Shown in pieces: positions 1 to 64,000 of a DNA stretch of 64,000 bases. A program made the position numbers and the translations under genes. Numbering within the stretch: position 1 is the first letter of the stretch; the number at the start of each line of letters is the position of its first letter. Origin of the DNA: an uncultured Isosphaeraceae bacterium. Lineage in GTDB: Bacteria > Planctomycetota > Phycisphaerae > Phycisphaerales > SM1A02. The notes below the pieces were generated by a model. It was not told where the DNA came from, searched no databases, and was given only the letters and a program-made list of their open reading frames with translations. The stretch spans positions 374,160-438,159 of the forward strand of contig CAYOWQ010000001.1 in assembly GCA_964407695.1 (NCBI GenBank), written 5' to 3'.

Positions 1-328
1 TGAAGATGGCCAGCGAGGCCAGGTACTTGCCGGCAACGACGTCAAGATCGCTCGCCGGCTGGGTCAGCAGCAACTCATCCGTTCCCTGCCGACGCTCATC
101 CGACCAGATGGTCATCGAGATCGCAGGAACGATCACCAGCATGATCCACGGCAACGCCTGGTTCAGCTGATCGAGATTGCACAGGTTGCGATTGAAGAAC
201 TCGTTCGGCCAGAACGCTGCGATGGCGCACAGCAGCACGAACGCACAGATGAAGACGTAGCCGATGGGGCTGCTGAAATAGGCTCCAAGGTTTCGCCTGA
301 GGATCGCAAGAATGATGGAGAGATTCAT
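1..328 (-). CDS. ABC-2 type transporter permease, N-terminal part (gene runs off the left edge)
   Basis: Reverse-strand ATG at 326-328 opens [45 protein letters not shown]... with hydrophobic TM segments. It lies 21 nt downstream of the ABC ATPase stop, a typical ATPase-permease pair. Confidence 0.7.
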
Positions 329-349
329 CGATGCGTGCTCATCATGGGG

Positions 350-1090
350 TCAGGCTGAGGTGAGTTCCGCGAATCGTTCATCCATTCGCGATGCGCTGCC
401 GCGGAACTCGCTTGGTGTTCCGTCGAACACGAGTCGTCCTTCGTGGATCAGAAGCACACGATCGGCCATCGCGTCGACTTCCTGCAGGATGTGCGTGGAA
501 AGAAGAATGGTGGTCTGCCGCGCCATTCGGCGAATGGTCTCACGAACCTCACGGATCTGATTCGGATCAAGGCCGGCGGTCGGCTCGTCAAGAATCAGCA
601 CCTTCGGTTCATGCAACAGCACGTGGGCCATGCCGACCCGCTGCCGATATCCCTTCGATAACTTCCCGATCGCCTTTCCTGCCACCGAACCCAGGTCGCA
701 CACGTTGACGACTTCATCGATGCGGCGGTCGAGGCGAGATCCATGCATCCCCCGAAGATTCCCGATGAATCGGAGCAGCGCGATCGGCGTCATGTCCGCA
801 TACAGCGGCCCGTTCTCGGGCAGATACCCCAGGATCGCGGCACCCGCGAGGCGATCGCGAGCCATGTCGTGTCCGCCGATTCGGGCCGTTCCCGACGTCG
901 GCGAGAGATACCCCGTCAGAAGCTTCATCGTGGTGCTCTTGCCGGCGCCGTTCGGCCCCAGAAAGGCCGCAACGCTTCCCGCAGTTATTTTGAAAGACAC
1001 ATCGCGCACTGCAGCGAACCGGCCGTACAGACGAGTAAGCCGATCCGCCTCAATCATCACGGGATGCGATGCCTGTTCGTGCCTGGTCAT
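350..1090 (-). CDS. ABC transporter ATP-binding protein (ABC-2/GldA-like)
   Basis: Walker A GPNGAGKST, signature LSKGYRQR, Walker B LILDEPTAGLD, H-loop STHIL. Confidence 0.93.
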   Translation of the reverse strand: MTRHEQASHPVMIEADRLTRLYGRFAAVRDVSFKITAGSVAAFLGPNGAGKSTTMKLLTGYLSPTSGTARIGGHDMARDRLAGAAILGYLPENGPLYADMTPIALLRFIGNLRGMHGSRLDRRIDEVVNVCDLGSVAGKAIGKLSKGYRQRVGMAHVLLHEPKVLILDEPTAGLDPNQIREVRETIRRMARQTTILLSTHILQEVDAMADRVLLIHEGRLVFDGTPSEFRGSASRMDERFAELTSA

Positions 1091-1156
1091 CGACGAGCAA
1101 ACTCCACCCTTGGCAACCTACTAGAGATGCTGAAAATTGCCCGGTCCGTCACCCAT

Positions 1157-1621
1157 TCACCCGGCGACCTCTGCCAGCAGCTCAACTTCGACCGACGCTC
1201 CCAACGGAAGGGCCACTGACCCCACGGCGGCTCGCGCATGTCGCCCGGCCTCTCCAAAAAGCTGCTGGAGGAGTTCGCTCGCTCCATTCGCCACCTTGGG
1301 CTGCTCAGTGAAGCCGGGGTCCGAGCACACGAATACGCCCACGCGCACAATCCGAACGACGCGATCGAGACTTCCGCCCAGTTGGTCGGCCAGCACAGCC
1401 AAGCCATTGACGATGCATTGCCTTGCGGCCGCTTGTCCGAGCTCGATCGAGATATGCGAAGGCACGGGTCCCGTCGCCATAAGTTTTCCGTCGAGGAAGG
1501 GAAGCTGGCCGGAAACGAAGACGAGGTTTCCGCTTCGAACCGCTGGGATATAAGCGGCGACGGGCTTGGGGGCCGCTGGGAGGACCAGATTCAGGTCTTT
1601 GAGCCTCTGGGTTGTGGTCAT
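1157..1621 (-). CDS. RidA/YjgF/UK114 family protein
   Basis: Tracked ORF 1157..1759 trimmed to the internal ATG (MTTTQRLKDLNLVLP...). AAYIPAVRSGNLVFVSGQLP and the C-terminal LPLGASVEVELLAEV are typical of the family. Confidence 0.8.
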   Translation of the reverse strand: MTTTQRLKDLNLVLPAAPKPVAAYIPAVRSGNLVFVSGQLPFLDGKLMATGPVPSHISIELGQAAARQCIVNGLAVLADQLGGSLDRVVRIVRVGVFVCSDPGFTEQPKVANGASELLQQLFGEAGRHARAAVGSVALPLGASVEVELLAEVAG

Positions 1622-1838
1622 GAGATGGTCGTCACGGAGTTCGGGTGAAAATAGGCAATCACGGGGAGTTCGGGCAACACTGCTCGCCGGAACGTCAAAG
1701 TGTAACGCCGGGAGGGTGGTTGTGGGTGTGGCAGGGATCATCTCCTGGACGGGAATCAACAGGTGGTCCCGGCCGGTCGGTCGACACTGTGTCGGCGCGG
1801 AAGGTCTGCGTCCAAAGTGACTTGTCGCAAAAAGATAT

Positions 1839-1890
1839 GGAACTTTTTCGGAACTTTGGAACTTGACAGAATCCGCCCACGTATTATTGT
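1839..1890 (+). promoter_or_regulatory. AT-rich island with three direct GGAACTT repeats overlapping a sigma70-like TTGACA-16nt-TATTGT
   Basis: GGAACTT at 1839-1845, 1850-1856 and 1858-1864. TTGACA at 1863-1868 and TATTGT at 1885-1890. This is the only clearly AT-rich patch of the 1622-2369 gap. Confidence 0.35.
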
Positions 1891-2369
1891 GATGACGTAG
1901 CGGAGAAATCCGCTCGGATCTCGCGGCATACTCTCAGGTAATTTCCTGACCATGCCCTCATTCGCCGGTGTCGACCGGCTGTTCATGCTCGCTGCGAGGT
2001 CGACAATTTGTTGGATGCCGCCAGTCCTGTCGTGTTCGTGGCGAATGAGTGGAGTTGCCCGTTTGGGCCGCTTCTGACGAACACGAAACCAGTGGTGAGC
2101 CACACCATATATTCTATTTGCGGCTCGCAATTCGGTGACCTTTGCCGATGTTCTGGTTGAACATGTGAATGGCCTTCAAGGCTGTTCCGGTCATGTTTCG
2201 GCGTCGGCTCCGCCCCTCTTCAACTCGCCCAGAGTGGGAAACAATGGTTCAGGTTGCCTGAACAGTTGTCCTGCGCTTTGTCGTCGCCCTGCGTGTCCGC
2301 ATGTCGACGGGTTTCGTTCGTACTTATTGTTTTTCTATTTCTCCCTTTTCTCTCCCCAAGGAGGCCCCA

Positions 2370-3311
2370 ATGAACAAACGAAATGGTGGTTTCACGTTGG
2401 TCGAGCTGCTCGTGGTGATTGCGATCATCGCGCTGCTGATCGGCTTGCTGCTTCCCGCCCTGGCCAAGGCTCGGCGAAACGCCCTGTCCGCCAAGGACGG
2501 AACTCAGCTCACTCAGATCCACAAGGCTTGCCTGTCCTTCGCCAATGCGGACAAGTCCGGAAAGCTTCCCACCCCCGGCCTGATCAATCGAAAAGCTACG
2601 TTTGTGAATCCGGCTCAGCCCAACCAGAACGTCCCCGGCCAGGGTGCGGAGGATTTTGCCGTCAATCACACCGGACCTCTTTATTCGGTGCTGATCGCCC
2701 AGAACTTCTTCCAGCCCGACATCCTCATCGGCCCAACCGAGGCCAATCCCTCGGTTCGCGAGATGAAGGACTACGACTACAGCAAGTACAACGTCACCGC
2801 TGACAGCTACTGGGATCCGAACTTCGCCGTCAATATCTCTCAAACCAATAGCGAATCGAACACGTCGTATGCCCACATGGCGCTTTGCGGCGAACGCAAG
2901 AAGACCCGCTGGCGTGTTGAGGGCGCTGCCGGAGGCGGTTCGACTTTCCCGATGTTCTCCACCCGTGGTCCTGAAGACGGTGTCGTTACCGGCGACAAGT
3001 ACAGCAAGTCATACACGTTGCTTCTCCACGGCCCCGATAAGGAATGGTGGGGCAATGTCACGTTCCAGGACAATCACAACGAGTTCTTGAATACCTTCTA
3101 TCCCAACGGCACCGCCTATCACTGCGGTGCCACGCCTGTTGACCTCAAGGACAACATTTTCGAGGCCATTCAGTTCTCTGCGTGCTATCCGCCCAACAGC
3201 GTTGCAGGCAAGAAGGGCCACAAGTCCGGTGATGCGCTTCAGGTCATTTCGACCGCGGCCGCGACAACCGGCAATGACGTTGACGTGATCTGGGATCCTC
3301 TGGTTCCTTGA
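2370..3311 (+). CDS. DUF1559-type prepilin-like protein (type II secretion/type IV pilin N-terminal methylation motif)
   Basis: Trimmed to ATG 2370, preceded by AAGGAGG at 2358-2364. N-terminus MNKRNGGFTLVELLVVIAIIALLIGLLLPALAKAR is a class III signal (G|FTLVE). C-terminal HNEFLNTFYPNG is an H-X9-NG variant of the H-X9-DG motif. Confidence 0.88.
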   Translation: MNKRNGGFTLVELLVVIAIIALLIGLLLPALAKARRNALSAKDGTQLTQIHKACLSFANADKSGKLPTPGLINRKATFVNPAQPNQNVPGQGAEDFAVNHTGPLYSVLIAQNFFQPDILIGPTEANPSVREMKDYDYSKYNVTADSYWDPNFAVNISQTNSESNTSYAHMALCGERKKTRWRVEGAAGGGSTFPMFSTRGPEDGVVTGDKYSKSYTLLLHGPDKEWWGNVTFQDNHNEFLNTFYPNGTAYHCGATPVDLKDNIFEAIQFSACYPPNSVAGKKGHKSGDALQVISTAAATTGNDVDVIWDPLVP

Positions 3312-3324
3312 CGATCTTGTGATG

Positions 3325-3346
3325 GCCGGCCGAAAGGCCGGCTTGT
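3325..3346 (+). terminator. Short GC hairpin after the first prepilin-like gene (weak intrinsic terminator)
   Basis: GCCGGCC-GAAA-GGCCGGC followed by TTGT. The U-tract is poor. Confidence 0.4.
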
Positions 3347-3490
3347 AAACACCGCGGGCCTGGACCGGCTCGCATGCCCGCCGGTTCAGGCCGATTTGCA
3401 AGGCTCGAAAGTTCTGATCATTCGGATCGCGGCGTGTGTCCGCCATCCAGCAAGTTTCCCTTTCCGCACCCCTATTATGGAGCTTTCACA

Positions 3491-4360
3491 ATGAGACGTG
3501 AACGCGGATTTACCCTGATCGAGTTGCTGGTCGTCATGGCGATCATTGCCCTGCTGCTCAGCTTGCTCCTCCCCGCACTGGCCAAGGCACGTGCAGCCGC
3601 CCGCCAGGTCAAAGACGCCACCCAGATCAAGCAGATTCATGCGTCCTGGCTTTCCTATGCCGCAACCACCCAGGATGGACATTTCCCAACCCCCGGCCTG
3701 ATCAAGCGGCAGGCCGTCAACGGTCAGTTCATCATTGGCCGTGGCGCTGAGGATCTGGCCCAGAACAATACCGCCAACCTTCACTCGGCGATGATCGCCC
3801 TCAACTACTATTCGCCGCAGCAGGTCATCAGCCCCGCCGAGGTGAACGGTCGAGTGCTTGCCTACACGGGCTACAACTACGACAAGATCGATCCGACCGC
3901 TGCCAATCCCATCTACTGGGATGACAAGTTTGTCGCGAATCTTGCCGCTGATTCCAACACCTCCTATGCCAACATGCCGATTCTCGGCGCCCGCAAGGCC
4001 CGAGAGTGGAAGAACTCGCAGAACAGCAAGTTCGTCGTGCTTGGCAACCGCGGGCCGCAGGACGGCGATCTCGACGCCGCCAAGTACAAGGCGTCTCGAA
4101 CGCTCGGCATTCACGGCGGTGCGAAGACCTGGGAAGGCAACCTCTGCTTCAACGATAACCACATCGGTTTTGTTGAAACCTGCCGTCCCGATGGCATCGA
4201 CTACCCCGATCCGAACGATCCCACCACGCTGATCCCGGACAACGTTTTCCGTGCCGATCAGGCCGGTTCCGCGTCGAATCACACCGATGTGCTTCTCGCC
4301 GTAGTCAGCATGGTGGAAGTCAACGGAAATAATGAGACGCATACATTGACCTTTGATTGA
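3491..4360 (+). CDS. DUF1559-type prepilin-like protein with H-X9-DG motif (paralog of 2370..3311)
   Basis: Trimmed to ATG 3491. MRRERGFTLIELLVVMAIIALLLSLLLPALAKARAAARQ. HIGFVETCRPDG is an exact H-X9-DG. Collinear similarity to the upstream gene (FPTPGLI, GRGAEDLAQNNT, SNTSYA). Confidence 0.88.
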   Translation: MRRERGFTLIELLVVMAIIALLLSLLLPALAKARAAARQVKDATQIKQIHASWLSYAATTQDGHFPTPGLIKRQAVNGQFIIGRGAEDLAQNNTANLHSAMIALNYYSPQQVISPAEVNGRVLAYTGYNYDKIDPTAANPIYWDDKFVANLAADSNTSYANMPILGARKAREWKNSQNSKFVVLGNRGPQDGDLDAAKYKASRTLGIHGGAKTWEGNLCFNDNHIGFVETCRPDGIDYPDPNDPTTLIPDNVFRADQAGSASNHTDVLLAVVSMVEVNGNNETHTLTFD

Positions 4361-4433
4361 TTCGGCTGCGACCGAATAATTCCTGCTCTTCGCCATCCCC
4401 CCTCCAGTCGCGAAGACACAGGAGTCAAAATCA

Positions 4434-4472
4434 CCCGGGGTCGGCTTCCTGCCGACCCCGGGCTTCTTTTTT
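4434..4472 (+). terminator. Rho-independent terminator
   Basis: 11-bp perfect stem CCCGGGGTCGG / CCGACCCCGGG, 7-nt loop, then CTTCTTTTTT. Confidence 0.8.
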
Positions 4473-4537
4473 GGCCGGTGGCCGTGCGCCATGCCACATC
4501 GTCTGTCCACGTCATCGCCGATCTATACTTGCGCTGG

Positions 4538-6235
4538 ATGATCAATCGGCTCCTGTTGCTCCTTTCCGGCCTCCTTCTTGTGGTGAACATGGGATGGGCT
4601 GCCCAATCGCAGACCACGCCGATCGTTTCCGCCCCCGCCTATCGGCAGGCCAACACCATCGCCGTTCTGACGATCAAGGGGCCGATTGACGAAGTCACCT
4701 ATAAGTCGCTCGAACGCCGGGCCGCCGCCGCCCGCGCTGCGGGCGTGCAGGGCATCGTGATCGAGCTCGATACCCCGGGTGGCGAGCTGACGGCGATGCT
4801 CAATATCTGCCACCTGATCAAGAATGACATGCCCGCGAATACCGTGGCGTGGGTCAATCATCAGGCCTACTCGGCCGGTTCTGTGATCGCGCTGGCGTGT
4901 CGCGAGATCGTGTTTGCCCCCTCGGCCACCATGGGAGATGCGGCACCCATCCAAATCGATCCGCTGGGCATCCTCAATCAGTTGAACCCGGCCGAACGTG
5001 CCAAACTCGAAGCGCCGTTGCGTGCCGAGGTCGTGGATTCCGCTCGGCGAAATCACTACGACGAAAACCTCGTGCAGGCGTTCATTTCGGTCGAAATACA
5101 GCTCTGGTTGATCGAAAACACCCAGACCCACGAGACCGCCTTCGTCGATGCCGACGAGTTTCGAGACGCCATGGGCGAGGACCCTCCCCACACCGCCGCG
5201 AGGTCGACGACCGGAAACACCGCCGCCGTCAATTCACCCCAGGCCCAGATCAACAGGCAGTTCGACGCCCAATCACCCGCCGATCTCGTCGCAGCGTCCG
5301 AAACTTCGCTCGAGGAGATGTTTCTCAAGAGCCGGCCGCCCGTGCGCGAACGCCTCACCGCGGCGGATCGTGGCAATTGGCGCCTGGTGATGCAAGTGGA
5401 TCGCGATGACCAGCTCCTCGTTGTGCGGACGGCCGAAGCGAAGTTCTACGGGCTCGCCAAGGGCGTCGTGGCCAACGAACAGGAGCTCAAGAGCTTCTTC
5501 GGGGCCGTCAATGTCATCAGGCTCGACGAAAGCTGGTCCGAGGGCCTCGTGCGGGTCATGACATCGCTTCCCGTCCGCGCGCTTCTCATCATCATCTTCC
5601 TGGTCTGCCTGTTTATCGAAATCGCCACTCCGGGTGTCGGTTTCTTCGGCATCACGGCCCTGGTCGCCCTCGTTCTCCTCATTGGAACCCCCGCGCTCAT
5701 CGGTCTGGCCCAATGGTGGACGCTGGTCATGATTCTGGTTGGTCTCAGCCTCGTCCTCCTCGAGTTGTTCGTCATTCCCGGTTTCGGAATCACCGGCGTC
5801 GCCGGAGCAGTCTGCGTTCTTGCGGGGCTTGTCGGCGTCTTTGTAAGCGGTGATATCTCCACGATCGAAGGCCGACGCGACCTCTGGACCGGCATCGGAA
5901 CCACGCTCGTCTCGCTCTTCGCTTCCGGAATCGGCATCTGGTTCATCGCCCGCCAGTTGGAAACGATCCCGCTCTTCCAGCGGCTGGTCCTGACCGCGGA
6001 AATCAAGCCGTCTTCGGAAACGTCGCTCCTCGATCCAGCGCTTGCCACGCAGCGCGTGCTCGAAATCGGCGACCAGGGCTCCGCCGTCACCGACCTCCGC
6101 CCGGTCGGCAAGGCCATCTTTGGCGATCGCCTGGTGGAGGTGCAGTCTACCGCGGGGTATATCGACCGCGGAACTCCGATCGTGGTGGTTCGCATTGCCG
6201 AAAATCAGATCGATGTGGAGGAACTTCGCGCATGA
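4538..6235 (+). CDS. NfeD-family membrane-bound serine protease (ClpP class, long form)
   Basis: Start moved to ATG 4538 because GTG 4478 abuts the terminator. Signal-like MINRLLLLLSGLLLVV. ClpP-like IELDTPGGELTAM...AYSAGSVIALAC. Several TM helices and a C-terminal NfeD OB-like tail. Confidence 0.85.
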   Translation: MINRLLLLLSGLLLVVNMGWAAQSQTTPIVSAPAYRQANTIAVLTIKGPIDEVTYKSLERRAAAARAAGVQGIVIELDTPGGELTAMLNICHLIKNDMPANTVAWVNHQAYSAGSVIALACREIVFAPSATMGDAAPIQIDPLGILNQLNPAERAKLEAPLRAEVVDSARRNHYDENLVQAFISVEIQLWLIENTQTHETAFVDADEFRDAMGEDPPHTAARSTTGNTAAVNSPQAQINRQFDAQSPADLVAASETSLEEMFLKSRPPVRERLTAADRGNWRLVMQVDRDDQLLVVRTAEAKFYGLAKGVVANEQELKSFFGAVNVIRLDESWSEGLVRVMTSLPVRALLIIIFLVCLFIEIATPGVGFFGITALVALVLLIGTPALIGLAQWWTLVMILVGLSLVLLELFVIPGFGITGVAGAVCVLAGLVGVFVSGDISTIEGRRDLWTGIGTTLVSLFASGIGIWFIARQLETIPLFQRLVLTAEIKPSSETSLLDPALATQRVLEIGDQGSAVTDLRPVGKAIFGDRLVEVQSTAGYIDRGTPIVVVRIAENQIDVEELRA

Positions 6236-6807
6236 GTTGGTGTGTGCTCGCCCAGACTGCGGCCACCACGTCTGCCGGTGACCCGACGTATGTGGTCTGG
6301 GGCTGCGTGCTGCTTGCCGCGGCGATCGGCCTCCTCGTCCTCGAACTGTTCGTTCCCAGTGGGGGACTGATCGGCGTCCTCTGTGCCGTGGCCGCCATCG
6401 GGTCCATCGTGGCGTTCTTCGCCTACGACACGACATGGGGCGCGGTCTCACTTATCGGCTATTTTCTGTTGGGCCCGGTTGCGGTTGTCCTGGGCATGCG
6501 AGTCTGGTCGACATCGCCGATCGCTCAGCGGCTTGTGTTAGGCGGAGAGGACGAGGATTTCAACGCCACACCAGAGGAAGCCGCGTTTGCCTCTGAAAAG
6601 GCCCGGGTTCAACGTCTGGCTCAACTCCGTGGTCTCATCGGGGCAGAGGGGATGACGACCTCGACATTGCGCCCCGTCGGATTCGTGCGCATCGGCTCCC
6701 AGAAGATCGACGCTCTCGCTGAAAACGGCGTCATCGATTCGGGCATCGATGTCGTCGTCGTCGATGTCGTCGACAATCAGGTCAAGGTCCGCCCGAAGAT
6801 GACGTGA
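6232..6807 (+). CDS. NfeD-family membrane protein (short form)
   Basis: ATGA overlap with the upstream gene. N-terminal TM helices plus C-terminal TTSTLRPVGFVRIGSQKIDALAENGVIDSGIDVVVVDV OB-fold-like tail. Confidence 0.75.
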   Translation: MSWCVLAQTAATTSAGDPTYVVWGCVLLAAAIGLLVLELFVPSGGLIGVLCAVAAIGSIVAFFAYDTTWGAVSLIGYFLLGPVAVVLGMRVWSTSPIAQRLVLGGEDEDFNATPEEAAFASEKARVQRLAQLRGLIGAEGMTTSTLRPVGFVRIGSQKIDALAENGVIDSGIDVVVVDVVDNQVKVRPKMT

Positions 6808-6873
6808 TTCGGTTATTCTTGCTCCCGGCAGCTTCGGCCAGGAAGGCCGGCCCTGCCATTGAGGAACTCTTCC

Positions 6874-7908
6874 ATGCCGGTCTCTACACCGATACTTCTC
6901 GCCGCCGTCGATATGTGGATCTGGGTGCTTGTGGTCGTGGCGGTAATGGTCGCCCTGATCTTCTTCGGGCTCATCTTCAAATACCTCGGTCTCTGGCTTC
7001 AAGCGTATCTCTCCGGAGCGAAAGTCAAGTTGTGGGAATTGATCATGATGCGGCTCCGAAAGGTGCGCCCCGAGGTCATTGTGATCAATCGAATCTCGGC
7101 CAAGAAGGCCAACATCGACATCCCCACCAACATGCTCGAGGCCCATTACCTCGCCGGCGGCCGAATTGACCGCGTGGTCCGTGCCATGATCGCGGCCGAC
7201 AAGGCCAAGATCGACCTTCCCTGGGACCGCGCGACCGCCATCGACCTCGCCGGCCGCGATATTCTCGATGCGGTCAAGACCTCCGTCGATCCCAAGGTGA
7301 TCGATTGTCCAAGTCCCGCCTCGGGGAAACAGACAATCGATGCCGTGGCGCAGGACGGTATTCAACTGAAGGCCAAGGCCCGCGTCACGGTGCGAACCAA
7401 CATCGCCCGGCTCGTCGGCGGCGCCACGGAGGAAACGATCATCGCCCGCGTCGGCGAGGGCATCATTTCGACCATTGGTTCCGCGCCCAGCCACAAGGCG
7501 GTGCTGGAGAATCCGGATCGAATTTCCAAGACCGTGTTGGCCAAGGGTCTCGATTCGGGAACCGCGTTCGAAATTCTCTCGATCGACATCGCCGACATCG
7601 ACGTCGGCGACAACATCGGCGCCCACCTGCAGAACGATCAGGCCGAGGCTGACACCAAGCGATTCCAGGCCGAGGCCGAAAAGCGCCGAGCCATGGCTGT
7701 GGCCCATGAGGCCGAGTATCAGGCGGAGGCCCAGAAAAACCGGGCGCTGGTCATCCTCGCCGAGGCCGAAGTGCCCAAGGCCATGGCCGACGCCTTCCGC
7801 AGCGGAAACATGGGAATCATGGATTACTACCGCATGAAGAACGTCGCAGCCGACACGCGCATGCGCGATTCTCTCGCCGGCGGCACCGGCGACAGCAAGA
7901 CCGGCTGA
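6874..7908 (+). CDS. floA: Flotillin-like protein FloA (SPFH, UPF0365/YqfA family)
   Basis: ATG 6874 follows GAGGAA at 6861-6866. N-terminal hairpin helix, [39 protein letters not shown], and C-terminal [35 protein letters not shown]. Confidence 0.9.
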
Positions 7909-7917
7909 TTCGTCATC

Positions 7918-8658
7918 GTGTCGGTGCTCTGGGTCGTCATTCCGGTCTTCAACGAGCCCGGCACGTTGGGGGCCATCGTCAAGCGCGTGCAGAGCACCCC
8001 GCTCCCTTCCGGTTGGACCCGCAAGGTCATCATTGTGGACGATTGCTCGGCGCCAGCCGGTCAGGCGGCGGTCGATTCGGTCATCTCCTCCGCCGGCGAC
8101 GACACGAACAAGCCGATCCTGCTTCGTCATTCAGTCAATCGTGGCAAGGGCGCAGCCCTGCGCACCGGCTTCCAGTATCTGCTCGATCATGCAATGGATT
8201 CCGATGCCGTGATCATCCAGGACGCCGACCTCGAATACGACCCCGATGACTTTTCCGGACTTCTCCAGCCGATTATTGAAGGCTGGGCCGACGTCGTCTT
8301 CGGCACACGATGGGGTGATCATCGACCGCTGAATTCTCTGATGAGCAGGATTCATGCCGCCGGCAATCGTGGCCTGACAATCTTCTCAAATGCACTCACG
8401 GGTCTCTCCGTTCTCGACATGGAGTGCTGCTACAAGCTCCTGACCTTGCCGGCCCTCCGTGCCATCCTCCCCTCGTTGTCAGAGGACCGATTCGGGATCG
8501 AGCCCCAACTGGCCGCGGCGGCGGCGCGAAGTGGTTTCTCCGTCGCCCAGCGTCAGATTCACTATGAGCCGCGCGGGTTCAGCCAGGGGAAGAAGATCGG
8601 CGTGCGCGACGGGCTTCGGGCTCTCTACGTAATCGTTCGCGAGGCCATTTCAGGCTGA
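7918..8658 (+). CDS. Glycosyltransferase family 2 (DPM1-like)
   Basis: VVIPVFNE, IIVDDCS, NRGKGAAL, IIQDADLEYDP. Confidence 0.88.
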   Translation: MSVLWVVIPVFNEPGTLGAIVKRVQSTPLPSGWTRKVIIVDDCSAPAGQAAVDSVISSAGDDTNKPILLRHSVNRGKGAALRTGFQYLLDHAMDSDAVIIQDADLEYDPDDFSGLLQPIIEGWADVVFGTRWGDHRPLNSLMSRIHAAGNRGLTIFSNALTGLSVLDMECCYKLLTLPALRAILPSLSEDRFGIEPQLAAAAARSGFSVAQRQIHYEPRGFSQGKKIGVRDGLRALYVIVREAISG

Positions 8659-8696
8659 TTGTCGGCGACCCCTTGGCCCGATACTGATTGCTGCCG

Positions 8697-9644
8697 ATGC
8701 CTGCGTCTCCTCCCACACGGTCCCCGCGTCGAATCCTCCTGGAGGTGGCCGGCTTCAGCATGGGTATTGGTCTCCTGATCTGGTGCATCATGGCGGCCAC
8801 CAGGGCTGGCGGGTGGGACCGCGTCGTTCATGCCGGCCCGGCGATCATCGTCGGTCTGGTCGCGGCTTCGATTCTCAGCCAGATTGCCAACATCCTGATT
8901 TTCTGGCTCACGATTCGGCCGATCCAACCGATCCGCCTCTGGGATCTCACGATCATCAACCTGGTCGTAAGTCTGCTCAACTACGCACCCATCCGCCTCG
9001 GGCTTGCTGCCCGCGTGACCTACCACATTCGCGTTGATCGAATGCCCTGGCTCACCATCGGCGCCTGGCTGGCCGCGATTGTGCTTACGCTTGCCGCCAC
9101 CATGTCTGCAATCGTCGCGGCCGCGCTCATCCATCCATCATTCGATTGGAAGTGGGGTCTGCTCAATGGGGGATTCCTCGCCGCCTCGGGATTTCTCCTT
9201 CAGGCCGTGGGCGGGTGGGCTCTTCTTCAACGCTATGGCCGCGGCCTCGACGTAATCCTCCTGAATCCCGCGTCGCTTTGGGGATCCATGATGTTTCGCT
9301 GTGCTGATCTGGGTGCCTACGCGTGGCGAATCTGGTTGGCCTCGACACTTCTTGGCCTGACGTTCAATCCGGATCAGATCCTGATTCTGGCGATCGCTGC
9401 GCTCACGATCGGAATGAACCCGCTTGGGCGATTCGGCTTCCGCGAGGCGACGGTGGCGTTTGTGGCGTCGCTGCTCGCCGGGCCGGACGCCCGTGCGGTC
9501 GATGGGATCTTCGCACAACTGGCGCTGGTGGAATCGGCGGGTGAGGCCATCGCCGTGATTCCCCTGGGAGCGCTGGCCTCCCTCCGATTCCTCCGCCGAT
9601 TGCGGGCGGCGCCGCGAGTCAGCGAAACCGGGGGTTCTGTGTAG
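8697..9644 (+). CDS. Polytopic membrane protein, LPG-synthase-TM/UPF0104 flippase-like (tentative)
   Basis: First ATG of ORF 8688..9644. About 8 hydrophobic helices. Sits directly after a GT2 gene, as this family often does. No diagnostic motif recognised. Confidence 0.55.
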   Translation: MPASPPTRSPRRILLEVAGFSMGIGLLIWCIMAATRAGGWDRVVHAGPAIIVGLVAASILSQIANILIFWLTIRPIQPIRLWDLTIINLVVSLLNYAPIRLGLAARVTYHIRVDRMPWLTIGAWLAAIVLTLAATMSAIVAAALIHPSFDWKWGLLNGGFLAASGFLLQAVGGWALLQRYGRGLDVILLNPASLWGSMMFRCADLGAYAWRIWLASTLLGLTFNPDQILILAIAALTIGMNPLGRFGFREATVAFVASLLAGPDARAVDGIFAQLALVESAGEAIAVIPLGALASLRFLRRLRAAPRVSETGGSV

Positions 9645-10632
9645 GGTCGGTGTTCTCCGGCAACAACGGTTCATTGCCGGTGGTGGAAGGGGCATCGGTC
9701 TGCTTGACGGCTCCGCGTCGAATCACGGTCGATTCACGGATGGAGCCACGCTGCGAGAGCCCTTCCGTGGGCGTCGCCGTGAAGTCAAGGGACCACTTGG
9801 AGGAATTCTCGACGATCTCGCCGTTCTTGGCATCAATGGTGAGCGACGCATTGGATTGGGCTGATGCAATCTGGGCAGACCACGTGGGCCCGCCGGGTTG
9901 CATGGCCGTAACCTTCACCTCGGGCTTCAGTGTGACGCTGCACGATCCTCCGGAGCGAACCTCTAACAAGGTGCAGTGCGCTGAGAGCTCTACGATTCCG
10001 TTAGCAAAATTGCCGTCCAGCACCAGCGGCCGGGTGTATCCATAGGCCCAGGAGTCATCGGGTTCAGCCGACTCTCTGCCTCCGCCGACGCCGTAGAGGT
10101 TGGTCAGCAGGCTCTTCCATGAGGCCTCGCTCACCACCGACTCGACCGCTTGACGCATTCCGCTGCGTTCCGGCGGCAGAAGGATGGAGTCGGGCAGTCC
10201 GGTGATCGTCCCGATCTCGCCGGTCCGCAGCAGATCGAATCGGATTGGCGTGTCGAGCAAGGCAAGCAGCGCTGGGCTGATGACGGTGGATTTCATTTCC
10301 TGGGGCGCATTGCGTTCGAACGAGACCGTCGTCGTGTCGGCGGTCACTTTCATCTTGACGTCCGCCACCCGGCATTCAAACTGAATCGACTCCGCGGTTT
10401 GGCCGGCGACCTTGGTTTCGAAGGCGAGAGAGACCTCCGCGGTCACGCGCCGGGACGACGCCCTCGCGGTGGCCACCTCCCACTCCGTCGTGCGATCCAG
10501 CGTCCATTCCGTCTGGGCTCCATCGACCTGCTTCGGCAGAAGTCGGACCGGATCGCCCGAGCCGAGTGCTGCCGTACAGACGATGGCCGCGGTCAATGAG
10601 GCGAAGAAGCCAGGGGTGACGGCTTGGTGCAT
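9619..10632 (-). CDS. Hypothetical secreted beta-rich protein
   Basis: Signal-like MHQAVTPGFFASLTAAIVCTAALG. Long uninterrupted ORF 26 nt downstream of TerC. No recognised domain. Confidence 0.6.
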   Translation of the reverse strand: MHQAVTPGFFASLTAAIVCTAALGSGDPVRLLPKQVDGAQTEWTLDRTTEWEVATARASSRRVTAEVSLAFETKVAGQTAESIQFECRVADVKMKVTADTTTVSFERNAPQEMKSTVISPALLALLDTPIRFDLLRTGEIGTITGLPDSILLPPERSGMRQAVESVVSEASWKSLLTNLYGVGGGRESAEPDDSWAYGYTRPLVLDGNFANGIVELSAHCTLLEVRSGGSCSVTLKPEVKVTAMQPGGPTWSAQIASAQSNASLTIDAKNGEIVENSSKWSLDFTATPTEGLSQRGSIRESTVIRRGAVKQTDAPSTTGNEPLLPENTDPTQNPRFR

Positions 10633-10658
10633 GCGAAAACCTCCTCAGGTCAGATAGC

Positions 10659-11678
10659 CTAGGTCGGTTCGGGTCCCGACTCTCTCCGGTCGGGGGCATC
10701 TTCCGCCGGATCGATCTCTCCTCGCTCCGGGGCGAACAACGACGCGATGACCCCGGCGGCCAGGATGCCTCCGATTGCCGCGAGCGAAATGTTGTCGGGG
10801 ATGGGCGCATGTTGGTGCAGCAGCATCTTGACGCCGATGAAGGCCAGCAGAATGATGAGCGCGGTCTTGAGATACCGGAATTTCTCGATCAGCCCTGCCA
10901 GCACGAAGTAGAGCGACCGCAATCCCATGATGGCGAAGATATTGGAGGTGAACACGATCAGGGTGTCGGTCGTCACGCCGAAGCACGCCGGAATCGAATC
11001 AATGGCGAACATGACGTCACAGGTGCACACCAGAATCAGGGCGAGCATGAGCGGAGTCATCATGCGAACTCCGTTGAGGGTGACGAAGAAATTGCCCCCG
11101 TGGAAGTCCGACGAAATCGGGTAGAGCCGCCGGGCGATCCGCACCGCGATGTTGCGATCCGGATGAATGTCCTCCTCCTTCATGATCAGCATCTTGCCGG
11201 CGGTCAGAATCAAAAGGGCGCCGAAGACATACATCACCCAGTCAAATCGATGAACCAGGGCGGCCCCCCCGATGATCATCACCCCGCGCAACAGGAGTGC
11301 TCCCACGACACCCCAGAACAGGACTCGATGTTGCTGCTGAAGAGGCACCCGGAAGAACGCGAAGATCATCGCGAAGACCAGCATGTTGTCGATGGAAAGC
11401 GATTGCTCCAGCAGGTAGCACTGCAGAAACCGAATGGCCGCGGTGCCCCCGTCCAGATCCGTCTCATACACGTTTCGAAAATCGAGCCAGTTGTGCTCGG
11501 GTGAGTACAGGAAATAGATCAGCCCGTTGAACAGGAAAGCAAGAGTCACCCAGGCCATGGTGCGCATGGCCGCTTCCCGAATGGTGATGACATGTGAATC
11601 GCGGTGGAAGAGCCCGAGATCCAGCAGCATCAGGGCAACAATGACGATCGAAAAGACGGCCAGGAATACGAAGAGCAT
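10659..11678 (-). CDS. TerC/Alx family integral membrane protein
   Basis: Start set at ATG 11678, with GGAGA 5 nt upstream (the tracked ORF begins at GTG 11702). LEQSLSIDNMLVFAMIF and MFAIDSIPACFGVT are the duplicated TerC motifs. Confidence 0.9.
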   Translation of the reverse strand: MLFVFLAVFSIVIVALMLLDLGLFHRDSHVITIREAAMRTMAWVTLAFLFNGLIYFLYSPEHNWLDFRNVYETDLDGGTAAIRFLQCYLLEQSLSIDNMLVFAMIFAFFRVPLQQQHRVLFWGVVGALLLRGVMIIGGAALVHRFDWVMYVFGALLILTAGKMLIMKEEDIHPDRNIAVRIARRLYPISSDFHGGNFFVTLNGVRMMTPLMLALILVCTCDVMFAIDSIPACFGVTTDTLIVFTSNIFAIMGLRSLYFVLAGLIEKFRYLKTALIILLAFIGVKMLLHQHAPIPDNISLAAIGGILAAGVIASLFAPERGEIDPAEDAPDRRESGPEPT

Positions 11679-11869
11679 CTGGTCTCCGAAGGGGAGGCCC
11701 ACAGCTTACCCGCGCCGACGGCAGGGCGGCGAATCGCGGGAAATGAGTGCGACCAAATCACTCGTTCCCGGTATCCGAGATCATCGCAGGGTGATATCCT
11801 CACCTTTGCGCAGCTCCGGTCGAATCGCGCCTCACCATGCCCGGCGAGCCGACCGGCCCAGAGTGAATT

Positions 11870-12646
11870 ATGACCCACATCTCGCTCCTTCCGTTCCTTC
11901 TTGCCCAGACCGGTTCCGATTCGCCCCCCAGCGGCGGCGAAACGGTGGAGGTCATGAGCATCTTCGACTACATCCATCACGGCGGAGTGCTTTCCTATGT
12001 GCTCATCGGGCTCTCGTTTGTGGCTCTGGCCCTGATCGTTCGCAATCTCCTGGCCTTGCGACTGACCCAGATCGTTCCGCCGGAGGCGGTCCAGGAACTC
12101 GAGAAGCACCTGAAAACGCATGATCTCTCCGGCGCGCTTCGCTATTGCATGCAGACGGAGGATCGCAGCTTTCTGACCAACATCTTTGAACAGGCTCTGG
12201 AACGATGCGCTGCGTCGCCGTTCGGCGCGATCGAGCTTCGGTCCGCCGTGGAGGATGCCGCTCAAACCGAGGTCGATCGACTGCACAGTCTCAACGACGG
12301 CGTCGGCATCATCGCGGCCGTCGGCCCCATGCTCGGCCTGCTCGGAACCGTCATCGGTATGATCGGTGCGTTCCACACGATCGGCTCGCTCGAGGGTGCG
12401 GCGCGGTCAAGTGAGTTGGCCCGCTTCATGTCGATGGCTCTCGTGTGCACCGCCGAGGGGCTGACCGTTGCCATCCCGTGCACCGTCGTGTTTGCCATGT
12501 TCCGTCGCCGCATCACCAACCTCGTCGGTGAGGCCGGGCGGATCATGGAGAGCCTGATCTGCCTTGTGGCCCCCCGGGCCGACGGGCATCATCGGCCCAC
12601 GAGTCGAACGGTTCCCAGCGGTCCCGCGGTCACTCAGGTTCGTTGA
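11870..12646 (+). CDS. exbB: MotA/TolQ/ExbB proton-channel protein
   Basis: GIIAAVGPMLGLLGTVIGMIGAF ... MSMALVCTAEGLTVAIPCTVVFAMFRRR. Confidence 0.88.
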   Translation: MTHISLLPFLLAQTGSDSPPSGGETVEVMSIFDYIHHGGVLSYVLIGLSFVALALIVRNLLALRLTQIVPPEAVQELEKHLKTHDLSGALRYCMQTEDRSFLTNIFEQALERCAASPFGAIELRSAVEDAAQTEVDRLHSLNDGVGIIAAVGPMLGLLGTVIGMIGAFHTIGSLEGAARSSELARFMSMALVCTAEGLTVAIPCTVVFAMFRRRITNLVGEAGRIMESLICLVAPRADGHHRPTSRTVPSGPAVTQVR

Positions 12647-12652
12647 TCCGCC

Positions 12653-13090
12653 ATGCGCCTACCGGGCTCGAATAACGAAGAGGAAGCCGGCTTCGACCTC
12701 ACGCCGATGATCGATGTCATTTTGCTCTTGATCATCTTTTTCATGCTCTCCTCGCAGTTCGCCCAGTCGCAGCTGCGTCCGATGGATCTGCCGCGTGAGA
12801 GGGGCCAGAAGGCCGCTCAGCAGAATCAGTCGAAGGTGATCATCGACATGGATCGGGAAGGCAAGCTCAGCATCCTTGGCCGATCATTCGAGATTGAGGA
12901 GCTTGGCGACCTGATCAATCTGCCCAAGGATCGGGAGTCAGCGCTGGCCGTGGATGTCATCGTACGGGCGGACCGATCCGGATCGGCGGTGTATCTCAAT
13001 CGCCTCGCGGACGTGCTCGTACAGTTGGGTGTGAACAAGTGGCGACTGGCGACGAATGCCGACTTGGCGCCGGCAGAGGGCTCGCCGTGA
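12653..13090 (+). CDS. exbD: ExbD/TolR biopolymer transport protein
   Basis: FDLTPMIDVILLLIIFFML single TM, with an ExbD periplasmic domain. Confidence 0.88.
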   Translation: MRLPGSNNEEEAGFDLTPMIDVILLLIIFFMLSSQFAQSQLRPMDLPRERGQKAAQQNQSKVIIDMDREGKLSILGRSFEIEELGDLINLPKDRESALAVDVIVRADRSGSAVYLNRLADVLVQLGVNKWRLATNADLAPAEGSP

Positions 13091-13512
13091 GGCTTGAACG
13101 CAATTCCACAACCCTGGATCCGTCCAAGCTTCGTCTCCCTCTGGTGGCGCTGATCGATGTCATTCTGTTTCTGCTGATCTACTTCCTGTATGCGGGCTCG
13201 CTGGATGCCGAGGAAGCGCAACTTGCCGCCGCACTCCAATCCCGACAGGCGGGCGGCGGCGGACTTTTCGACCTTGAGCCGCAGATTCTCAACGTCGACG
13301 AGACCGACGGAACGGCAGTTTTTCGCATCGGCAGCCTTGAATTCAAGGATCGCTCCTCGTTGGTGAACGCCCTGAAAAAACTGCCCCCCGACGCCGGTAT
13401 CACTATTCGTGTGGCCGATCGGGCCTCGGTGGCGGCCGCGGCGGCGGCTACGCAAGCCTGCCACGACGCGGGATTTAGCAAGATCAGTTATCTGCCGGCC
13501 AAGTCGCCCTGA
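13087..13512 (+). CDS. exbD: ExbD/TolR biopolymer transport protein (second copy)
   Basis: GTG 13087 overlaps the upstream stop (GTGA). LRLPLVALIDVILFLLIYFL. Confidence 0.8.
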   Translation: MRLERNSTTLDPSKLRLPLVALIDVILFLLIYFLYAGSLDAEEAQLAAALQSRQAGGGGLFDLEPQILNVDETDGTAVFRIGSLEFKDRSSLVNALKKLPPDAGITIRVADRASVAAAAAATQACHDAGFSKISYLPAKSP

Positions 13513-14789
13513 TTGCCATCGTCGGGGTGGTCCCATCGCCAAGCCTCGGCCAAAGTCCTCCGCAAACCATCGTTACGAACGAGATATCCCAGGCGCAGCC
13601 TTTCGCCCGCGCTGCCGAGCCACTTGGCACGGCCCGAACTTCGATCCACACGTCCGAGCGCCCGGCGGACGTCCTCGATAGTCCCTTCCGCGGCACCGCG
13701 GCCCGCTGCGCTGAACCGGGCAAGCCACCCGACCACGGCAGCGCCGAGAACATGGGCCGCGAGACCGCTCGTCATGGACCAGCCGTAATAGCCGGAACCC
13801 CAGCAACGCCCTCCAAGGATCGACGCGCGTAGGTATCGGCTCATCAACTCGTCGATGCTTGGATCGTCAGCGATTCCTACGGCATTGACCTGCTCAAAGG
13901 TGACCTTGTTCGACCAGCCGGGTCCGATTTGCGGGACAGGTCCTGATCCGCGCGAAAAAATTCGGCTGCGCCGAAGCTGAGAAAACGTGATCCGCCATCT
14001 CCCCAGTTTCGCCGCGTCGCCGATCTTTACATCCTCAGTTCGCGAGAACACCGCCTGCCGAAACAGCCGCCGCTGTCCCGCCGACGGCGGATCAACCGGG
14101 TGAAGGGGAAGCTCCCCGGGCAATGCCACCGTCAGAATTTCGAGGAGTTCATCAAACCGGTCACCCCGAACCGTTTCAAATCTCGCACCTGCAAGAGATT
14201 GTGACAGCCACGCGAGGCCGTCAAATCGGATTCGCCAGGGAAGGTCGCGGCGGCCAAGCCAGTCAATCAGGGCCTTGATGAGCGATCGTTCTTCATCGGT
14301 GGTAGCCCGAAGGCGGCGGCCAAGAAGGGGTGGGGCAAATTGCTGGAGCGTTTCCGGAATGCGAGCCCCCATTCTCGCGAGCTCGTCCCGGTGAGAACCG
14401 AGTGCAGCTCCCTTGCTTTCCAGAACGCTCTGGCAGGCAAAGTTCACTCCCATCCGAGGTCCGGAAGCCGACGGGGACAGATGAAATGGAAAGAGTTGAC
14501 AGGCAATTGGTTTATTTTCGAAGCCGAATTCAGCATGAACGCGACATTTGCCGTCAGATTCGAGGAAGATACAGGATCCATCGGGCCGCTGGCGAAGGTA
14601 ACGAACCCCACGGAACTCAACGGTAATCGGCTCACCAAGTCGGGTCTCCCAACCCTGCACGGCCAAGAGGCGCAAGTCCTCATCCCTGAGTTGAACGGTG
14701 AAATCCCGGCAGCAGTTGCCGCAGCCGTGGCAGGAGTAGCGCTGTACCGGGAGGTTGAGCGTGAGGATGGGAAGGCCAACGTTGGACAA
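13488..14789 (-). CDS. YkgJ/CxxCxxCC cysteine-cluster protein, long FliB-like form
   Basis: N-terminal CHGCGNCC, CIFLESDGKCRVH and IACQLFPF, followed by a roughly 300-aa helical extension. Confidence 0.8.
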   Translation of the reverse strand: MSNVGLPILTLNLPVQRYSCHGCGNCCRDFTVQLRDEDLRLLAVQGWETRLGEPITVEFRGVRYLRQRPDGSCIFLESDGKCRVHAEFGFENKPIACQLFPFHLSPSASGPRMGVNFACQSVLESKGAALGSHRDELARMGARIPETLQQFAPPLLGRRLRATTDEERSLIKALIDWLGRRDLPWRIRFDGLAWLSQSLAGARFETVRGDRFDELLEILTVALPGELPLHPVDPPSAGQRRLFRQAVFSRTEDVKIGDAAKLGRWRITFSQLRRSRIFSRGSGPVPQIGPGWSNKVTFEQVNAVGIADDPSIDELMSRYLRASILGGRCWGSGYYGWSMTSGLAAHVLGAAVVGWLARFSAAGRGAAEGTIEDVRRALGRVDRSSGRAKWLGSAGERLRLGYLVRNDGLRRTLAEAWRWDHPDDGNQGDLAGR

Positions 14790-14958
14790 TTGGGCGATCC
14801 ATGCTGATCAGGGGCGGATGCCGGAGTTAATTGGGGCAGTCTACGTGCGTTTTTCCACAAATGCCGAACAGTCTTCGGTGAGGTCTTGTCGAGACAGAAA
14901 ATGCTGCAATGATCGGGATTTCCCTGCGTTTGGCTGTTGGAAAAGAGCTCGAAGCCCA

Positions 14959-15591
14959 ATGCCCGATCCACTGAATGATAACCTCCTGTTCCGCAGCTAC
15001 TTAGGCGATGAGACTCTCGGCGACGATTTGATTCGAATCGACGAGCAGCTTGCTGAGTTAGCTCAGCGTTATCGCCCGAGCGAGGCAGCATTGAAGCTGC
15101 TCAACGATCGAATCGTGGCCGCCAGTGTGCAAATGCTACCGGTGCCGGCTCCGCTGGTGTTCGACCGCGAAGCGGCCGCGGGACTGAAGCAAGCTGCAGG
15201 ATTCGCCGAGTTTCGGGCTCATGCTGCTCGTCGCGGTCGGTTTGCCATGGCTGCGGCAATCCTGCTGGTGCTATCGGTCGGTGGTTTCTTCATGCGAACG
15301 ACGCCCGGCGGCCGCGGGTCGATGATGGCGGCCGATCTTGGCGCCGGGTTGAGCACCGGGTTGAACATTGGTCTGGGTTCGGTGGAGGAAGCTCCGAGCG
15401 AGAGCGAAGCCGTGCTGATGGCCTTGATGAAGGAGACGCGACCTCGGGCGATGTCTTCGCTGACGGATGTCGTGGATGCCGGGAGCGTGGCCGCGATTTC
15501 ACCGGTCCTCTCAACCCGATCCGCGTCCTACGACGATTTTGCTTCCGAGATGGAGGCCATGCTGGGTGAGGCTTCGGGACCATCACTGTGA
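14959..15591 (+). CDS. Hypothetical single-pass membrane protein
   Basis: Trimmed to ATG 14959 (MPDPLNDNLLFRSYLGDE...). Central TM FAMAAAILLVLSVGGFF. Resembles an anti-sigma layout, but no sigma gene is adjacent. Confidence 0.5.
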   Translation: MPDPLNDNLLFRSYLGDETLGDDLIRIDEQLAELAQRYRPSEAALKLLNDRIVAASVQMLPVPAPLVFDREAAAGLKQAAGFAEFRAHAARRGRFAMAAAILLVLSVGGFFMRTTPGGRGSMMAADLGAGLSTGLNIGLGSVEEAPSESEAVLMALMKETRPRAMSSLTDVVDAGSVAAISPVLSTRSASYDDFASEMEAMLGEASGPSL

Positions 15592-15679
15592 GGCGCGCTG
15601 CAGGGATCGTGTAAGGTGCATCATGAGCTTTGCTGCCGCAATGCCGGCAAAGTGACGCCGACGAAAGGGCCGCCTCTCG

Positions 15680-16591
15680 ATGAATCGAATCTTGCTTGGC
15701 ATGGGTCTTGGGGCTTCGCTTCTTCTGGCGACCGGTCGAGGTGTCACGCCGCCGAATGCCGTTCCGCCCAGCGCATCGCCGAACCAACCCCCGACGGAGA
15801 TTCGCGAACGGGGTCGTGGTGTCGAAAATGTGCCTCATCGACATGAGGGTGAAGCGATCGGTCAGCCATCTGATCGTGATCCTCGATTTCAGCGTCTGCG
15901 TGAGTCGATGGGAGAACGAATCAAGGACAGGGAGGGGCGGCAGTTCTCACCGGAGAAGATCAAGGCCTTTCTTGAGGTGGTGAACGACCTCAATCCGAAA
16001 TGGGCTGAAGAATGGCGGACGAAATTCAAGGACAATCCGGAGGGGATGCGAAAGGCGCTCGCCCGGATGGCCCCGCGGTTCATGATGCTCGTCGCCCTTC
16101 GAGAGCAGAACGAGGAGCTCTACAAGGTTCGCATCAGTGAATTCAAAATGCAGGATGAGTTCCGGCATCTGTGCAAGCAGATCAAGGCTGCCCAGGATCA
16201 GAAGAATGAAACGCTTGCCGGCGAGCTCACCACGAGAATCAAGAAACTGGCGACGATGCTTGTCGACATCAGTCTCAAGGCTCAAAGCCTCGAACTCTTC
16301 GAGATGGATCGGCAAGTTCAGGAGCTTCGCAAACAGCTTGAACAACGAGCCAAGCCCGACAACCGAACGGCCATGATCGACAGGATGGTGCATGACGCCA
16401 TCAGCGGCCAGCTCAACGACCCGGCGTCGACACTGAACGTGCGCTCGCTTCCCATCGGTGATTCGACCGCGCCGGGTCAGGCAGACGAGTCGGCCTCGCC
16501 CGATGCGCCGGAGGCGGGCGACAACAACAAGGATGCCGCCGACGACGTGGCGCCGACGTCGGTTCCCGGCTCGTCTTCAGCCAACCCATGA
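15680..16591 (+). CDS. Hypothetical periplasmic helical/coiled-coil protein (Spy/CpxP-like at best)
   Basis: Signal MNRILLGMGLGASLLLATG. Charged helical core (EELYKVRISEFKMQDEFRHLCKQIKAAQDQ...). ATGA overlap with the next permease gene. Confidence 0.55.
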   Translation: MNRILLGMGLGASLLLATGRGVTPPNAVPPSASPNQPPTEIRERGRGVENVPHRHEGEAIGQPSDRDPRFQRLRESMGERIKDREGRQFSPEKIKAFLEVVNDLNPKWAEEWRTKFKDNPEGMRKALARMAPRFMMLVALREQNEELYKVRISEFKMQDEFRHLCKQIKAAQDQKNETLAGELTTRIKKLATMLVDISLKAQSLELFEMDRQVQELRKQLEQRAKPDNRTAMIDRMVHDAISGQLNDPASTLNVRSLPIGDSTAPGQADESASPDAPEAGDNNKDAADDVAPTSVPGSSSANP

Positions 16592-17598
16592 CCGTTTTGC
16601 CACTTGGTTCGGCTGAAGCAGTCCGAACCCCGCAGCGCCGATCAAGCGCGCCGGCCGTCTGGATCTGGGCCGGAATGCTGATCGGAATGTTGCTGGCCTG
16701 CCTCGCCACGCTCCCGTGGACGATGGGATCGGAGAGCTCGGGGCATGGTGCGGCCCAGAGCCGTCGGTACGAGGCCACGAACCTCGATCTCAATCTCCTC
16801 CCCCCACGGTGGTGGATGCACTCGCCCGACGATCGGGTGCGCCTGGAAGGTGCGGATTCGGCCGCGCTGCCGCCACGGTGGCTGGGAACCGATCGACTCG
16901 GCCGAGATGTTGGGATTCGGTGTCTTGCCGGCGGCGGAATCAGCCTCGGAATCGGGCTCGCAGCTGCGGCGATTGCCGTCCTGATCGGTACGCTCTATGG
17001 CTCGTGGTCGGGGTATGCGGGTGGGAAGACCGATGCGGTGATGATGCGGATTCTTGACATCCTCTACAGCCTTCCATCAATCCTGCTGGTGGTGTTGCTC
17101 GCGGTTGCAGTCGAGGGATATCTCGCGTCACGAGGGACCGATCTTGGCCCGGTGCAGCGTCAGGCGGTGAACGTTGCCACGCTCCTGTTGGCTATCGGCG
17201 GCGTCAGCTGGCTGACGATGGCGCGAGTCATCCGCGGCCAGGTGCTCAGCTTGAAACAGCGGCCGTTCATCGAGGCGTGCCGAGCGATGGGAATGTCAAC
17301 GCCGCGGATCTTCTGCAGACATCTGCTTCCGAATCTCCTGGGGCCGATCACGGTCTATGCGACCTTGACGGTACCGGCCGCGATTCTCTCGGAATCGTTT
17401 CTGTCGTTCCTGGGAATCGGGGTCAAGGAGCCGCTTCCGTCATGGGGAAATCTTGCAGCGGATGGACTGAGCGAGCTGAACCTCGTCAATTCTCACTGGT
17501 GGATGCTGCTGTTTCCGTGCCTGTTTATCGCAGTGACGCTCCTGGGTCTGAACTTCATCGGCGAGTCGCTCCGAGCGCGATTCGATCCGGGGCGTTAG
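16588..17598 (+). CDS. Peptide/nickel ABC transporter permease, OppC/DppC type (copy 1)
   Basis: LGTDRLGRDV box and EAA-loop region IEACRAMGMSTPRIFCRHLLPN. Confidence 0.88.
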   Translation: MTVLPLGSAEAVRTPQRRSSAPAVWIWAGMLIGMLLACLATLPWTMGSESSGHGAAQSRRYEATNLDLNLLPPRWWMHSPDDRVRLEGADSAALPPRWLGTDRLGRDVGIRCLAGGGISLGIGLAAAAIAVLIGTLYGSWSGYAGGKTDAVMMRILDILYSLPSILLVVLLAVAVEGYLASRGTDLGPVQRQAVNVATLLLAIGGVSWLTMARVIRGQVLSLKQRPFIEACRAMGMSTPRIFCRHLLPNLLGPITVYATLTVPAAILSESFLSFLGIGVKEPLPSWGNLAADGLSELNLVNSHWWMLLFPCLFIAVTLLGLNFIGESLRARFDPGR

Positions 17599-17709
17599 AT
17601 CGGGTTCTGCACGGGATCGGCCCGAAGTGGCGGACGTATTTGATCATGGTCGGTGTTGAACGTAGTCTAAACATTCTCACCTCCCGTCGTTGGAAACAGA
17701 CACACTCAG

Positions 17710-19665
17710 ATGCAGCAGCGATTCGGAATCAAAGATCTTGTCGTCATCGTGCTCCTTCTGGTGATCAGCGCGAGCATCTGGATTGGGATGTTCCAACGCG
17801 ATCGCGAATGGAAGAACCTGCTGGCCATCCAGAGCAAATTAGGCCAACTGGAGAACGACGTCGCGCGGCTGACGGGCAAAGTGGCGGAGATCAAGATTCC
17901 AGCGCCGGTCGTGATGCACGCATCGCCGACGGCTCCGTCAGCGGAACACAGTTCCACACCACCCAAGGGCGATGGAAATCCCAGCGCTGCGTCCGTGGAA
18001 TGGGCGCGTCCCGGTGTTGCGGTCACGATGGCCAAGCCGTATGAACCGGGTCGCGACCCGCGCCTGCAGGCGGGGTTCGCGGAAGGCGGGGAGTTTACGG
18101 AGATCTTTGAAGCACAGATGCCGAAGGTGGTTCCGTATCTGTCGACAGACAATTATTCGCGACGGGCCATTGATCTCGTCTGCGACACCTTCGCGGATTT
18201 CGACCCCAACACGCTGGAGTTGAAGGGGGTCCTGGCCGAGGCGTGGCAGTTCGACCCTCAGGGCCTGTGGCTCCGCATCAAGATTCGGGATGACGCTGTT
18301 TTCTCCGACGGCACTCCGGTCACCGCCGAAGATGTGCGATGGACGTTTCAAGACTATGTGATGAACCAGACGCTTGAGACCGAGCGATATCGATCGACGC
18401 TGCGGGATCAGATCAACCGGTGCGTGGTCATCTCGCCCAAGGTTGTCGAGTGGGAGTTCAAGGAGGCGCTTTTTTCAAATCTCGAATCCGGGCTGACCCA
18501 ATGGATCCTTCCAAAGCACTTCTATTCACAGTTCAGCGGCGAGCAACTGAACCAGGCAACCGGTCTGCTCATGGGTTCCGGACCGTTCATGGTTGAAGGA
18601 CTTGATCCGGATCGGCAATGGGCGCCGCCGGCCCCATTGAAGCTGGTGCGCAATCCGCGGTATTGGGGATTGCGACCGCCGCTGGATGCGATCCGATATC
18701 TTGCGATCAATGATGAACTTGGCCGCGTAACCGCATTTCGCAACGGCGAAGCGGAGATGGTGACGCCATCCGCGCCGCAGTTCAGGGCGTTGACCAGGAC
18801 GGCAGGGTGGGATCGGGAGGCTCAATCGCTGAACTGGATCAACATGCGGTCGGGCAATTCATTCATTGCGTGGAATTGCGGCGAGCGTGGATCGACCGGC
18901 AAGCTGACACCGTTTCACGACAAAAAGGTGCGACAGGCGATGACCTACCTTCTGAATCGAGAGAAGATGGTGCAGGACATCTGGGATGGCGTCGGCATGG
19001 TGAGCAAGGGCGTTGCCAACCCGTCATCGCCGGCGTCGCCGCCAGACATGGAGCCGTATCCCTATGACGTGGCAAAGGGGAAGGCGCTGTTGCGCGAGGC
19101 CGGTTGGGAGGATCGAGACGGAAACGGAATTCTCGAGGATCCGCAGGGGAATGAGTTCGTCTTCGAGTTCACCTATTCCTCGGGCGGTGAGATTTCGCAG
19201 CGGATTGCGGTGTTTGTGCAGGATGCGTACGCTCGGGCGGGAATCAAGGTGACGCTGCATCCGATCGACTGGTCGATCGGCGACAGCATTCGCAACGCGC
19301 GTGATTTCGACGCCTTTACGATGGCCTGGGGCGCCAATGCCCCGGAGAGCGACCCTCGGCAGATCTGGCATTCCGAATCGATCAAGAACGGCGGCGACAA
19401 CTTCATTCAGTGGAATTGCCCTGAGGCTGACAAGCAGATCGATGCCGGCCGGCGCGAGCTCGATTACGAGAAGCGAATGAAGATCTGGCATCAATTCGAG
19501 TATGTGGTCGCCGACGAGCAGCCATACACCTGGATCCGTGTTCAGCCGTACCTGCGGTTCATTTCACCGAAGATTGGGAATGTCAATCCGTTTCGGAAGG
19601 GACCGGAGATCCGGGAGTTCTTCCGCCTGAGCGGCGGTCCATCGACCCCCATGTCCGGCGGCTGA
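17710..19665 (+). CDS. ABC transporter substrate-binding protein, family 5 (OppA/DppA-like), membrane-anchored
   Basis: N-terminal TM LVVIVLLLVISASIWIG and a coiled-coil stretch, then an SBP_bac_5-like body (FSDGTPVTAEDVRWTF, WGANAPESDP). Confidence 0.85.
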   Translation: MQQRFGIKDLVVIVLLLVISASIWIGMFQRDREWKNLLAIQSKLGQLENDVARLTGKVAEIKIPAPVVMHASPTAPSAEHSSTPPKGDGNPSAASVEWARPGVAVTMAKPYEPGRDPRLQAGFAEGGEFTEIFEAQMPKVVPYLSTDNYSRRAIDLVCDTFADFDPNTLELKGVLAEAWQFDPQGLWLRIKIRDDAVFSDGTPVTAEDVRWTFQDYVMNQTLETERYRSTLRDQINRCVVISPKVVEWEFKEALFSNLESGLTQWILPKHFYSQFSGEQLNQATGLLMGSGPFMVEGLDPDRQWAPPAPLKLVRNPRYWGLRPPLDAIRYLAINDELGRVTAFRNGEAEMVTPSAPQFRALTRTAGWDREAQSLNWINMRSGNSFIAWNCGERGSTGKLTPFHDKKVRQAMTYLLNREKMVQDIWDGVGMVSKGVANPSSPASPPDMEPYPYDVAKGKALLREAGWEDRDGNGILEDPQGNEFVFEFTYSSGGEISQRIAVFVQDAYARAGIKVTLHPIDWSIGDSIRNARDFDAFTMAWGANAPESDPRQIWHSESIKNGGDNFIQWNCPEADKQIDAGRRELDYEKRMKIWHQFEYVVADEQPYTWIRVQPYLRFISPKIGNVNPFRKGPEIREFFRLSGGPSTPMSGG

Positions 19666-19713
19666 GCCACTTCTTGACCCGGAGCGCCCTGTTCAAGAGG
19701 GCTGTGATCTCGC

Positions 19714-21228
19714 ATGCTCACCTACATTATTCGACGAGTGCTGCTGATGATCCCGACGTTGCTCGGGATCACCTTTCTCGTCTTCATGTTGGTGGCGTTG
19801 GCGCCGGGAGGAATCGGGGCAGCGCTGAAGGCGTCGGGGGGCATGCTGCAACCGGGGTCGAGTCGGGCGGCACAGGAGGCGTATCTCGAGGATCGGTATG
19901 GACTGGATGCGCCGGCGCCGGTGCAATACATCCGATGGCTGGCCAGGATTTCGCCAATCAAGTTCGGGCAGCAGGATCAGGTGTTGCCGAGCGGGGATCT
20001 GATTCGGCCGCCGAAGGACCTGAATGAGCCGCCGAAATGGGAATGGTTCACCGAGAAGCTTCCCGAGGCCGACACGAACGCAATCGCGATGCCGGAAACG
20101 GGGAGCACGGTTGAGAGATATCGTGCGGTGGAACGAGGAAATTCGGACCTCCGCGGCGAGTACATCGTGGCCGCCGCGGTTTACAAGGAAGCCTTGGTGG
20201 CGTATGCCAAGGCGACCAAGAATTACTCGGCCGTCAATGGCGATGGCAAGATTGTTCCGTCGCATCTTCCAGACCAGCCGGATCGATCATCTTCGGAGTG
20301 GGGCAACGTGGAGCGAACGGGTCTGCGGACGATGAAGGCCTATTCCGCGGCCCGCGCGGGTCAGGAGCTGTTGAAGGAGGCATTTGAGGCCAAGCCGTAT
20401 CCGGAGGCGGGGTTCGCCATCATTCCGGGGGTGATCAGCATTGGCTGGCCGGATTTCGGGTTTGCCTATTCGCGGACGCGCCCGGTGACGGCATTGCTTG
20501 GAGAAGCGCTTCCGGTGACGCTGCTTCTGAATCTGACTGCGTTTCCCATCATCTATCTTGTCGCAATCCCAGCAGGCATGCTGGCGTCAGCCCGGCGAGG
20601 CACCTGGATTGATTCGGTACTTGGGGCGAAATTCATCGTCCTGTGGTCGTTTCCGGTGGTGTTGGCGGGGGTGCTGTGTCTCGGGTTTCTCGCCAGCAAG
20701 GAATATCTGGGATGGTTCCCGTCCAACGCGCTGCACGACAAGATGGCGGACACGTTTGCTTTACTGCCGAGTTTCACCGAGGCCGGATTCGAGCGCGGAT
20801 ACCTGCTTGATACGTTGTGGCACATGTGCCTGCCGGTCTTGTGCCTGGTGTATGGTCAGTTCGCCCTGCTCTCCAAACAGACGCGGGCGGCCATGCTGGA
20901 CAATTCCAATGCCGACTACGTGCGGACCGCGCGGGCGAAGGGCGTGGCGAGCCGGGATGTGCTCTTCAGGCACATCTTTCGCAACAGTCTCCTGCCATTG
21001 ATCACGATGTTTGTTTCACTGTTTCCCGCGATCCTTGCCGGCAGTGTGATTGTGGAGCGGATCTTTTCCGTGCCCGGGATGGGATGGCTAACGATTGAAG
21101 CGATCAACCTTCGGGATCGCGAGCTGCTCCTCGCCAACACGTTGATGATCGCCACGGTGAACCTGTTTGCGCTGCTCCTGGCCGACATCCTGTACGCCGT
21201 TGCCGACCCGCGAATCTCATACGAATAG
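19714..21228 (+). CDS. Peptide ABC transporter permease, OppB/DppB type, with a long periplasmic loop
   Basis: MLTYIIRRVLLMIPTLLGITFLVF. EAA region YVRTARAKGVASRDVLFRHIFRN. More than 200 aa separate TM1 and TM2. Confidence 0.88.
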   Translation: MLTYIIRRVLLMIPTLLGITFLVFMLVALAPGGIGAALKASGGMLQPGSSRAAQEAYLEDRYGLDAPAPVQYIRWLARISPIKFGQQDQVLPSGDLIRPPKDLNEPPKWEWFTEKLPEADTNAIAMPETGSTVERYRAVERGNSDLRGEYIVAAAVYKEALVAYAKATKNYSAVNGDGKIVPSHLPDQPDRSSSEWGNVERTGLRTMKAYSAARAGQELLKEAFEAKPYPEAGFAIIPGVISIGWPDFGFAYSRTRPVTALLGEALPVTLLLNLTAFPIIYLVAIPAGMLASARRGTWIDSVLGAKFIVLWSFPVVLAGVLCLGFLASKEYLGWFPSNALHDKMADTFALLPSFTEAGFERGYLLDTLWHMCLPVLCLVYGQFALLSKQTRAAMLDNSNADYVRTARAKGVASRDVLFRHIFRNSLLPLITMFVSLFPAILAGSVIVERIFSVPGMGWLTIEAINLRDRELLLANTLMIATVNLFALLLADILYAVADPRISYE

Positions 21229-22901
21229 TGCATCCCGTGGCGACCCAACAAGAATCTCAGGCTGTGCGACTCTCGGGAATTGACGTCATGCGCGGCGTCG
21301 GCCTGACACCGGCAAAGCCTTTCTGGGCGGACGCCTGGAGCCGGGTGATCAAACGGAGAGGAGCCATCTTCGGCCTCTGTTGGATCGTGGTTGTTCTTTT
21401 CTTCGCGGTCTTTGCACCATTGATAGCGAATGGACATCCGATCCTCTTGCGAACCATCGGGCCGGACGGGTCCATCCTGAGCACGTCTTCTCCGCTGGTG
21501 AACAATCTGGGTTCGACGGATGTCGCGTTGCTGGCGTTTTTCGGTGTCTTTACAGCATGGTGGTTTCTGCCGCAGAGCCGGTCGTGGGTAGCGCCGGTGG
21601 CGTGTGCGGCGGTGTTTTCGATGGCGGCGCTGGCCTGGGGAATTCATCAGCGATCGCTTGGCGGCTGGTCGATGACGGACCCGTGGCCGAAACTGGGCAT
21701 CGTCAGCCTTGCCGCGCTTTCGCTTGCGGCCGTGGGGATGGTTGTTCCGAGAAACAGGAGATTCGTCGCCGCGCTCTTGGTGTTTGCCCAGATGATCGTT
21801 GTGCTGGTGGTCACGTACGTGCTGATCAACCGCATGTCGCAGCGAGACTTGTCGGATCTGTTTCAATGGATGAAGGCTGACAGGTTGATTGCGTTCCACG
21901 CGTCGGCGGGCGTTGCGCTGCTGGTGGCGTTGGTCTTCGTTGCAGTTCCGGGCATTGCCCTGGGGGTGAGACGGCTCGGCGTCGTGATGTCGACGGCGGT
22001 GCTGGCGGCGTCGGTGAGCGCGATGACGTGGTCGCGTCCACTGGAGACGTTTGCCTATCCTGAGCGGGAGGCGGCGGGTGAGGTTGAGGCGACGTACGTC
22101 CCAATCCCGTTTTCGCCAAACCAGAGATTCAGCGAGCTAAATCGCATCGAACCGCTTCGAAAGCTGAGCGCTTCTCCTACCTATCCGGTTGACTCGAGAC
22201 CCGGGCGCCGGACGTTCATCCTGGGAACCGATGCGTTGGGGGCCGATGTGCTGAGTCAAATGATTCACGCTTGTCGGCTTTCGATCTCCATCGGGCTTGT
22301 GTCCACCAGCATTGCGGTCCTGATCGGGGTGACGATCGGGGCGTTGATGGGTTATTTCGGCGGTTGGGTGGACCTGGTGCTGTTCCGCGTGGTGGAGATC
22401 TTCATGGCGGTGCCGGTCCTGTTTCTGCTGATTGTTGCGGTGGCGGTGCTGCCGGAGGAGTTGCGCAGCACGTACGTGATCATGGCCATCATCGGTTGCT
22501 TTACATGGACGAGCGCCGCGAGGTTTACCCGAGCGGAATTCCTCAAGCTGCGGAGCCAGGACTTCGTGCAGGCGGCCACGGCGGTGGGTCTCCCGCTTCG
22601 GGCGGTTCTCTTCAAGCACATGCTTCCAAACGGGGTGACGCCGGTGCTGGTGGATGCGTCGTTTCTTATTGCGGCGGCGATTCTCGCCGAGGCGACGCTG
22701 TCGTATCTGGGCATCGGGCCGGTGGATCAGCCGTCGTGGGGCAAGCTGCTCTCCAGTGCTGCGAATACGGAAGGTGTCTTCAAGTGGTGGCTTGCAATCT
22801 TTCCGGGCATGGCCATCTTCCTTACGGTGTTGTCGTACAACCTGATCGGCGAAGCGCTCCGCGATGCGATTGATCCGAAGCTCAGAAAGGCTGCTCACTG
22901 A
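21228..22901 (+). CDS. Peptide ABC transporter permease, OppC/DppC type (copy 2), with a multi-helix insertion
   Basis: GTG 21228 overlaps the upstream TAG (ATG 21288 is an alternative start). LGTDALGADV box only at about aa 331. EAA region VQAATAVGLPLRAVLFKHMLPN. Confidence 0.82.
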   Translation: MHPVATQQESQAVRLSGIDVMRGVGLTPAKPFWADAWSRVIKRRGAIFGLCWIVVVLFFAVFAPLIANGHPILLRTIGPDGSILSTSSPLVNNLGSTDVALLAFFGVFTAWWFLPQSRSWVAPVACAAVFSMAALAWGIHQRSLGGWSMTDPWPKLGIVSLAALSLAAVGMVVPRNRRFVAALLVFAQMIVVLVVTYVLINRMSQRDLSDLFQWMKADRLIAFHASAGVALLVALVFVAVPGIALGVRRLGVVMSTAVLAASVSAMTWSRPLETFAYPEREAAGEVEATYVPIPFSPNQRFSELNRIEPLRKLSASPTYPVDSRPGRRTFILGTDALGADVLSQMIHACRLSISIGLVSTSIAVLIGVTIGALMGYFGGWVDLVLFRVVEIFMAVPVLFLLIVAVAVLPEELRSTYVIMAIIGCFTWTSAARFTRAEFLKLRSQDFVQAATAVGLPLRAVLFKHMLPNGVTPVLVDASFLIAAAILAEATLSYLGIGPVDQPSWGKLLSSAANTEGVFKWWLAIFPGMAIFLTVLSYNLIGEALRDAIDPKLRKAAH

Positions 22902-23984
22902 ATGGGAAAGCCGCTGCTTGAAGTCAGCAATCTCGCGGTGTCGTTCGATATCTCGGGCGGCGCTGCGCTCGGGACGCGCGTGCAGGCGGTGAACGGTGTA
23001 TCAATGACCATCTATCCGCGGCAGACGCTGGCCGTGGTGGGGGAGTCGGGGTGCGGCAAGTCAGTGACGGCGATGAGCACGATGCAGTTGATACCGCGGC
23101 CGCCGGGTCATTTTGATTCGGGAACCATCTTGTTTGAGGGGAAGGACCTGCTGACCTATTCCGAGCGCGAGATGCTGAAGGTCCGTGGGAAAGACATTGC
23201 GATGATCTTTCAGGAGCCAATGACGTCGCTCAATCCTGTCTACACCGTGGGTGATCAGATCATGGAGGCGATTCTGCTGCACCAGAGTGTCGCCGAGCGG
23301 GACGCCCGCGAGATTGCCATGCAGGCGATGCGCGACGTGGGGATTCCCAAGGTCGAGGATCGAATTGACGCATATCCCCATCAATTCTCGGGTGGTATGA
23401 GACAGCGGGTAATGATCGCGATGGCCCTGGCGTGCCAGCCGAAACTGCTGCTTGCCGACGAGCCGACGACAGCGCTGGACGTCACGATCCAGGCGCAGAT
23501 TCTGGAATTGCTTCGGGATCTTCAGCGTCGGCGCGACATGGGAATCATGCTGATTACACACAATCTCGGCGTGGTGGCGGAAAACGCCGATGTCGTGTGC
23601 GTGATGTATGCCGGCCGTGTGGTGGAATACGCCAAGGTATACGATCTTTTCGACCGGCCGCTTCATCCGTATACGCGCGGCCTTTTCAGTTCGATTCCCT
23701 CATTGCTGGAGAGCAAGCATCGCCTGACGACCGTGGATGAAGTGGTTGGAAATCCGGCGGAATTCCGCAAGCTTCCCGGTGCCGAGAAGGGGGTCATTCC
23801 CTGGTGGCCGACGCATTCTGCGCCCGAGGGGATGGCGCAAATGCCCGGTGGACCGGATGCCATTCTGCACGAGGTCGAGCCGGATCACTGGGTGTGCTGT
23901 TGGCGAACCGAGTATGTTGAGGGCCATCCGACCCGGCGACCGGACATTGATTTTCGCCGCGACGACCTGATCGACGCCGCGTGA
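22902..23984 (+). CDS. Peptide ABC transporter ATP-binding protein, OppD/DppD type
   Basis: Walker [10 protein letters not shown], signature FSGGMRQR, Walker [13 protein letters not shown], and an oligopeptide C-terminal extension HPYTRGL. Confidence 0.92.
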
Positions 23985-23991
23985 GACATGA

Positions 23992-25110
23992 CTACATTTT
24001 CGTGCTGGTCCGGGCCTCGGATACGTGTTGTTCAACCCATGCCGAGAACTCGTTTCGAAATCGCTCGGGCCGGAATCGCTCGGCGTGTCTTCGAATGATC
24101 TCCCGGTCCCATTGAACGGCCTCTGCCTGGCGGATGGCGTCGCGAATGGCGCCGGGCGAGGCGGTCTTGAAGAGAATTCCGGTCTCGCCGTGAACGACGG
24201 AATCCCGCGCTCCACCTTTACCCAGGGCGAGCACCGGAGTTCCGCAGCTCATGGCCTCGACAAGGACGATTCCGAAGTCCTCGACGCCGGCAAACACCAT
24301 CGCCTGAGCCCTTGAAAGTAGACTTCGGACGTCGTCATCACTCAGGCGACCGGGCAGTTCGACGTTCTCAGGCGCCGAAAGGCGCAGCTGCTCGAGGCAG
24401 CTTCCCTCGCCGACAACGACCAACCGCCTCCCCGCGAGGCCTCGAAATGCCTCAATGACGAGGTCGGCGCGCTTGTAGGGCACCAGCCGCGAGATGTGAA
24501 CATAGAGTCCGGGTTCCCGATCGTGTCCAATGGCGAATCGATCCACCGCAACTGGGGGGTGAATGACGGTGCTTTCGCGGCCATACGACGAACGAATGCG
24601 GTCCGCAATGAAATGGCTGTTGGCCGCGAACGCGGAGACGCGGGCGGCAGTCCGGCGATCCCATTCGCGGAGCCGGCTCAGGGCAGGGCCGGCGATCCAT
24701 CGGCGCAGCGCCTTGAGTCCGCCTCCGGCGAGGTATTCGTCTCGCATGTCCCAGGCATAACGCATTGGGGTGTGGCAATAGCAGAGGTGGGTCTGGCCGA
24801 CTCTGGTTCGCACGCCCTTGGCGACGGCGTGGGAGCTTGAAAGGATGAGGTCGTACTCCTTGAGGTTGAGTCGCTCGATGGCCCAGGGAAAGAAGGGGAG
24901 ATAGGCTCTGAACCGTTTTTCGGCGAGCGGAAGCTTCTGCACCCAAGTGGTCGTGGCGTGCTTGCCTTGAATGAAGCCTCGGTCGGCATCAGGCAGAAAA
25001 TCGACGAGGCTGAAGAGGTCGGCCCCGGGATACAGGAGGAGCATCTGTTCGGTTACGCGCTCCGCCCCCGCGTAGGTCACCAACCAATCGTGGACGAGGG
25101 CGATGCGCAT
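23992..25110 (-). CDS. Glycosyltransferase family 4 (GT-B)
   Basis: MRIALVHDWLVTYAGAERV N-terminus and C-terminal EDFGIVLVEAMSCGTPVLA (E-x7-E region). Confidence 0.88.
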   Translation of the reverse strand: MRIALVHDWLVTYAGAERVTEQMLLLYPGADLFSLVDFLPDADRGFIQGKHATTTWVQKLPLAEKRFRAYLPFFPWAIERLNLKEYDLILSSSHAVAKGVRTRVGQTHLCYCHTPMRYAWDMRDEYLAGGGLKALRRWIAGPALSRLREWDRRTAARVSAFAANSHFIADRIRSSYGRESTVIHPPVAVDRFAIGHDREPGLYVHISRLVPYKRADLVIEAFRGLAGRRLVVVGEGSCLEQLRLSAPENVELPGRLSDDDVRSLLSRAQAMVFAGVEDFGIVLVEAMSCGTPVLALGKGGARDSVVHGETGILFKTASPGAIRDAIRQAEAVQWDREIIRRHAERFRPERFRNEFSAWVEQHVSEARTSTKM

Positions 25111-25163
25111 GGGTCGTGGGCGACAAACCGGCGGCGGGACCGGGCGGCGTTCGCATGGGGATG

Positions 25164-25198
25164 AAAAAACGCCACAGCCAGTCGGCGCGGCGTTTTTT
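25164..25198 (-). terminator. Bidirectional intrinsic terminator between tRNA-Gly and the GT4 gene
   Basis: AAAAAACGCC-15nt loop-GGCGTTTTTT. A-tract and T-tract flank a GC stem, so it can act on either strand. Confidence 0.7.
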
Positions 25199-25201
25199 CA
25201 A

Positions 25202-25273
25202 AGCGGGTGAAGGGACTTGAACCCTCGACATTCACGTTGGCAACGTGACGCTCTACCACTGAGCTACACCCGC
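25202..25273 (-). tRNA. tRNA-Gly (anticodon GCC), CCA not encoded
   Basis: Reverse complement GCGGGTG-TA-GCTC-AGTGGTA-GAGC-G-TCACG-TTGCCAA-CGTGA-ATGTC-GAGGG-TTCAAGT-CCCTT-CACCCGC-T folds as a 72-nt cloverleaf. Confidence 0.93.
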
Positions 25274-25357
25274 GAGGGGACGGAGAGTATAGCAGGGGGG
25301 GTAGGGGGTGCCAACGGGTTCGTGGGCTGCCACGGGGCCTGGCCGCGGGGACGGCGG

Positions 25358-25999
25358 TCAGGTCCCAGAATGTGCGGCGAGGGCGGCCAGGAGGACTCTC
25401 CATTCGGCATACCGGTATGTCAGGGCGAATCGCTGGTGAATCGACCGAATGGCCTGGTGGCACTCTTCGTACAGTTCACGCTCCCACGAAGCAGCCTTCG
25501 GATCGCAGAAGAACAGGCGGCAGGCGGCGGGTCGGATGGCATGGATGCCGCATCGGCCAGTTGAGTCGGCCCCATGTCTCACAAGGAACGGGCATCGGCC
25601 GCGTTCGAATGAACTGGCGATTTCCACCCGGGTCGGTGTGCCCTGAAGTCGAGCCCAGGTCCAGGCGGCCTCGAGTCCGGTAAGGAACAGGCGGTGCCCG
25701 AAGGCTTCGAAATGGCAGCAGCAGCCGCTGGCGATGCAAAGTGGTCGGTGTTGTCGGACTGCTCGGGCGATTCGTCCATTCTGTGCATCCAGTTCGGATG
25801 CTACGGCCACATTCCCGGCAGCCGAGAGCCACTCGGCCACGTGGGGGACCATGGACAGGACCTCCGAGTTGACCGCATGATTGAAAGGGAGATTTTTGGC
25901 CGGACCTTCATCAGAGAATGTTCCGAAGACCGGAAGTCGGATCGACTCCATCGACGGCTGGCCCCGCTGAGCCGGGGATGATCCATCTGGGTCTGTCAC
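25358..25999 (-). CDS. YkgJ-family cysteine-cluster protein, variant motif
   Basis: GTG start overlaps the upstream stop (GTGA). CIASGCCCHFE, RCPFLV, GRCGIHAIRPAACRLFFC. Confidence 0.72.
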   Translation of the reverse strand: MTDPDGSSPAQRGQPSMESIRLPVFGTFSDEGPAKNLPFNHAVNSEVLSMVPHVAEWLSAAGNVAVASELDAQNGRIARAVRQHRPLCIASGCCCHFEAFGHRLFLTGLEAAWTWARLQGTPTRVEIASSFERGRCPFLVRHGADSTGRCGIHAIRPAACRLFFCDPKAASWERELYEECHQAIRSIHQRFALTYRYAEWRVLLAALAAHSGT

Positions 26000-26478
26000 A
26001 GTGGCGATGCATTTCGTTGAATGCGAATGTGCTCAATGGGATAGAGTCTGCCCTCGTTCATCCCGGGGCATGGCGTCCGTCGCTTCACGGCTTCCCAGGC
26101 TCGACGCGAGGTGAGATTCTCCGGCCAGAACGGCCAGGTGCGGCATTGTGATGGCCGTGCCAAGTAGACGCCGCAAACGGCCTTGCCGGGGAGCTTCTTT
26201 CGATCGAGGAATTCGCAGTCATTGCCGAAGGACGTCGGCACCTCGTTCAGACTGCGTCGAATGCCCACAAGTCGGGTATGGTTCTCGATGAATTCATTGA
26301 ATGGCATGTCCAGGTAGGCCGCGATGGCCGCCGCCTCCTCGTCGGTGACCCAGACGACACCTTCGGGGCCGGTACAGCAGTTGCCGCATTGCGTGCATTC
26401 GAATTTCAGCCCGTCGCGGTACCATTCGACGGCATCAGAACGTTCCATCGGCTTTCCGGAACCATGTGACTCAGCCAT
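25996..26478 (-). CDS. YkgJ-family cysteine-cluster protein (canonical CxxCxxCC)
   Basis: Trimmed to ATG 26478 (MAESHGSGKP...), which overlaps the upstream stop by 8 nt. CTQCGNCC, CEFLD, CGVYLARPSQCRTWPFWP. Confidence 0.8.
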   Translation of the reverse strand: MAESHGSGKPMERSDAVEWYRDGLKFECTQCGNCCTGPEGVVWVTDEEAAAIAAYLDMPFNEFIENHTRLVGIRRSLNEVPTSFGNDCEFLDRKKLPGKAVCGVYLARPSQCRTWPFWPENLTSRRAWEAVKRRTPCPGMNEGRLYPIEHIRIQRNASPL

Positions 26479-27556
26479 GAGGACCTCGGGGGAATTCGGT
26501 TTCGGGATCGGTGGGGTTGCGCGGGGGCTGGGGCGACCGCGGCGGTGCGCCGGTTGAGCCGCCGCCGGACGGGCCGGATTTCTGCGGATCTCCCCATTCG
26601 TCGATCTGCACCAGGTGCACCTGCGGGCGATTTCTGCGAAACGGCAAATCGGCGAGTTCATTCGGTCGATCGTCGAAGCCGACGCGATCCAGGGAATATA
26701 CCTCGCCGAACACCCATTGAGGGTACTCAGCCAGCGTGTCGTAGATCATGCGCTCGATGTCGCTCATGCTTGCCGCGGTGGCCCAGATCGACACATAGGC
26801 GCCGCGCTCGGGATCGCCATCCGCCCGCTCCACCAGCACGTAGGCATGCCAGAGCGTCAGACCGAGGCGTCGGCCGCTCTCATCGACATTTGTTTCAGGG
26901 TCGATATTCAGCTCAAGGTCCCACATCTGCCTCAACTGCAGGAGCAACTCATCGAGATCGGGCGAATGTTCATCGATGATCTCGAGGACCTCGCGGATCT
27001 GGGTCGGCGGATTGAATTCGTCGTACTCTTCTTCAAGAGGCCATGTCTCGGGCACTTCCTCGAGCTCAAACGATCCGAGCATGGCCTCCACATCATTGCG
27101 AAGGTCGGAGGGCACGTGAATTGAAAGTGTCTTCCACGAATCCAGGAAGACCTCGACGAACGGCTCCTCGCTGTTGGCGCCGACGCCGATGGACGCATCC
27201 TCCATGAGGATGTCCTTGAATGCGGCCCAGACCTCGAGGAAGTCGGCGACAGGAATCGGTTCGCGGGCGAGGAACACATCGAGCGATCGGTAGGCGTCCC
27301 GTGATCCAACCTCGACAATGGGGGTTACTTCATCCGGAAGGAAATCAAACGCACGGTCGATGATCGGCCGAAGTCGCGAATGCGAGACGACAATCTGGAA
27401 CGAATAGGTGTCGGGGTCATCGTCCTGCCCGGGATTGAAGGACACCGTATACCCCTGCATCGGGGCGTTCAGGCTCTTCGGTTCGATGCCCAGAGGCAAC
27501 TCAAATCCGTCGACAACGGCGCGGGTCAGATCCCGCCTGAGGCGAAAGTCTCGCAT
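26471..27556 (-). CDS. Hypothetical acidic cytoplasmic protein with a P/G-rich tail
   Basis: 361-aa ORF with no signal peptide or TM helix, rich in D/E. First gene of a translationally coupled trio. No recognised domain. Confidence 0.6.
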   Translation of the reverse strand: MRDFRLRRDLTRAVVDGFELPLGIEPKSLNAPMQGYTVSFNPGQDDDPDTYSFQIVVSHSRLRPIIDRAFDFLPDEVTPIVEVGSRDAYRSLDVFLAREPIPVADFLEVWAAFKDILMEDASIGVGANSEEPFVEVFLDSWKTLSIHVPSDLRNDVEAMLGSFELEEVPETWPLEEEYDEFNPPTQIREVLEIIDEHSPDLDELLLQLRQMWDLELNIDPETNVDESGRRLGLTLWHAYVLVERADGDPERGAYVSIWATAASMSDIERMIYDTLAEYPQWVFGEVYSLDRVGFDDRPNELADLPFRRNRPQVHLVQIDEWGDPQKSGPSGGGSTGAPPRSPQPPRNPTDPETEFPRGPHG

Positions 27557-27610
27557 TCAACCAGCATGCTAGCGGCAATCATGCCTGGAGTGAATGCGCC
27601 GGCTTTCGTC

Positions 27611-28321
27611 CTACCCGATGCCGAGGTAGGCCTTTCGGACGGCATCGCTGGCGGCCAGTTCGGCGGCGGCCCCTTCCATGACGATCCTGCCGACTTCAAG
27701 CACATAGGCCCGATGCGCCACTTTCAAGGCCATGTGGGCGTTCTGCTCCACCAGCAGAATCGTGGTTCCACTCCTGTTAATCTCACGGATGATTCGAAAA
27801 ATCACCTGAACGATCTGGGGCGCCAGGCCAAGACTCGGTTCGTCGAGAAGAAGCAGTCGCGGCCGAGCCAACATTGCCCGGGCGATGGCCAGCATCTGCT
27901 GCTCTCCACCTGAGAGCGTTCCGGCATTCTGATTGATTCGCTCCTTGAGGCGGGGAAAAAGTTCGAGGGCGCGGTCTCGGTCGCGGCGAATCTCGTCCTC
28001 GTCGTTGCGAACGAAGGATCCCAGCTGGAGGTTCTCGGACACGGTCATGTTGGCAAAGATGCCGCGACCCTCCGGCGCCTGAGCGATGCCAAGTCGGACG
28101 ATGGTGTGCGGCGCGAGCCGTTGTATCGGCCGGCCGTCGAATTCGATCTGCCCGGCGGATCGAATCAGGCCGGAAATGGCTCGAAGAGTCGTTGACTTTC
28201 CGGCCCCATTGCAGCCGATGAGCGTGACGATCTCACCCTTGTCGATGGAGAGAGAAATGCCGTGCAGCGCCCTGATGGCACCGTAGCTCACGTGCAAGTC
28301 CTTTACCGCGAGCAACGTCAT
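27611..28321 (-). CDS. livF: Branched-chain amino acid ABC transporter ATP-binding protein LivF
   Basis: GCNGAGKST, LSGGEQQMLAIARA, LLLLDEPSLGLAP. Confidence 0.93.
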   Translation of the reverse strand: MTLLAVKDLHVSYGAIRALHGISLSIDKGEIVTLIGCNGAGKSTTLRAISGLIRSAGQIEFDGRPIQRLAPHTIVRLGIAQAPEGRGIFANMTVSENLQLGSFVRNDEDEIRRDRDRALELFPRLKERINQNAGTLSGGEQQMLAIARAMLARPRLLLLDEPSLGLAPQIVQVIFRIIREINRSGTTILLVEQNAHMALKVAHRAYVLEVGRIVMEGAAAELAASDAVRKAYLGIG

Positions 28322-29112
28322 GCCGCCTCCCCGGTGCCATCGTCCGTCCCGAGGTAGGCCTCGATGACCAGTGGGTCATTCTGCACCTTTTCCGGCGGTC
28401 CGGTTGCGATGGTCTGCCCGAAATTCAGGACGGTGATGTGCTCGCACAGATTCATGACGACGCCCATGTCGTGCTCAATCAGAAGAATGGCGACGTCGAA
28501 TTTGCTCCTGATGTCGAGTATGAGCGATCGGAGCGCACCTTTTTCCTGCGGGTTCATGCCGGCGGCGGGCTCGTCGAGAAGCAGCACCTTGGGGTCGGTG
28601 GCAAGAGCCCGGGCCATCTCAAGGCGACGCTGATCGCCATAGGGAAGGTTTCGGGCCTGTTCGCGCACACGATCGTCAAGCTTGAAGAGCGAGAGGAGCG
28701 TCATGGCGCGCTCACGAATGGCGCGTTCATCGCCTCGGTGATACCGCGATCGAAGAATGGCTCCGGCAAGATGCTGATCGGATCGCACGTGGCACGCGAT
28801 GCGAACATTGTCCAGAACCGAGAGATCAGGAAAGAGGCGGATGTTCTGGAAGGTTCGGGCGATTCCCGCCTCGGCGATGAAACATGATCGCAACCCTGTG
28901 ATCTCTCGCCCCGCCAGGTGAATCAATCCGGCATCCGGCTTGTAGACGCCCGTCAGGAGATTGAAGACGGTGGTCTTGCCAGCGCCGTTGGGCCCGATCA
29001 GTCCCTTGAGGTTTCCGCGCTCCAGCGTCAACGAGAACCTCTGCACCGCCTTCAAGCCGCCAAACGACTTGTCGAGGTTGCGTACATCGAGAATGGTCGT
29101 GGATGCTGTCAC
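28318..29112 (-). CDS. livG: Branched-chain amino acid ABC transporter ATP-binding protein LivG
   Basis: GPNGAGKTT, LPYGDQRRLEMARA, LLLDEPAAGMNP. ATGA overlap with livF. Confidence 0.93.
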   Translation of the reverse strand: MTASTTILDVRNLDKSFGGLKAVQRFSLTLERGNLKGLIGPNGAGKTTVFNLLTGVYKPDAGLIHLAGREITGLRSCFIAEAGIARTFQNIRLFPDLSVLDNVRIACHVRSDQHLAGAILRSRYHRGDERAIRERAMTLLSLFKLDDRVREQARNLPYGDQRRLEMARALATDPKVLLLDEPAAGMNPQEKGALRSLILDIRSKFDVAILLIEHDMGVVMNLCEHITVLNFGQTIATGPPEKVQNDPLVIEAYLGTDDGTGEAA

Positions 29113-29122
29113 TGTGAGTCTG

Positions 29123-30277
29123 TCACGATCGGCGCAGGAAACGAGTCAGCCAGCTCCACGAGGCTCTTTCCCAGATCTCGTGAATACCAAGCAGTCCCTG
29201 CGGGCGGAAGATCATCATGAGGATGAGGGCAAGGGCGTAGAGGATCATGCGGTAATCGGCGAGACCGCGCAGCCACTCAGGAAGCAATGTCACGACGGCT
29301 GCGGCCACGGCCGCTCCGCTGATACTTCCCAACCCGCCAAGCACCACCATGATGATGATGTCAAAGCTCTTGAGAAAGCCCGCCGATTCGGGCGAAAGGC
29401 CTATTCCCAACGTGTGGGCATACAACCCACCCGCCACGCCGGCAAAGAAGGCTGCGATCATGAACGCCCACACCTTGTATCGTGTGGTATTCACACCCAT
29501 CGCCTCCGCCGCGATTTCATCCTCCCGAATCGAGAGGAATGCGCGCCCGAACGTGCTGTATTTCAGGCGAAAGGCGACCACGATGGTGACGCCTGCGACC
29601 AGCCAGACCCAGAAGAGGCTGGTGTAGGTTGGAATGCCGGAGAATCCAAGCGAACCGCCGACATAGCCGGGCAAGGCCCAAAGAGGCGCTGCCTCGACCG
29701 CTGCAGGAGATCGAAGCAGAGGAGCGGTCTGCTGAATGCAGACACGAACGATTTCACCGAATCCGAGCGTGACTATTGCGAGGTAATCTCCGCGCAGCCG
29801 AAGGCTGGGCAGTCCGACCGCAAAACCCACGAGTGCGGCCACGACTCCGCCGAGGACGAGGCCGGCCATGAACAGGCCATCACCGGCGGTCAGCCAGGCC
29901 GTGGCCGCGTCATTTGGTGTAGTGCCGCTGAGGATCCCGCCGCGCATGTCGGCGGATTGCCAGAGCAGCATCGAGCCGTAATAGGTGACGACGCCGGAGG
30001 CGTAACCGCCAACGGCGAGGAATCCGGCATGGCCCATCGAGAATTGGCCCGTGAAGCCGTTTACGATGTTGAGTGAGACAGCGAGGGTGACAGCAACGCC
30101 GATATCCAGGAGCAGCTTGGCCGGGTAAGGATCAATGTTTGGTCGAACGACAAATTGCGCCAGAAGCGCCACCCCCACGGCGGCCAGCCACGGCGCAGCA
30201 CTGCGCACCAGCGTGATGGCTGGCCCGGGTCGAAGCGAATGGGCTCGCTCGGGAAGATGGGGCATGATCTGGGTCAT
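29123..30277 (-). CDS. livM: Branched-chain amino acid ABC transporter permease LivM
   Basis: Polytopic. GQFSMGHAGFLAVGGY motif. Positioned between livH and livG. Confidence 0.9.
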   Translation of the reverse strand: MTQIMPHLPERAHSLRPGPAITLVRSAAPWLAAVGVALLAQFVVRPNIDPYPAKLLLDIGVAVTLAVSLNIVNGFTGQFSMGHAGFLAVGGYASGVVTYYGSMLLWQSADMRGGILSGTTPNDAATAWLTAGDGLFMAGLVLGGVVAALVGFAVGLPSLRLRGDYLAIVTLGFGEIVRVCIQQTAPLLRSPAAVEAAPLWALPGYVGGSLGFSGIPTYTSLFWVWLVAGVTIVVAFRLKYSTFGRAFLSIREDEIAAEAMGVNTTRYKVWAFMIAAFFAGVAGGLYAHTLGIGLSPESAGFLKSFDIIIMVVLGGLGSISGAAVAAAVVTLLPEWLRGLADYRMILYALALILMMIFRPQGLLGIHEIWERASWSWLTRFLRRS

Positions 30278-31201
30278 TCAGACCTTCTCCACAACAGCCT
30301 TTCCGACGATGCCCCCCGGGCGGACAAGCAACACGACGATCAGGAGTCCGAAAACGTAGACGTCGGCGAGGCTGGATTTCAGATAGGCGGATCCGAAGAA
30401 TTCCAGCAGTCCGATCGTCAGCCCGCCCAACATGGCGCCGCGGACATTGCCGATTCCGCCAACAACCGCCGCCACAAAGGCTTTCAAGCCGAGCAGGACC
30501 CACGAGGTATCCGCGGGTTGCTTGATCTGTTCATACTTGAGCGCCCAGAGAAAGCCGCCGGCCGCGGCCAACATCGCCCCGGTGACAAAGGTAATGCTGA
30601 TGACTCGGTTTACTGCGATTCCCATCAGGCTCGCAGTGGTTGGATTGTGGCTGACGGCTCGCATCGCCCGGCCTAACTTGGTGTGGAAGACCAGCCATTC
30701 GAGGCCGATCATGAGAACCACGGCGGTCGTCATTCCGACGACGTCGAGCACTCGAACATGCACCTCGCCGATCTGAAACAGCGTTGCATCGGGTAGCAGC
30801 GGGGGTATGTTGGCCGGGCGGGTGCCGAAGACTTGTGTCTGCCCGAGGTTCTGCAGAAACAGTGAGACGCCGATGGCGGTGATCAGGACGTTCAGTCTTG
30901 GGGCGTTCCGAAGGGGCTTATAGGCGAACCGCTCGATCAGGAATCCAACGAGTCCACAGACGATCATCGCCACAACAAGCACGATGGGGCCGACCCACCA
31001 CGGGGCGGCGGTCCATTGCATTAACGACTCGAGCTTTCGTGCCACGACGAGGCTGATCCAAGCGCCGAGAACGACCACGTCGCTGTGGGCGAAATTGATG
31101 AATTTCAGGATGCCATAGACCATCGTGTAGCCGAGCGCAATGAGCGCATACAGGCTTCCGAGAGCCAGCCCATCCTTGAGTGTTTGCAGGAATTGGTCCA
31201 T
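30278..31201 (-). CDS. livH: Branched-chain amino acid ABC transporter permease LivH
   Basis: LGSLYALIALGYTMVYGILKFINFAHSD is typical of LivH. Confidence 0.9.
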   Translation of the reverse strand: MDQFLQTLKDGLALGSLYALIALGYTMVYGILKFINFAHSDVVVLGAWISLVVARKLESLMQWTAAPWWVGPIVLVVAMIVCGLVGFLIERFAYKPLRNAPRLNVLITAIGVSLFLQNLGQTQVFGTRPANIPPLLPDATLFQIGEVHVRVLDVVGMTTAVVLMIGLEWLVFHTKLGRAMRAVSHNPTTASLMGIAVNRVISITFVTGAMLAAAGGFLWALKYEQIKQPADTSWVLLGLKAFVAAVVGGIGNVRGAMLGGLTIGLLEFFGSAYLKSSLADVYVFGLLIVVLLVRPGGIVGKAVVEKV

Positions 31202-31227
31202 GCGCCGGGAAGCACTTCAACACCGGC

Positions 31228-32424
31228 TCAGGCATCGGGCTCGACCGTGGCACGATAAACCCAATTGCCGTTCTTGCGCTCGACCACGACGATCGGCTTG
31301 TCAGCATTGTGTTGTGAGTTGATCGTGATTGTCCCGGTCACCGCCTTGAAATCCTTGGTTTGGGCGATTGCGTCGCGAAGGGCAGGGGCCTTGAGGCTGT
31401 CGGCCCGCCGAATGGCGTCGAAGAGAATATTGGCCGCGTCGTAGCCGAGGGCGGCGAGGCCATCGGGAACGCCACCGAAGTCTGCGTTGTACTTGCTCAC
31501 GAATTCCTGAATGATGGGGGTGGGCTGATCGGGGGCGTAGTGGTTCGTATAGAAGCAGCCTTCGATTGATTCGCCGGCGTTCTTGCCCAGTTCCTCGCTG
31601 TCCCAGCCGTCGCCGCCCATAAGGGGCATCTTCATGCCAAGCTTGCGGGCCTGAAGGGCGATGTTGGCGACGTCGCTGTAATAGCCCGGGACGTAGATGA
31701 GGTCCGGCTCGGTTTCGCGGATACGGGTGAGCTGGGCGTTGAAGTCACTGGCCCCCTTGGTGTAGGCCTGATCGGAGACGATCTCTCCGCCCATGGTCTT
31801 GAAGTTCTTGACGAACTCGTCCTTGAGCCCGACAGAATACGCGGAGGCCTGGTCGTAAAGCACGGCGGCCTTCTTGGCTTTCAGGTCTTCAATCGCGAAC
31901 TTGGCTCCAGCGAAACCCTGGAAGGGGTCAATGAAGCACACGCGGAAGATCATGTCACCCTTCTGAGTAACTTCCACGTTCGTGCTGCTGGGGGTGATCA
32001 TGGGCACGCCGTATTGCTGGCAGACCGGGGCACCCTGCAGGCTGACGCTTGAGGCGACTTCGCCGAGAATGGCAGCGCATTTGTCCTTGGTGATCAGTTT
32101 CGTGACGACGGTTCCTGCCTTTTCCGGCTTGCCTTCGGTGTCGTCGGAGACCAGTCGCACCTTGAGCTTCTTGCCACCCACCATGACGCCGCCGGTTTCG
32201 TTGACCTCCTTCACGGCGAGCAGAATGCCGTTGTCGGTCGATTTGCCGAACGTCGCCTCAGGGCCAGTCAGCGAGGCGTAGTGACCAATGACGATCTCCT
32301 GAGGGACCGCATTCGACTGGCCCGAATTTGATGGTTTGCAGGAGGTTAACGCGAGGCACAGCGTCGCGAGCGCCAGGATGGCGAAGTTCATACCGCGAAA
32401 TCGAATTGGACGCTCATTCTTCAT
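31228..32424 (-). CDS. Branched-chain amino acid ABC transporter substrate-binding lipoprotein (LivJ/K-like)
   Basis: Lipobox LALTSC. Peripla_BP_6-like IVIGHYASLTGPEATFGKS. Confidence 0.88.
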   Translation of the reverse strand: MKNERPIRFRGMNFAILALATLCLALTSCKPSNSGQSNAVPQEIVIGHYASLTGPEATFGKSTDNGILLAVKEVNETGGVMVGGKKLKVRLVSDDTEGKPEKAGTVVTKLITKDKCAAILGEVASSVSLQGAPVCQQYGVPMITPSSTNVEVTQKGDMIFRVCFIDPFQGFAGAKFAIEDLKAKKAAVLYDQASAYSVGLKDEFVKNFKTMGGEIVSDQAYTKGASDFNAQLTRIRETEPDLIYVPGYYSDVANIALQARKLGMKMPLMGGDGWDSEELGKNAGESIEGCFYTNHYAPDQPTPIIQEFVSKYNADFGGVPDGLAALGYDAANILFDAIRRADSLKAPALRDAIAQTKDFKAVTGTITINSQHNADKPIVVVERKNGNWVYRATVEPDA

Positions 32425-32567
32425 GCCTGAATATCCTCCAAACGCAAGTCAGGGTAGCCTACAGCCGATGAGACTTGGTTTCAAAGTGTTGGCTGCAAAT
32501 CCGCGTTGGATTGCTCGAGGCCACTGCCGATTGAGCCGACGATCACGATAGAAGGCGTTCCTCCGAC

Positions 32568-34361
32568 GTGTCGATTGCGATCCTCATCACACTTTTCACC
32601 ATCGCAGGCGTCCTGTGCCTGCTGGTTTTCAGTCGCGTAGCGCCCGACCTGATCATGCTTGCCGGGGTCACGCTGCTGATGACGCTGGGCGTGTTGACGC
32701 CTCGTGAGGCGTTTGAGGGGTTTGGCAATGAAGGGATGATCACGGTGGCGGTGTTGTTCGTCGTGGCGGCTGGCTTGCGCGAAACGGGCGGCATGGGCTG
32801 GGTGGCTCAACGGATTTTCGGCCGGCCCAAGTCAATTCCCGCGGCACAGTTGCGCATGATGGCTCCGGTTGCGGCGATGAGCTCCTTCATGAACAACACA
32901 CCGTTGGTCGCGACGATGGTTCCAATCGTGGGTGAATGGGCGAAGAAGCATCGCATTCCGGCGTCGAAGCTGATGATGCCGCTCTCCTTCGCCACGATAC
33001 TGGGTGGATTGTGCACCCTTCTGGGCACCAGTACCAATCTCATCGTCGATGGCCTCGTCAAGGACGCCATCAAGGCGGGCAAGATGGCGGCCGAGGATCA
33101 GCTTCACCTTTTCAGCGTGGCGCCGATCGGCGTGTGCTGCGTCGTAGCGGGCCTGTTTTACATGCTGCTGGCCGCGAAGTGGCTCCTGCCCGATCGTCGT
33201 CCTCCGATCTCCATTTCTGACGATGTGCGTGAATACACCGTCGAGATGCTGGTGGATGAAGGATCCCCGCTCGCGGGACAGACCATCGAGCAGGCGGGGC
33301 TTCGCCATCTCGAAGGTGCGTATCTCATGGAGATCGATCGCAACGGACAGTCGATACCTGCGGTCGGTCCCGAGCAGAGACTCGTCGCCGGTGATCGCCT
33401 CGTGTTCGTCGGCGTGGTTGATTCGGTCGTGGAATTGCAGCGAATTCGCGGCCTTCGTCCGGCCACCAACCAGGTTTTCAAATTGGATTCGCAGCGGCTG
33501 AATCGTTGCCTGATTGAGGCGGTGGTGTCGCATACATCGCGCGTCGTCGGCCAGACGGTGCGCGATTCGAAATTCCGCACGGTGTACAACGCGGTAGTCA
33601 TCGCCGTGGCCCGCAACGGTGAGCGCATCAACCGGAAGATTGGTGATATCGAGCTTCAACCGGGCGATACGCTGTTGCTGGAAGCTCATCCTGGATTCGT
33701 CGATCGCAACCGCAATTCGCGGGATTTTTATCTCGTCAACCGGCTGGAGGATTCCACTCCTCCCAGCCACGAGCGCGGTTGGATCGCTGTCCTGATTCTT
33801 GCAATCATGGTTGCGCTTGCCGGTACCGGCGCGCTGACGATGCTGAATGCGGCCTTGCTCGCGGCCGGGGCCATGGTGTTGGCGCGGTGCTGCACCATTA
33901 CCGCCATGCGGCGGGCAATCGACTGGCCCATTCTGCTGGTGATCGGTGCCGCGCTCGGTCTCGGCGAGGCGATGGAGAAGACCGGTGCGGCGAATCTGCT
34001 GGCGTCCAATCTCATCGGGCTCGCGGGTGATCGCCCATGGTTGGCGCTCGTGATCCTGTACGGCGTCACCATGCTTTTCACGGAGTTGCTGTCAAATACC
34101 GCCGCGGCGGCGCTCGTCTTCCCCTTCGCCCTCGCCACGGCGAACTCACTTCACGTGGATGCCACGCCATTCGTGATTTCCATCATGATCGCGGCCTCCT
34201 GCGGCTTCGCCACGCCCATCGGCTATCAGACCAATCTGATGGTGTACGGTCCCGGTGGATATCGATTCAGCGACTACATCAGATTCGGCGGCCTGCTCAA
34301 CATTCTGGTGTGGATTGTCACGGTTTCTCTGGCTCCCGTGATTTTTCCGTTTCATCCATGA
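32568..34361 (+). CDS. SLC13/DASS-family permease with two central TrkA-C domains
   Basis: GTG start. Hydrophobic halves flank two TrkA-C repeats (SPLAGQTIEQAGLRHLEGAYLMEIDRNG and SRVVGQTVRDSKFRTVYNAVVIAVARNG). Confidence 0.85.
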   Translation: MSIAILITLFTIAGVLCLLVFSRVAPDLIMLAGVTLLMTLGVLTPREAFEGFGNEGMITVAVLFVVAAGLRETGGMGWVAQRIFGRPKSIPAAQLRMMAPVAAMSSFMNNTPLVATMVPIVGEWAKKHRIPASKLMMPLSFATILGGLCTLLGTSTNLIVDGLVKDAIKAGKMAAEDQLHLFSVAPIGVCCVVAGLFYMLLAAKWLLPDRRPPISISDDVREYTVEMLVDEGSPLAGQTIEQAGLRHLEGAYLMEIDRNGQSIPAVGPEQRLVAGDRLVFVGVVDSVVELQRIRGLRPATNQVFKLDSQRLNRCLIEAVVSHTSRVVGQTVRDSKFRTVYNAVVIAVARNGERINRKIGDIELQPGDTLLLEAHPGFVDRNRNSRDFYLVNRLEDSTPPSHERGWIAVLILAIMVALAGTGALTMLNAALLAAGAMVLARCCTITAMRRAIDWPILLVIGAALGLGEAMEKTGAANLLASNLIGLAGDRPWLALVILYGVTMLFTELLSNTAAAALVFPFALATANSLHVDATPFVISIMIAASCGFATPIGYQTNLMVYGPGGYRFSDYIRFGGLLNILVWIVTVSLAPVIFPFHP

Positions 34362-34418
34362 TCGACGCCTGACGCATGAACTCCATCCTCCTAGCATCCG
34401 TACTAGGCGCGATAGATC

Positions 34419-35630
34419 ATGCTCTGGCAACCTTCCATCCCCGACGAATACCTCGCCCTCTCCGATGAGCAGTTGGCTGATCGCATTAATTCGCAACGAG
34501 TGGTGCTGGGCCGGCAACTGCTCATCCTCGGCCACCATTACCAGCAGGACGAGGTGATTCGTCATGCCGACCTCACCGGAGACAGTCTGAAGCTCAGCCA
34601 GCTCGCCGCGGCCGAAGCGCCGCGACGAGGCGCAAAATACATCGTCTTCTGCGGGGTGCATTTCATGGCCGAGACGGCCGACATTCTGACTCCGGACGAT
34701 GTGGAGGTGATCCTTCCGGATCTTTCAGCAGGTTGTTCCATGGCAGACATGGCTGCCTACGACGATGCCGTAGAGGCGTGGGAGGTCATCACTCGTGCCA
34801 TGAGCGCGACTGGTGGTGGAACGCTGATTCCGATTACCTATGTCAATTCTTCCGCCGCGGTGAAGGCATTCGTGGGCGACCACGGCGGCGCCTGTTGCAC
34901 CAGCTCGAACGCAGTGGAGGTGTTCGACTGGGCGCTGCGCGGCGGCGACTCTGGTGCGAATCCCGATTCAGTCAAGATTCTCTTCCTGCCGGATCAGCAC
35001 CTTGGACGCAACACTGCGTCGAAGAAGGGATTCCTGACCGAGGTGGACGAAGCGAACGGCCGCGGCCCGACGCAGACCCGTGTCTGGAATCCCCGCGCGG
35101 ATCACGGCGGCCTGAGCGATGACCAGATCCGTGATGCCAAGGTGCTTCTCTGGGCGGGTCATTGCAGTGTGCATAAGCTCTTCCGCCCGGAGCACGTCGA
35201 TCAGGCTCGAGCTGCCTATGCCGACCGCGGCGGAATCACCGTGCTCGTTCATCCCGAGTGCTGCAAGGAAGTCGTTGACCGTGCTGACATGAACGGGTCC
35301 ACGGAATACATCATTCGAACCATTGAGTCGGCGAAACCGGGTACCAACTGGGCCGTGGGAACGGAGGTTCACCTGGTGAACAGACTTTCACGTGCCGCGT
35401 CCGAACGGGGAGTTCATGCTCGTATCCTGAGCGAGTGCCAGTGCCTGTGCACGACGATGTATCGCATCGATCCCCAGCACCTCCTTTGGGTGCTCGACAA
35501 TCTGGCCGTGGGCAAGGTGGTCAATCCGATTCGGGTGCATCCCGAAGCGAAACGGCTTGCAAAGCTCGCACTTCAGCGCATGCTATCGTGCACATCTCCC
35601 GAGCGGCGGGTTCCAGCGATGGTTGATTGA
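34419..35630 (+). CDS. nadA: Quinolinate synthase NadA
   Basis: LLILGHHYQQDEV, FCGVHFMAETADIL, GCSMADMA, WAGHCSVH. Confidence 0.92.
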   Translation: MLWQPSIPDEYLALSDEQLADRINSQRVVLGRQLLILGHHYQQDEVIRHADLTGDSLKLSQLAAAEAPRRGAKYIVFCGVHFMAETADILTPDDVEVILPDLSAGCSMADMAAYDDAVEAWEVITRAMSATGGGTLIPITYVNSSAAVKAFVGDHGGACCTSSNAVEVFDWALRGGDSGANPDSVKILFLPDQHLGRNTASKKGFLTEVDEANGRGPTQTRVWNPRADHGGLSDDQIRDAKVLLWAGHCSVHKLFRPEHVDQARAAYADRGGITVLVHPECCKEVVDRADMNGSTEYIIRTIESAKPGTNWAVGTEVHLVNRLSRAASERGVHARILSECQCLCTTMYRIDPQHLLWVLDNLAVGKVVNPIRVHPEAKRLAKLALQRMLSCTSPERRVPAMVD

Positions 35631-35709
35631 CTACACTTCCGTCCTGATTGGCACGTCCGGCCCATTTTGGCGTCGATCGTGCCGGATCGAACTCGTGAGC
35701 AATTGAGCC

Positions 35710-38700
35710 ATGGTAGAACAACAGACTAAGAAGCCCCGCTGGGGCCGCCGGATCATCCTGATTGTCGTGCTGATCGTGGGCCTCCTCATGACAGCGGTGG
35801 CCCTTGCGCCAACACTGGTCAGCGCTGGCGTCGGCAAGTCGTCCATCGTGGGGGTCATCAATGAGAACATCAACGGCACCGCGGATTACGCCAGGCTCAA
35901 CGTGTCATGGTTCGGGAGCCAGTCCATTGAAAACCTCACGATCATTGATACATCCGGAACGAAGGTGGTTGATATCAGTGCCCGGGCCGAAACCTCATTG
36001 ATTTCGCTCCTGTCGGGGCTCGACCGGCTGGCCGTGTCGATCAAGGGTTCAATCAATGCGACCTTGGAAGAGGACGGCTCGACCAACCTGACGGATCTTG
36101 CCGCAACACCGGGTGGCCCTCCCGCGGCCAAGCAGCAATCGACATCGTCCGATGCCCTCCTGCCCGGAGGCATGGCGGTGGTGCTCGACGTTCAAGGATT
36201 GAACGTGTCTGTCGAAGTTGCGGATGGTCCGAAGGTGGAGATCAACGATCTGCAGGGGAAGGCGGCGATAGAACCGGGGAACGCGATTACCGCTGACTTT
36301 ACGGCAGGCACGCTGTATCGTGAGCAGCCCGGACAATTCAAACTGTCAGCCAGGTCCAAAGGCGCTATCGACCGCCAGGGCCGACTCAACCTCAGCGGGG
36401 CCTCGCTTACGGTTGATGTTTCTCTGCAAAATGTCAAAGCTCCAGCCGGACCGGTCTCCGTCGACGTGAAGTCCTTGACCATCGGCGTGCAGAGCAATGA
36501 TGTCACCCAGGACATTGATCTCTCCATTCTCGGGAGTGGGATGATCGATGGTTCTGAGCCCAGCACGATTGACGGCGCGATCAAAGCGAGCAAGCTGCTG
36601 AAGTCGGATGGTTCCGTCGATTTTGACATCGGAAAGATGACCGGCACACTTCAAGCTCGGGCACTTCCAACCGCTGTGGCCCAGCCGTTTCTCAAGGACA
36701 CCTCGCTCATCCTGAGTCGGGATCTCGGGCCAACGATCGACATTGACGCGAACTTCGGGTCGGGCGAGGAGAAGGTCGTCACGCTCAAGGCGAGTGCGCA
36801 ACAACTCACCGCCGAGATGGCGGCCGAGATCAATGCTGCGACGCGCGCTGTGGAAGGATCAAAGCTTGCGATTTCTGCCAATGTACAGCCCGAAACCCTG
36901 AGGGCGATCGCGGGCATCGGAGCCGAGAGTCCGACGACCGTTCAGGTCAACTGCTCCGGATTCACGGTTCCACCGATGAATTCAGATGGTTCACTTGAGA
37001 TCTCGAAGGCGGGCGGCACGGTACAGATCACCATTCCGGGTCGGACCCAGCTTCTGAATGAAGATGGGAAGCCGCTCGCCGAACTCGGCGACGTCTCCAT
37101 CGACATTGATGCGCCTACTCTGGCCCAGACGATCGTTGTCAAGGCGAGTGCCGGCCTCGAGGGTGGTCACGTCAAGATCGATCAATCAGTCGCAAATCTG
37201 TTCAACGACGGGGGTCTCGTGGCCGAAGGCCAGATCGAGCTTTCCGGCGTTTCCGGCGATCGATTGGGACGATTCCTTCCCGATCAGGAGGAACTGATAG
37301 CGCAGTTGGTCAGCCAGCCGCTGGAGTTTCGCGCGACAACGGGCCTGGCGCCGAATGGCGACCTGAACGCAGCCATCAACGCCGATACCGGTCGTTTGAA
37401 GCTCTCTTTGAACGCGACTCGCCATGAGCAGCAAATCAAGCTCACCGACGCCAAGGCCTCGGCCGAACTGGTGCCGGAGCTTGTGGCAACCCTGCAGACC
37501 GAAGAATCGATCAAGCTGGGGCATGCGGCGACAGTGACCGTCCAGATTCCGGAGTGGTCTGTGTTGGAATCAAAACTCCGAGAAGGGAACCTTACAGGGA
37601 GCCCCATCCAACTCTCCTACCAATCAACCCCGATTCAGATCGTGAAAGCTCCTGGCGTCGCGTCGCCGGTCACCATTGAAGGGCTGGCCGGCGACCTGAA
37701 TCTTGCGCTGGACGACAAGACGAACGTGAAGACGACAGGAGCTGCTCGCGTATTGGACAACTCCGGGACGGCGGCAACAGAGCTCAAATACGACGCGTCG
37801 GCCATCCGTACCGCCTCCTCGGCCGAGATGACCATCGACGCACTCGTAACAGCCAATGACATCAACCTGGCCGCGATAGAGTCAATTCTTGGCCGTGCCG
37901 CGGGAGAACTTCAGAACCTCCTCGGTTCAACAGGCAAACTGACCCTCGGGGTCTCGACGCCGAAACCTTCGGCATATGCAGCCAACGCGACCGTGGAATT
38001 CCCGCAGATGAAGGGCGAGATTCTCGCCAAGGCCGACGACCGCGAGATAACTGCGACAACGAAGGACCTGGTGCTGATCCTTCCACCGGACGCGGCCAAT
38101 CGGTGGCTTGCTCCAGCCGATGGAAGCAAGGGCTGGACTACGACTTCAACCGTGACCGTTCGACCGCAGATCGCGGCGCTCAGCGTTCCTCGGGCTATCG
38201 CATCTGGTGAATCGCTCGATTCCAGCAAGATCAACGTTGATGCATCGATCGACGTAGAGCCATTGACCCTCGTCTCGGCGGATCAACTCAATATCGGCGT
38301 GCAGAGGCTGCAGGCGTCGGCGAAGTGCAGTGACTTGTCGAAGGGAGTCGACCTGTCGCTGAACCTGGCCGCGAGTTCGCCGGATATCGAGGCCAGGGAT
38401 GTGCGGCTGAGCGGCAAGCTGACCGATCTGGTGGGGCCTGATTCCAATTTTGCGATTGGTTCGGCCACGGCCGATCTGAAGGGAAGCGGCGCTGTGACGT
38501 TGCGGAAATCAGCATTGGAGAAGCTGCTGAATCCGTCACCATCTTCAGGACCCGTCGACCCCGCGTCGAGGGTCGCCGTCGATTCCGATCTCACGCTGAC
38601 GCCCGACATTCGCTCGCTCCGGCTGCCGTTCTCGCTGGCTTCCTCAGAGACGGTTGAGGCATCAAAGGTCAATGTCAATCTCGGGTTGACTGGTTCGCCT

Positions 38701-39798
38701 CTGCAGTTGAACTATGCCGATGGAAGCAGCCTGGGTGTGCGCGACCTCGCGATGAACATCTCATGCCCCGATCTTCGGCAGGGCGTCGATTTTTCGCTGA
38801 CCAGCAATGCCACTGCCTCCGGCGCCAGTGCCGGGATGATTGAGATTCGCGGAGGCCTACGCGAACTTGTTACGGCCGACTCGAAGTGGTCTCAATCAGC
38901 GACGCTCGATCTCGATGGAAAGGTTCAGAACGTGCCCACGGCCCTCGCGGATCAGGCCCAGAACCTGAACGGCCTGCTGATTGCCGCCCTCGGCCCCACG
39001 ATGAACGCCACCGCCAAAGCGCAGGCGCTTTCGAAGACGGGCGGCATGCTGGCGATGGACTTCCGGTCACAGAACGGATTTGTGGCAGCGCCGGTCATCT
39101 CGGCCCACGACGATGCGCTCTGGATCGAGGGCGAGCACGCCATTACCGGCGAACTCGCCGTAACCAAGCCGCTTCGCGAACAACTTCTCTACAAGATCAA
39201 TCCCATCCTGGCCGACATTCGGCAGACGGACCATCCGATCAAGCTGCTGGTGCGCAACGCATCGGTGCCGCTGGATGGGAATCCGGGACGGTTCAACGGT
39301 CAGATCGTGATCGATGTGGGGCCCGTGCAATTCGATGCAGGATCCACGACACTTCAGCTGCTGGAATTGTTCAAACAGTCCAACAAGTCGACAATCGACG
39401 GCCTGATTGATCCCCTGACAATCAACATCGCCTCCGGTCACGTGACCTACGACAATTTTGCCGTTCACATCGGCAAGAAATCGGGAGGGAACTGGGCCGC
39501 CGATCTAAAATTCGCCGGCGATATCAACCTGGCATCGAAGCCAGCTCACGTCAACTTCATTCGCACTCGCATCCCGGCGGACATCGCAACCAAGAGCATC
39601 AAGGAAGTGCCCGATATCGTGGGGCTCTTGGCCCTCGATCTCGAACTGCACGGCGACCTTGCCGACGCCGCGGGCAATCGCAAGGAGCTGGAACGACGAA
39701 TCAAGCCCGCGCTCGATACCAAGGATCCGGCGAAGATCCTTGACGATCCCAAGGTCAAGGACGTGCTCGGGGACATCTTCAAGAAGATCACGAAGTAG
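35710..39798 (+). CDS. Very large membrane-anchored beta-rich protein, AsmA/TamB-like (tentative)
   Basis: 1362 aa. One N-terminal TM (RRIILIVVLIVGLLMTAVALAP). S/T/A/G/L/V-rich with no catalytic motif. An internal repeat of about 147 aa at roughly 38161-38600 and 38601-39040. Confidence 0.6.
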   Translation: MVEQQTKKPRWGRRIILIVVLIVGLLMTAVALAPTLVSAGVGKSSIVGVINENINGTADYARLNVSWFGSQSIENLTIIDTSGTKVVDISARAETSLISLLSGLDRLAVSIKGSINATLEEDGSTNLTDLAATPGGPPAAKQQSTSSDALLPGGMAVVLDVQGLNVSVEVADGPKVEINDLQGKAAIEPGNAITADFTAGTLYREQPGQFKLSARSKGAIDRQGRLNLSGASLTVDVSLQNVKAPAGPVSVDVKSLTIGVQSNDVTQDIDLSILGSGMIDGSEPSTIDGAIKASKLLKSDGSVDFDIGKMTGTLQARALPTAVAQPFLKDTSLILSRDLGPTIDIDANFGSGEEKVVTLKASAQQLTAEMAAEINAATRAVEGSKLAISANVQPETLRAIAGIGAESPTTVQVNCSGFTVPPMNSDGSLEISKAGGTVQITIPGRTQLLNEDGKPLAELGDVSIDIDAPTLAQTIVVKASAGLEGGHVKIDQSVANLFNDGGLVAEGQIELSGVSGDRLGRFLPDQEELIAQLVSQPLEFRATTGLAPNGDLNAAINADTGRLKLSLNATRHEQQIKLTDAKASAELVPELVATLQTEESIKLGHAATVTVQIPEWSVLESKLREGNLTGSPIQLSYQSTPIQIVKAPGVASPVTIEGLAGDLNLALDDKTNVKTTGAARVLDNSGTAATELKYDASAIRTASSAEMTIDALVTANDINLAAIESILGRAAGELQNLLGSTGKLTLGVSTPKPSAYAANATVEFPQMKGEILAKADDREITATTKDLVLILPPDAANRWLAPADGSKGWTTTSTVTVRPQIAALSVPRAIASGESLDSSKINVDASIDVEPLTLVSADQLNIGVQRLQASAKCSDLSKGVDLSLNLAASSPDIEARDVRLSGKLTDLVGPDSNFAIGSATADLKGSGAVTLRKSALEKLLNPSPSSGPVDPASRVAVDSDLTLTPDIRSLRLPFSLASSETVEASKVNVNLGLTGSPLQLNYADGSSLGVRDLAMNISCPDLRQGVDFSLTSNATASGASAGMIEIRGGLRELVTADSKWSQSATLDLDGKVQNVPTALADQAQNLNGLLIAALGPTMNATAKAQALSKTGGMLAMDFRSQNGFVAAPVISAHDDALWIEGEHAITGELAVTKPLREQLLYKINPILADIRQTDHPIKLLVRNASVPLDGNPGRFNGQIVIDVGPVQFDAGSTTLQLLELFKQSNKSTIDGLIDPLTINIASGHVTYDNFAVHIGKKSGGNWAADLKFAGDINLASKPAHVNFIRTRIPADIATKSIKEVPDIVGLLALDLELHGDLADAAGNRKELERRIKPALDTKDPAKILDDPKVKDVLGDIFKKITK

Positions 39799-39813
39799 CA
39801 GACGACGATGGAT

Positions 39814-40965
39814 CTATTTGAGGCTCAGGGGATCGCGATCAGCCTTTGAGATCGAAATCGCGACATTGCCTCCGAGATGCTTGAGGAGGTGTTGCTTCAG
39901 GCGCGGCAAGTATGGTCGCTCGGTGTTGGTGTGACCTGCAAGGATGACATCGCAGCCTCTCGATCTGGCCCGCAGCACCTCGTGGTGGCGCATCTCGCCG
40001 GTGACAAACGCAGTGCAGCCAGCATGGATCGCCGCATCAAGGAGGCCCGATCCAGCGCCGGCACAGAAGCCGATGATCCGATGATTGGCGGTCGACAGGC
40101 TGCACTGGAGCGACTTGACTCCCAGGTGCCTCTTGACGCTCGCGATCAGGGAACGGCTGCCAATTGCCTTCCGAAGCGTGGCTATCCGTCCTCCCCCGCA
40201 ACGGGGGTCTTGGTGGGTCGACAGCACATACACATCGATCGGTGCTTCTTCGTAGGGATGGGCTTGACGAATTGCGTCGACTGCCCCGGGGATTGCCGAG
40301 GCAGGGCAGACCATCTCCAGTCGAACCTCATCAACGCGTTCCAATCGACCCGACTTGCCTACCGCGGGATTGGCTCCCGATCCGCCATAGAAAGTTCCGG
40401 TTCCCGAAATCTCAAACGAACAGAGGGCGTAACGCCCGATGCGACCCGCACCGGCTCGGTCGAGTGCCTCGCGAAGCGCATTGACCGAGTCCCGTGGGCA
40501 GAAGGTGACGAGTTTGCGATCTGCAGCTCCTTGATCCGTGATACACGGCTGGAGCGGCCTGACAACCTCCGGATCTACCGATTCAGCCAGAAAATCGTTG
40601 AGACCGCCTGGTGCTGCATCGAGGGCTGTATGCGGGCTGTAGATGGCAGCCCCGACTGAAGCCACCTTCCACGCAGCACCCTCAGGCCCCGGTCCGTCAA
40701 CGAGCCGATGGACTGGCCGAAAAATCGGCGGGTGATAGGCCACGATGAAATCGGCACTTTTCTGAACAGCCTCGGACGCGACCTCGGCGGTAAGGTCGAT
40801 GGTCAACATCAACCGCCTTACGGCCGAGTCAGGAGATCCCACAAGAAGTCCGACATTGTCCCATTCCTCGGCAAGTGAAGGAGGTGCTAGGCTCTCCAGG
40901 CCCGCAACGACATCTGCGGCCGTAACCGGTGCAGCCATTCTTCGACGCGATTGGCGCTGTGGCAT
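39814..40965 (-). CDS. Nif3-like dinuclear metal centre protein (YqfO type, with PII-like insert)
   Basis: EEWDNVGLLVG, DFIVAYHPPIF, C-terminal LAGHTNTERPYL. ATG 40938 is an alternative start. Confidence 0.88.
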   Translation of the reverse strand: MPQRQSRRRMAAPVTAADVVAGLESLAPPSLAEEWDNVGLLVGSPDSAVRRLMLTIDLTAEVASEAVQKSADFIVAYHPPIFRPVHRLVDGPGPEGAAWKVASVGAAIYSPHTALDAAPGGLNDFLAESVDPEVVRPLQPCITDQGAADRKLVTFCPRDSVNALREALDRAGAGRIGRYALCSFEISGTGTFYGGSGANPAVGKSGRLERVDEVRLEMVCPASAIPGAVDAIRQAHPYEEAPIDVYVLSTHQDPRCGGGRIATLRKAIGSRSLIASVKRHLGVKSLQCSLSTANHRIIGFCAGAGSGLLDAAIHAGCTAFVTGEMRHHEVLRARSRGCDVILAGHTNTERPYLPRLKQHLLKHLGGNVAISISKADRDPLSLK

Positions 40966-41080
40966 GGATGCACGTTATCCGAGACCCGGGCCGTTGGGAG
41001 GATGTGCGGTCCGGAAAGCAATCTTGCGCAAATTTCACCATCTCTAAGGCCGATAGATACGAAGTCGTCGATAATCCCCC

Positions 41081-42598
41081 ATGGCCCTATCATGGGCCAG
41101 GTGGGGCCATTGGAGGGCCCGCCTCGTGAAGGACAAGCAGGAGGAGCCTGTGAGCGATAAGGAACTTCAGGACCGTCCCGGTCTGGTTTCCAAACGCGTC
41201 AAGAATCGAACGAGCGAGGAAGAGACAGCCGTCAAGCATTTTGTGCTTGATACGAACGTGCTGCTTCACAATCCGAACTCGATCTACATGTTCGAGGAGC
41301 ACACCGTCGTCATTCCGTTGACGGTGATCGAAGAACTCGACAAGTTCAAGAAGAACAACGACGAAACCGGCCGCAATGCCCGGCAGGTGATTCGCGAGAT
41401 CGACCGCTTGCGGGCCAATGGGGCCCTGTTTCAGGGGGTCGTCTGGAACGAAGATGGCGGCATGTTGCGCGTGGATCGGTGCGACCGGAACATTCCGTTC
41501 GTGCTTGATCTCGATGTCAGCGACAATCGCATTCTGGCCGTAGCGCACGCGATCCACTCGCAGGGCAAACGCACCATCTTCATCTCCAAGGACATCAACG
41601 CCCGGGTGAAGTGCGATGCGCTGGGAATCCCGGCGGAGGATTTTGAAGCGGATCGGGTCGATACCGACTGGCTTTACACCGGGTCAGCATCCATTCGCGT
41701 TCCCGGCGAGTTGATTGATGATCTCTACAACGAGCGACAACTGCCGCTTGACCGGATCTCCGACTATCTCACAGCGCCGTCCCCTACGAACGGTCCGGTG
41801 CGGTTCGACCCGGTGCCGAACCAGTTTCTGCTGATGACCAACGAAGCGGACGATTCACACACGGGGCTTGCCCGGGTGCTGGCCGACACCGGGCATCTCG
41901 TGCCTGTCTCGGGTCCGCGCAAGCCGGTCTTCGGAATCATGGCGAGGAACCTGCAACAGACGATGGCGATGGATCTGCTTCTGGACGACGAGATTCGCCT
42001 CGTCACGCTCATCGGTCCGGCCGGAACCGGCAAGACTCTTCTGGCGATGGCTGCCGGCATGCAGAAGGTGATGAAGGAGGAGCACTTCGACAAGCTGCTC
42101 GTTGCCCGCCCGATCATGCCTCTTGGGCGTGATATCGGCTATCTGCCCGGCGACAAGGACGAGAAGCTGACGATGTGGATGCAGCCCATCTTCGACAACA
42201 TGGCCTATCTGCTCTCCACCCGCGGAAGCCACCTCAACGACGCCGAAAGCCGCTCCACTGAGCAGCGCATCGATCAGATGCTCGCCAGCGGCAAGGTGGT
42301 CATGGAACCGTTGACCTACATACGCGGCCGGTCGATCCCGCACCAGTTCATGGTTGTCGACGAGGCCCAGAATTTGTCGCCGCATGAAGTGAAGACGATC
42401 GTCTCCCGCGTGGGTGATGGCACGAAGATTGTCCTTTGCGGCGATATCGGGCAGATCGACAATCCGTACCTGGATGCGTCGAGCAACGGCTTGAGTCACC
42501 TGATCGACCGGATGAAAGGCCAGCGATTGTGCGGCCATGTCACCCTGACCAAGACCGAGCGATCCGACCTCGCCAGCCTTGCCGCAGAAATCCTTTAG
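41081..42598 (+). CDS. PhoH2-type protein (N-terminal PIN domain fused to PhoH ATPase; YlaK-like)
   Basis: PIN HFVLDTNVLLH..VIPLTVIEELD..DNRILAVA. PhoH Walker A GPAGTGKT and Walker B FMVVDEAQN. The true start may lie a little downstream. Confidence 0.88.
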   Translation: MALSWARWGHWRARLVKDKQEEPVSDKELQDRPGLVSKRVKNRTSEEETAVKHFVLDTNVLLHNPNSIYMFEEHTVVIPLTVIEELDKFKKNNDETGRNARQVIREIDRLRANGALFQGVVWNEDGGMLRVDRCDRNIPFVLDLDVSDNRILAVAHAIHSQGKRTIFISKDINARVKCDALGIPAEDFEADRVDTDWLYTGSASIRVPGELIDDLYNERQLPLDRISDYLTAPSPTNGPVRFDPVPNQFLLMTNEADDSHTGLARVLADTGHLVPVSGPRKPVFGIMARNLQQTMAMDLLLDDEIRLVTLIGPAGTGKTLLAMAAGMQKVMKEEHFDKLLVARPIMPLGRDIGYLPGDKDEKLTMWMQPIFDNMAYLLSTRGSHLNDAESRSTEQRIDQMLASGKVVMEPLTYIRGRSIPHQFMVVDEAQNLSPHEVKTIVSRVGDGTKIVLCGDIGQIDNPYLDASSNGLSHLIDRMKGQRLCGHVTLTKTERSDLASLAAEIL

Positions 42599-42662
42599 CG
42601 GTGCAGGCGGAGGCGGCGAACTCAGGTGCGTGAGAGGTCTGGCGCTCGGCTAAGCTGTTGCG

Positions 42663-43751
42663 GTGTCACGAAAGGTCTTGAAATCGGCCAATCCTTCGGC
42701 GGCGACGTGCGCGCAACTTGTGGAGTCTTGGTTTCTTCTCAACGCTCGTGACCTTCCCTGGCGACGCAAACGATCCGGCTACCGGGCCCTGGTCAGCGAG
42801 ATCATGCTGCAACAGACCCAGGTTGCACGAGTCGAACCCGCCTTCAACGCCTTCTTGAGAAGGTTTCCAAGCGTGGGAGCTCTGGCCCGGGCTGAGGAAT
42901 TAGAAGTCCTGGCCGCATGGGCTGGCCTTGGGTATTACCGCCGGGCCCGCCATCTGCATCAAGCCGCGAAGGCAATTGTGGAGCGACATCGGGGCAAGGT
43001 TCCATCCACATTCGCCGAACTCAAGGGCCTGTCCGGCGTGGGCAACTATACCGCCGGGGCTATTGCGTCGATCGTCTTCGATGAAAGGGTGGCCGCAGTT
43101 GATGGAAACGTTCACCGCGTTCTCTCTCGGGTCTATGGGCTCCGCCGACCTGCATCCGAGACCGGCGCCATGCGCCGGGTGCGGGAGTTGGCCCAGACTT
43201 GGGTTGATCATTCCCGGTCTCCATCGCAGCTCAACGAGGGGCTCATGGAGCTCGGCGCCACGGTCTGTACGCCCCGCGGGCCATCATGCTCCGGATGCCC
43301 CTTGAGGGATCAGTGTCAGGCTCGCAGGTCCGGCCATCCTGAGCGCTACCCCAGCCCGAAGTCCGCCGTTGCGAGGCAACGATGGGTACACCATGTCGTT
43401 GTGATGGTTTCGAATGGGAGAGTACTGATGCAGTGCCGTCCCGTCTCCGGGATGTGGGCCGGGATGTTTCAGCCACTCACCGTGGAGTCAGCACGGCCGC
43501 TTCGGACAAAGGAACTTCAATCGGCGGTACCGCTCGCCATACGGAAATTGGTCCAGCGAGAATTGATTGTGCATCAGACCACGCATCGGGAAATTGAGTT
43601 TCGCGTTTACACGGCCGAAACCTCCGCAGCCGACCGATCCTGGCCTACGGTCGAGGCGGCCCTGAGACTGCCGCTGAGCAACCCCCACCGCAGAATTCTT
43701 CAACAATGGGCGGCCGGGAAACCAAGGGAAATCCGTCGGTCCCGAAAATAA
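42663..43751 (+). CDS. mutY: A/G-specific adenine DNA glycosylase MutY
   Basis: LPWRR..YRALVSEIMLQQTQV, GLGYYRRARHLH, Fe-S cluster CTPRGPSCSGCPLRDQC, NUDIX-like C-terminal domain. Confidence 0.92.
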   Translation: MSRKVLKSANPSAATCAQLVESWFLLNARDLPWRRKRSGYRALVSEIMLQQTQVARVEPAFNAFLRRFPSVGALARAEELEVLAAWAGLGYYRRARHLHQAAKAIVERHRGKVPSTFAELKGLSGVGNYTAGAIASIVFDERVAAVDGNVHRVLSRVYGLRRPASETGAMRRVRELAQTWVDHSRSPSQLNEGLMELGATVCTPRGPSCSGCPLRDQCQARRSGHPERYPSPKSAVARQRWVHHVVVMVSNGRVLMQCRPVSGMWAGMFQPLTVESARPLRTKELQSAVPLAIRKLVQRELIVHQTTHREIEFRVYTAETSAADRSWPTVEAALRLPLSNPHRRILQQWAAGKPREIRRSRK

Positions 43752-43880
43752 TTCGGTCCCCGTGGAACCAGTTGCAGGAGGCCGCCGTATAGAAGATCGG
43801 CGTCTGATTGCTTTCGAAATCTGACTACAGACCTGAATTCCTGTTCTCCTCCTCAGTTCCCTGCCCTCCGGGCGGGGGAA

Positions 43881-43945
43881 GCATTCGGCCGGTTGGTGCG
43901 GCGGCCCCCCACAACGTCGCACTGAGCCGGCCGATATGCTTTTTT
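43881..43945 (+). terminator. Long hairpin plus T6, probable mutY terminator
   Basis: GCATTCGGCCGG ... CCGGCCGATATGC followed by TTTTTT. The large loop contains an inner GTGCG/CGCAC stem. Confidence 0.55.
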
Positions 43946-43971
43946 GAGCTGCCTTCAAACTCAATTTCAGT

Positions 43972-44772
43972 CTACCGGTGGCTCTTGACGTCGGTGTCGG
44001 CGGCCTGTTCCCGGTGTGCGGTTGACTCGATCATTTGATTCGCTTCCTCGCCGAGGTAAGCATCGATGATCGCGTGAAGCAGGTACAGAATTGGTGTCAC
44101 CCCAATCGCAACCGCGAACTTGAAGATGTAGCCGCTGCCGGCAGAGTTCACCGTTTGCCAGAAAGTCAGGCCGCGTTCGGGATTGAACACATGCGGAAGG
44201 TACAGACCGATGAACTGGACAATGACGGTGTCGACCAGTTGGCTGACCAGGGTTGAACCTGTGGCCCGCATCCAAAGGTAACGATGTCCTGTGCGGCGGC
44301 GCACAAGCCAGAACACGGTGACGTCGATCAGCTGTGCCACGAGGAAAGCGGTGATCGAGCCGACGATGATCCACGCCGACTGCATGAATACGTTGCGAAA
44401 CGATGCCGCATCGACTGGGGAGAATGACACGGCGGGCACCGCATCCGTCAGCCAGAGTGCGACAAAGGCATATGCGATCATCGCGGCACCGAGAAAGCTC
44501 AGTCGCTTCACGCCCTCGCGCCCGAAGTACTCGTTGATGATGTCGGATGTGATGAAGACGACAGGCCACAGGATGATGCCGCAGCTGAGCGTGAAGTTTC
44601 TCCAGGTGGAATCCGGGTCTGTCACCAGACTCCGCCAGGGCGTCGGCACCTGGAAAAGCTTGCCGCCGATCAACTCGGCGATGATCGCATTGCTGAGAAA
44701 CACTCCCCCAAGCACCATGAACAGGATATTGCGCCGACGGCCGCCTTGCTCCAGACTTGGAATGGTCTTCAT
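43972..44772 (-). CDS. yhhQ: Queuosine-precursor transporter family protein (YhhQ/DUF165)
   Basis: ILWPVVFITSDIINEYFGREG and DTVIVQFIGL are typical of the VUT/YhhQ family. Polytopic. Confidence 0.85.
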   Translation of the reverse strand: MKTIPSLEQGGRRRNILFMVLGGVFLSNAIIAELIGGKLFQVPTPWRSLVTDPDSTWRNFTLSCGIILWPVVFITSDIINEYFGREGVKRLSFLGAAMIAYAFVALWLTDAVPAVSFSPVDAASFRNVFMQSAWIIVGSITAFLVAQLIDVTVFWLVRRRTGHRYLWMRATGSTLVSQLVDTVIVQFIGLYLPHVFNPERGLTFWQTVNSAGSGYIFKFAVAIGVTPILYLLHAIIDAYLGEEANQMIESTAHREQAADTDVKSHR

Positions 44773-44789
44773 GATGTTCAGGCCAGCGC

Positions 44790-47700
44790 CTAATCAGTCG
44801 CCAGATCCACCGCAGATTCAATGCGGCGCTTCGAGACAGGACGTCGCCGACCGTTCCAGAGAACATACACGATGTTGGCGAGGTCATCGAAAATTACCAG
44901 CAGGCAGGGGAGCACCAGCAGCGTCAGGGCTGTGGAGCTCAGCAATCCGAACGAGACGGCAATCGCCATTGGAATCAGGAACTTGGCCTGAAACGAGGTC
45001 TCCAGAACCAGCGGCATCAATCCAACGAAGGTGGTGATCGACGTCAACACAATTGCTCTGAGGCGTTCCTTGCCCGTCTCCACGAGCGCGTCGCGCATGG
45101 GCACACCGGCGACACGCTTCTCGTTGTAGAACTCAATCAGAATGAGCGAATTGTTCACCACCACACCGGTCAGGGCCACGAATCCAATCAGGCTGAGAAA
45201 CGTCAACTCATATCCCAACAGCAGGTGGCCCCAGATCACGCCAATGATCCCGAACGGGATCGCCACCATGACGACCAGCGGTTGCGTGTATGACGAGAAC
45301 AGCCACGCGACAATTACGTAGATCAGAACGCACGCGGCTCCGAACGCAAGCGGCAAGGTGGAAAACGCCTTGTTCAGATCCTCCTGCCGGCCGGCGACGT
45401 CAAGGGTGATGCCCGGTGTCGACGAAGCGATTTCGGCCAGTCTTGGCCTGACGGCATCGAAGATGAACTCAGGGCTGACACCGGGGGCAGTGTCGGCGGT
45501 CACCGTAATCGCCCGCTCACGATTGATCCTTCGAATCGTCGAGTACGAGTTGCCTTCGCTGACCTCGGCGATCTCGGCCAATGGGATTCGCCGCGGCCCC
45601 TCCCGCCCCTGCACGATCACCCAGAATCCCTCGATGGTGCTCATTCGACGACGGCTGTCCGGGTCGATACGCACCCGAACATCAATGTCTTCGCGTCGAG
45701 CGCTATAGGTATGAGCGTCCAGTCCAAACAATGTTCCGCGAACCTGCCGCGCGACCTCGGCAACGGTAACCCCCAGCGATGCGGCCCCCGGCTTGAGCCG
45801 AATCTGAAGCTCACGCTGGGCATCGAAGTCATCATCCGAAATGTCCTTCACGCCGTCATAGCCGGCAAGCAACGATTTGATCCGCTCCACGGCCGAAGAG
45901 ACCGGCTCGGAATCCTCGCCCTTCACCACGATGGAAATATCGCGGCCGCTGGGCCCGCCGCTCATCTCGGTGTATCGGAACTCTTCAACATCGGGCATCG
46001 GACCGGCTGCGTTGCGAATTGCCTCGACGACGTCGCGTGATTCTCGGCCCCCTTCAGCTTGGCGCTTTTCGACCTCCTGAAGCTCAATGAACATCTGTGC
46101 AACATGCGTGGAGGCCGCGAGGACAGCACTTGACTCAAGATCCGTGCTGCTCCCAACGACCGAGGACACCCAGACCACCTCAGGTTGGGCGCGCGCTGCG
46201 GCCTCGATCTGCTGTACCACTGCGTCAGTCTGCGCCAGGGAAGCACCAATCGGCAGGCGGAGATCGACAATCACCGTCTCGGCGTCCGTATCCTGCAGGA
46301 AGACGAACGGTAGACGTTTGCCGATCACAAGTCCCATTGAAGCGATCATGATTGCAAGGGCGATGGATGCGGTGACGTATCGATGGTTGATCGAGAAGGC
46401 CACAAATCGCCCATAGAGATCAGTCAGCGGTCCGATGACTCTGCGATCCCGCCACTTCTCAAATCGACGCAGGAACGATCCAATTCGGCCCGGCTCACGC
46501 CGCTCTCGCTTCTCCATGGCGTGGGCCATGTGGCTGGGCATCATGGTCATGGTCTCCAGCACGCTGACCAGCAGCGAGCAGAGCACCACGATCGGAAGAG
46601 ACGCCAGCAATTCGCCGATCGTGCCCTTGACGAACGCGAGGGGAAGGAAGGCGACAATAGTGGTTAGGACCGTGCAGAGCACCGGCCAGAAGACCTGCTG
46701 TGCTCCGCGAATGGCCGCGATCATGGGTGGATCGCCCTTGGCGTGGCGGGCGTTGATGTTTTCGCTGACCACGACAGCGTCGTCTTCCAGCATGCCCAGG
46801 GTGATGAGCAGTCCAAACATCGTGAGCATGTTGAGCGTGACGCCGAACGCCAGCATCAGAATGAGCGTTCCGCAGATGGCGGTGGTGAGCCCCATGACCA
46901 CGATCCAGGCCATTCGCAGGCTCATGAAGAGGAAGATGATGAGGAATATGAGCGCTGCGCCCTGAAATGCATTGTCCACGAGCAGACCAAGGCGGCCCTC
47001 AATGAACCTCGCGAAATCGGAGTGCGACACGATTGCAACGGGCAGGGGGTCGGGAGCATCGTGGCCGAGCTTCCAGGCGCGAAGCGTGTGCGGCTTCATC
47101 ACATGATCGGCGAATCCTCCCGGGTACTCACCGTGCTGCCTCCCCACGACATACGCCCGCACCATCTCGGCAATCTTCACCGCATCCTGTTTGCCGGTCT
47201 TGAAGACCGTCAGACTGACGGCAGGCTTGCCATTGAAACGGGACTCAATCTGTTCATCTGTGAAATCCGAGAATACCGTTGCAATATCGCCCACGCGAAT
47301 GGACTGTCCCTGATCGCTGGCCTTGACCACGATCTGCCGGATCGCATCCGCCCGCTCAGCCACGCCGAGCGTCCGTACGTTGGTGTTGCCGACATTGGTC
47401 CGCAACGAACCCCCGGGCAGGTCGCTCATCCAGGCACGAATCGAATCCGTCACCTGCGGAAGGCTGATGCCGTGTTCCAGAAGTGCAGCGCCGTCAACAT
47501 CGACTCGCAACTCGTCATTCCGCACGCCGCTGATGATGATCGATCCCATGCCCGGAAGGGTGCGAAGATCATCGGCGACGCGGCGGATCGACCGCTTCAT
47601 CACATCCTCATCCGCGTCGCCATACAGCGTCACCATGATGGTTGGGATGTTTGGTTCAAATTCCGTGACCCGGATTTCCTCGGCGTCGTCGGGAAGGTCC

Positions 47701-48047
47701 TGGAGGAGGTCGATGGCTCGCTGAACCTCGTCGACACCCTTCCTGGTCTCGACTCCGTCGCGGAATTCGACCCGGATGGTGCCGAACCCCTCGTTGATTC
47801 GGGTGGTGACCTTCTCAACCTCGTCGAGCTCCACGACGGCATCTTCCACCTTGCGCGCCATGGATTCTTCAATCTCTTCCGGCGTGGCCCCGGGATACGG
47901 AAGGGTGATCGTTGCCTGTTCAGGCGTAGTCTCAGGGAAGAATTCTCGTCGGATGCTCACCAGGGCCACAATGCCGCCGATGAGAATCGAGAGCATCAAC
48001 AGTCGAATGGGTACCGGCTTGCGGACGCCAAATTCCGCAACGTTCAT
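44790..48047 (-). CDS. RND efflux transporter permease (AcrB/CzcA superfamily)
   Basis: Trimmed to ATG 48047 (MNVAEFGVRKPVPIRLLMLSI), an ATGA overlap with the adaptor gene. 12-TM, two-large-loop architecture over about 1085 aa. Confidence 0.92.
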   Translation of the reverse strand: MNVAEFGVRKPVPIRLLMLSILIGGIVALVSIRREFFPETTPEQATITLPYPGATPEEIEESMARKVEDAVVELDEVEKVTTRINEGFGTIRVEFRDGVETRKGVDEVQRAIDLLQDLPDDAEEIRVTEFEPNIPTIMVTLYGDADEDVMKRSIRRVADDLRTLPGMGSIIISGVRNDELRVDVDGAALLEHGISLPQVTDSIRAWMSDLPGGSLRTNVGNTNVRTLGVAERADAIRQIVVKASDQGQSIRVGDIATVFSDFTDEQIESRFNGKPAVSLTVFKTGKQDAVKIAEMVRAYVVGRQHGEYPGGFADHVMKPHTLRAWKLGHDAPDPLPVAIVSHSDFARFIEGRLGLLVDNAFQGAALIFLIIFLFMSLRMAWIVVMGLTTAICGTLILMLAFGVTLNMLTMFGLLITLGMLEDDAVVVSENINARHAKGDPPMIAAIRGAQQVFWPVLCTVLTTIVAFLPLAFVKGTIGELLASLPIVVLCSLLVSVLETMTMMPSHMAHAMEKRERREPGRIGSFLRRFEKWRDRRVIGPLTDLYGRFVAFSINHRYVTASIALAIMIASMGLVIGKRLPFVFLQDTDAETVIVDLRLPIGASLAQTDAVVQQIEAAARAQPEVVWVSSVVGSSTDLESSAVLAASTHVAQMFIELQEVEKRQAEGGRESRDVVEAIRNAAGPMPDVEEFRYTEMSGGPSGRDISIVVKGEDSEPVSSAVERIKSLLAGYDGVKDISDDDFDAQRELQIRLKPGAASLGVTVAEVARQVRGTLFGLDAHTYSARREDIDVRVRIDPDSRRRMSTIEGFWVIVQGREGPRRIPLAEIAEVSEGNSYSTIRRINRERAITVTADTAPGVSPEFIFDAVRPRLAEIASSTPGITLDVAGRQEDLNKAFSTLPLAFGAACVLIYVIVAWLFSSYTQPLVVMVAIPFGIIGVIWGHLLLGYELTFLSLIGFVALTGVVVNNSLILIEFYNEKRVAGVPMRDALVETGKERLRAIVLTSITTFVGLMPLVLETSFQAKFLIPMAIAVSFGLLSSTALTLLVLPCLLVIFDDLANIVYVLWNGRRRPVSKRRIESAVDLATD

Positions 48048-49381
48048 CGCTCGCCCCCCGCGAGATCGCCACTCTTCTTGTCGTTGGCGATGGAAACCTG
48101 GACTGTGGAGCCAATCGCCAGATGGCGGGCGGCGTTGACCACGACGAGTGTGCCGTCGGCAAGGTCCTTGCGAAGGACCACCCATTGTCGATCTTCAAGT
48201 CCCAGCTCAGGAAATTCACCCTCCACGTAAAAGTCGACGGGCACGGACTGCTCGCCCACCACGCCGTCCTTCACCGTTCGAAGGCGTTCATCACTCAGCG
48301 CCCGCCGAGGCACAATGGTTCGCTGCGCATGTCCCAGGGATTCAACGCGCCCTTCAAGGAAGCGCCCCGGAGTTACTCGATCTGAAGCGTTCGAATCCTG
48401 TCGAATTTCGACGAAAACGGGAAACGTCCGTGTGTCGGGGTCGTCGACCGGTGAGATTCTCGCCACGGTGCCGGACCACGTTTGCAGCTCATCGAGCCGG
48501 GTACTGTGTTCTGCGGTCAGGGTGACCGGTGAGCCTACGGCGACTCCCGAACGTGCTGCCGCCGGCAGCTGCAATGCCACTTCGACACGGCTGAGGCTGA
48601 CCACCCGCGCAATTCGGGTCCCCGGGGCCACATTCTCCCCCTCATCGACGTCGACCTCCGCCAGAATGCCATCCAGTGGACTCACGACGGTGCACCGTTC
48701 GAGATTCTCCTGCGCCAAGTCGCGCGCGGACTGCTGGGCCGCCCTCAACGCCTGAAGGCCGAGCCTCCGCGACGGGATCTTCTCGAGCTCCTCACGCGTA
48801 GTCGATTCCGCGCGCTCTGCGGCAATCACTGCCTGCCGTGCGCGGTCAAGTTCGCGCTCTCGCGCTGCCCCGCCCTCGGCGGCGACCTGAATGCGTTCGA
48901 AGTCGGCCCGGGCAAGCTTTGAGTCTTCCTCTGCAAGCCGAACCCGCTCGGTCCAGGATCGCTGCTCGACATCAAGCCGCTGCAGTTGGGCATCGAGATC
49001 CGAGATGTTCTGGACCGCAATCTCAAGCTCATGAGCGAAATCGGACTCGTCGAATCTGGCGAGGAGGTCGCCCTTGCGAACAGAATTGCCGCGAACGGTG
49101 GACTCCGGAACCTCAACAACGGTCGATGTAACTCGCGCAGGGACATCCGCCGCGTCCATGGCGCGGGCTGTCCCGTACCCGGACCATGTCCGATGCACCG
49201 AAACAGGGACGACCCGCATCACCAGAACGTCCTGACGTGGCTTGGCGTCGGCCGCCGGCTTCGGCTGCGGCTGAGTGGCAACCAACAAGAGGAAGATTCC
49301 GATGGACAGGCCGAGCAACACGAGGCAGACGACCGTGCGGGTCGCGATTGACAGCAGCAGAGCGGCACGCGGCATAGGCAT
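48044..49381 (-). CDS. RND efflux periplasmic adaptor (HlyD/MFP family)
   Basis: N-terminal TM anchor, a coiled-coil hairpin (QLQRLDVEQRSWTERVRLAEED...) and beta-barrel segments. Confidence 0.85.
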   Translation of the reverse strand: MPMPRAALLLSIATRTVVCLVLLGLSIGIFLLLVATQPQPKPAADAKPRQDVLVMRVVPVSVHRTWSGYGTARAMDAADVPARVTSTVVEVPESTVRGNSVRKGDLLARFDESDFAHELEIAVQNISDLDAQLQRLDVEQRSWTERVRLAEEDSKLARADFERIQVAAEGGAARERELDRARQAVIAAERAESTTREELEKIPSRRLGLQALRAAQQSARDLAQENLERCTVVSPLDGILAEVDVDEGENVAPGTRIARVVSLSRVEVALQLPAAARSGVAVGSPVTLTAEHSTRLDELQTWSGTVARISPVDDPDTRTFPVFVEIRQDSNASDRVTPGRFLEGRVESLGHAQRTIVPRRALSDERLRTVKDGVVGEQSVPVDFYVEGEFPELGLEDRQWVVLRKDLADGTLVVVNAARHLAIGSTVQVSIANDKKSGDLAGGER

Positions 49382-49545
49382 AAGGCATCGTTCGAGCGAG
49401 TGGTGATGCTAGGAGTTTGGGTGGGATCGGGCGACAACTATGCGCCCGATTCCCCACAGACGTTGGCGAGGTGCAGAATCGATGGCTCGACGGTTGCAGA
49501 TTCGGTTACGACTGCGTTGCGGCCATTCCTGCTACCCTTGCCGTC

Positions 49546-49854
49546 ATGCCAGAGATTCTCAGTCACGCCGAAGTTGCCCACGTTGCCAAGCTGGCGCGGC
49601 TTCGGCTCACCCAGGCCCAAATCGAGACGTTTCAAGAGCAGCTTTCCAGCGTGCTGACACATATAGCCAAGCTGAATGAGTTGGATGTCAGTGGCGTGGA
49701 GCCGATGGCCCATCCCCTCGACATGTCCAACCGGCTTGATGACGACGACGTCGTCCCGGGAATGGCGCTCGACGCACTTTTGAGGAATGCTCCGGCCGTC
49801 GAGGGACACTTTCTGGCGGTGCCCAAGGTTCTCGGCGATGGGGGTGGAGCATGA
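49546..49854 (+). CDS. gatC: Asp/Glu-tRNA amidotransferase subunit C
   Basis: Trimmed to ATG 49546. MPEILSHAEVAHVAKLARLRLTQAQIETFQEQLSSVLTHIAKLNELDVSGVEPMAHPL. Confidence 0.9.
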   Translation: MPEILSHAEVAHVAKLARLRLTQAQIETFQEQLSSVLTHIAKLNELDVSGVEPMAHPLDMSNRLDDDDVVPGMALDALLRNAPAVEGHFLAVPKVLGDGGGA

Positions 49855-51323
49855 TCGGTGCCTCAGCTCAGGGAATCGCAGCGGCGGTGCGGAGCGGCAA
49901 ACAGAAAGCCGTCAACGTCGTACGTGATCATCTGGATCGAATCTCGCAGATTGATGGTCCGATTCGAGCATTCCACGAAACCTACCCGGATGAAGCGATG
50001 GCGATGGCTGAATCGGTCGACAAGGCCGTGGCCGCCGGAAAGGATCCTGGTCCGCTAGCCGGCGTCCCAATCGCACTGAAGGACAATATCGTCACTCCGT
50101 TCGGCCGCACGACATGCAGTTCGGCCATCCTCAGGAACTTTCATGGCCCGTATTGGGCCACCGCAGCCAAGCGACTCGTGGATGCGGGTGGGATCGTTGT
50201 CGGGAAGACCAATTGTGATGAATTTGCCATGGGGTCGTCCACGGAGAATTGCGCCTGGGGACCAACGCAAAATCCATGGGCGAAGAATCATGTACCGGGC
50301 GGATCATCCGGCGGCAGCGCAGCGGCCGTGGCGGCACGAATGGTGCCGGTGGCCCTGGGGTCCGACACGGGCGGAAGCATTCGTCAACCTGCAGCGCTCT
50401 GCGGTATCACTGGTGTGAAGCCGACCTATGGCCGCGTGAGTCGATATGGATTGGTGGCCTTCGGATCGAGCCTGGATCAGATTGGTCCGTTCGCCACGAA
50501 TGTTGGCGATGCTGCACAGGTGCTTTCGGCCATGGCGGGTCCCGATGCTCGCGATTCCACATCGGCGGCTGTGGAGGTTCCGAAGTTTTCGGCAAGCATC
50601 GACAAGCCGATCGATGGGCTTCGCATCGGACTTCCCAAGCAGTATCTATCGCCGGAGAACGATCCCAGTGTGAATGATGCGATTCACGCCGCAACCGAGT
50701 TGTTCCGATCGCTCGGGGCCGAGATTGTACCCATCGAGCTGCCGCTTACGGACTACGGCATTTCGACGTACTACGTCATCGCCCCCGCGGAAGCGTCCAG
50801 CAATCTCGCACGATACGACGGCATTCGCTACGGTCATCGGGCTGAGATCAAAGGCGACGAGGATCTCTTCGATCTCTATGCAAAGAGTCGAGCCGAGGGC
50901 TTCGGACCTGAGGTGCAACGTCGAATCATGCTTGGCACCTACGTCCTCAGTTCCGGCTATTACGACGCGTATTACAAGCGGGCGCTCCAGGTTCGCCGCC
51001 TGATCAAGCAGGAATATGATGCCGCCTTCACGCAATGCCATGCGATTCTCGGGCCGACGTCGCCGATGCCGGCGTTTCGCATCGGTGGCAAGGCCGACCC
51101 ACTAACGATGTACCTCTGTGATGTTTACACTGTGAATGCGAATATCTCCGGTATCTGTGCTATTTCAATTCCGGGAGGATTCGCCGCTTCCCCAGCGGGT
51201 CGACTTCCCGTGGGCCTTCAACTTCAGTGCCAGGCATTTCAGGAGGAGCTGATGTTTCGCATCGCGCGGATGTACGAGAACGCGACCGAGTACCACACTC
51301 AGGTTCCGCCGCTTTCAAACTAG
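49851..51323 (+). CDS. gatA: Asp/Glu-tRNA amidotransferase subunit A
   Basis: ATGA overlap with gatC. Amidase signature GGSSGGSAAAVA...GSDTGGSIRQPA. Confidence 0.94.
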   Translation: MIGASAQGIAAAVRSGKQKAVNVVRDHLDRISQIDGPIRAFHETYPDEAMAMAESVDKAVAAGKDPGPLAGVPIALKDNIVTPFGRTTCSSAILRNFHGPYWATAAKRLVDAGGIVVGKTNCDEFAMGSSTENCAWGPTQNPWAKNHVPGGSSGGSAAAVAARMVPVALGSDTGGSIRQPAALCGITGVKPTYGRVSRYGLVAFGSSLDQIGPFATNVGDAAQVLSAMAGPDARDSTSAAVEVPKFSASIDKPIDGLRIGLPKQYLSPENDPSVNDAIHAATELFRSLGAEIVPIELPLTDYGISTYYVIAPAEASSNLARYDGIRYGHRAEIKGDEDLFDLYAKSRAEGFGPEVQRRIMLGTYVLSSGYYDAYYKRALQVRRLIKQEYDAAFTQCHAILGPTSPMPAFRIGGKADPLTMYLCDVYTVNANISGICAISIPGGFAASPAGRLPVGLQLQCQAFQEELMFRIARMYENATEYHTQVPPLSN

Positions 51324-51470
51324 TTCGCCAAGCAAGTCGACGTCTTGATCCCCAATTCATGACCCGAACCGAGGACGACGGTGTTCGCTTGAACGGAGCC
51401 GAGAGCTTCGCTCAAAAGGTCCTGGGCTGGTTGCAACCATGAATGGCCATGATCTCGGTAGGATTCCGGC

Positions 51471-52439
51471 ATGAGCAAGAGCGACCCCCTCGTGGTCGGC
51501 ATCGATCTTGGCGGCACCAACATGCAGATTGGCGTGGTCAACAGCGAGCACGCCATCGTTGGTCGCTGTAAGCGGAAAACCAAGGCCGACCTCGGCAGGG
51601 ATGCCGTGATCAAGCGCATCTGCGAGGGTGTGCGACGGGCATGCGACGACGCTCACGTCGATCTGCACGACATGGTGGCTGTCGGCATCGGTGCCCCCGG
51701 TGCGATCGATATTCCCCGCGGCGTGGTCCTGGAAGCGCCGAATCTGAAATGGAACGACGTTCCCCTCAAGGATCTCCTGTTGGAGGAGCTCGACCTTCCG
51801 GTCATCGTGGATAACGACGTGAATGTGGCCGTTTGGGGTGAAGCGAGGCTCGGCGCGGGCCAGGGTCGAGGCGACATGCTTGGGGTCTGGCTCGGCACCG
51901 GAGTGGGGGGTGGTCTGGTCCTCAACGGTCGCCTGTGGCATGGCACCACATTCACCGCCGGTGAGATTGGGCAGACCGTGATCACTCCGGGAGGTCCGCC
52001 CGGCCTCCTCACCGTGGAAGACCATTGCAGCCGCACTGGCATGAGCCACATCCTGAGAAAGCTCATGCAAACCGACCGCGAATCCATTCTGCATCGACTT
52101 GTGGAAGAGGCCGACGGCGCCATCGGATCAAAGATTCTTGCGGAGGCCGTCGAAGCCAAGGATGGGCTCGCCTGTCGCGTTGTGGATCATGCGGCCGAGA
52201 TGCTGGGAATCGCCATTGCCAATTGGGTCACGGTTCTTTCCATCGACACCATCATCATTGGAGGCGGCGTCACCGAGGCTCTAGGTGAACCGTTTGTCGA
52301 CAAGATACGCCCGATCTTTCGGCGCTATGTCTTTCCCGGCCGTCTCAGGGACTGCCTGATCATCACCAGTCGACTTGAGGACGACGCAGGGCTGCTGGGT
52401 GCAGCGCTCCTGGCGCAGGATCAGTTGCTTTCACAATAG
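51471..52439 (+). CDS. ROK-family sugar kinase (glucokinase-like)
   Basis: VVGIDLGGTNMQIGVV, DNDVNVAVWGE, GTGVGGGLVLNG. Confidence 0.88.
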   Translation: MSKSDPLVVGIDLGGTNMQIGVVNSEHAIVGRCKRKTKADLGRDAVIKRICEGVRRACDDAHVDLHDMVAVGIGAPGAIDIPRGVVLEAPNLKWNDVPLKDLLLEELDLPVIVDNDVNVAVWGEARLGAGQGRGDMLGVWLGTGVGGGLVLNGRLWHGTTFTAGEIGQTVITPGGPPGLLTVEDHCSRTGMSHILRKLMQTDRESILHRLVEEADGAIGSKILAEAVEAKDGLACRVVDHAAEMLGIAIANWVTVLSIDTIIIGGGVTEALGEPFVDKIRPIFRRYVFPGRLRDCLIITSRLEDDAGLLGAALLAQDQLLSQ

Positions 52440-52605
52440 TCGGTGGCCCGGGTTCGTCGGCGAGTAACCCGATTCGGCTGATGGGACCGAAATCCTGGTT
52501 GAGATGGGGAATAATTCAGATGTTTGGACGGGGCGACGGTGTTAGACTCATCCATGCGCTGATCAGTTCGATGGAGAACGATCCCAGTTAGGTGCATGAT
52601 TGGCA

Positions 52606-52632
52606 GGTTCCATGCCATATCTTCATGGAACC
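52606..52632. promoter_or_regulatory. Perfect 9-bp inverted repeat GGTTCCATG-N9-CATGGAACC about 50 nt upstream of the ECF sigma gene
   Basis: Arms at 52606-52614 and 52624-52632. Each arm carries GGAAC on one strand. Confidence 0.4.
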
Positions 52633-52681
52633 CGAATGGATTTGGGTTGCAGAATGGCTCAAATCGCGTCGACCGAGACCT

Positions 52682-53299
52682 ATGACCAGAGGGCTGGAAT
52701 TGGGAAACCGTTCACTACTGAAGGGCGCTGCGAGGAGCTCCGGTCATGGTTGTGACCGGGATCTCATCGTCGCGTGCATCGCCGGACGCCAGGATGCATG
52801 GAATACGCTGGTCGAGCGGTATGGTCGGCTCGTCTATTCGATCCCTCGGCGGTACGGACTGAATGAAGCGGATTCTGATGATGTCCACGCCGCGGTCTGG
52901 GGAATCGTCTTCAAACACCTCTCGGCCCTGAAGGATCAGACTCGTTTTTCTTCCTGGCTGATCACAACCGCGCACCGGGAGTGCTGGCGTGTCGCGAAAA
53001 ACCGCGAAGCAAATCTGGAACTCACCTCGCAGATGGCCGGCCCATCGGAACCCTCGGAAGAAGAGGCAAGCCGTTGGGAACGGCAACACGCAATTCGGGA
53101 AGGTTTGATAGAGCTCGGCGGTAAATGTCGAGACCTGCTTGAGGCGCTCTATCTTGCCCGGACGCAGTTGTCCTACGACGCCATTGGTGAACAATTGAAC
53201 ATGAAGCCTGGGAGTATCGGACCTACCCGAGCCCGGTGCCTTGAGAAACTCGAACGGATACTTCTGGCCAAGGGGAACGATTTCGACAGGATTTGCTGA
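52682..53299 (+). CDS. ECF-type RNA polymerase sigma-70 factor
   Basis: Region 2 AWNTLVERYGRLVYSIPRRYGLNEADSDDVHAAVWGIVF..FSSWLITTAHRECW. Region 4 LEALYLARTQLSYDAIGEQLNMKPGSIGPTRARCLEKL. Start uncertain (52592 or 52682). Confidence 0.88.
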   Translation: MTRGLELGNRSLLKGAARSSGHGCDRDLIVACIAGRQDAWNTLVERYGRLVYSIPRRYGLNEADSDDVHAAVWGIVFKHLSALKDQTRFSSWLITTAHRECWRVAKNREANLELTSQMAGPSEPSEEEASRWERQHAIREGLIELGGKCRDLLEALYLARTQLSYDAIGEQLNMKPGSIGPTRARCLEKLERILLAKGNDFDRIC

Positions 53300-53419
53300 C
53301 CGGAACCGCTCCTGACCTGCGAAAATGGCGCAAAATGGCAAGAGCTGCCCATTTCCGCGTATTTCCGAGCCGCCGGACGCCCTCTTGTTGTGTGTCCGAC
53401 CCAGTTTGGAAGCCTCACC

Positions 53420-54031
53420 ATGACACCCGACGAAATCACAGTTGACATGTTGGTCGCCTTCACGCAGGGCGAGCTTTCGATCGCGGAATCCAAGGAAGTT
53501 GAGGCGGCCACTCTTCGTGACCCCCTCCTTGCCGCTCGATTGAATCGCCTTCAAACGGTGCTACAGACCCTTCGAGAAGACGACACGGTCGAGGTGCCCG
53601 AATCGGTCTTGGCAAGGGCCAGATCAGTCTTCTCGCTCAACGTTCGACCCTCGGAATCGTGGTGGCAGCGAATGGCATCCGTGATTGCGTCCCTGCGATT
53701 TGACAGCAACGCCGCACCGGCCCTGGCGGGCGTTCGTGGAGATCAGGAGACGCGTCAATTGTCCTTTGCCTGGCCCAATGCGATGCTCGACCTGGAAATC
53801 GAGCAACAGCCGAATTCACAGGAGCGCTTGCTCATTGGCCAACTGGACCTCGAGTCCGGGACACCTGATTTGCAGGTTGCCCTGGTGCCCGCCGGCACCA
53901 ATTCCGCGGTCGCCGATGCCGCCGCAGACGCCGGTGGGGTCTTCACCTTGAGAGCACCTGAGGGAGTCTATGACCTTCTAGTTCTTTCAGGTGAATGCGT
54001 CATCAAGGTCCCCGGAGTCCATATTCGCTGA
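53420..54031 (+). CDS. Anti-sigma-like protein with no TM helix or zinc motif
   Basis: Trimmed to ATG 53420. N-terminal helical segment DMLVAFTQGELSIAESKEVEAATLRDPLLAARLNRL in the anti-sigma position. C-terminal beta-sandwich-like GVFTLRAPEGVYDLLVLSG. No hydrophobic span and no HxxxCxxC. Confidence 0.5.
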   Translation: MTPDEITVDMLVAFTQGELSIAESKEVEAATLRDPLLAARLNRLQTVLQTLREDDTVEVPESVLARARSVFSLNVRPSESWWQRMASVIASLRFDSNAAPALAGVRGDQETRQLSFAWPNAMLDLEIEQQPNSQERLLIGQLDLESGTPDLQVALVPAGTNSAVADAAADAGGVFTLRAPEGVYDLLVLSGECVIKVPGVHIR

Positions 54032-54061
54032 CTGTCAGGTGGATCCGAAGCATGAGTCACC

Positions 54062-56920
54062 ATGAGTGTCGAGTCGCCACAACAGCTCTTGAAGGAACTT
54101 CTCACCCTGTCACCGGAGTTGAGGCAGCGTCGTCTCCTTGCGACGCGTGACGTCGAGGGGGCTCTTGTCCAGTTGAGCGAAACCGCCGGCAGGAGTGGGT
54201 TCCAGTCAGTTTCTGCGGGGCTTGAGGCCACCGCCCTCGTTCTTTCGCTTTCGGATGAAGCTGAGGCGATCAGGCCAAGGGTTCATGCAAGAATCGCTCG
54301 ATCCCTCGCTCTGTCGCACAGCGGGCGATTCTCCGAGGCAATCGAGATGGCTGAGGAAGGAAGAAGTATCGCGTCCGCGGCTGATCTTGACCTTGAGGTC
54401 GCACGCTGCGATCTCGCCCTGATGCACCCAATGACGAAGGTGGGTCGCATTGACGAGGCGATCAACCGCGGTTTGGACGCTCGAGCGACATTCCAGTCGG
54501 CTGGCGAGACCGCCTTGATCGGACGTGCCGATCTGAATCTTGGCAACGTGTACAAGACCCGGGGCGATGGAGATGCCGCATTAAAGCATCTGACTTCCGC
54601 GGCTGAGGCCCTTCGAAGTGATGTGGTCCTGCGAGCACAGATTGAGAACACGCGGGGCAACGTGCTGCTGCTCATGGACCGATTTGCAGAGGCCGAGGCG
54701 GCCCATGAGCTTGCGTGGCGACTCCTGATCGACGAATCAATGCCGGCGGCTGCAGCAGTCGTCGAAGGCAATCTTGCGGATCTTCATGCGCGAATGGGTC
54801 GTCTCGATTCGGCCATTCGTCACTTTGAGCATGCGCGGAGCCAATATTCAGGAAGTGGAACCGAGCGGCATGTCGCCCGCCTGCTGATCGAGCAGGGCGA
54901 TGCGGTCGAGGTGCTCGGTCTTGTCGAAGAGGCTCTTGAGGCCTACGAGCAGGCTGCGGTGCATCTGGACAAGTTGAGCCTGACCGCCGAGCGAGCCCGT
55001 GCGTTGTGCGGGAGGGGCCGATGTCTTCTGCGATTGGATCGCGACTCAGAGGCGCGTCATCTGCTGGAACAGGCTCGCGAGACGTATTTCTCGCTGGGGG
55101 ATCAGCGTGCCGGCGCGCAGGTTCAACTGCTCCTGGTCGAGTTGATGCTGGCGGAGGGCAGCATCGAACAGGCGGGTCCAGTGCTCGAGCAGACACTCGG
55201 CTCTTTCGCCTCCCTGTCAATCGACAGGGCGATTGCGATGTCGATGCTGGCCCGTGTCCATCAATGGGCAGTCAGTCCGGCCGAGGCGGAAGCGGCCGCG
55301 ACGGAATCCGTGGCCATCGCTCGCATGTTGCGGGTCCCGACGATCCTGGCGGAGTGCCTGGGTACTCGCGCCTCGATTCGACTGGAGGCCGACAGGCTCG
55401 ACGACGGGATCAGCGACCTTCGTGAAGCCATGATGGAGGTGGAACGGGTTCGTGGAACCTTTCAGGCCGAACGATTTCGCACGGCATTCCTGGGCCGGCG
55501 ACTGGCGATCTATGAAGATCTGGTCCTCGCGGTCCTGAGGCGAAACGATGTCGAATCCATCGCTGAGGCGTTCGCCGTGGCTGAGAGGGCAAAGAGCCGG
55601 GCCTTGCTTGATCTTGTCAAGGGGGCCATCGACACCGTTGAATCCGATGGTTCGGCCACCTCATCCGGTTCGCAGCTTCTGCAGCAGCTTCGTCGTGAAC
55701 TGAATGCCTTGTACAGTCAATTAGATCGGAACGGCCAGGCCGATCAGCGACGTCTGAGCCCTGTCCGCTGGCACGAGGCGATTCAGGCCCGCGAGGTCGA
55801 ACTTGAGCGACTGGAATCCACGCTCGTTGAGTCTCGAGGCCCCGCAACACTTCTGGCGCCGACCATCGACGCGTCAGGCGTCGCGGACCTTGTGGGCTCT
55901 TCCGCGGCCATCGTTGAATACTTTGTAGCCGGGGCAGAGCTGATGGCCTTCGTCGCAACCGCGGATGGGCTGCGGATTGTCCGCAATCTTGCCACGACTG
56001 AGGCTCTGCATGAGCAGGTGATGCGGCTGCAATTCCAGATTCGACGGGTCTTCCGCCCGGGAATCGGTCCTGCAAACTCCACGCCTCGAATGGTCGAGCA
56101 ATGCCGTCGGGAGTTGCATGAGCTCTGGTCAATGATCCTCAATCCGATGGAGCCGTTGCTGGCGGAGATGGATCAGGTCACCTTCGTTCCCCACGGTCCG
56201 CTTCACCTGGTTCCGTTTGCAGCGCTTCACGACGGCCATGGGTATCTGGTCGATCGATTCAGACATTCCGTTGCTCCAAGCGCGAGTGTCCTCGCGGCCA
56301 CGAAATCGAGGCGAAGCGCCGAATCGGGTGGTCGGTTGCGGGCCATGGTGGTTGGCGTGGCGGACGAGTTTGCGCCGCGAATCGATGTTGAGGCTGCAAC
56401 TGTTGCGTGTCAGTTGCGACAGGCTCGGCAGGACGTCACCACGCTGATCGGCCCGGAGGCGTCTGTTCGCCATGTCCTTGATTCAATCCAACACGTAAGT
56501 CTGGCGCACTTCGCCTGCCACGGCACCTTCAACCCGAGGTTCCCTCGAGCATCAGGACTTCGCCTGGCTGATCGCTGGCTCATGGTTCGAGAGATCTATT
56601 CACTTTCGCTCAAGGCCGAATTGATCACGCTAAGCGGCTGTGAGACCGGGAGGTCACTCGTGCGCAAGGGTGATGACTTGCAGGGACTTACAAGCGCGTT
56701 TCTGACGGCCGGCGCCCAGAGCCTTCTCGTAACGCTTTGGACGGTCAACGACGTGGCGGCGGCCACGTTCAATGAACACTTCTATCCCGCCTGGATATCC
56801 GGTGTTGAGGGCTGTCGCGATGCGGCGTCGGCCCTGCAGCATGCGCAACAGACTGTTCGCGCTGCGTTCCCGCATCCTGCGTATTGGGCGGCATTTTCTC
56901 TGGTTGGAGGACTCCAGTGA
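54062..56920 (+). CDS. TPR-repeat CHAT-domain (caspase-like) protease, cytoplasmic
   Basis: No signal peptide. About 500 aa of TPR-like repeats. C-terminal CHAT with HFACHG (His820, nt 56519-56521) and LSGCETG (Cys860, nt 56639-56641). Confidence 0.85.
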   Translation: MSVESPQQLLKELLTLSPELRQRRLLATRDVEGALVQLSETAGRSGFQSVSAGLEATALVLSLSDEAEAIRPRVHARIARSLALSHSGRFSEAIEMAEEGRSIASAADLDLEVARCDLALMHPMTKVGRIDEAINRGLDARATFQSAGETALIGRADLNLGNVYKTRGDGDAALKHLTSAAEALRSDVVLRAQIENTRGNVLLLMDRFAEAEAAHELAWRLLIDESMPAAAAVVEGNLADLHARMGRLDSAIRHFEHARSQYSGSGTERHVARLLIEQGDAVEVLGLVEEALEAYEQAAVHLDKLSLTAERARALCGRGRCLLRLDRDSEARHLLEQARETYFSLGDQRAGAQVQLLLVELMLAEGSIEQAGPVLEQTLGSFASLSIDRAIAMSMLARVHQWAVSPAEAEAAATESVAIARMLRVPTILAECLGTRASIRLEADRLDDGISDLREAMMEVERVRGTFQAERFRTAFLGRRLAIYEDLVLAVLRRNDVESIAEAFAVAERAKSRALLDLVKGAIDTVESDGSATSSGSQLLQQLRRELNALYSQLDRNGQADQRRLSPVRWHEAIQAREVELERLESTLVESRGPATLLAPTIDASGVADLVGSSAAIVEYFVAGAELMAFVATADGLRIVRNLATTEALHEQVMRLQFQIRRVFRPGIGPANSTPRMVEQCRRELHELWSMILNPMEPLLAEMDQVTFVPHGPLHLVPFAALHDGHGYLVDRFRHSVAPSASVLAATKSRRSAESGGRLRAMVVGVADEFAPRIDVEAATVACQLRQARQDVTTLIGPEASVRHVLDSIQHVSLAHFACHGTFNPRFPRASGLRLADRWLMVREIYSLSLKAELITLSGCETGRSLVRKGDDLQGLTSAFLTAGAQSLLVTLWTVNDVAAATFNEHFYPAWISGVEGCRDAASALQHAQQTVRAAFPHPAYWAAFSLVGGLQ

Positions 56921-58434
56921 ATCACGTTTCGTCAATCCGAATCCGGATCGCCCTTTGCTGGGTCGCCATACTGATTGGCATCGTCTTACACCCGCAGACG
57001 GTCGGTGGGGGCGTTCCTGTTGTCTTTGAAGATCCCCCGGTTCCCGGCCGGGTCATCGTTCGAACGACGTCGGATGAGAATCTGGCGACGTTCCTGGACA
57101 ATTTTTCGGGCCAGTATGAGGATGTCGCAGTTTCCAGGTCGATTGATTCTCGCCGGATCTATCTGATCAGCTACTTGCTCGGAAGTGGGCAAACCCTCCT
57201 CGAGGTGCAGGCATTTCTCGACGGGCAGGTCGGACAAGGAACCTTGAAGTGGGGAGAGCTGGTCTATCAGGGGCAGGCCGCCGAGGGCAAGACCGATGAA
57301 CTGTGGACCGCACAGATCGGAGTTGGCACACGGCAGTTCGAGCAGCAGTATTCATGGAATCTGATCGATGTTTCGCTCGCGCAGTCGAAATCCCGTGGCG
57401 GCGGCACGGTCATCGCGGTGCTTGACACCGGGGTTGACGCAACTCACCCGCTCTTTGAGGGGGCCGTGAAGGCGCAATACGGCTGGAACGTTCTCACAGA
57501 CTCCGACGCCACATTTGAATCCCTGGCTGCGCCTCCGACTGACTCTGACAATGACGGGCTGTTCAACGAGATGGTCGGGCACGGGACTTTTGTCGCGGGC
57601 CTCATCCATCACATGGCGCCAGAAGCGTCCATCATGCCCGTGACGGTGCTTGATACCAACGGCGTCGGTGACACGTTCTCCATCATCGCCGGTATGTATT
57701 ACGCGATCGATCACGGTGTCGAGGTCATCAACATGAGCCTCGGCTCCACTTATCGGATGATAGGTGTTGAGGAAGCTGTGGCAGAGGCCTACGGACTTGG
57801 CATTATCGTGGTGGCCGCCGCGGGAAACTTCAACGTCGATGATCCCCGCGAGAACCCCGCCACGATTTCCGAGTCCATTGGTGTTGCAGCAACGGATTCG
57901 GACGACATCAAGGCGCCGTTCAGCAACTACCACCCCAAACTTGATCTTTGCGCGCCCGGCCACAGCAAGAAGATGGCAGGCAATAACAGCAAATTCGACC
58001 CGGCGAAGTCCATCGTTGGGCCGGTTCCCAACAATGGCTACGCCATCTGGAAGGGCACTTCCTTCTCGACCCCAATGGTGGCTGCTGCAGCGGCGCTGAT
58101 CCGAAGCCAGCATCCGGAGTGGTCGGCGGATGCCGCGACGTCAATCCAGGTGTTGACGGCGTTGCAGGCCGGCTCAGTCGATATCTATCCCAAGAACCCG
58201 GACTACGAAGACGACGAATCGCTGGGTCAGGGTCGGCTTCACGTTGGCAACGCTGTCAATGCAGGCCCTGTGGCGCCCCAGGTGGGCGACTTGAATGCCG
58301 ACGGCATCATTGATGGAGGAGACCTCGGAATTCTCCTGAGCGCATGGGGTGCGGTGCACAGCAGTGCAGACCTTGACGGCAACGGAAAGGTCGACGGCGG
58401 CGACATCGGAATCCTGCTCGCCGCGTGGAGCTAG
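56917..58434 (+). CDS. Secreted S8 subtilisin-family serine protease with a C-terminal twin dockerin-like module
   Basis: GTG 56917 overlaps the CHAT stop (GTGA). Signal/anchor IRIALCWVAILIGIVL. Triad VLDTGVD (nt 57424-57426), HGTFVAG (nt 57580-57582), GTSFSTP (nt 58060-58062). Tail GDLNADGIIDGGDLGILLSAWG..DLDGNGKVDGGDIGILLAAWS. Confidence 0.9.
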   Translation: MNHVSSIRIRIALCWVAILIGIVLHPQTVGGGVPVVFEDPPVPGRVIVRTTSDENLATFLDNFSGQYEDVAVSRSIDSRRIYLISYLLGSGQTLLEVQAFLDGQVGQGTLKWGELVYQGQAAEGKTDELWTAQIGVGTRQFEQQYSWNLIDVSLAQSKSRGGGTVIAVLDTGVDATHPLFEGAVKAQYGWNVLTDSDATFESLAAPPTDSDNDGLFNEMVGHGTFVAGLIHHMAPEASIMPVTVLDTNGVGDTFSIIAGMYYAIDHGVEVINMSLGSTYRMIGVEEAVAEAYGLGIIVVAAAGNFNVDDPRENPATISESIGVAATDSDDIKAPFSNYHPKLDLCAPGHSKKMAGNNSKFDPAKSIVGPVPNNGYAIWKGTSFSTPMVAAAAALIRSQHPEWSADAATSIQVLTALQAGSVDIYPKNPDYEDDESLGQGRLHVGNAVNAGPVAPQVGDLNADGIIDGGDLGILLSAWGAVHSSADLDGNGKVDGGDIGILLAAWS

Positions 58435-58714
58435 GGTCGCGGCGACGCTGATTGACGCGGGGACGAGGCCGGGCGGTCAAGACACCCATTGAGTCCATTG
58501 AGGGCTGGCTTCGGACCCGCCGGTGTCCGGCGCCCGTGGCTGTCATTGCCGTGGGTCTCGCGGTGCGGCCAGGTGGTCTGGTTGAATCCGGGGTCAAGAT
58601 AATTTTGCAGTGGGATGTATCAGCCGCACTTCACCGCGACTCTGCTGGAGCGAAGAGGACAGTCGAGTTGCTCGGCTGAGAAGTGAACAAGAGTGAAAGA
58701 CGAGGATATTTCTC

Positions 58715-61117
58715 ATGAATCATGTGACACGATTAGGCTTCGGCTCATCGTTTCTGTTTATCGCAACGCTCTCGGCGAGCACTGCGCACGCGCAGTTCAC
58801 CATCGACCCGGCCACGAATTTCGTGGTTGGGCAGCAGCCCAGCGACGTGGCTGCAGGCGACTTTGACGGCGACGGGGACGTCGACCTCGCCACCACCATT
58901 GACGCTCCCGATCGCGTTCAGATCCTGCTCTCCTCAGGTGGCACTGCGACCTATTCCCTCGGTCCGGTGTTTGCTCTCCCCGCATCCTCAAGCCCCGGCG
59001 ACATTGTGGCCGGTGATCTCGATGGCGATGGCGACATCGATCTTGCCGTTGCCCTCAAAGACAACAATCAGATCATTGTTCTGAAGAACGCCGCTGGGTC
59101 ATTCTCCACCGCCGGCACGTTTGCCACAGGTGATGAACCGCGCGGGCTCGACATCGCTGACCATGATGGCGATGGCGATCTTGACCTCGCCTGTGCCAAC
59201 CGTAAGAGCGACAATGCCACCGTTCTGACCAATGACGGAACGGGTGCGTTCGCATCCCAGACCATTGCGGCCCAACTCGATCCCAGGGCAGCCTCATTTG
59301 GAAACTTCGATGGCGACGCTGACCTTGATCTTGTGGTCACCAACCACGACAGCCGCACGCTCACGGTCTATACAAACACCAACGGCGCCTTCTCCCAAAC
59401 GGCCGTGCTCTCGGTCGGCACCCTGCGGCGACCGGAGGGGGTAACGACCGCCGATTTCGACGGCGATGGCGACATCGACATTGCAGCCGCTACCAACGGC
59501 AACACCCTTCAGGTCAATAGCGCGACGATTTTCCTCAACAGCGGCGGCACATTTAGTGGTCCGTTCCATTACGCCACGGGCGGCGTTGATACGTCAGACA
59601 TCGCCGCGGCCGACATGGATTGCGATCAGGATATTGACATCGTTGTGGCCAACAACAGCTCAGCCAATATCTCGGTTCTGCCGAATATCGGCGGCGGTGC
59701 CTTTGGAGCGGCTCAACTGTTCGCAACGGGATCTGAACCCGAGAACGTAACACTCGCGGATCTCGACAACGACTCCGATGCCGATATCGCCGTCGCCAAC
59801 AAGGCTTCCAACACCGTCAGCGTGCTCAATAACAAGTGCATTCCGACGGATCCTGGTCAGAATGGCGGGGGCCCCGGCCCTGGACAGGGCGCAAACCCAG
59901 GTCCGGTTGCCGGCTTCAGCATTCCGACAGGCGTTTCGGTCGGTGTAGGCGTGAAGCCCGCCGGGATCACCGACATTGATTTCGACTCCGACGGAGATCC
60001 TGACATGGCCGTCACAGTCGACAACCCCGATCGTGTCCAATTCCTGGTCAACGCCGGCGGCGCATTCAGCCTTGGTGGTGTGATTCTCCTTCCTGTGTCG
60101 TCCAGTCCGGATTCGCTTGTCTCTGGCGATCTGGATGGCGATGGTGACGCCGATCTTGCTGTCACGCTGAAGGACAACAATCAGGTCATGGTTCTCTTGA
60201 ACTCCGGTGGACTCTTCGCCTCGGCGGGTACGTTTGCCACGGGCTCGGAACCGCGCGGTCTCGCCATTGGCGACGTCGACGGCGATGGCGATCTTGATCT
60301 GGCCGTCGCCAACCGATTCTCTGATTCCGCTACCGTGGGCATGAACAATGGATCCGGCTCCTTCACCGCGATCTCACTCGCTGCAGGGGCTCAACCGCGT
60401 GCCGCGGCCATCGGCGACGTCGACGGGGATGGGAATGGCGAGGTCATGGTCTCCAATCATGACAGCCGCACCATCACGGTGTTTGAGCATCAGACGCGCA
60501 ACACCTTTGCCGTTCGAAACACCCTGAATGTTGGCGGACTCGTGCGTCCGGAAGGCGTCATTGCCGCCGACCTGAATGGTGATGGTCTGGCCGACATTGC
60601 CGCCGCGACCAACGGCGACAACCCCGCCTTCGAAACGGTGACGGTCTTCCTGAGCGACGGAACTGCGTTCGGCGCGCCGGCGTTCTATAAGACTGACGGC
60701 ACCAATACGTCGAATCTCAATGTGGCCGATCTCGATTGCGATGGCAGCCTCGACATCATCACCACCAACGAAGTCTCCAACAATGTGTCGCTTCTCGCCA
60801 ACAGTGGCGCTGGTGTCTTCGGTCCGGCGATGCTGCTGCCCACCGGAACGACCCCGCAGGCCGTTGCCGTCGGCGACTTTGATGGTGACTCAGATTCCGA
60901 CTTCGCGACCGCGAATCGTGACAGCAACAATGTCACGGTCTTCACGAACGACAGTTGCTCCGCGATTCCCGGAGACCTGAACGGTGACGGCGCCGTTGAT
61001 GGTTCCGACCTCGGCTTGCTGCTTGCAGACTGGGGCAACGCGGGTGCCGGCGATCTCAATGGTGACGGCACCACCGACGGTGCCGACCTTGGACTCCTCC
61101 TCAGCTACTGGATGTAA
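58715..61117 (+). CDS. Secreted FG-GAP/VCBS repeat protein: two tandem seven-bladed propellers plus a twin dockerin-like module
   Basis: Signal MNHVTRLGFGSSFLFIATLSASTAHA|Q. 14 DxDxDGDxD blade motifs arranged 7+7, separated by the G/P linker IPTDPGQNGGGPGPGQGANPGPVAG (59840-59914). Tail GDLNGDGAVDGSDLGLLLADWG..GDLNGDGTTDGADLGLLLSYW. Confidence 0.88.
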   Translation: MNHVTRLGFGSSFLFIATLSASTAHAQFTIDPATNFVVGQQPSDVAAGDFDGDGDVDLATTIDAPDRVQILLSSGGTATYSLGPVFALPASSSPGDIVAGDLDGDGDIDLAVALKDNNQIIVLKNAAGSFSTAGTFATGDEPRGLDIADHDGDGDLDLACANRKSDNATVLTNDGTGAFASQTIAAQLDPRAASFGNFDGDADLDLVVTNHDSRTLTVYTNTNGAFSQTAVLSVGTLRRPEGVTTADFDGDGDIDIAAATNGNTLQVNSATIFLNSGGTFSGPFHYATGGVDTSDIAAADMDCDQDIDIVVANNSSANISVLPNIGGGAFGAAQLFATGSEPENVTLADLDNDSDADIAVANKASNTVSVLNNKCIPTDPGQNGGGPGPGQGANPGPVAGFSIPTGVSVGVGVKPAGITDIDFDSDGDPDMAVTVDNPDRVQFLVNAGGAFSLGGVILLPVSSSPDSLVSGDLDGDGDADLAVTLKDNNQVMVLLNSGGLFASAGTFATGSEPRGLAIGDVDGDGDLDLAVANRFSDSATVGMNNGSGSFTAISLAAGAQPRAAAIGDVDGDGNGEVMVSNHDSRTITVFEHQTRNTFAVRNTLNVGGLVRPEGVIAADLNGDGLADIAAATNGDNPAFETVTVFLSDGTAFGAPAFYKTDGTNTSNLNVADLDCDGSLDIITTNEVSNNVSLLANSGAGVFGPAMLLPTGTTPQAVAVGDFDGDSDSDFATANRDSNNVTVFTNDSCSAIPGDLNGDGAVDGSDLGLLLADWGNAGAGDLNGDGTTDGADLGLLLSYWM

Positions 61118-61175
61118 CAGGTCCTTCAGCCATTCGGTCTGAAGCGAGTTCGACTCAATCGCTCTTTTCACTTCA

Positions 61176-61213
61176 GCGAGCCCGTCGCGCGTTGCGGCGG
61201 GCTCGCTTTCAAT
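61176..61213 (+). terminator. Intrinsic terminator after the FG-GAP gene
   Basis: GCGAGCCCGTCGC-loop-GCGGCGGGCTCGC (13-bp stem with one G:U pair) followed by TTTCAATTT. Confidence 0.6.
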
Positions 61214-61708
61214 TTGTCGGTGCACACTGGGAGAACCTCCCGTCGGAAGGTTATGTCTCGGGTCGCCTTGGACTCGCATAAGTCGACCAACTCCTCCACG
61301 ACGCAGCCGAAGAGTTGTGGCGATCCAATCAGGTGTGCCAACGCAGGACCGGCGGGTCACGAGGTCGTGGATGCTTCGCCACCGTGCGTCGTGAGATCGA
61401 CGTTGACGCCCGGGCGACGCTGAGCACCGACTCCACTGCCTTCCCTTGAGGACAGCACGATGACTGCTCGACATCCCGCCAAGGTTCTCCTTCCGGGGTA
61501 GCGGTGCGACGATCGACCGTTCCTTGTCGAACATGTTGAATGATCTCATCGGGCGCCTCCATCACTCATGAGGCACGATGACTGATTGCCTCCACGCCTT
61601 TGCGCCATTGAAGTCGCACCGTATGAATGATGAGTCAGAGAAGGCCGTGGGGAATAGATCGAACGGTCTGGGCGACACGACTGTCGCCGGTAGCGTGCGG
61701 AGAATCGC

Positions 61709-63367
61709 CTAGTTATTGCGGGAGAAGTCAATAGCTCTCGCGCCTGAAACCAGCAGCCGAAGTCGATACACCGCGGAGCGTGCGGTGAGGTACAGCGTTC
61801 GTCGGTCCTCGTCGCCCCATGCAAGATTGGCGGCCAACTGCGGCGTCTTGATCATTCCGAGGTGTTTGCCGAGAGGCGAGATGATCCAAACGCCTCCGGG
61901 CCCGCTGCAATACAGATTCCCGCCGGCATCGACCTTGAGACCATCGAGGGCCTCTTCGCCCGGGGCCGACGTCATGTCGAAAAAGACAACTCCATTGGAA
62001 AGCGATCCGTCTTCCCCGACTTGGTATCTCATGATGATCTTGCGATCAGAATCCCAGTTGGTGACATAGAGCAACCTCTCATCCGGAGAGAACGCAATGC
62101 CATTGGGGCCACGCAGGTCAGAGGAGATCAGCTTGAGCGAGCCGTTCTTCAGGCAATAGACGCCGAAATCATCAAGCTCGCGCATGGGGTCGTCATAGAC
62201 ACTCGGAAGGCCGAATGGCGGATCTGTGAAGAACAGAGTTCCATCGGAGCGATACACGAGGTCATTGGGACTGTTGAGGCGCTTCCCAAGAATCCGATCA
62301 GCGAGGACGTCTGTACGTCCCTGGGAATCCAGTCGAACAATGCGGCGATTGCCATGCTGATTGATGGTCAGTCGACCCATGGGATCGAGTGCCAATCCAT
62401 TCGAACCAGGTTGGTGGTAGCGTGAGACATCATCGCCGTCATAGCCGCTCTGCTCAAGAAAGACCTGGAGGCCATCCGCCGGCGACCAGCGATAAATCCT
62501 GTTGGCATTTGGATCGCTGAAGAGCAGATGGCTCGATTCGAAGGTGGTCGCCGGGACCCAGACAGGTCCCTCGCCAAACTGGAGACCTTCGACAATCTGT
62601 TCGACAACGGTTCCTTGAGAAACGATGGAATCCAAGGCGCGATCGACCCGGACGATCTCGGCATCAACCGGCATTGGCGCTACGGCATGGGCGTGCGGAA
62701 AAAGTTCGACCTTCGCATGTCGAATCCAGATGAAGTTTTCGGGGGCCGCCGAGATGGGTCCGTTGATACCGAAGACTGCAACCTCGATCCGCTGGCCCGG
62801 CATGATGCCGTCGCTCAGGACCACCCGGTTCGGGCGGTTCCACCCGGTGATCAAGTTGTCATTCGGACGATTCAGAGTTCGCGACAGGGTCCCGTTGATC
62901 CACACCTCGGCATAGTCATCAACGGTCAAATCGAGTACGGCCGCCATGCCGGAGGCATCGAATCCGTTAACCGTCGACGGCATCGTCAGCGTGGTTCGAT
63001 ACCAATTGAAACACACCTTGCCATTGGCCCTGCGGAGCGAGAGCGAATCTGCCGGGATCGTGGCCCACGAGGAATCATCGAATCCAGCGACTCCTGCCTT
63101 CGGCTCAATGTCATAGGTCGAAACCTCCTGCCCGGTGGGCTTCTGATCCGGTCCGGGAGCGTTGAATGTCGCATCGACGATCCGGACGTCGTGGTATTTC
63201 CACGATGCTTCAAATTGCTTCATTCCTTCGGTGGTCATCAGATCGACCGTGGTCGCAGGAATGCCGGTCGGAACACCAGCGCCGAAGGCGCCATGTTGGA
63301 TGGTGAGGCAACCGAAGCTCAGCATGAGGACTGCTGGTTGAGAAAGTGCACGGGAGCAGCGAGGCAT
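61709..63367 (-). CDS. Secreted SMP-30/gluconolactonase/LRE-family beta-propeller with an N-terminal galactose-binding-like domain
   Basis: Trimmed to ATG 63367 (MPRCSRALSQPAVLMLSFGCLTIQHGAFG signal). N-domain DDSSWATIPA..WYRTTL. C-domain GEGPVW, SNGLALDP, NSPNDLVY, GPNGIAFSPDERLLYVTN. Confidence 0.82.
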   Translation of the reverse strand: MPRCSRALSQPAVLMLSFGCLTIQHGAFGAGVPTGIPATTVDLMTTEGMKQFEASWKYHDVRIVDATFNAPGPDQKPTGQEVSTYDIEPKAGVAGFDDSSWATIPADSLSLRRANGKVCFNWYRTTLTMPSTVNGFDASGMAAVLDLTVDDYAEVWINGTLSRTLNRPNDNLITGWNRPNRVVLSDGIMPGQRIEVAVFGINGPISAAPENFIWIRHAKVELFPHAHAVAPMPVDAEIVRVDRALDSIVSQGTVVEQIVEGLQFGEGPVWVPATTFESSHLLFSDPNANRIYRWSPADGLQVFLEQSGYDGDDVSRYHQPGSNGLALDPMGRLTINQHGNRRIVRLDSQGRTDVLADRILGKRLNSPNDLVYRSDGTLFFTDPPFGLPSVYDDPMRELDDFGVYCLKNGSLKLISSDLRGPNGIAFSPDERLLYVTNWDSDRKIIMRYQVGEDGSLSNGVVFFDMTSAPGEEALDGLKVDAGGNLYCSGPGGVWIISPLGKHLGMIKTPQLAANLAWGDEDRRTLYLTARSAVYRLRLLVSGARAIDFSRNN

Positions 63368-63389
63368 GGAGTTCTCCGTTGAGTGAATC

Positions 63390-64000
63390 TCAGTGTGACG
63401 TGATGGGTTTGACCACAAAGTAGGTGAACGGTTGACCGCCGGAGAGGTCCTTGAACCAATGGGGAATACCGGCCGGCACGACGACAACATCCCCAGCATT
63501 GAGAATCTGAGTGTTGCCGTTGACGATCGAATCACCTCGAATCTCGCCGGGGGCGGTGGTTGCACCATTGACCACCGTGCCGCCAGTCACAAACTCGGCG
63601 GATCCGCTGACGACGTAAACGATGTCGGTCTCATCGAGGTGGACCTCGGCTTGTCCCGGCCGTTCCCGCCGGCTTGCGTGAATCTTGAATTCGTTGTTCT
63701 CAAGGAGAGGTCTGCCGACAGAAAACGCTGAATTGACCTCTTCGGCGGAGAGGTAGGTTACTTCTGCCGACATCGGCATCGTTCCAGCGGCCTGTCGACT
63801 TTCACCGGAATCCGAAGGGGAGTCCACAGCGTTGGCCGCGATGATGGCAAGTTCCTCGTCCTGCTGAGCGCTGGAAGCGCCGCTGACGCCGATCGCGCCG
63901 ATGACCTCGCCGCCAACGACGATCGGTACACCACCCTGGAGCGGTGTGAAATCAGGCAGGGCGGTCATGGCCGTGCGACCCTTGGCAATGATCTCCTCGA
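63390..64000 (-). CDS. GlcG/HbpS (DUF336)-like domain fused to a C-terminal cupin (5' end off window)
   Basis: The frame stays open to the window edge. PIVVGGEVIGAIGVSGASSAQQDEELA is the GlcG C-terminal motif. The cupin part has DIVYVVSGSAEFVTGG..AGDVVVVPAGIPHWF. Confidence 0.7.
   Translation of the reverse strand, partial: EEIIAKGRTAMTALPDFTPLQGGVPIVVGGEVIGAIGVSGASSAQQDEELAIIAANAVDSPSDSGESRQAAGTMPMSAEVTYLSAEEVNSAFSVGRPLLENNEFKIHASRRERPGQAEVHLDETDIVYVVSGSAEFVTGGTVVNGATTAPGEIRGDSIVNGNTQILNAGDVVVVPAGIPHWFKDLSGGQPFTYFVVKPITSH

Follow-up and report, generated by a model that had tools for sequence, protein, structure and literature searches.

What joins an ECF sigma factor, a soluble anti-sigma factor, a TPR-CHAT protease and an exported S8 subtilase, which are encoded side by side on the forward strand of the 64-kb stretch of DNA analysed here (the window)? 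We suggest, with a probability of about 0.5, that they form a free-standing ECF sigma switch in the cytoplasm, gated by the CHAT protease, which would cleave the anti-sigma. The preliminary description of this DNA had claimed five same-strand genes, namely an ECF sigma at 52682, an anti-sigma-like protein without membrane span, a TPR-CHAT protein with an intact His/Cys dyad and no export signal, an S8 subtilase whose GTG start overlaps the CHAT stop, and a secreted 14-blade FG-GAP protein, followed by a terminator at about 61176. All five ORFs were found at these places, and the features ascribed to them and the terminator were recovered.

The core of the module is four genes, encoding the sigma, the anti-sigma, the TPR-CHAT protease and the exported S8 subtilase. 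All four were kept in 56 of the 67 related loci having both flanks, and the anti-sigma gene adjoined the CHAT gene in 62 of these 67. Of 73 loci with an upstream flank, 65 had the sigma gene upstream of CHAT, and of 73 with a downstream flank, 63 had the S8 gene downstream of it. The loci came from at least five phyla (Planctomycetota, Chloroflexota, Acidobacteriota, Rubrobacter and Methylomirabilota); the Acidobacteriota loci had a rearranged order (sigma-CHAT-anti-sigma-S8) with the gene set unchanged. Four-base start/stop overlaps at the anti-sigma/CHAT and CHAT/S8 junctions were seen repeatedly across loci and in the window. The neighbourhood, whose conservation the preliminary description had raised as a question, is therefore a conserved one, and the recurrence of the cassette in dozens of independent loci puts the adjacency far above chance. 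Locus L027 carries two tandem cassettes, and L015 and L025 belong to the same MAG.

The gene at 52682-53299 (+) encodes an ECF (group 4) sigma factor, with matches to Pfam Sigma70_r2 (1.2e-8) and to NCBIfam TIGR02937 (sigma70-ECF; 65.4 bits, cut-off 42.9). Its nearest solved structure is CnrH (4cxf_A), and its orthologues gave more than 1200 matches at 50-62% identity. The start is ambiguous, since the frame is open as far back as GTG 52592, with alternatives at ATG 52625 and ATG 52682, and orthologue lengths favour 52682 or later.

The next gene, at 53420-54031 (+), encodes a soluble two-domain protein of 203 aa. It has no Pfam family and only a weak match to NCBIfam NF010501 "putative anti-sigmaE" (1.5e-6). 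The profile of its family (703 clusters at 50% identity) matched the anti-sigma domains of DdvA (8rlz_A, 1e-4), ChrR (3e-4), RsiW (6e-4) and RslA (7e-4), and a search for hydrophobic or membrane spans in the 53420 protein found none. The AF2 model (pLDDT 89.5) consists of four helices and a beta domain, and its top Foldseek match was ChrR in complex with SigE. The protein is thus a true anti-sigma homologue, which presumably binds the sigma. The N-terminal anti-sigma domain covers residues about 4-75, and the C-terminus is a CarboxypepD_reg-like beta-sandwich, where the family profile matched NOMO2 at 3.5e-13. After the N-terminal domain there is a conserved block, VAxLxFDSRxxPALAGxRG. Its near-invariant Arg106 (nt 53735-53737) lies in a flexible loop, residues 101-110, with pLDDT of about 68. 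This arginine was invariant in 32 anti-sigma orthologues, at least 90% conserved in 100, and seen also in anti-sigma sequences of Rubrobacter and Acidobacteriota.

The 952-aa protein encoded at 54062-56920 (+) is a cytoplasmic TPR-CHAT protease of separase/craspase type, carrying Pfam CHAT (3.2e-54) and TPR_12; no hydrophobic span was found in it. Its catalytic residues, His820 (nt 56519-56521) and Cys860 (nt 56639-56641), align with H615/C658 of Csx29, the catalytic pair of that protease (PMC10028731). Among 35 CHAT homologues C860 was invariant and H820 at least 90% conserved. With its AF2 model (pLDDT 88.3, pTM 0.86) Foldseek matched separase (3e-16), Csx29 (8eey_B, 1.6e-14) and DdvA (8rot_A, 1e-11). 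One sequence, P0241, was the sole apparent anti-sigma::CHAT fusion; it was rejected as a frameshift artefact, so there is no Rosetta-stone support for the link between the two proteins.

The S8 subtilase (505 aa, 56917-58434, +) matched Pfam Peptidase_S8 at 1.7e-47. It has a signal-like hydrophobic N-terminus, a feature shared by orthologues of all phyla, and a propeptide-like region. Its catalytic triad, D170/H222/S382, is kept in 68-70 of the 70 orthologues, and a dockerin-like tag stands at the C-terminus. The S8 gene is often translationally coupled to CHAT. In the window its GTG start (56917-56919) overlaps the CHAT stop TGA (56918-56920) as GTGA, with a GGAGG Shine-Dalgarno sequence ending 8 nt before the GTG. 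The fifth gene (58715-61117, +) encodes a protein of 800 aa with 13 FG-GAP_3 stretches by Pfam (4e-82). By direct reading it has 14 DxDxDG-type repeats, arranged as two sets of seven with a Gly/Pro linker between them, behind an N-terminus that reads as a signal peptide, so it would be a secreted double seven-blade propeller, also with a dockerin-like C-terminal tag.

Some claims about these two proteins had to be narrowed. The tags proposed as a shared docking device are indeed alike (54% identity over 48 aa, E 5e-15), but their Dockerin_1 scores, 16.9 bits for S8 and 17.8 for FG-GAP, stay under the Pfam cut-off of 22.9, and therefore "dockerin-like" is the safe wording. The FG-GAP gene, which had been counted as a member of the module, follows S8 in only 5 of 80 loci (L007, L009, L014, L016, L056); it is a lineage-specific accessory output gene of some Phycisphaerae, outside the four-gene core. 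S8 had been regarded as an exported output. A shared promoter-like motif fits that idea, but S8 also belongs to the conserved core and shares a putative operon with anti-sigma and CHAT, and is more than a downstream output.

This motif consists of GTATyN, a spacer of 16-17 nt and CTCT, and is conserved upstream of the anti-sigma gene. In the window the copy P1 (53359-53385, +) has a -35-like GTATTT (53359-53364) and a -10-like CTCT (53382-53385) with a 17-nt spacer, and its GTAT precedes the anti-sigma ATG by 61 nt. Of 39 loci of Planctomycetota and Chloroflexota, 36 carried GTAT[CT] at a distance of 39-110 nt before the anti-sigma start, against a background of 5% (binomial P about 3e-43, without correction for relatedness). 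When the PWM was built from Chloroflexota loci alone, P1 ranked second among the matches in the whole window. The best match in the window, on both strands, was P2 (58617-58643, +; GTATCA 58617-58622, CTCT 58640-58643), whose GTAT is 98 nt upstream of the FG-GAP ATG. P2 was absent from every PWM training set; it scored 23.5 with the all-loci PWM (null 0.005 matches per window) and 20.2 with the Chloroflexota-only PWM, which none of 100 null windows reached. Equivalent second copies that follow S8 and precede genes for secreted proteins were found in L002, L007, L014, L015, L016, L026 and L035, and the local output genes across loci encode FG-GAP, GH9/GH5 cellulase or DUF5666 proteins. A search in the Acidobacteriota loci did not find the motif. 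We infer that the sigma recognises this motif as its own promoter. Joining the anti-sigma/CHAT/S8 operon to the FG-GAP gene, the motif fits the earlier proposal that the sigma drives the exported proteins. The sigma gene itself has no motif copy, so the circuit would be a feedback loop from sigma to anti-sigma/CHAT/S8 and not classical autoregulation.

The switch might then work as follows. The sigma would be made from its own promoter without the shared motif, and the N-terminal domain of the soluble anti-sigma would bind it and keep it inactive. A cue would engage the 24-helix TPR array of the TPR-CHAT protein and turn on the His820/Cys860 site. CHAT would cut the anti-sigma, most plausibly at the conserved flexible loop ...ALAG-x-Arg106-Gly, and the freed sigma would take RNA polymerase to GTATyN-(16-17 nt)-CTCT promoters. 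From P1 the anti-sigma, CHAT and exported S8 would be expressed again, giving both reset and reinforcement, and from P2 the secreted FG-GAP propeller, or in other lineages a different secreted protein at that position. As CHAT stands behind a putative sigma-dependent promoter, a basal protease level must be assumed. Both the cleavage and its site are predicted. Craspase cleavage follows Met or Leu, not Arg (PMC11506125), and the Arg specificity is therefore guessed by analogy with separase. The scheme gives the conserved exported S8 no part in the switching itself.

The preliminary description called the module undescribed and knew of no CHAT-gated ECF pathway. This was overstated, because Craspase (Csx29/Csx30/CASP-sigma), DdvA-DdvS and the gene context of ECF54 precede it. 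As such switches are known from CRISPR-linked systems, the free-standing variant is new but the principle is not. In type III-E Craspase the TPR-CHAT protease Csx29 cleaves Csx30, a soluble inhibitor that binds the ECF factor CASP-sigma, and cleavage relieves the inhibition (PMC10028731). The cassette likewise has a cytoplasmic separase-type TPR-CHAT beside an ECF sigma, with aligned His/Cys residues and matching folds, and a soluble anti-sigma for which binding and cleavage are predicted. It differs in having no Cas7-11, crRNA or Csx31, so that target RNA bound by Cas7-11 cannot be the signal. Its inhibitor is a classical anti-sigma domain with a beta-sandwich and not Csx30, the CHAT protein scores far below the Csx29 family cut-off (45.8 against 300 bits), the core includes the exported S8, and the local outputs are secreted proteins.

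DdvA of M. xanthus is an anti-sigma carrying its own TPR-CHAT domain, and its proposed trigger is a cut of the anti-sigma by CHAT, as self-cleavage in trans within a dimer (PMC11506125). The cassette would combine the same two parts in one ECF pathway, and the profile and fold matches given above link them to the N-terminal and CHAT domains of DdvA, respectively. In the cassette, however, the two are distinct soluble proteins of the cytoplasm and no membrane step is involved, and whereas the DdvS regulon is CBASS and CRISPR (PMC11506125), the local targets here are exported proteins.

For ECF54 (Huang et al. 2015; Casas-Pastor et al. 2021), the summary in PMC8999054 gives a context of carboxypeptidase-, subtilase- and CHAT-domain proteins and a proposal of proteolytic control; ECF58 of Planctomycetes is given as its sister group in PMC7826278. 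Compared by this described context, the neighbour set matches the cassette. The beta-sandwich of the anti-sigma is carboxypeptidase-regulatory-like, and Rubrobacter, an actinobacterium, carries the cassette. That summary describes ECF54 without an anti-sigma factor, whereas the "carboxypeptidase-like" neighbour in the cassette carries an anti-sigma domain.

ChrR-SigE of Rhodobacter sphaeroides (PDB 2z2s, 2q1z) offers a soluble cytoplasmic anti-sigma with the same layout, the anti-sigma domain coming first and a beta domain at the C-terminus. ChrR is the best fold match of the cassette anti-sigma and also a sequence-profile match. The C-terminal domain of ChrR is a cupin, in contrast to the Ig-like carboxypeptidase-regulatory-type sandwich here, and the described ChrR-SigE pair is not known to include a CHAT-type protease gene.

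The co-occurrence of the genes fits equally well with CHAT and S8 as outputs only. The sigma/anti-sigma pair could answer to another input, with redox chemistry, a ligand or a partner inactivating the anti-sigma through its own domains, as in ChrR or the zinc-motif anti-sigmas. The cytoplasmic TPR-CHAT and the exported subtilase induced by the sigma would then have other substrates. We hold this to be possible but rather unlikely. CHAT and S8 do lie downstream of the putative sigma-dependent P1, like regulon members, and the two-domain layout resembles that of ChrR, whose C-terminal domain is a sensor. Many orthologous anti-sigmas, in Chloroflexota and Acidobacteriota, keep an H-x3-C-x2-C zinc motif; where anti-sigmas with such a motif have been characterised, reactive oxygen species are among the agents that target it (PMC11506125); the zinc-motif anti-sigmas of other phyla could respond to redox without a protease. 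But the 53420 protein and its Phycisphaerae relatives have lost this motif and still retain the cassette, and what is best conserved in the anti-sigma is not a ligand pocket but an exposed loop whose Arg is near-invariant. Moreover, in at least five phyla the anti-sigma is strictly linked and translationally coupled to a regulatory-type TPR protease, which matches the Csx29/Csx30 logic.

An anti-phage or conflict system, in which TPR-CHAT is a caspase-like executioner or infection sensor (cf. Craspase, DdvA, SAVED-CHAT/PCaspase) and the sigma launches a defence programme, appears improbable. All characterised bacterial CHAT-sigma links sit in defence islands (PMC10028731, PMC11506125, bioRxiv 10.1101/2023.06.23.546230), the CHAT fold matches Csx29 and DdvA, and some genomes have several cassette copies (the tandem of L027 and the MAG of L015 and L025). 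Nevertheless, the ORFs examined, in the window and in related loci alike, included no cas, CBASS or other defence genes, PADLOC gave generic weak matches only, and the low Csx29 model score points the same way. The flanks seen are housekeeping genes that vary from locus to locus: the window has an amidase, a ROK kinase and SGL there, whereas L081 has methyltransferases, a Na/H exchanger and sugar epimerases. The local outputs are structural or hydrolytic secreted proteins.

That the five genes are independently transcribed, functionally unlinked and adjacent by chance, as gaps of 280 nt before the FG-GAP gene and 120 nt before the anti-sigma gene might suggest, is effectively refuted by the recurrence of the cassette across phyla, by the frequent start/stop overlaps and by the same conserved motif in both gaps. 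The module is closed by an intrinsic-terminator-like hairpin (61175-61217, +), in which a 15-bp stem with 11 GC pairs and a 3-nt loop (61175-61207) is followed by a T-rich tail TTCAATTTGT.

Five ORFs on the same strand made up the module (52592-61217, forward strand), which is bordered upstream by the ROK kinase gene (51471-52439) and downstream by a strong terminator-like hairpin (61175-61207, forward strand). This is the arrangement, terminator included, that the preliminary description had reported, and the Pfam and NCBIfam models agreed with its gene assignments: the HMM searches it had proposed found the ECF sigma, CHAT/TPR, Peptidase_S8 and FG-GAP families. The first ORF (52682-53299) encoded a sigma factor, which matched the NCBIfam model TIGR02937 (sigma70-ECF) over residues 68-223 of the long ORF with 65.4 bits (cut-off 42.9), Pfam Sigma70_r2 with 35.1 bits (cut-off 24) and the CnrH structure over residues 24-186. 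With regions 2 and 4 only, a length of about 200 aa and both models above their cut-offs, it belonged to the ECF (group 4) sigma factors. The second gene (53420-54031) encoded a 203-aa protein with no Pfam family, the third (54062-56920) a 952-aa TPR-CHAT protein (Pfam CHAT, 184.8 bits, 3.2e-54), the fourth (56917-58434) an S8 subtilase (Pfam Peptidase_S8, 162.5 bits, 1.7e-47) and the fifth (58715-61117) an FG-GAP protein of 800 aa whose 14 repeats form two groups of seven. As had been claimed, the S8 gene begins with a GTG that overlaps the CHAT stop in the sequence GTGA (56917-56920), and a GGAGG sequence ends 8 nt upstream of this start. Hydropathy showed no membrane span in the sigma or the CHAT protein, nor in the 203-aa protein, for which the same had been stated before; the S8 protein has a hydrophobic N-terminal stretch, and the N-terminus of the FG-GAP protein is readable as a signal peptide.

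The S8 and FG-GAP proteins carry C-terminal tags which are 54% identical across 48 aa, so the shared tag described earlier was present, but its dockerin label was less firm: Dockerin_1 scored 16.9 and 17.8 bits on the two tags, below the Pfam cut-off of 22.9, and dockerin_GC 20.7 against 29. Each tag shows two DxNxDGxxDxxD loops, and on sequence the tags of this putatively exported pair can be described as dockerin-like. Among S8 orthologues, such tags were found on those of Planctomycetota only.

Conservation of the neighbourhood was investigated with a TPR-CHAT profile from the 15 closest homologues, which gave 80 loci in species-representative genomes. To score the six-frame ORFs of these loci, we used the proteins of the window together with an HMM built for the 203-aa family; the cassette counts rest on the 67 loci whose flanks were long enough on either side. 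A gene of the 203-aa family adjoined CHAT in 62 of the 67, and sigma, 203-aa gene, CHAT and S8 were all present in 56, which confirmed across several phyla the sigma/CHAT/S8 association that had been proposed and extended it to the anti-sigma gene. The carriers were Planctomycetota (mostly Phycisphaerae), Chloroflexota, Acidobacteriota, Rubrobacter and Methylomirabilota. In Acidobacteriota the four genes were kept in the altered order sigma-CHAT-anti-sigma-S8 (23/23 loci). Four-base overlaps between anti-sigma stop and CHAT start, and between CHAT stop and S8 start, recurred in many loci. The FG-GAP gene followed S8 in only five loci, all of Phycisphaerae type, and is therefore regarded as accessory. 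Four Meiothermus loci (L044, L053, L060 and L065) had full-length TPR-CHAT relatives (28-30% identity) without sigma, anti-sigma or adjacent S8; they are a cassette-free sister subfamily, so the cassette goes with this particular CHAT subfamily rather than with CHAT proteins at large.

Two complete cassettes stood in tandem on one Chloroflexota contig (L027:2369-8041 and L027:8042-12436), and two more (L015 and L025) on separate contigs of one Planctomycetales MAG (CAZGTH01). It means that the module was paralogously expanded in some genomes, as is often the case for signalling modules with different inputs.

A word-indexed homologue search with the 203-aa protein returned only the protein itself, and an exhaustive HMMER search of representatives was needed, which revealed 703 clusters (50% identity), nearly all of 197-230 aa. 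With a profile of 32 orthologues, residues 4-93 matched known anti-sigma domains (DdvA 1e-4, ChrR 3e-4, RsiW 6e-4, RslA 7e-4), and residues 140-198 matched a carboxypeptidase-regulatory-like Ig sandwich (NOMO2, 3.5e-13). The AF2 model, built with 100 homologues (pLDDT 89.5), had four N-terminal helices (8-15, 21-33, 35-53 and 61-72), a linker of low confidence and a beta domain; its top Foldseek match was the ChrR/SigE complex, a weak match with consistent architecture. The N-terminal helical domain, homologous to known anti-sigma domains, is that of class I anti-sigma factors, and by homology and predicted fold the protein is a putative soluble anti-sigma factor. In its orthologues (200-240 aa) the maximum 19-residue hydropathy did not exceed 1.83 and fell in beta strands, and no membrane span was found. 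Since the protein does not span the membrane, it does not belong to regulated intramembrane proteolysis of the site-1/site-2 type.

The H-x3-C-x2-C zinc motif was kept in anti-sigmas of Chloroflexota (L002, L010, L011, L024, L026, L027, L034, L035 and L040) and also of Acidobacteriota. It was absent from the window protein, which has ...ATLRDPLLAAR... at the motif position and thus a non-zinc anti-sigma domain, and it was lost in the Phycisphaerae relatives too. The most conserved block of the family, VAxLxFDSRxxPALAGxRG, ends at Arg106. All of 32 orthologues had this residue, and in a set of 100 its conservation was at least 90%; it could also be recognised in sequences of Rubrobacter and Acidobacteriota. 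In the AF2 model Arg106 falls in a less confidently predicted loop. We see it as the best candidate for the point at which the protease may recognise or cut the protein.

The candidate protease has the features of the separase/craspase type (clan CD), a His-Cys dyad after a TPR superhelix. Among 35 homologues C860 was invariant and H820 at least 90% conserved. A single-sequence search of the PDB with the CHAT domain gave no match; alignment with Csx29 needed a profile, which placed H820/C860 on Csx29 H615/C658, the reported catalytic residues (PMC10028731), so the dyad noticed in the preliminary description lines up with a catalytic one. The AF2 model (pLDDT 88.3, pTM 0.86) showed a long TPR superhelix followed by the CHAT domain, and Foldseek matched it with separase (3e-16), Csx29 (1.6e-14) and DdvA (1e-11). 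The S8 protein has the triad D170, H222 and S382 with the oxyanion N304 (numbering from GTG 56917) in S8 order. These residues were conserved in 66-70 of 70 orthologues and a hydrophobic N-terminus was found in all of them, which argues for an active, exported subtilase under selection as a core member of the cassette.

A homologous protein, P0241 (1149 aa), which seemed to fuse anti-sigma and TPR-CHAT, does not count as Rosetta-stone evidence. The C-terminal sandwich of the anti-sigma is replaced by a nonsense sequence rich in Arg that separates the two parts, which shows that the protein is a read-through of a frameshift.

The intergenic gap between sigma and anti-sigma genes was unusually long (120 nt in the window), and almost every locus of Planctomycetota and Chloroflexota had in it the motif GTAT(C/T)N, 16-17 nt, CTCT(G/A), with GTAT usually 45-62 nt before the anti-sigma ATG. 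Of 39 loci, 36 had GTAT[CT] at 39-110 nt before the anti-sigma start (background 5%; nominal P ~3e-43, the loci being related), and the motif was present in Rubrobacter loci too. A position weight matrix (PWM) trained on the sites upstream of anti-sigma genes was scanned over both strands of the 64-kb window, and its best score, 23.5 with a null expectation of 0.005 per window, was at 58617, a site outside the training set and 98 nt upstream of the FG-GAP start. When a second PWM was trained on ten Chloroflexota loci only, 58617 again ranked first (20.2, matched in 0/100 null windows) and 53359, before the anti-sigma gene, second (17.6, null 0.24 per window). Other loci also had a second copy just 3' of S8, before genes of secreted proteins: FG-GAP (L007, L014 and L016), a DUF5666 repeat protein (L002), a GH9/GH5 cellulase (L026) and a dockerin-like repeat protein (L015). 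In one Chloroflexota locus a copy scoring 23.6 lay 3' of CHAT and immediately before the S8 gene (L031:12558, forward strand), so S8 there has its own copy and is not translationally coupled. From the ECF-like spacing and the highly conserved sigma (50-62% identity) we infer that the motif is the target promoter of the cassette's own sigma. It would then drive anti-sigma, CHAT and S8 as a feedback loop, together with a variable secreted output.

Upstream of the sigma gene the motif was absent, with no GTAT...CTCT in the 240 nt at 52440-52681 of the window, and no motif common to the upstream regions of the sigma genes was found. The top gapped dyad there, TGGGA...TGAT at -257, was discarded as coding conservation, since it came from an upstream Acidobacteriota gene for a peptide-binding protein. 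By eye, loosely sigma-70-like TAnnnT boxes were seen near the sigma start in many loci, which suggests a housekeeping-type promoter with a short leader. The PWM scan of Acidobacteriota loci found no copies; the promoter there, if any, differs or sits upstream of the Opp operon.

The best-supported reading of the cassette is a cytoplasmic protease-gated switch, and we put its probability at about one half. The soluble anti-sigma would sequester the sigma; the TPR array would sense a cue and activate CHAT; the activated CHAT would cut the anti-sigma, and the released sigma would fire both promoter copies (P1, 53359-53385, and P2, 58617-58643). In the main rival reading, which we consider rather unlikely, CHAT and S8 would be outputs only and the anti-sigma would answer a different cue, for example redox. 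Their place behind P1 and the zinc motif kept by anti-sigmas of other phyla suit this reading; the loss of that motif in the window protein and the strict, translationally coupled linkage with a regulatory-type protease suit it less well. A role in defence has a precedent, but no defence genes were seen among the ORFs examined, the flanks seen were housekeeping and varied between loci, and PADLOC gave only generic matches with no specific defence-system assignment, which makes it very unlikely. Chance adjacency of the genes is excluded.

It had been supposed that no ECF pathway gated by CHAT was described, which is not correct, as three precedents exist. The TPR-CHAT protein Csx29 of type III-E systems cuts Csx30, a binder and inhibitor of the ECF factor CASP-sigma (PMC10028731). 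In M. xanthus, DdvA is an anti-sigma bearing its own periplasmic TPR-CHAT domain (PMC11506125). In the ECF54 context, carboxypeptidase, subtilase and CHAT domains are found beside the sigma, and control by proteolysis has been proposed (PMC8999054); the sister group of ECF54 is ECF58, a group of Planctomycetes (PMC7826278). The cassette is not a Craspase: the Csx29 model NF041237 scored only 45.8 bits against a cut-off of 300, no cas genes (Cas7-11/gRAMP, Csx31) were among the ORFs examined in the module, its flanks and the related loci, and the anti-sigma had no Csx30-like match. It also differs from DdvA, in which one polypeptide crosses the membrane and carries the anti-sigma domain on the cytoplasmic side and TPR-CHAT in the periplasm, whereas here anti-sigma and CHAT are separate genes with a 30-nt gap and soluble products lacking a hydrophobic span. 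By description the cassette matches the ECF54 gene context, the sigma being likened to it through its neighbours: the CarboxypepD_reg-like sandwich of the anti-sigma, CHAT and Peptidase_S8, as expected beside ECF54/ECF58, were together in 56 of 67 loci. What appears to be new is that the 'carboxypeptidase-like' neighbour is recognised, from its sequence, as a probable bona fide soluble anti-sigma, as well as the spread of the cassette over several phyla, the loop proposed for cleavage, the promoter motif with its second copy, and the placing of the exported S8 in the core.

Another homologue, P0118 (1284 aa; Logan, ENA), combined an N-terminal zf-HC2 (PF13490, 1.1e-6), a TPR array and a C-terminal CHAT (1.6e-65), which is a predicted fused architecture like that of DdvA.

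If the protease-gated switch is true, caspase/separase-type TPR-CHAT proteins would be general, stand-alone input devices of ECF sigmas in at least five phyla and would cease to look like oddities of CRISPR and defence islands. The belief that sigmas in an ECF54-like gene context have no anti-sigma would then need correction as well. The testable items are the Arg106 candidate cleavage loop, the H820/C860 dyad and the promoter motif with its two copies at the locus, and the orthogonal set of sigma, anti-sigma, protease and promoter has potential use for synthetic biologists.

The sigma gene of about 26 Acidobacteriota-type loci is directly preceded, on the same strand, by a complete operon for an oligopeptide ABC importer, which abuts or overlaps it. 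The operon contains OppD, OppF, OppB, OppC and a family-5 binding protein, that is, two ATPases with oligo_HPY, two permeases and an SBP_bac_5 protein, and forms a nine-gene array with the cassette. One such Opp/Dpp-type operon lies at L047:3514-9746, and the further loci, about 25, are L039, L041, L046-L049, L051, L054, L058, L061-L064, L066-L069, L072-L075 and L077-L080. The Opp linkage, the conserved exported protease and the cytoplasmic TPR sensor together suggest a peptide-sensing loop, which we mention as a quite doubtful extension. Once exported, the S8 subtilase would free an extracellular peptide, which an Opp-type transporter would bring into the cell. The TPR array would bind this peptide, in the way that RRNPP quorum-sensing receptors bind Opp-imported peptides, and turn on CHAT, by which the anti-sigma would be destroyed. 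Such a loop would account for an exported protease in the core of an otherwise cytoplasmic switch, and would make a caspase-like protease the peptide-activated receptor for an ECF sigma.

In the window, Opp-like permease and SBP_bac_5 ORFs were found at 16462-22898 (forward strand), about 30 kb upstream of the module, to which they are probably unrelated. Sequences resembling tRNA were seen directly 5' of the sigma gene in L015 (about 8450-8530) and L036 (about 4370-4450), for example GGGCGTAGCTCAGTCGGTAGAGCAGCGG...GGTTCGAGTCC, and could hint at insertion beside tRNA genes.
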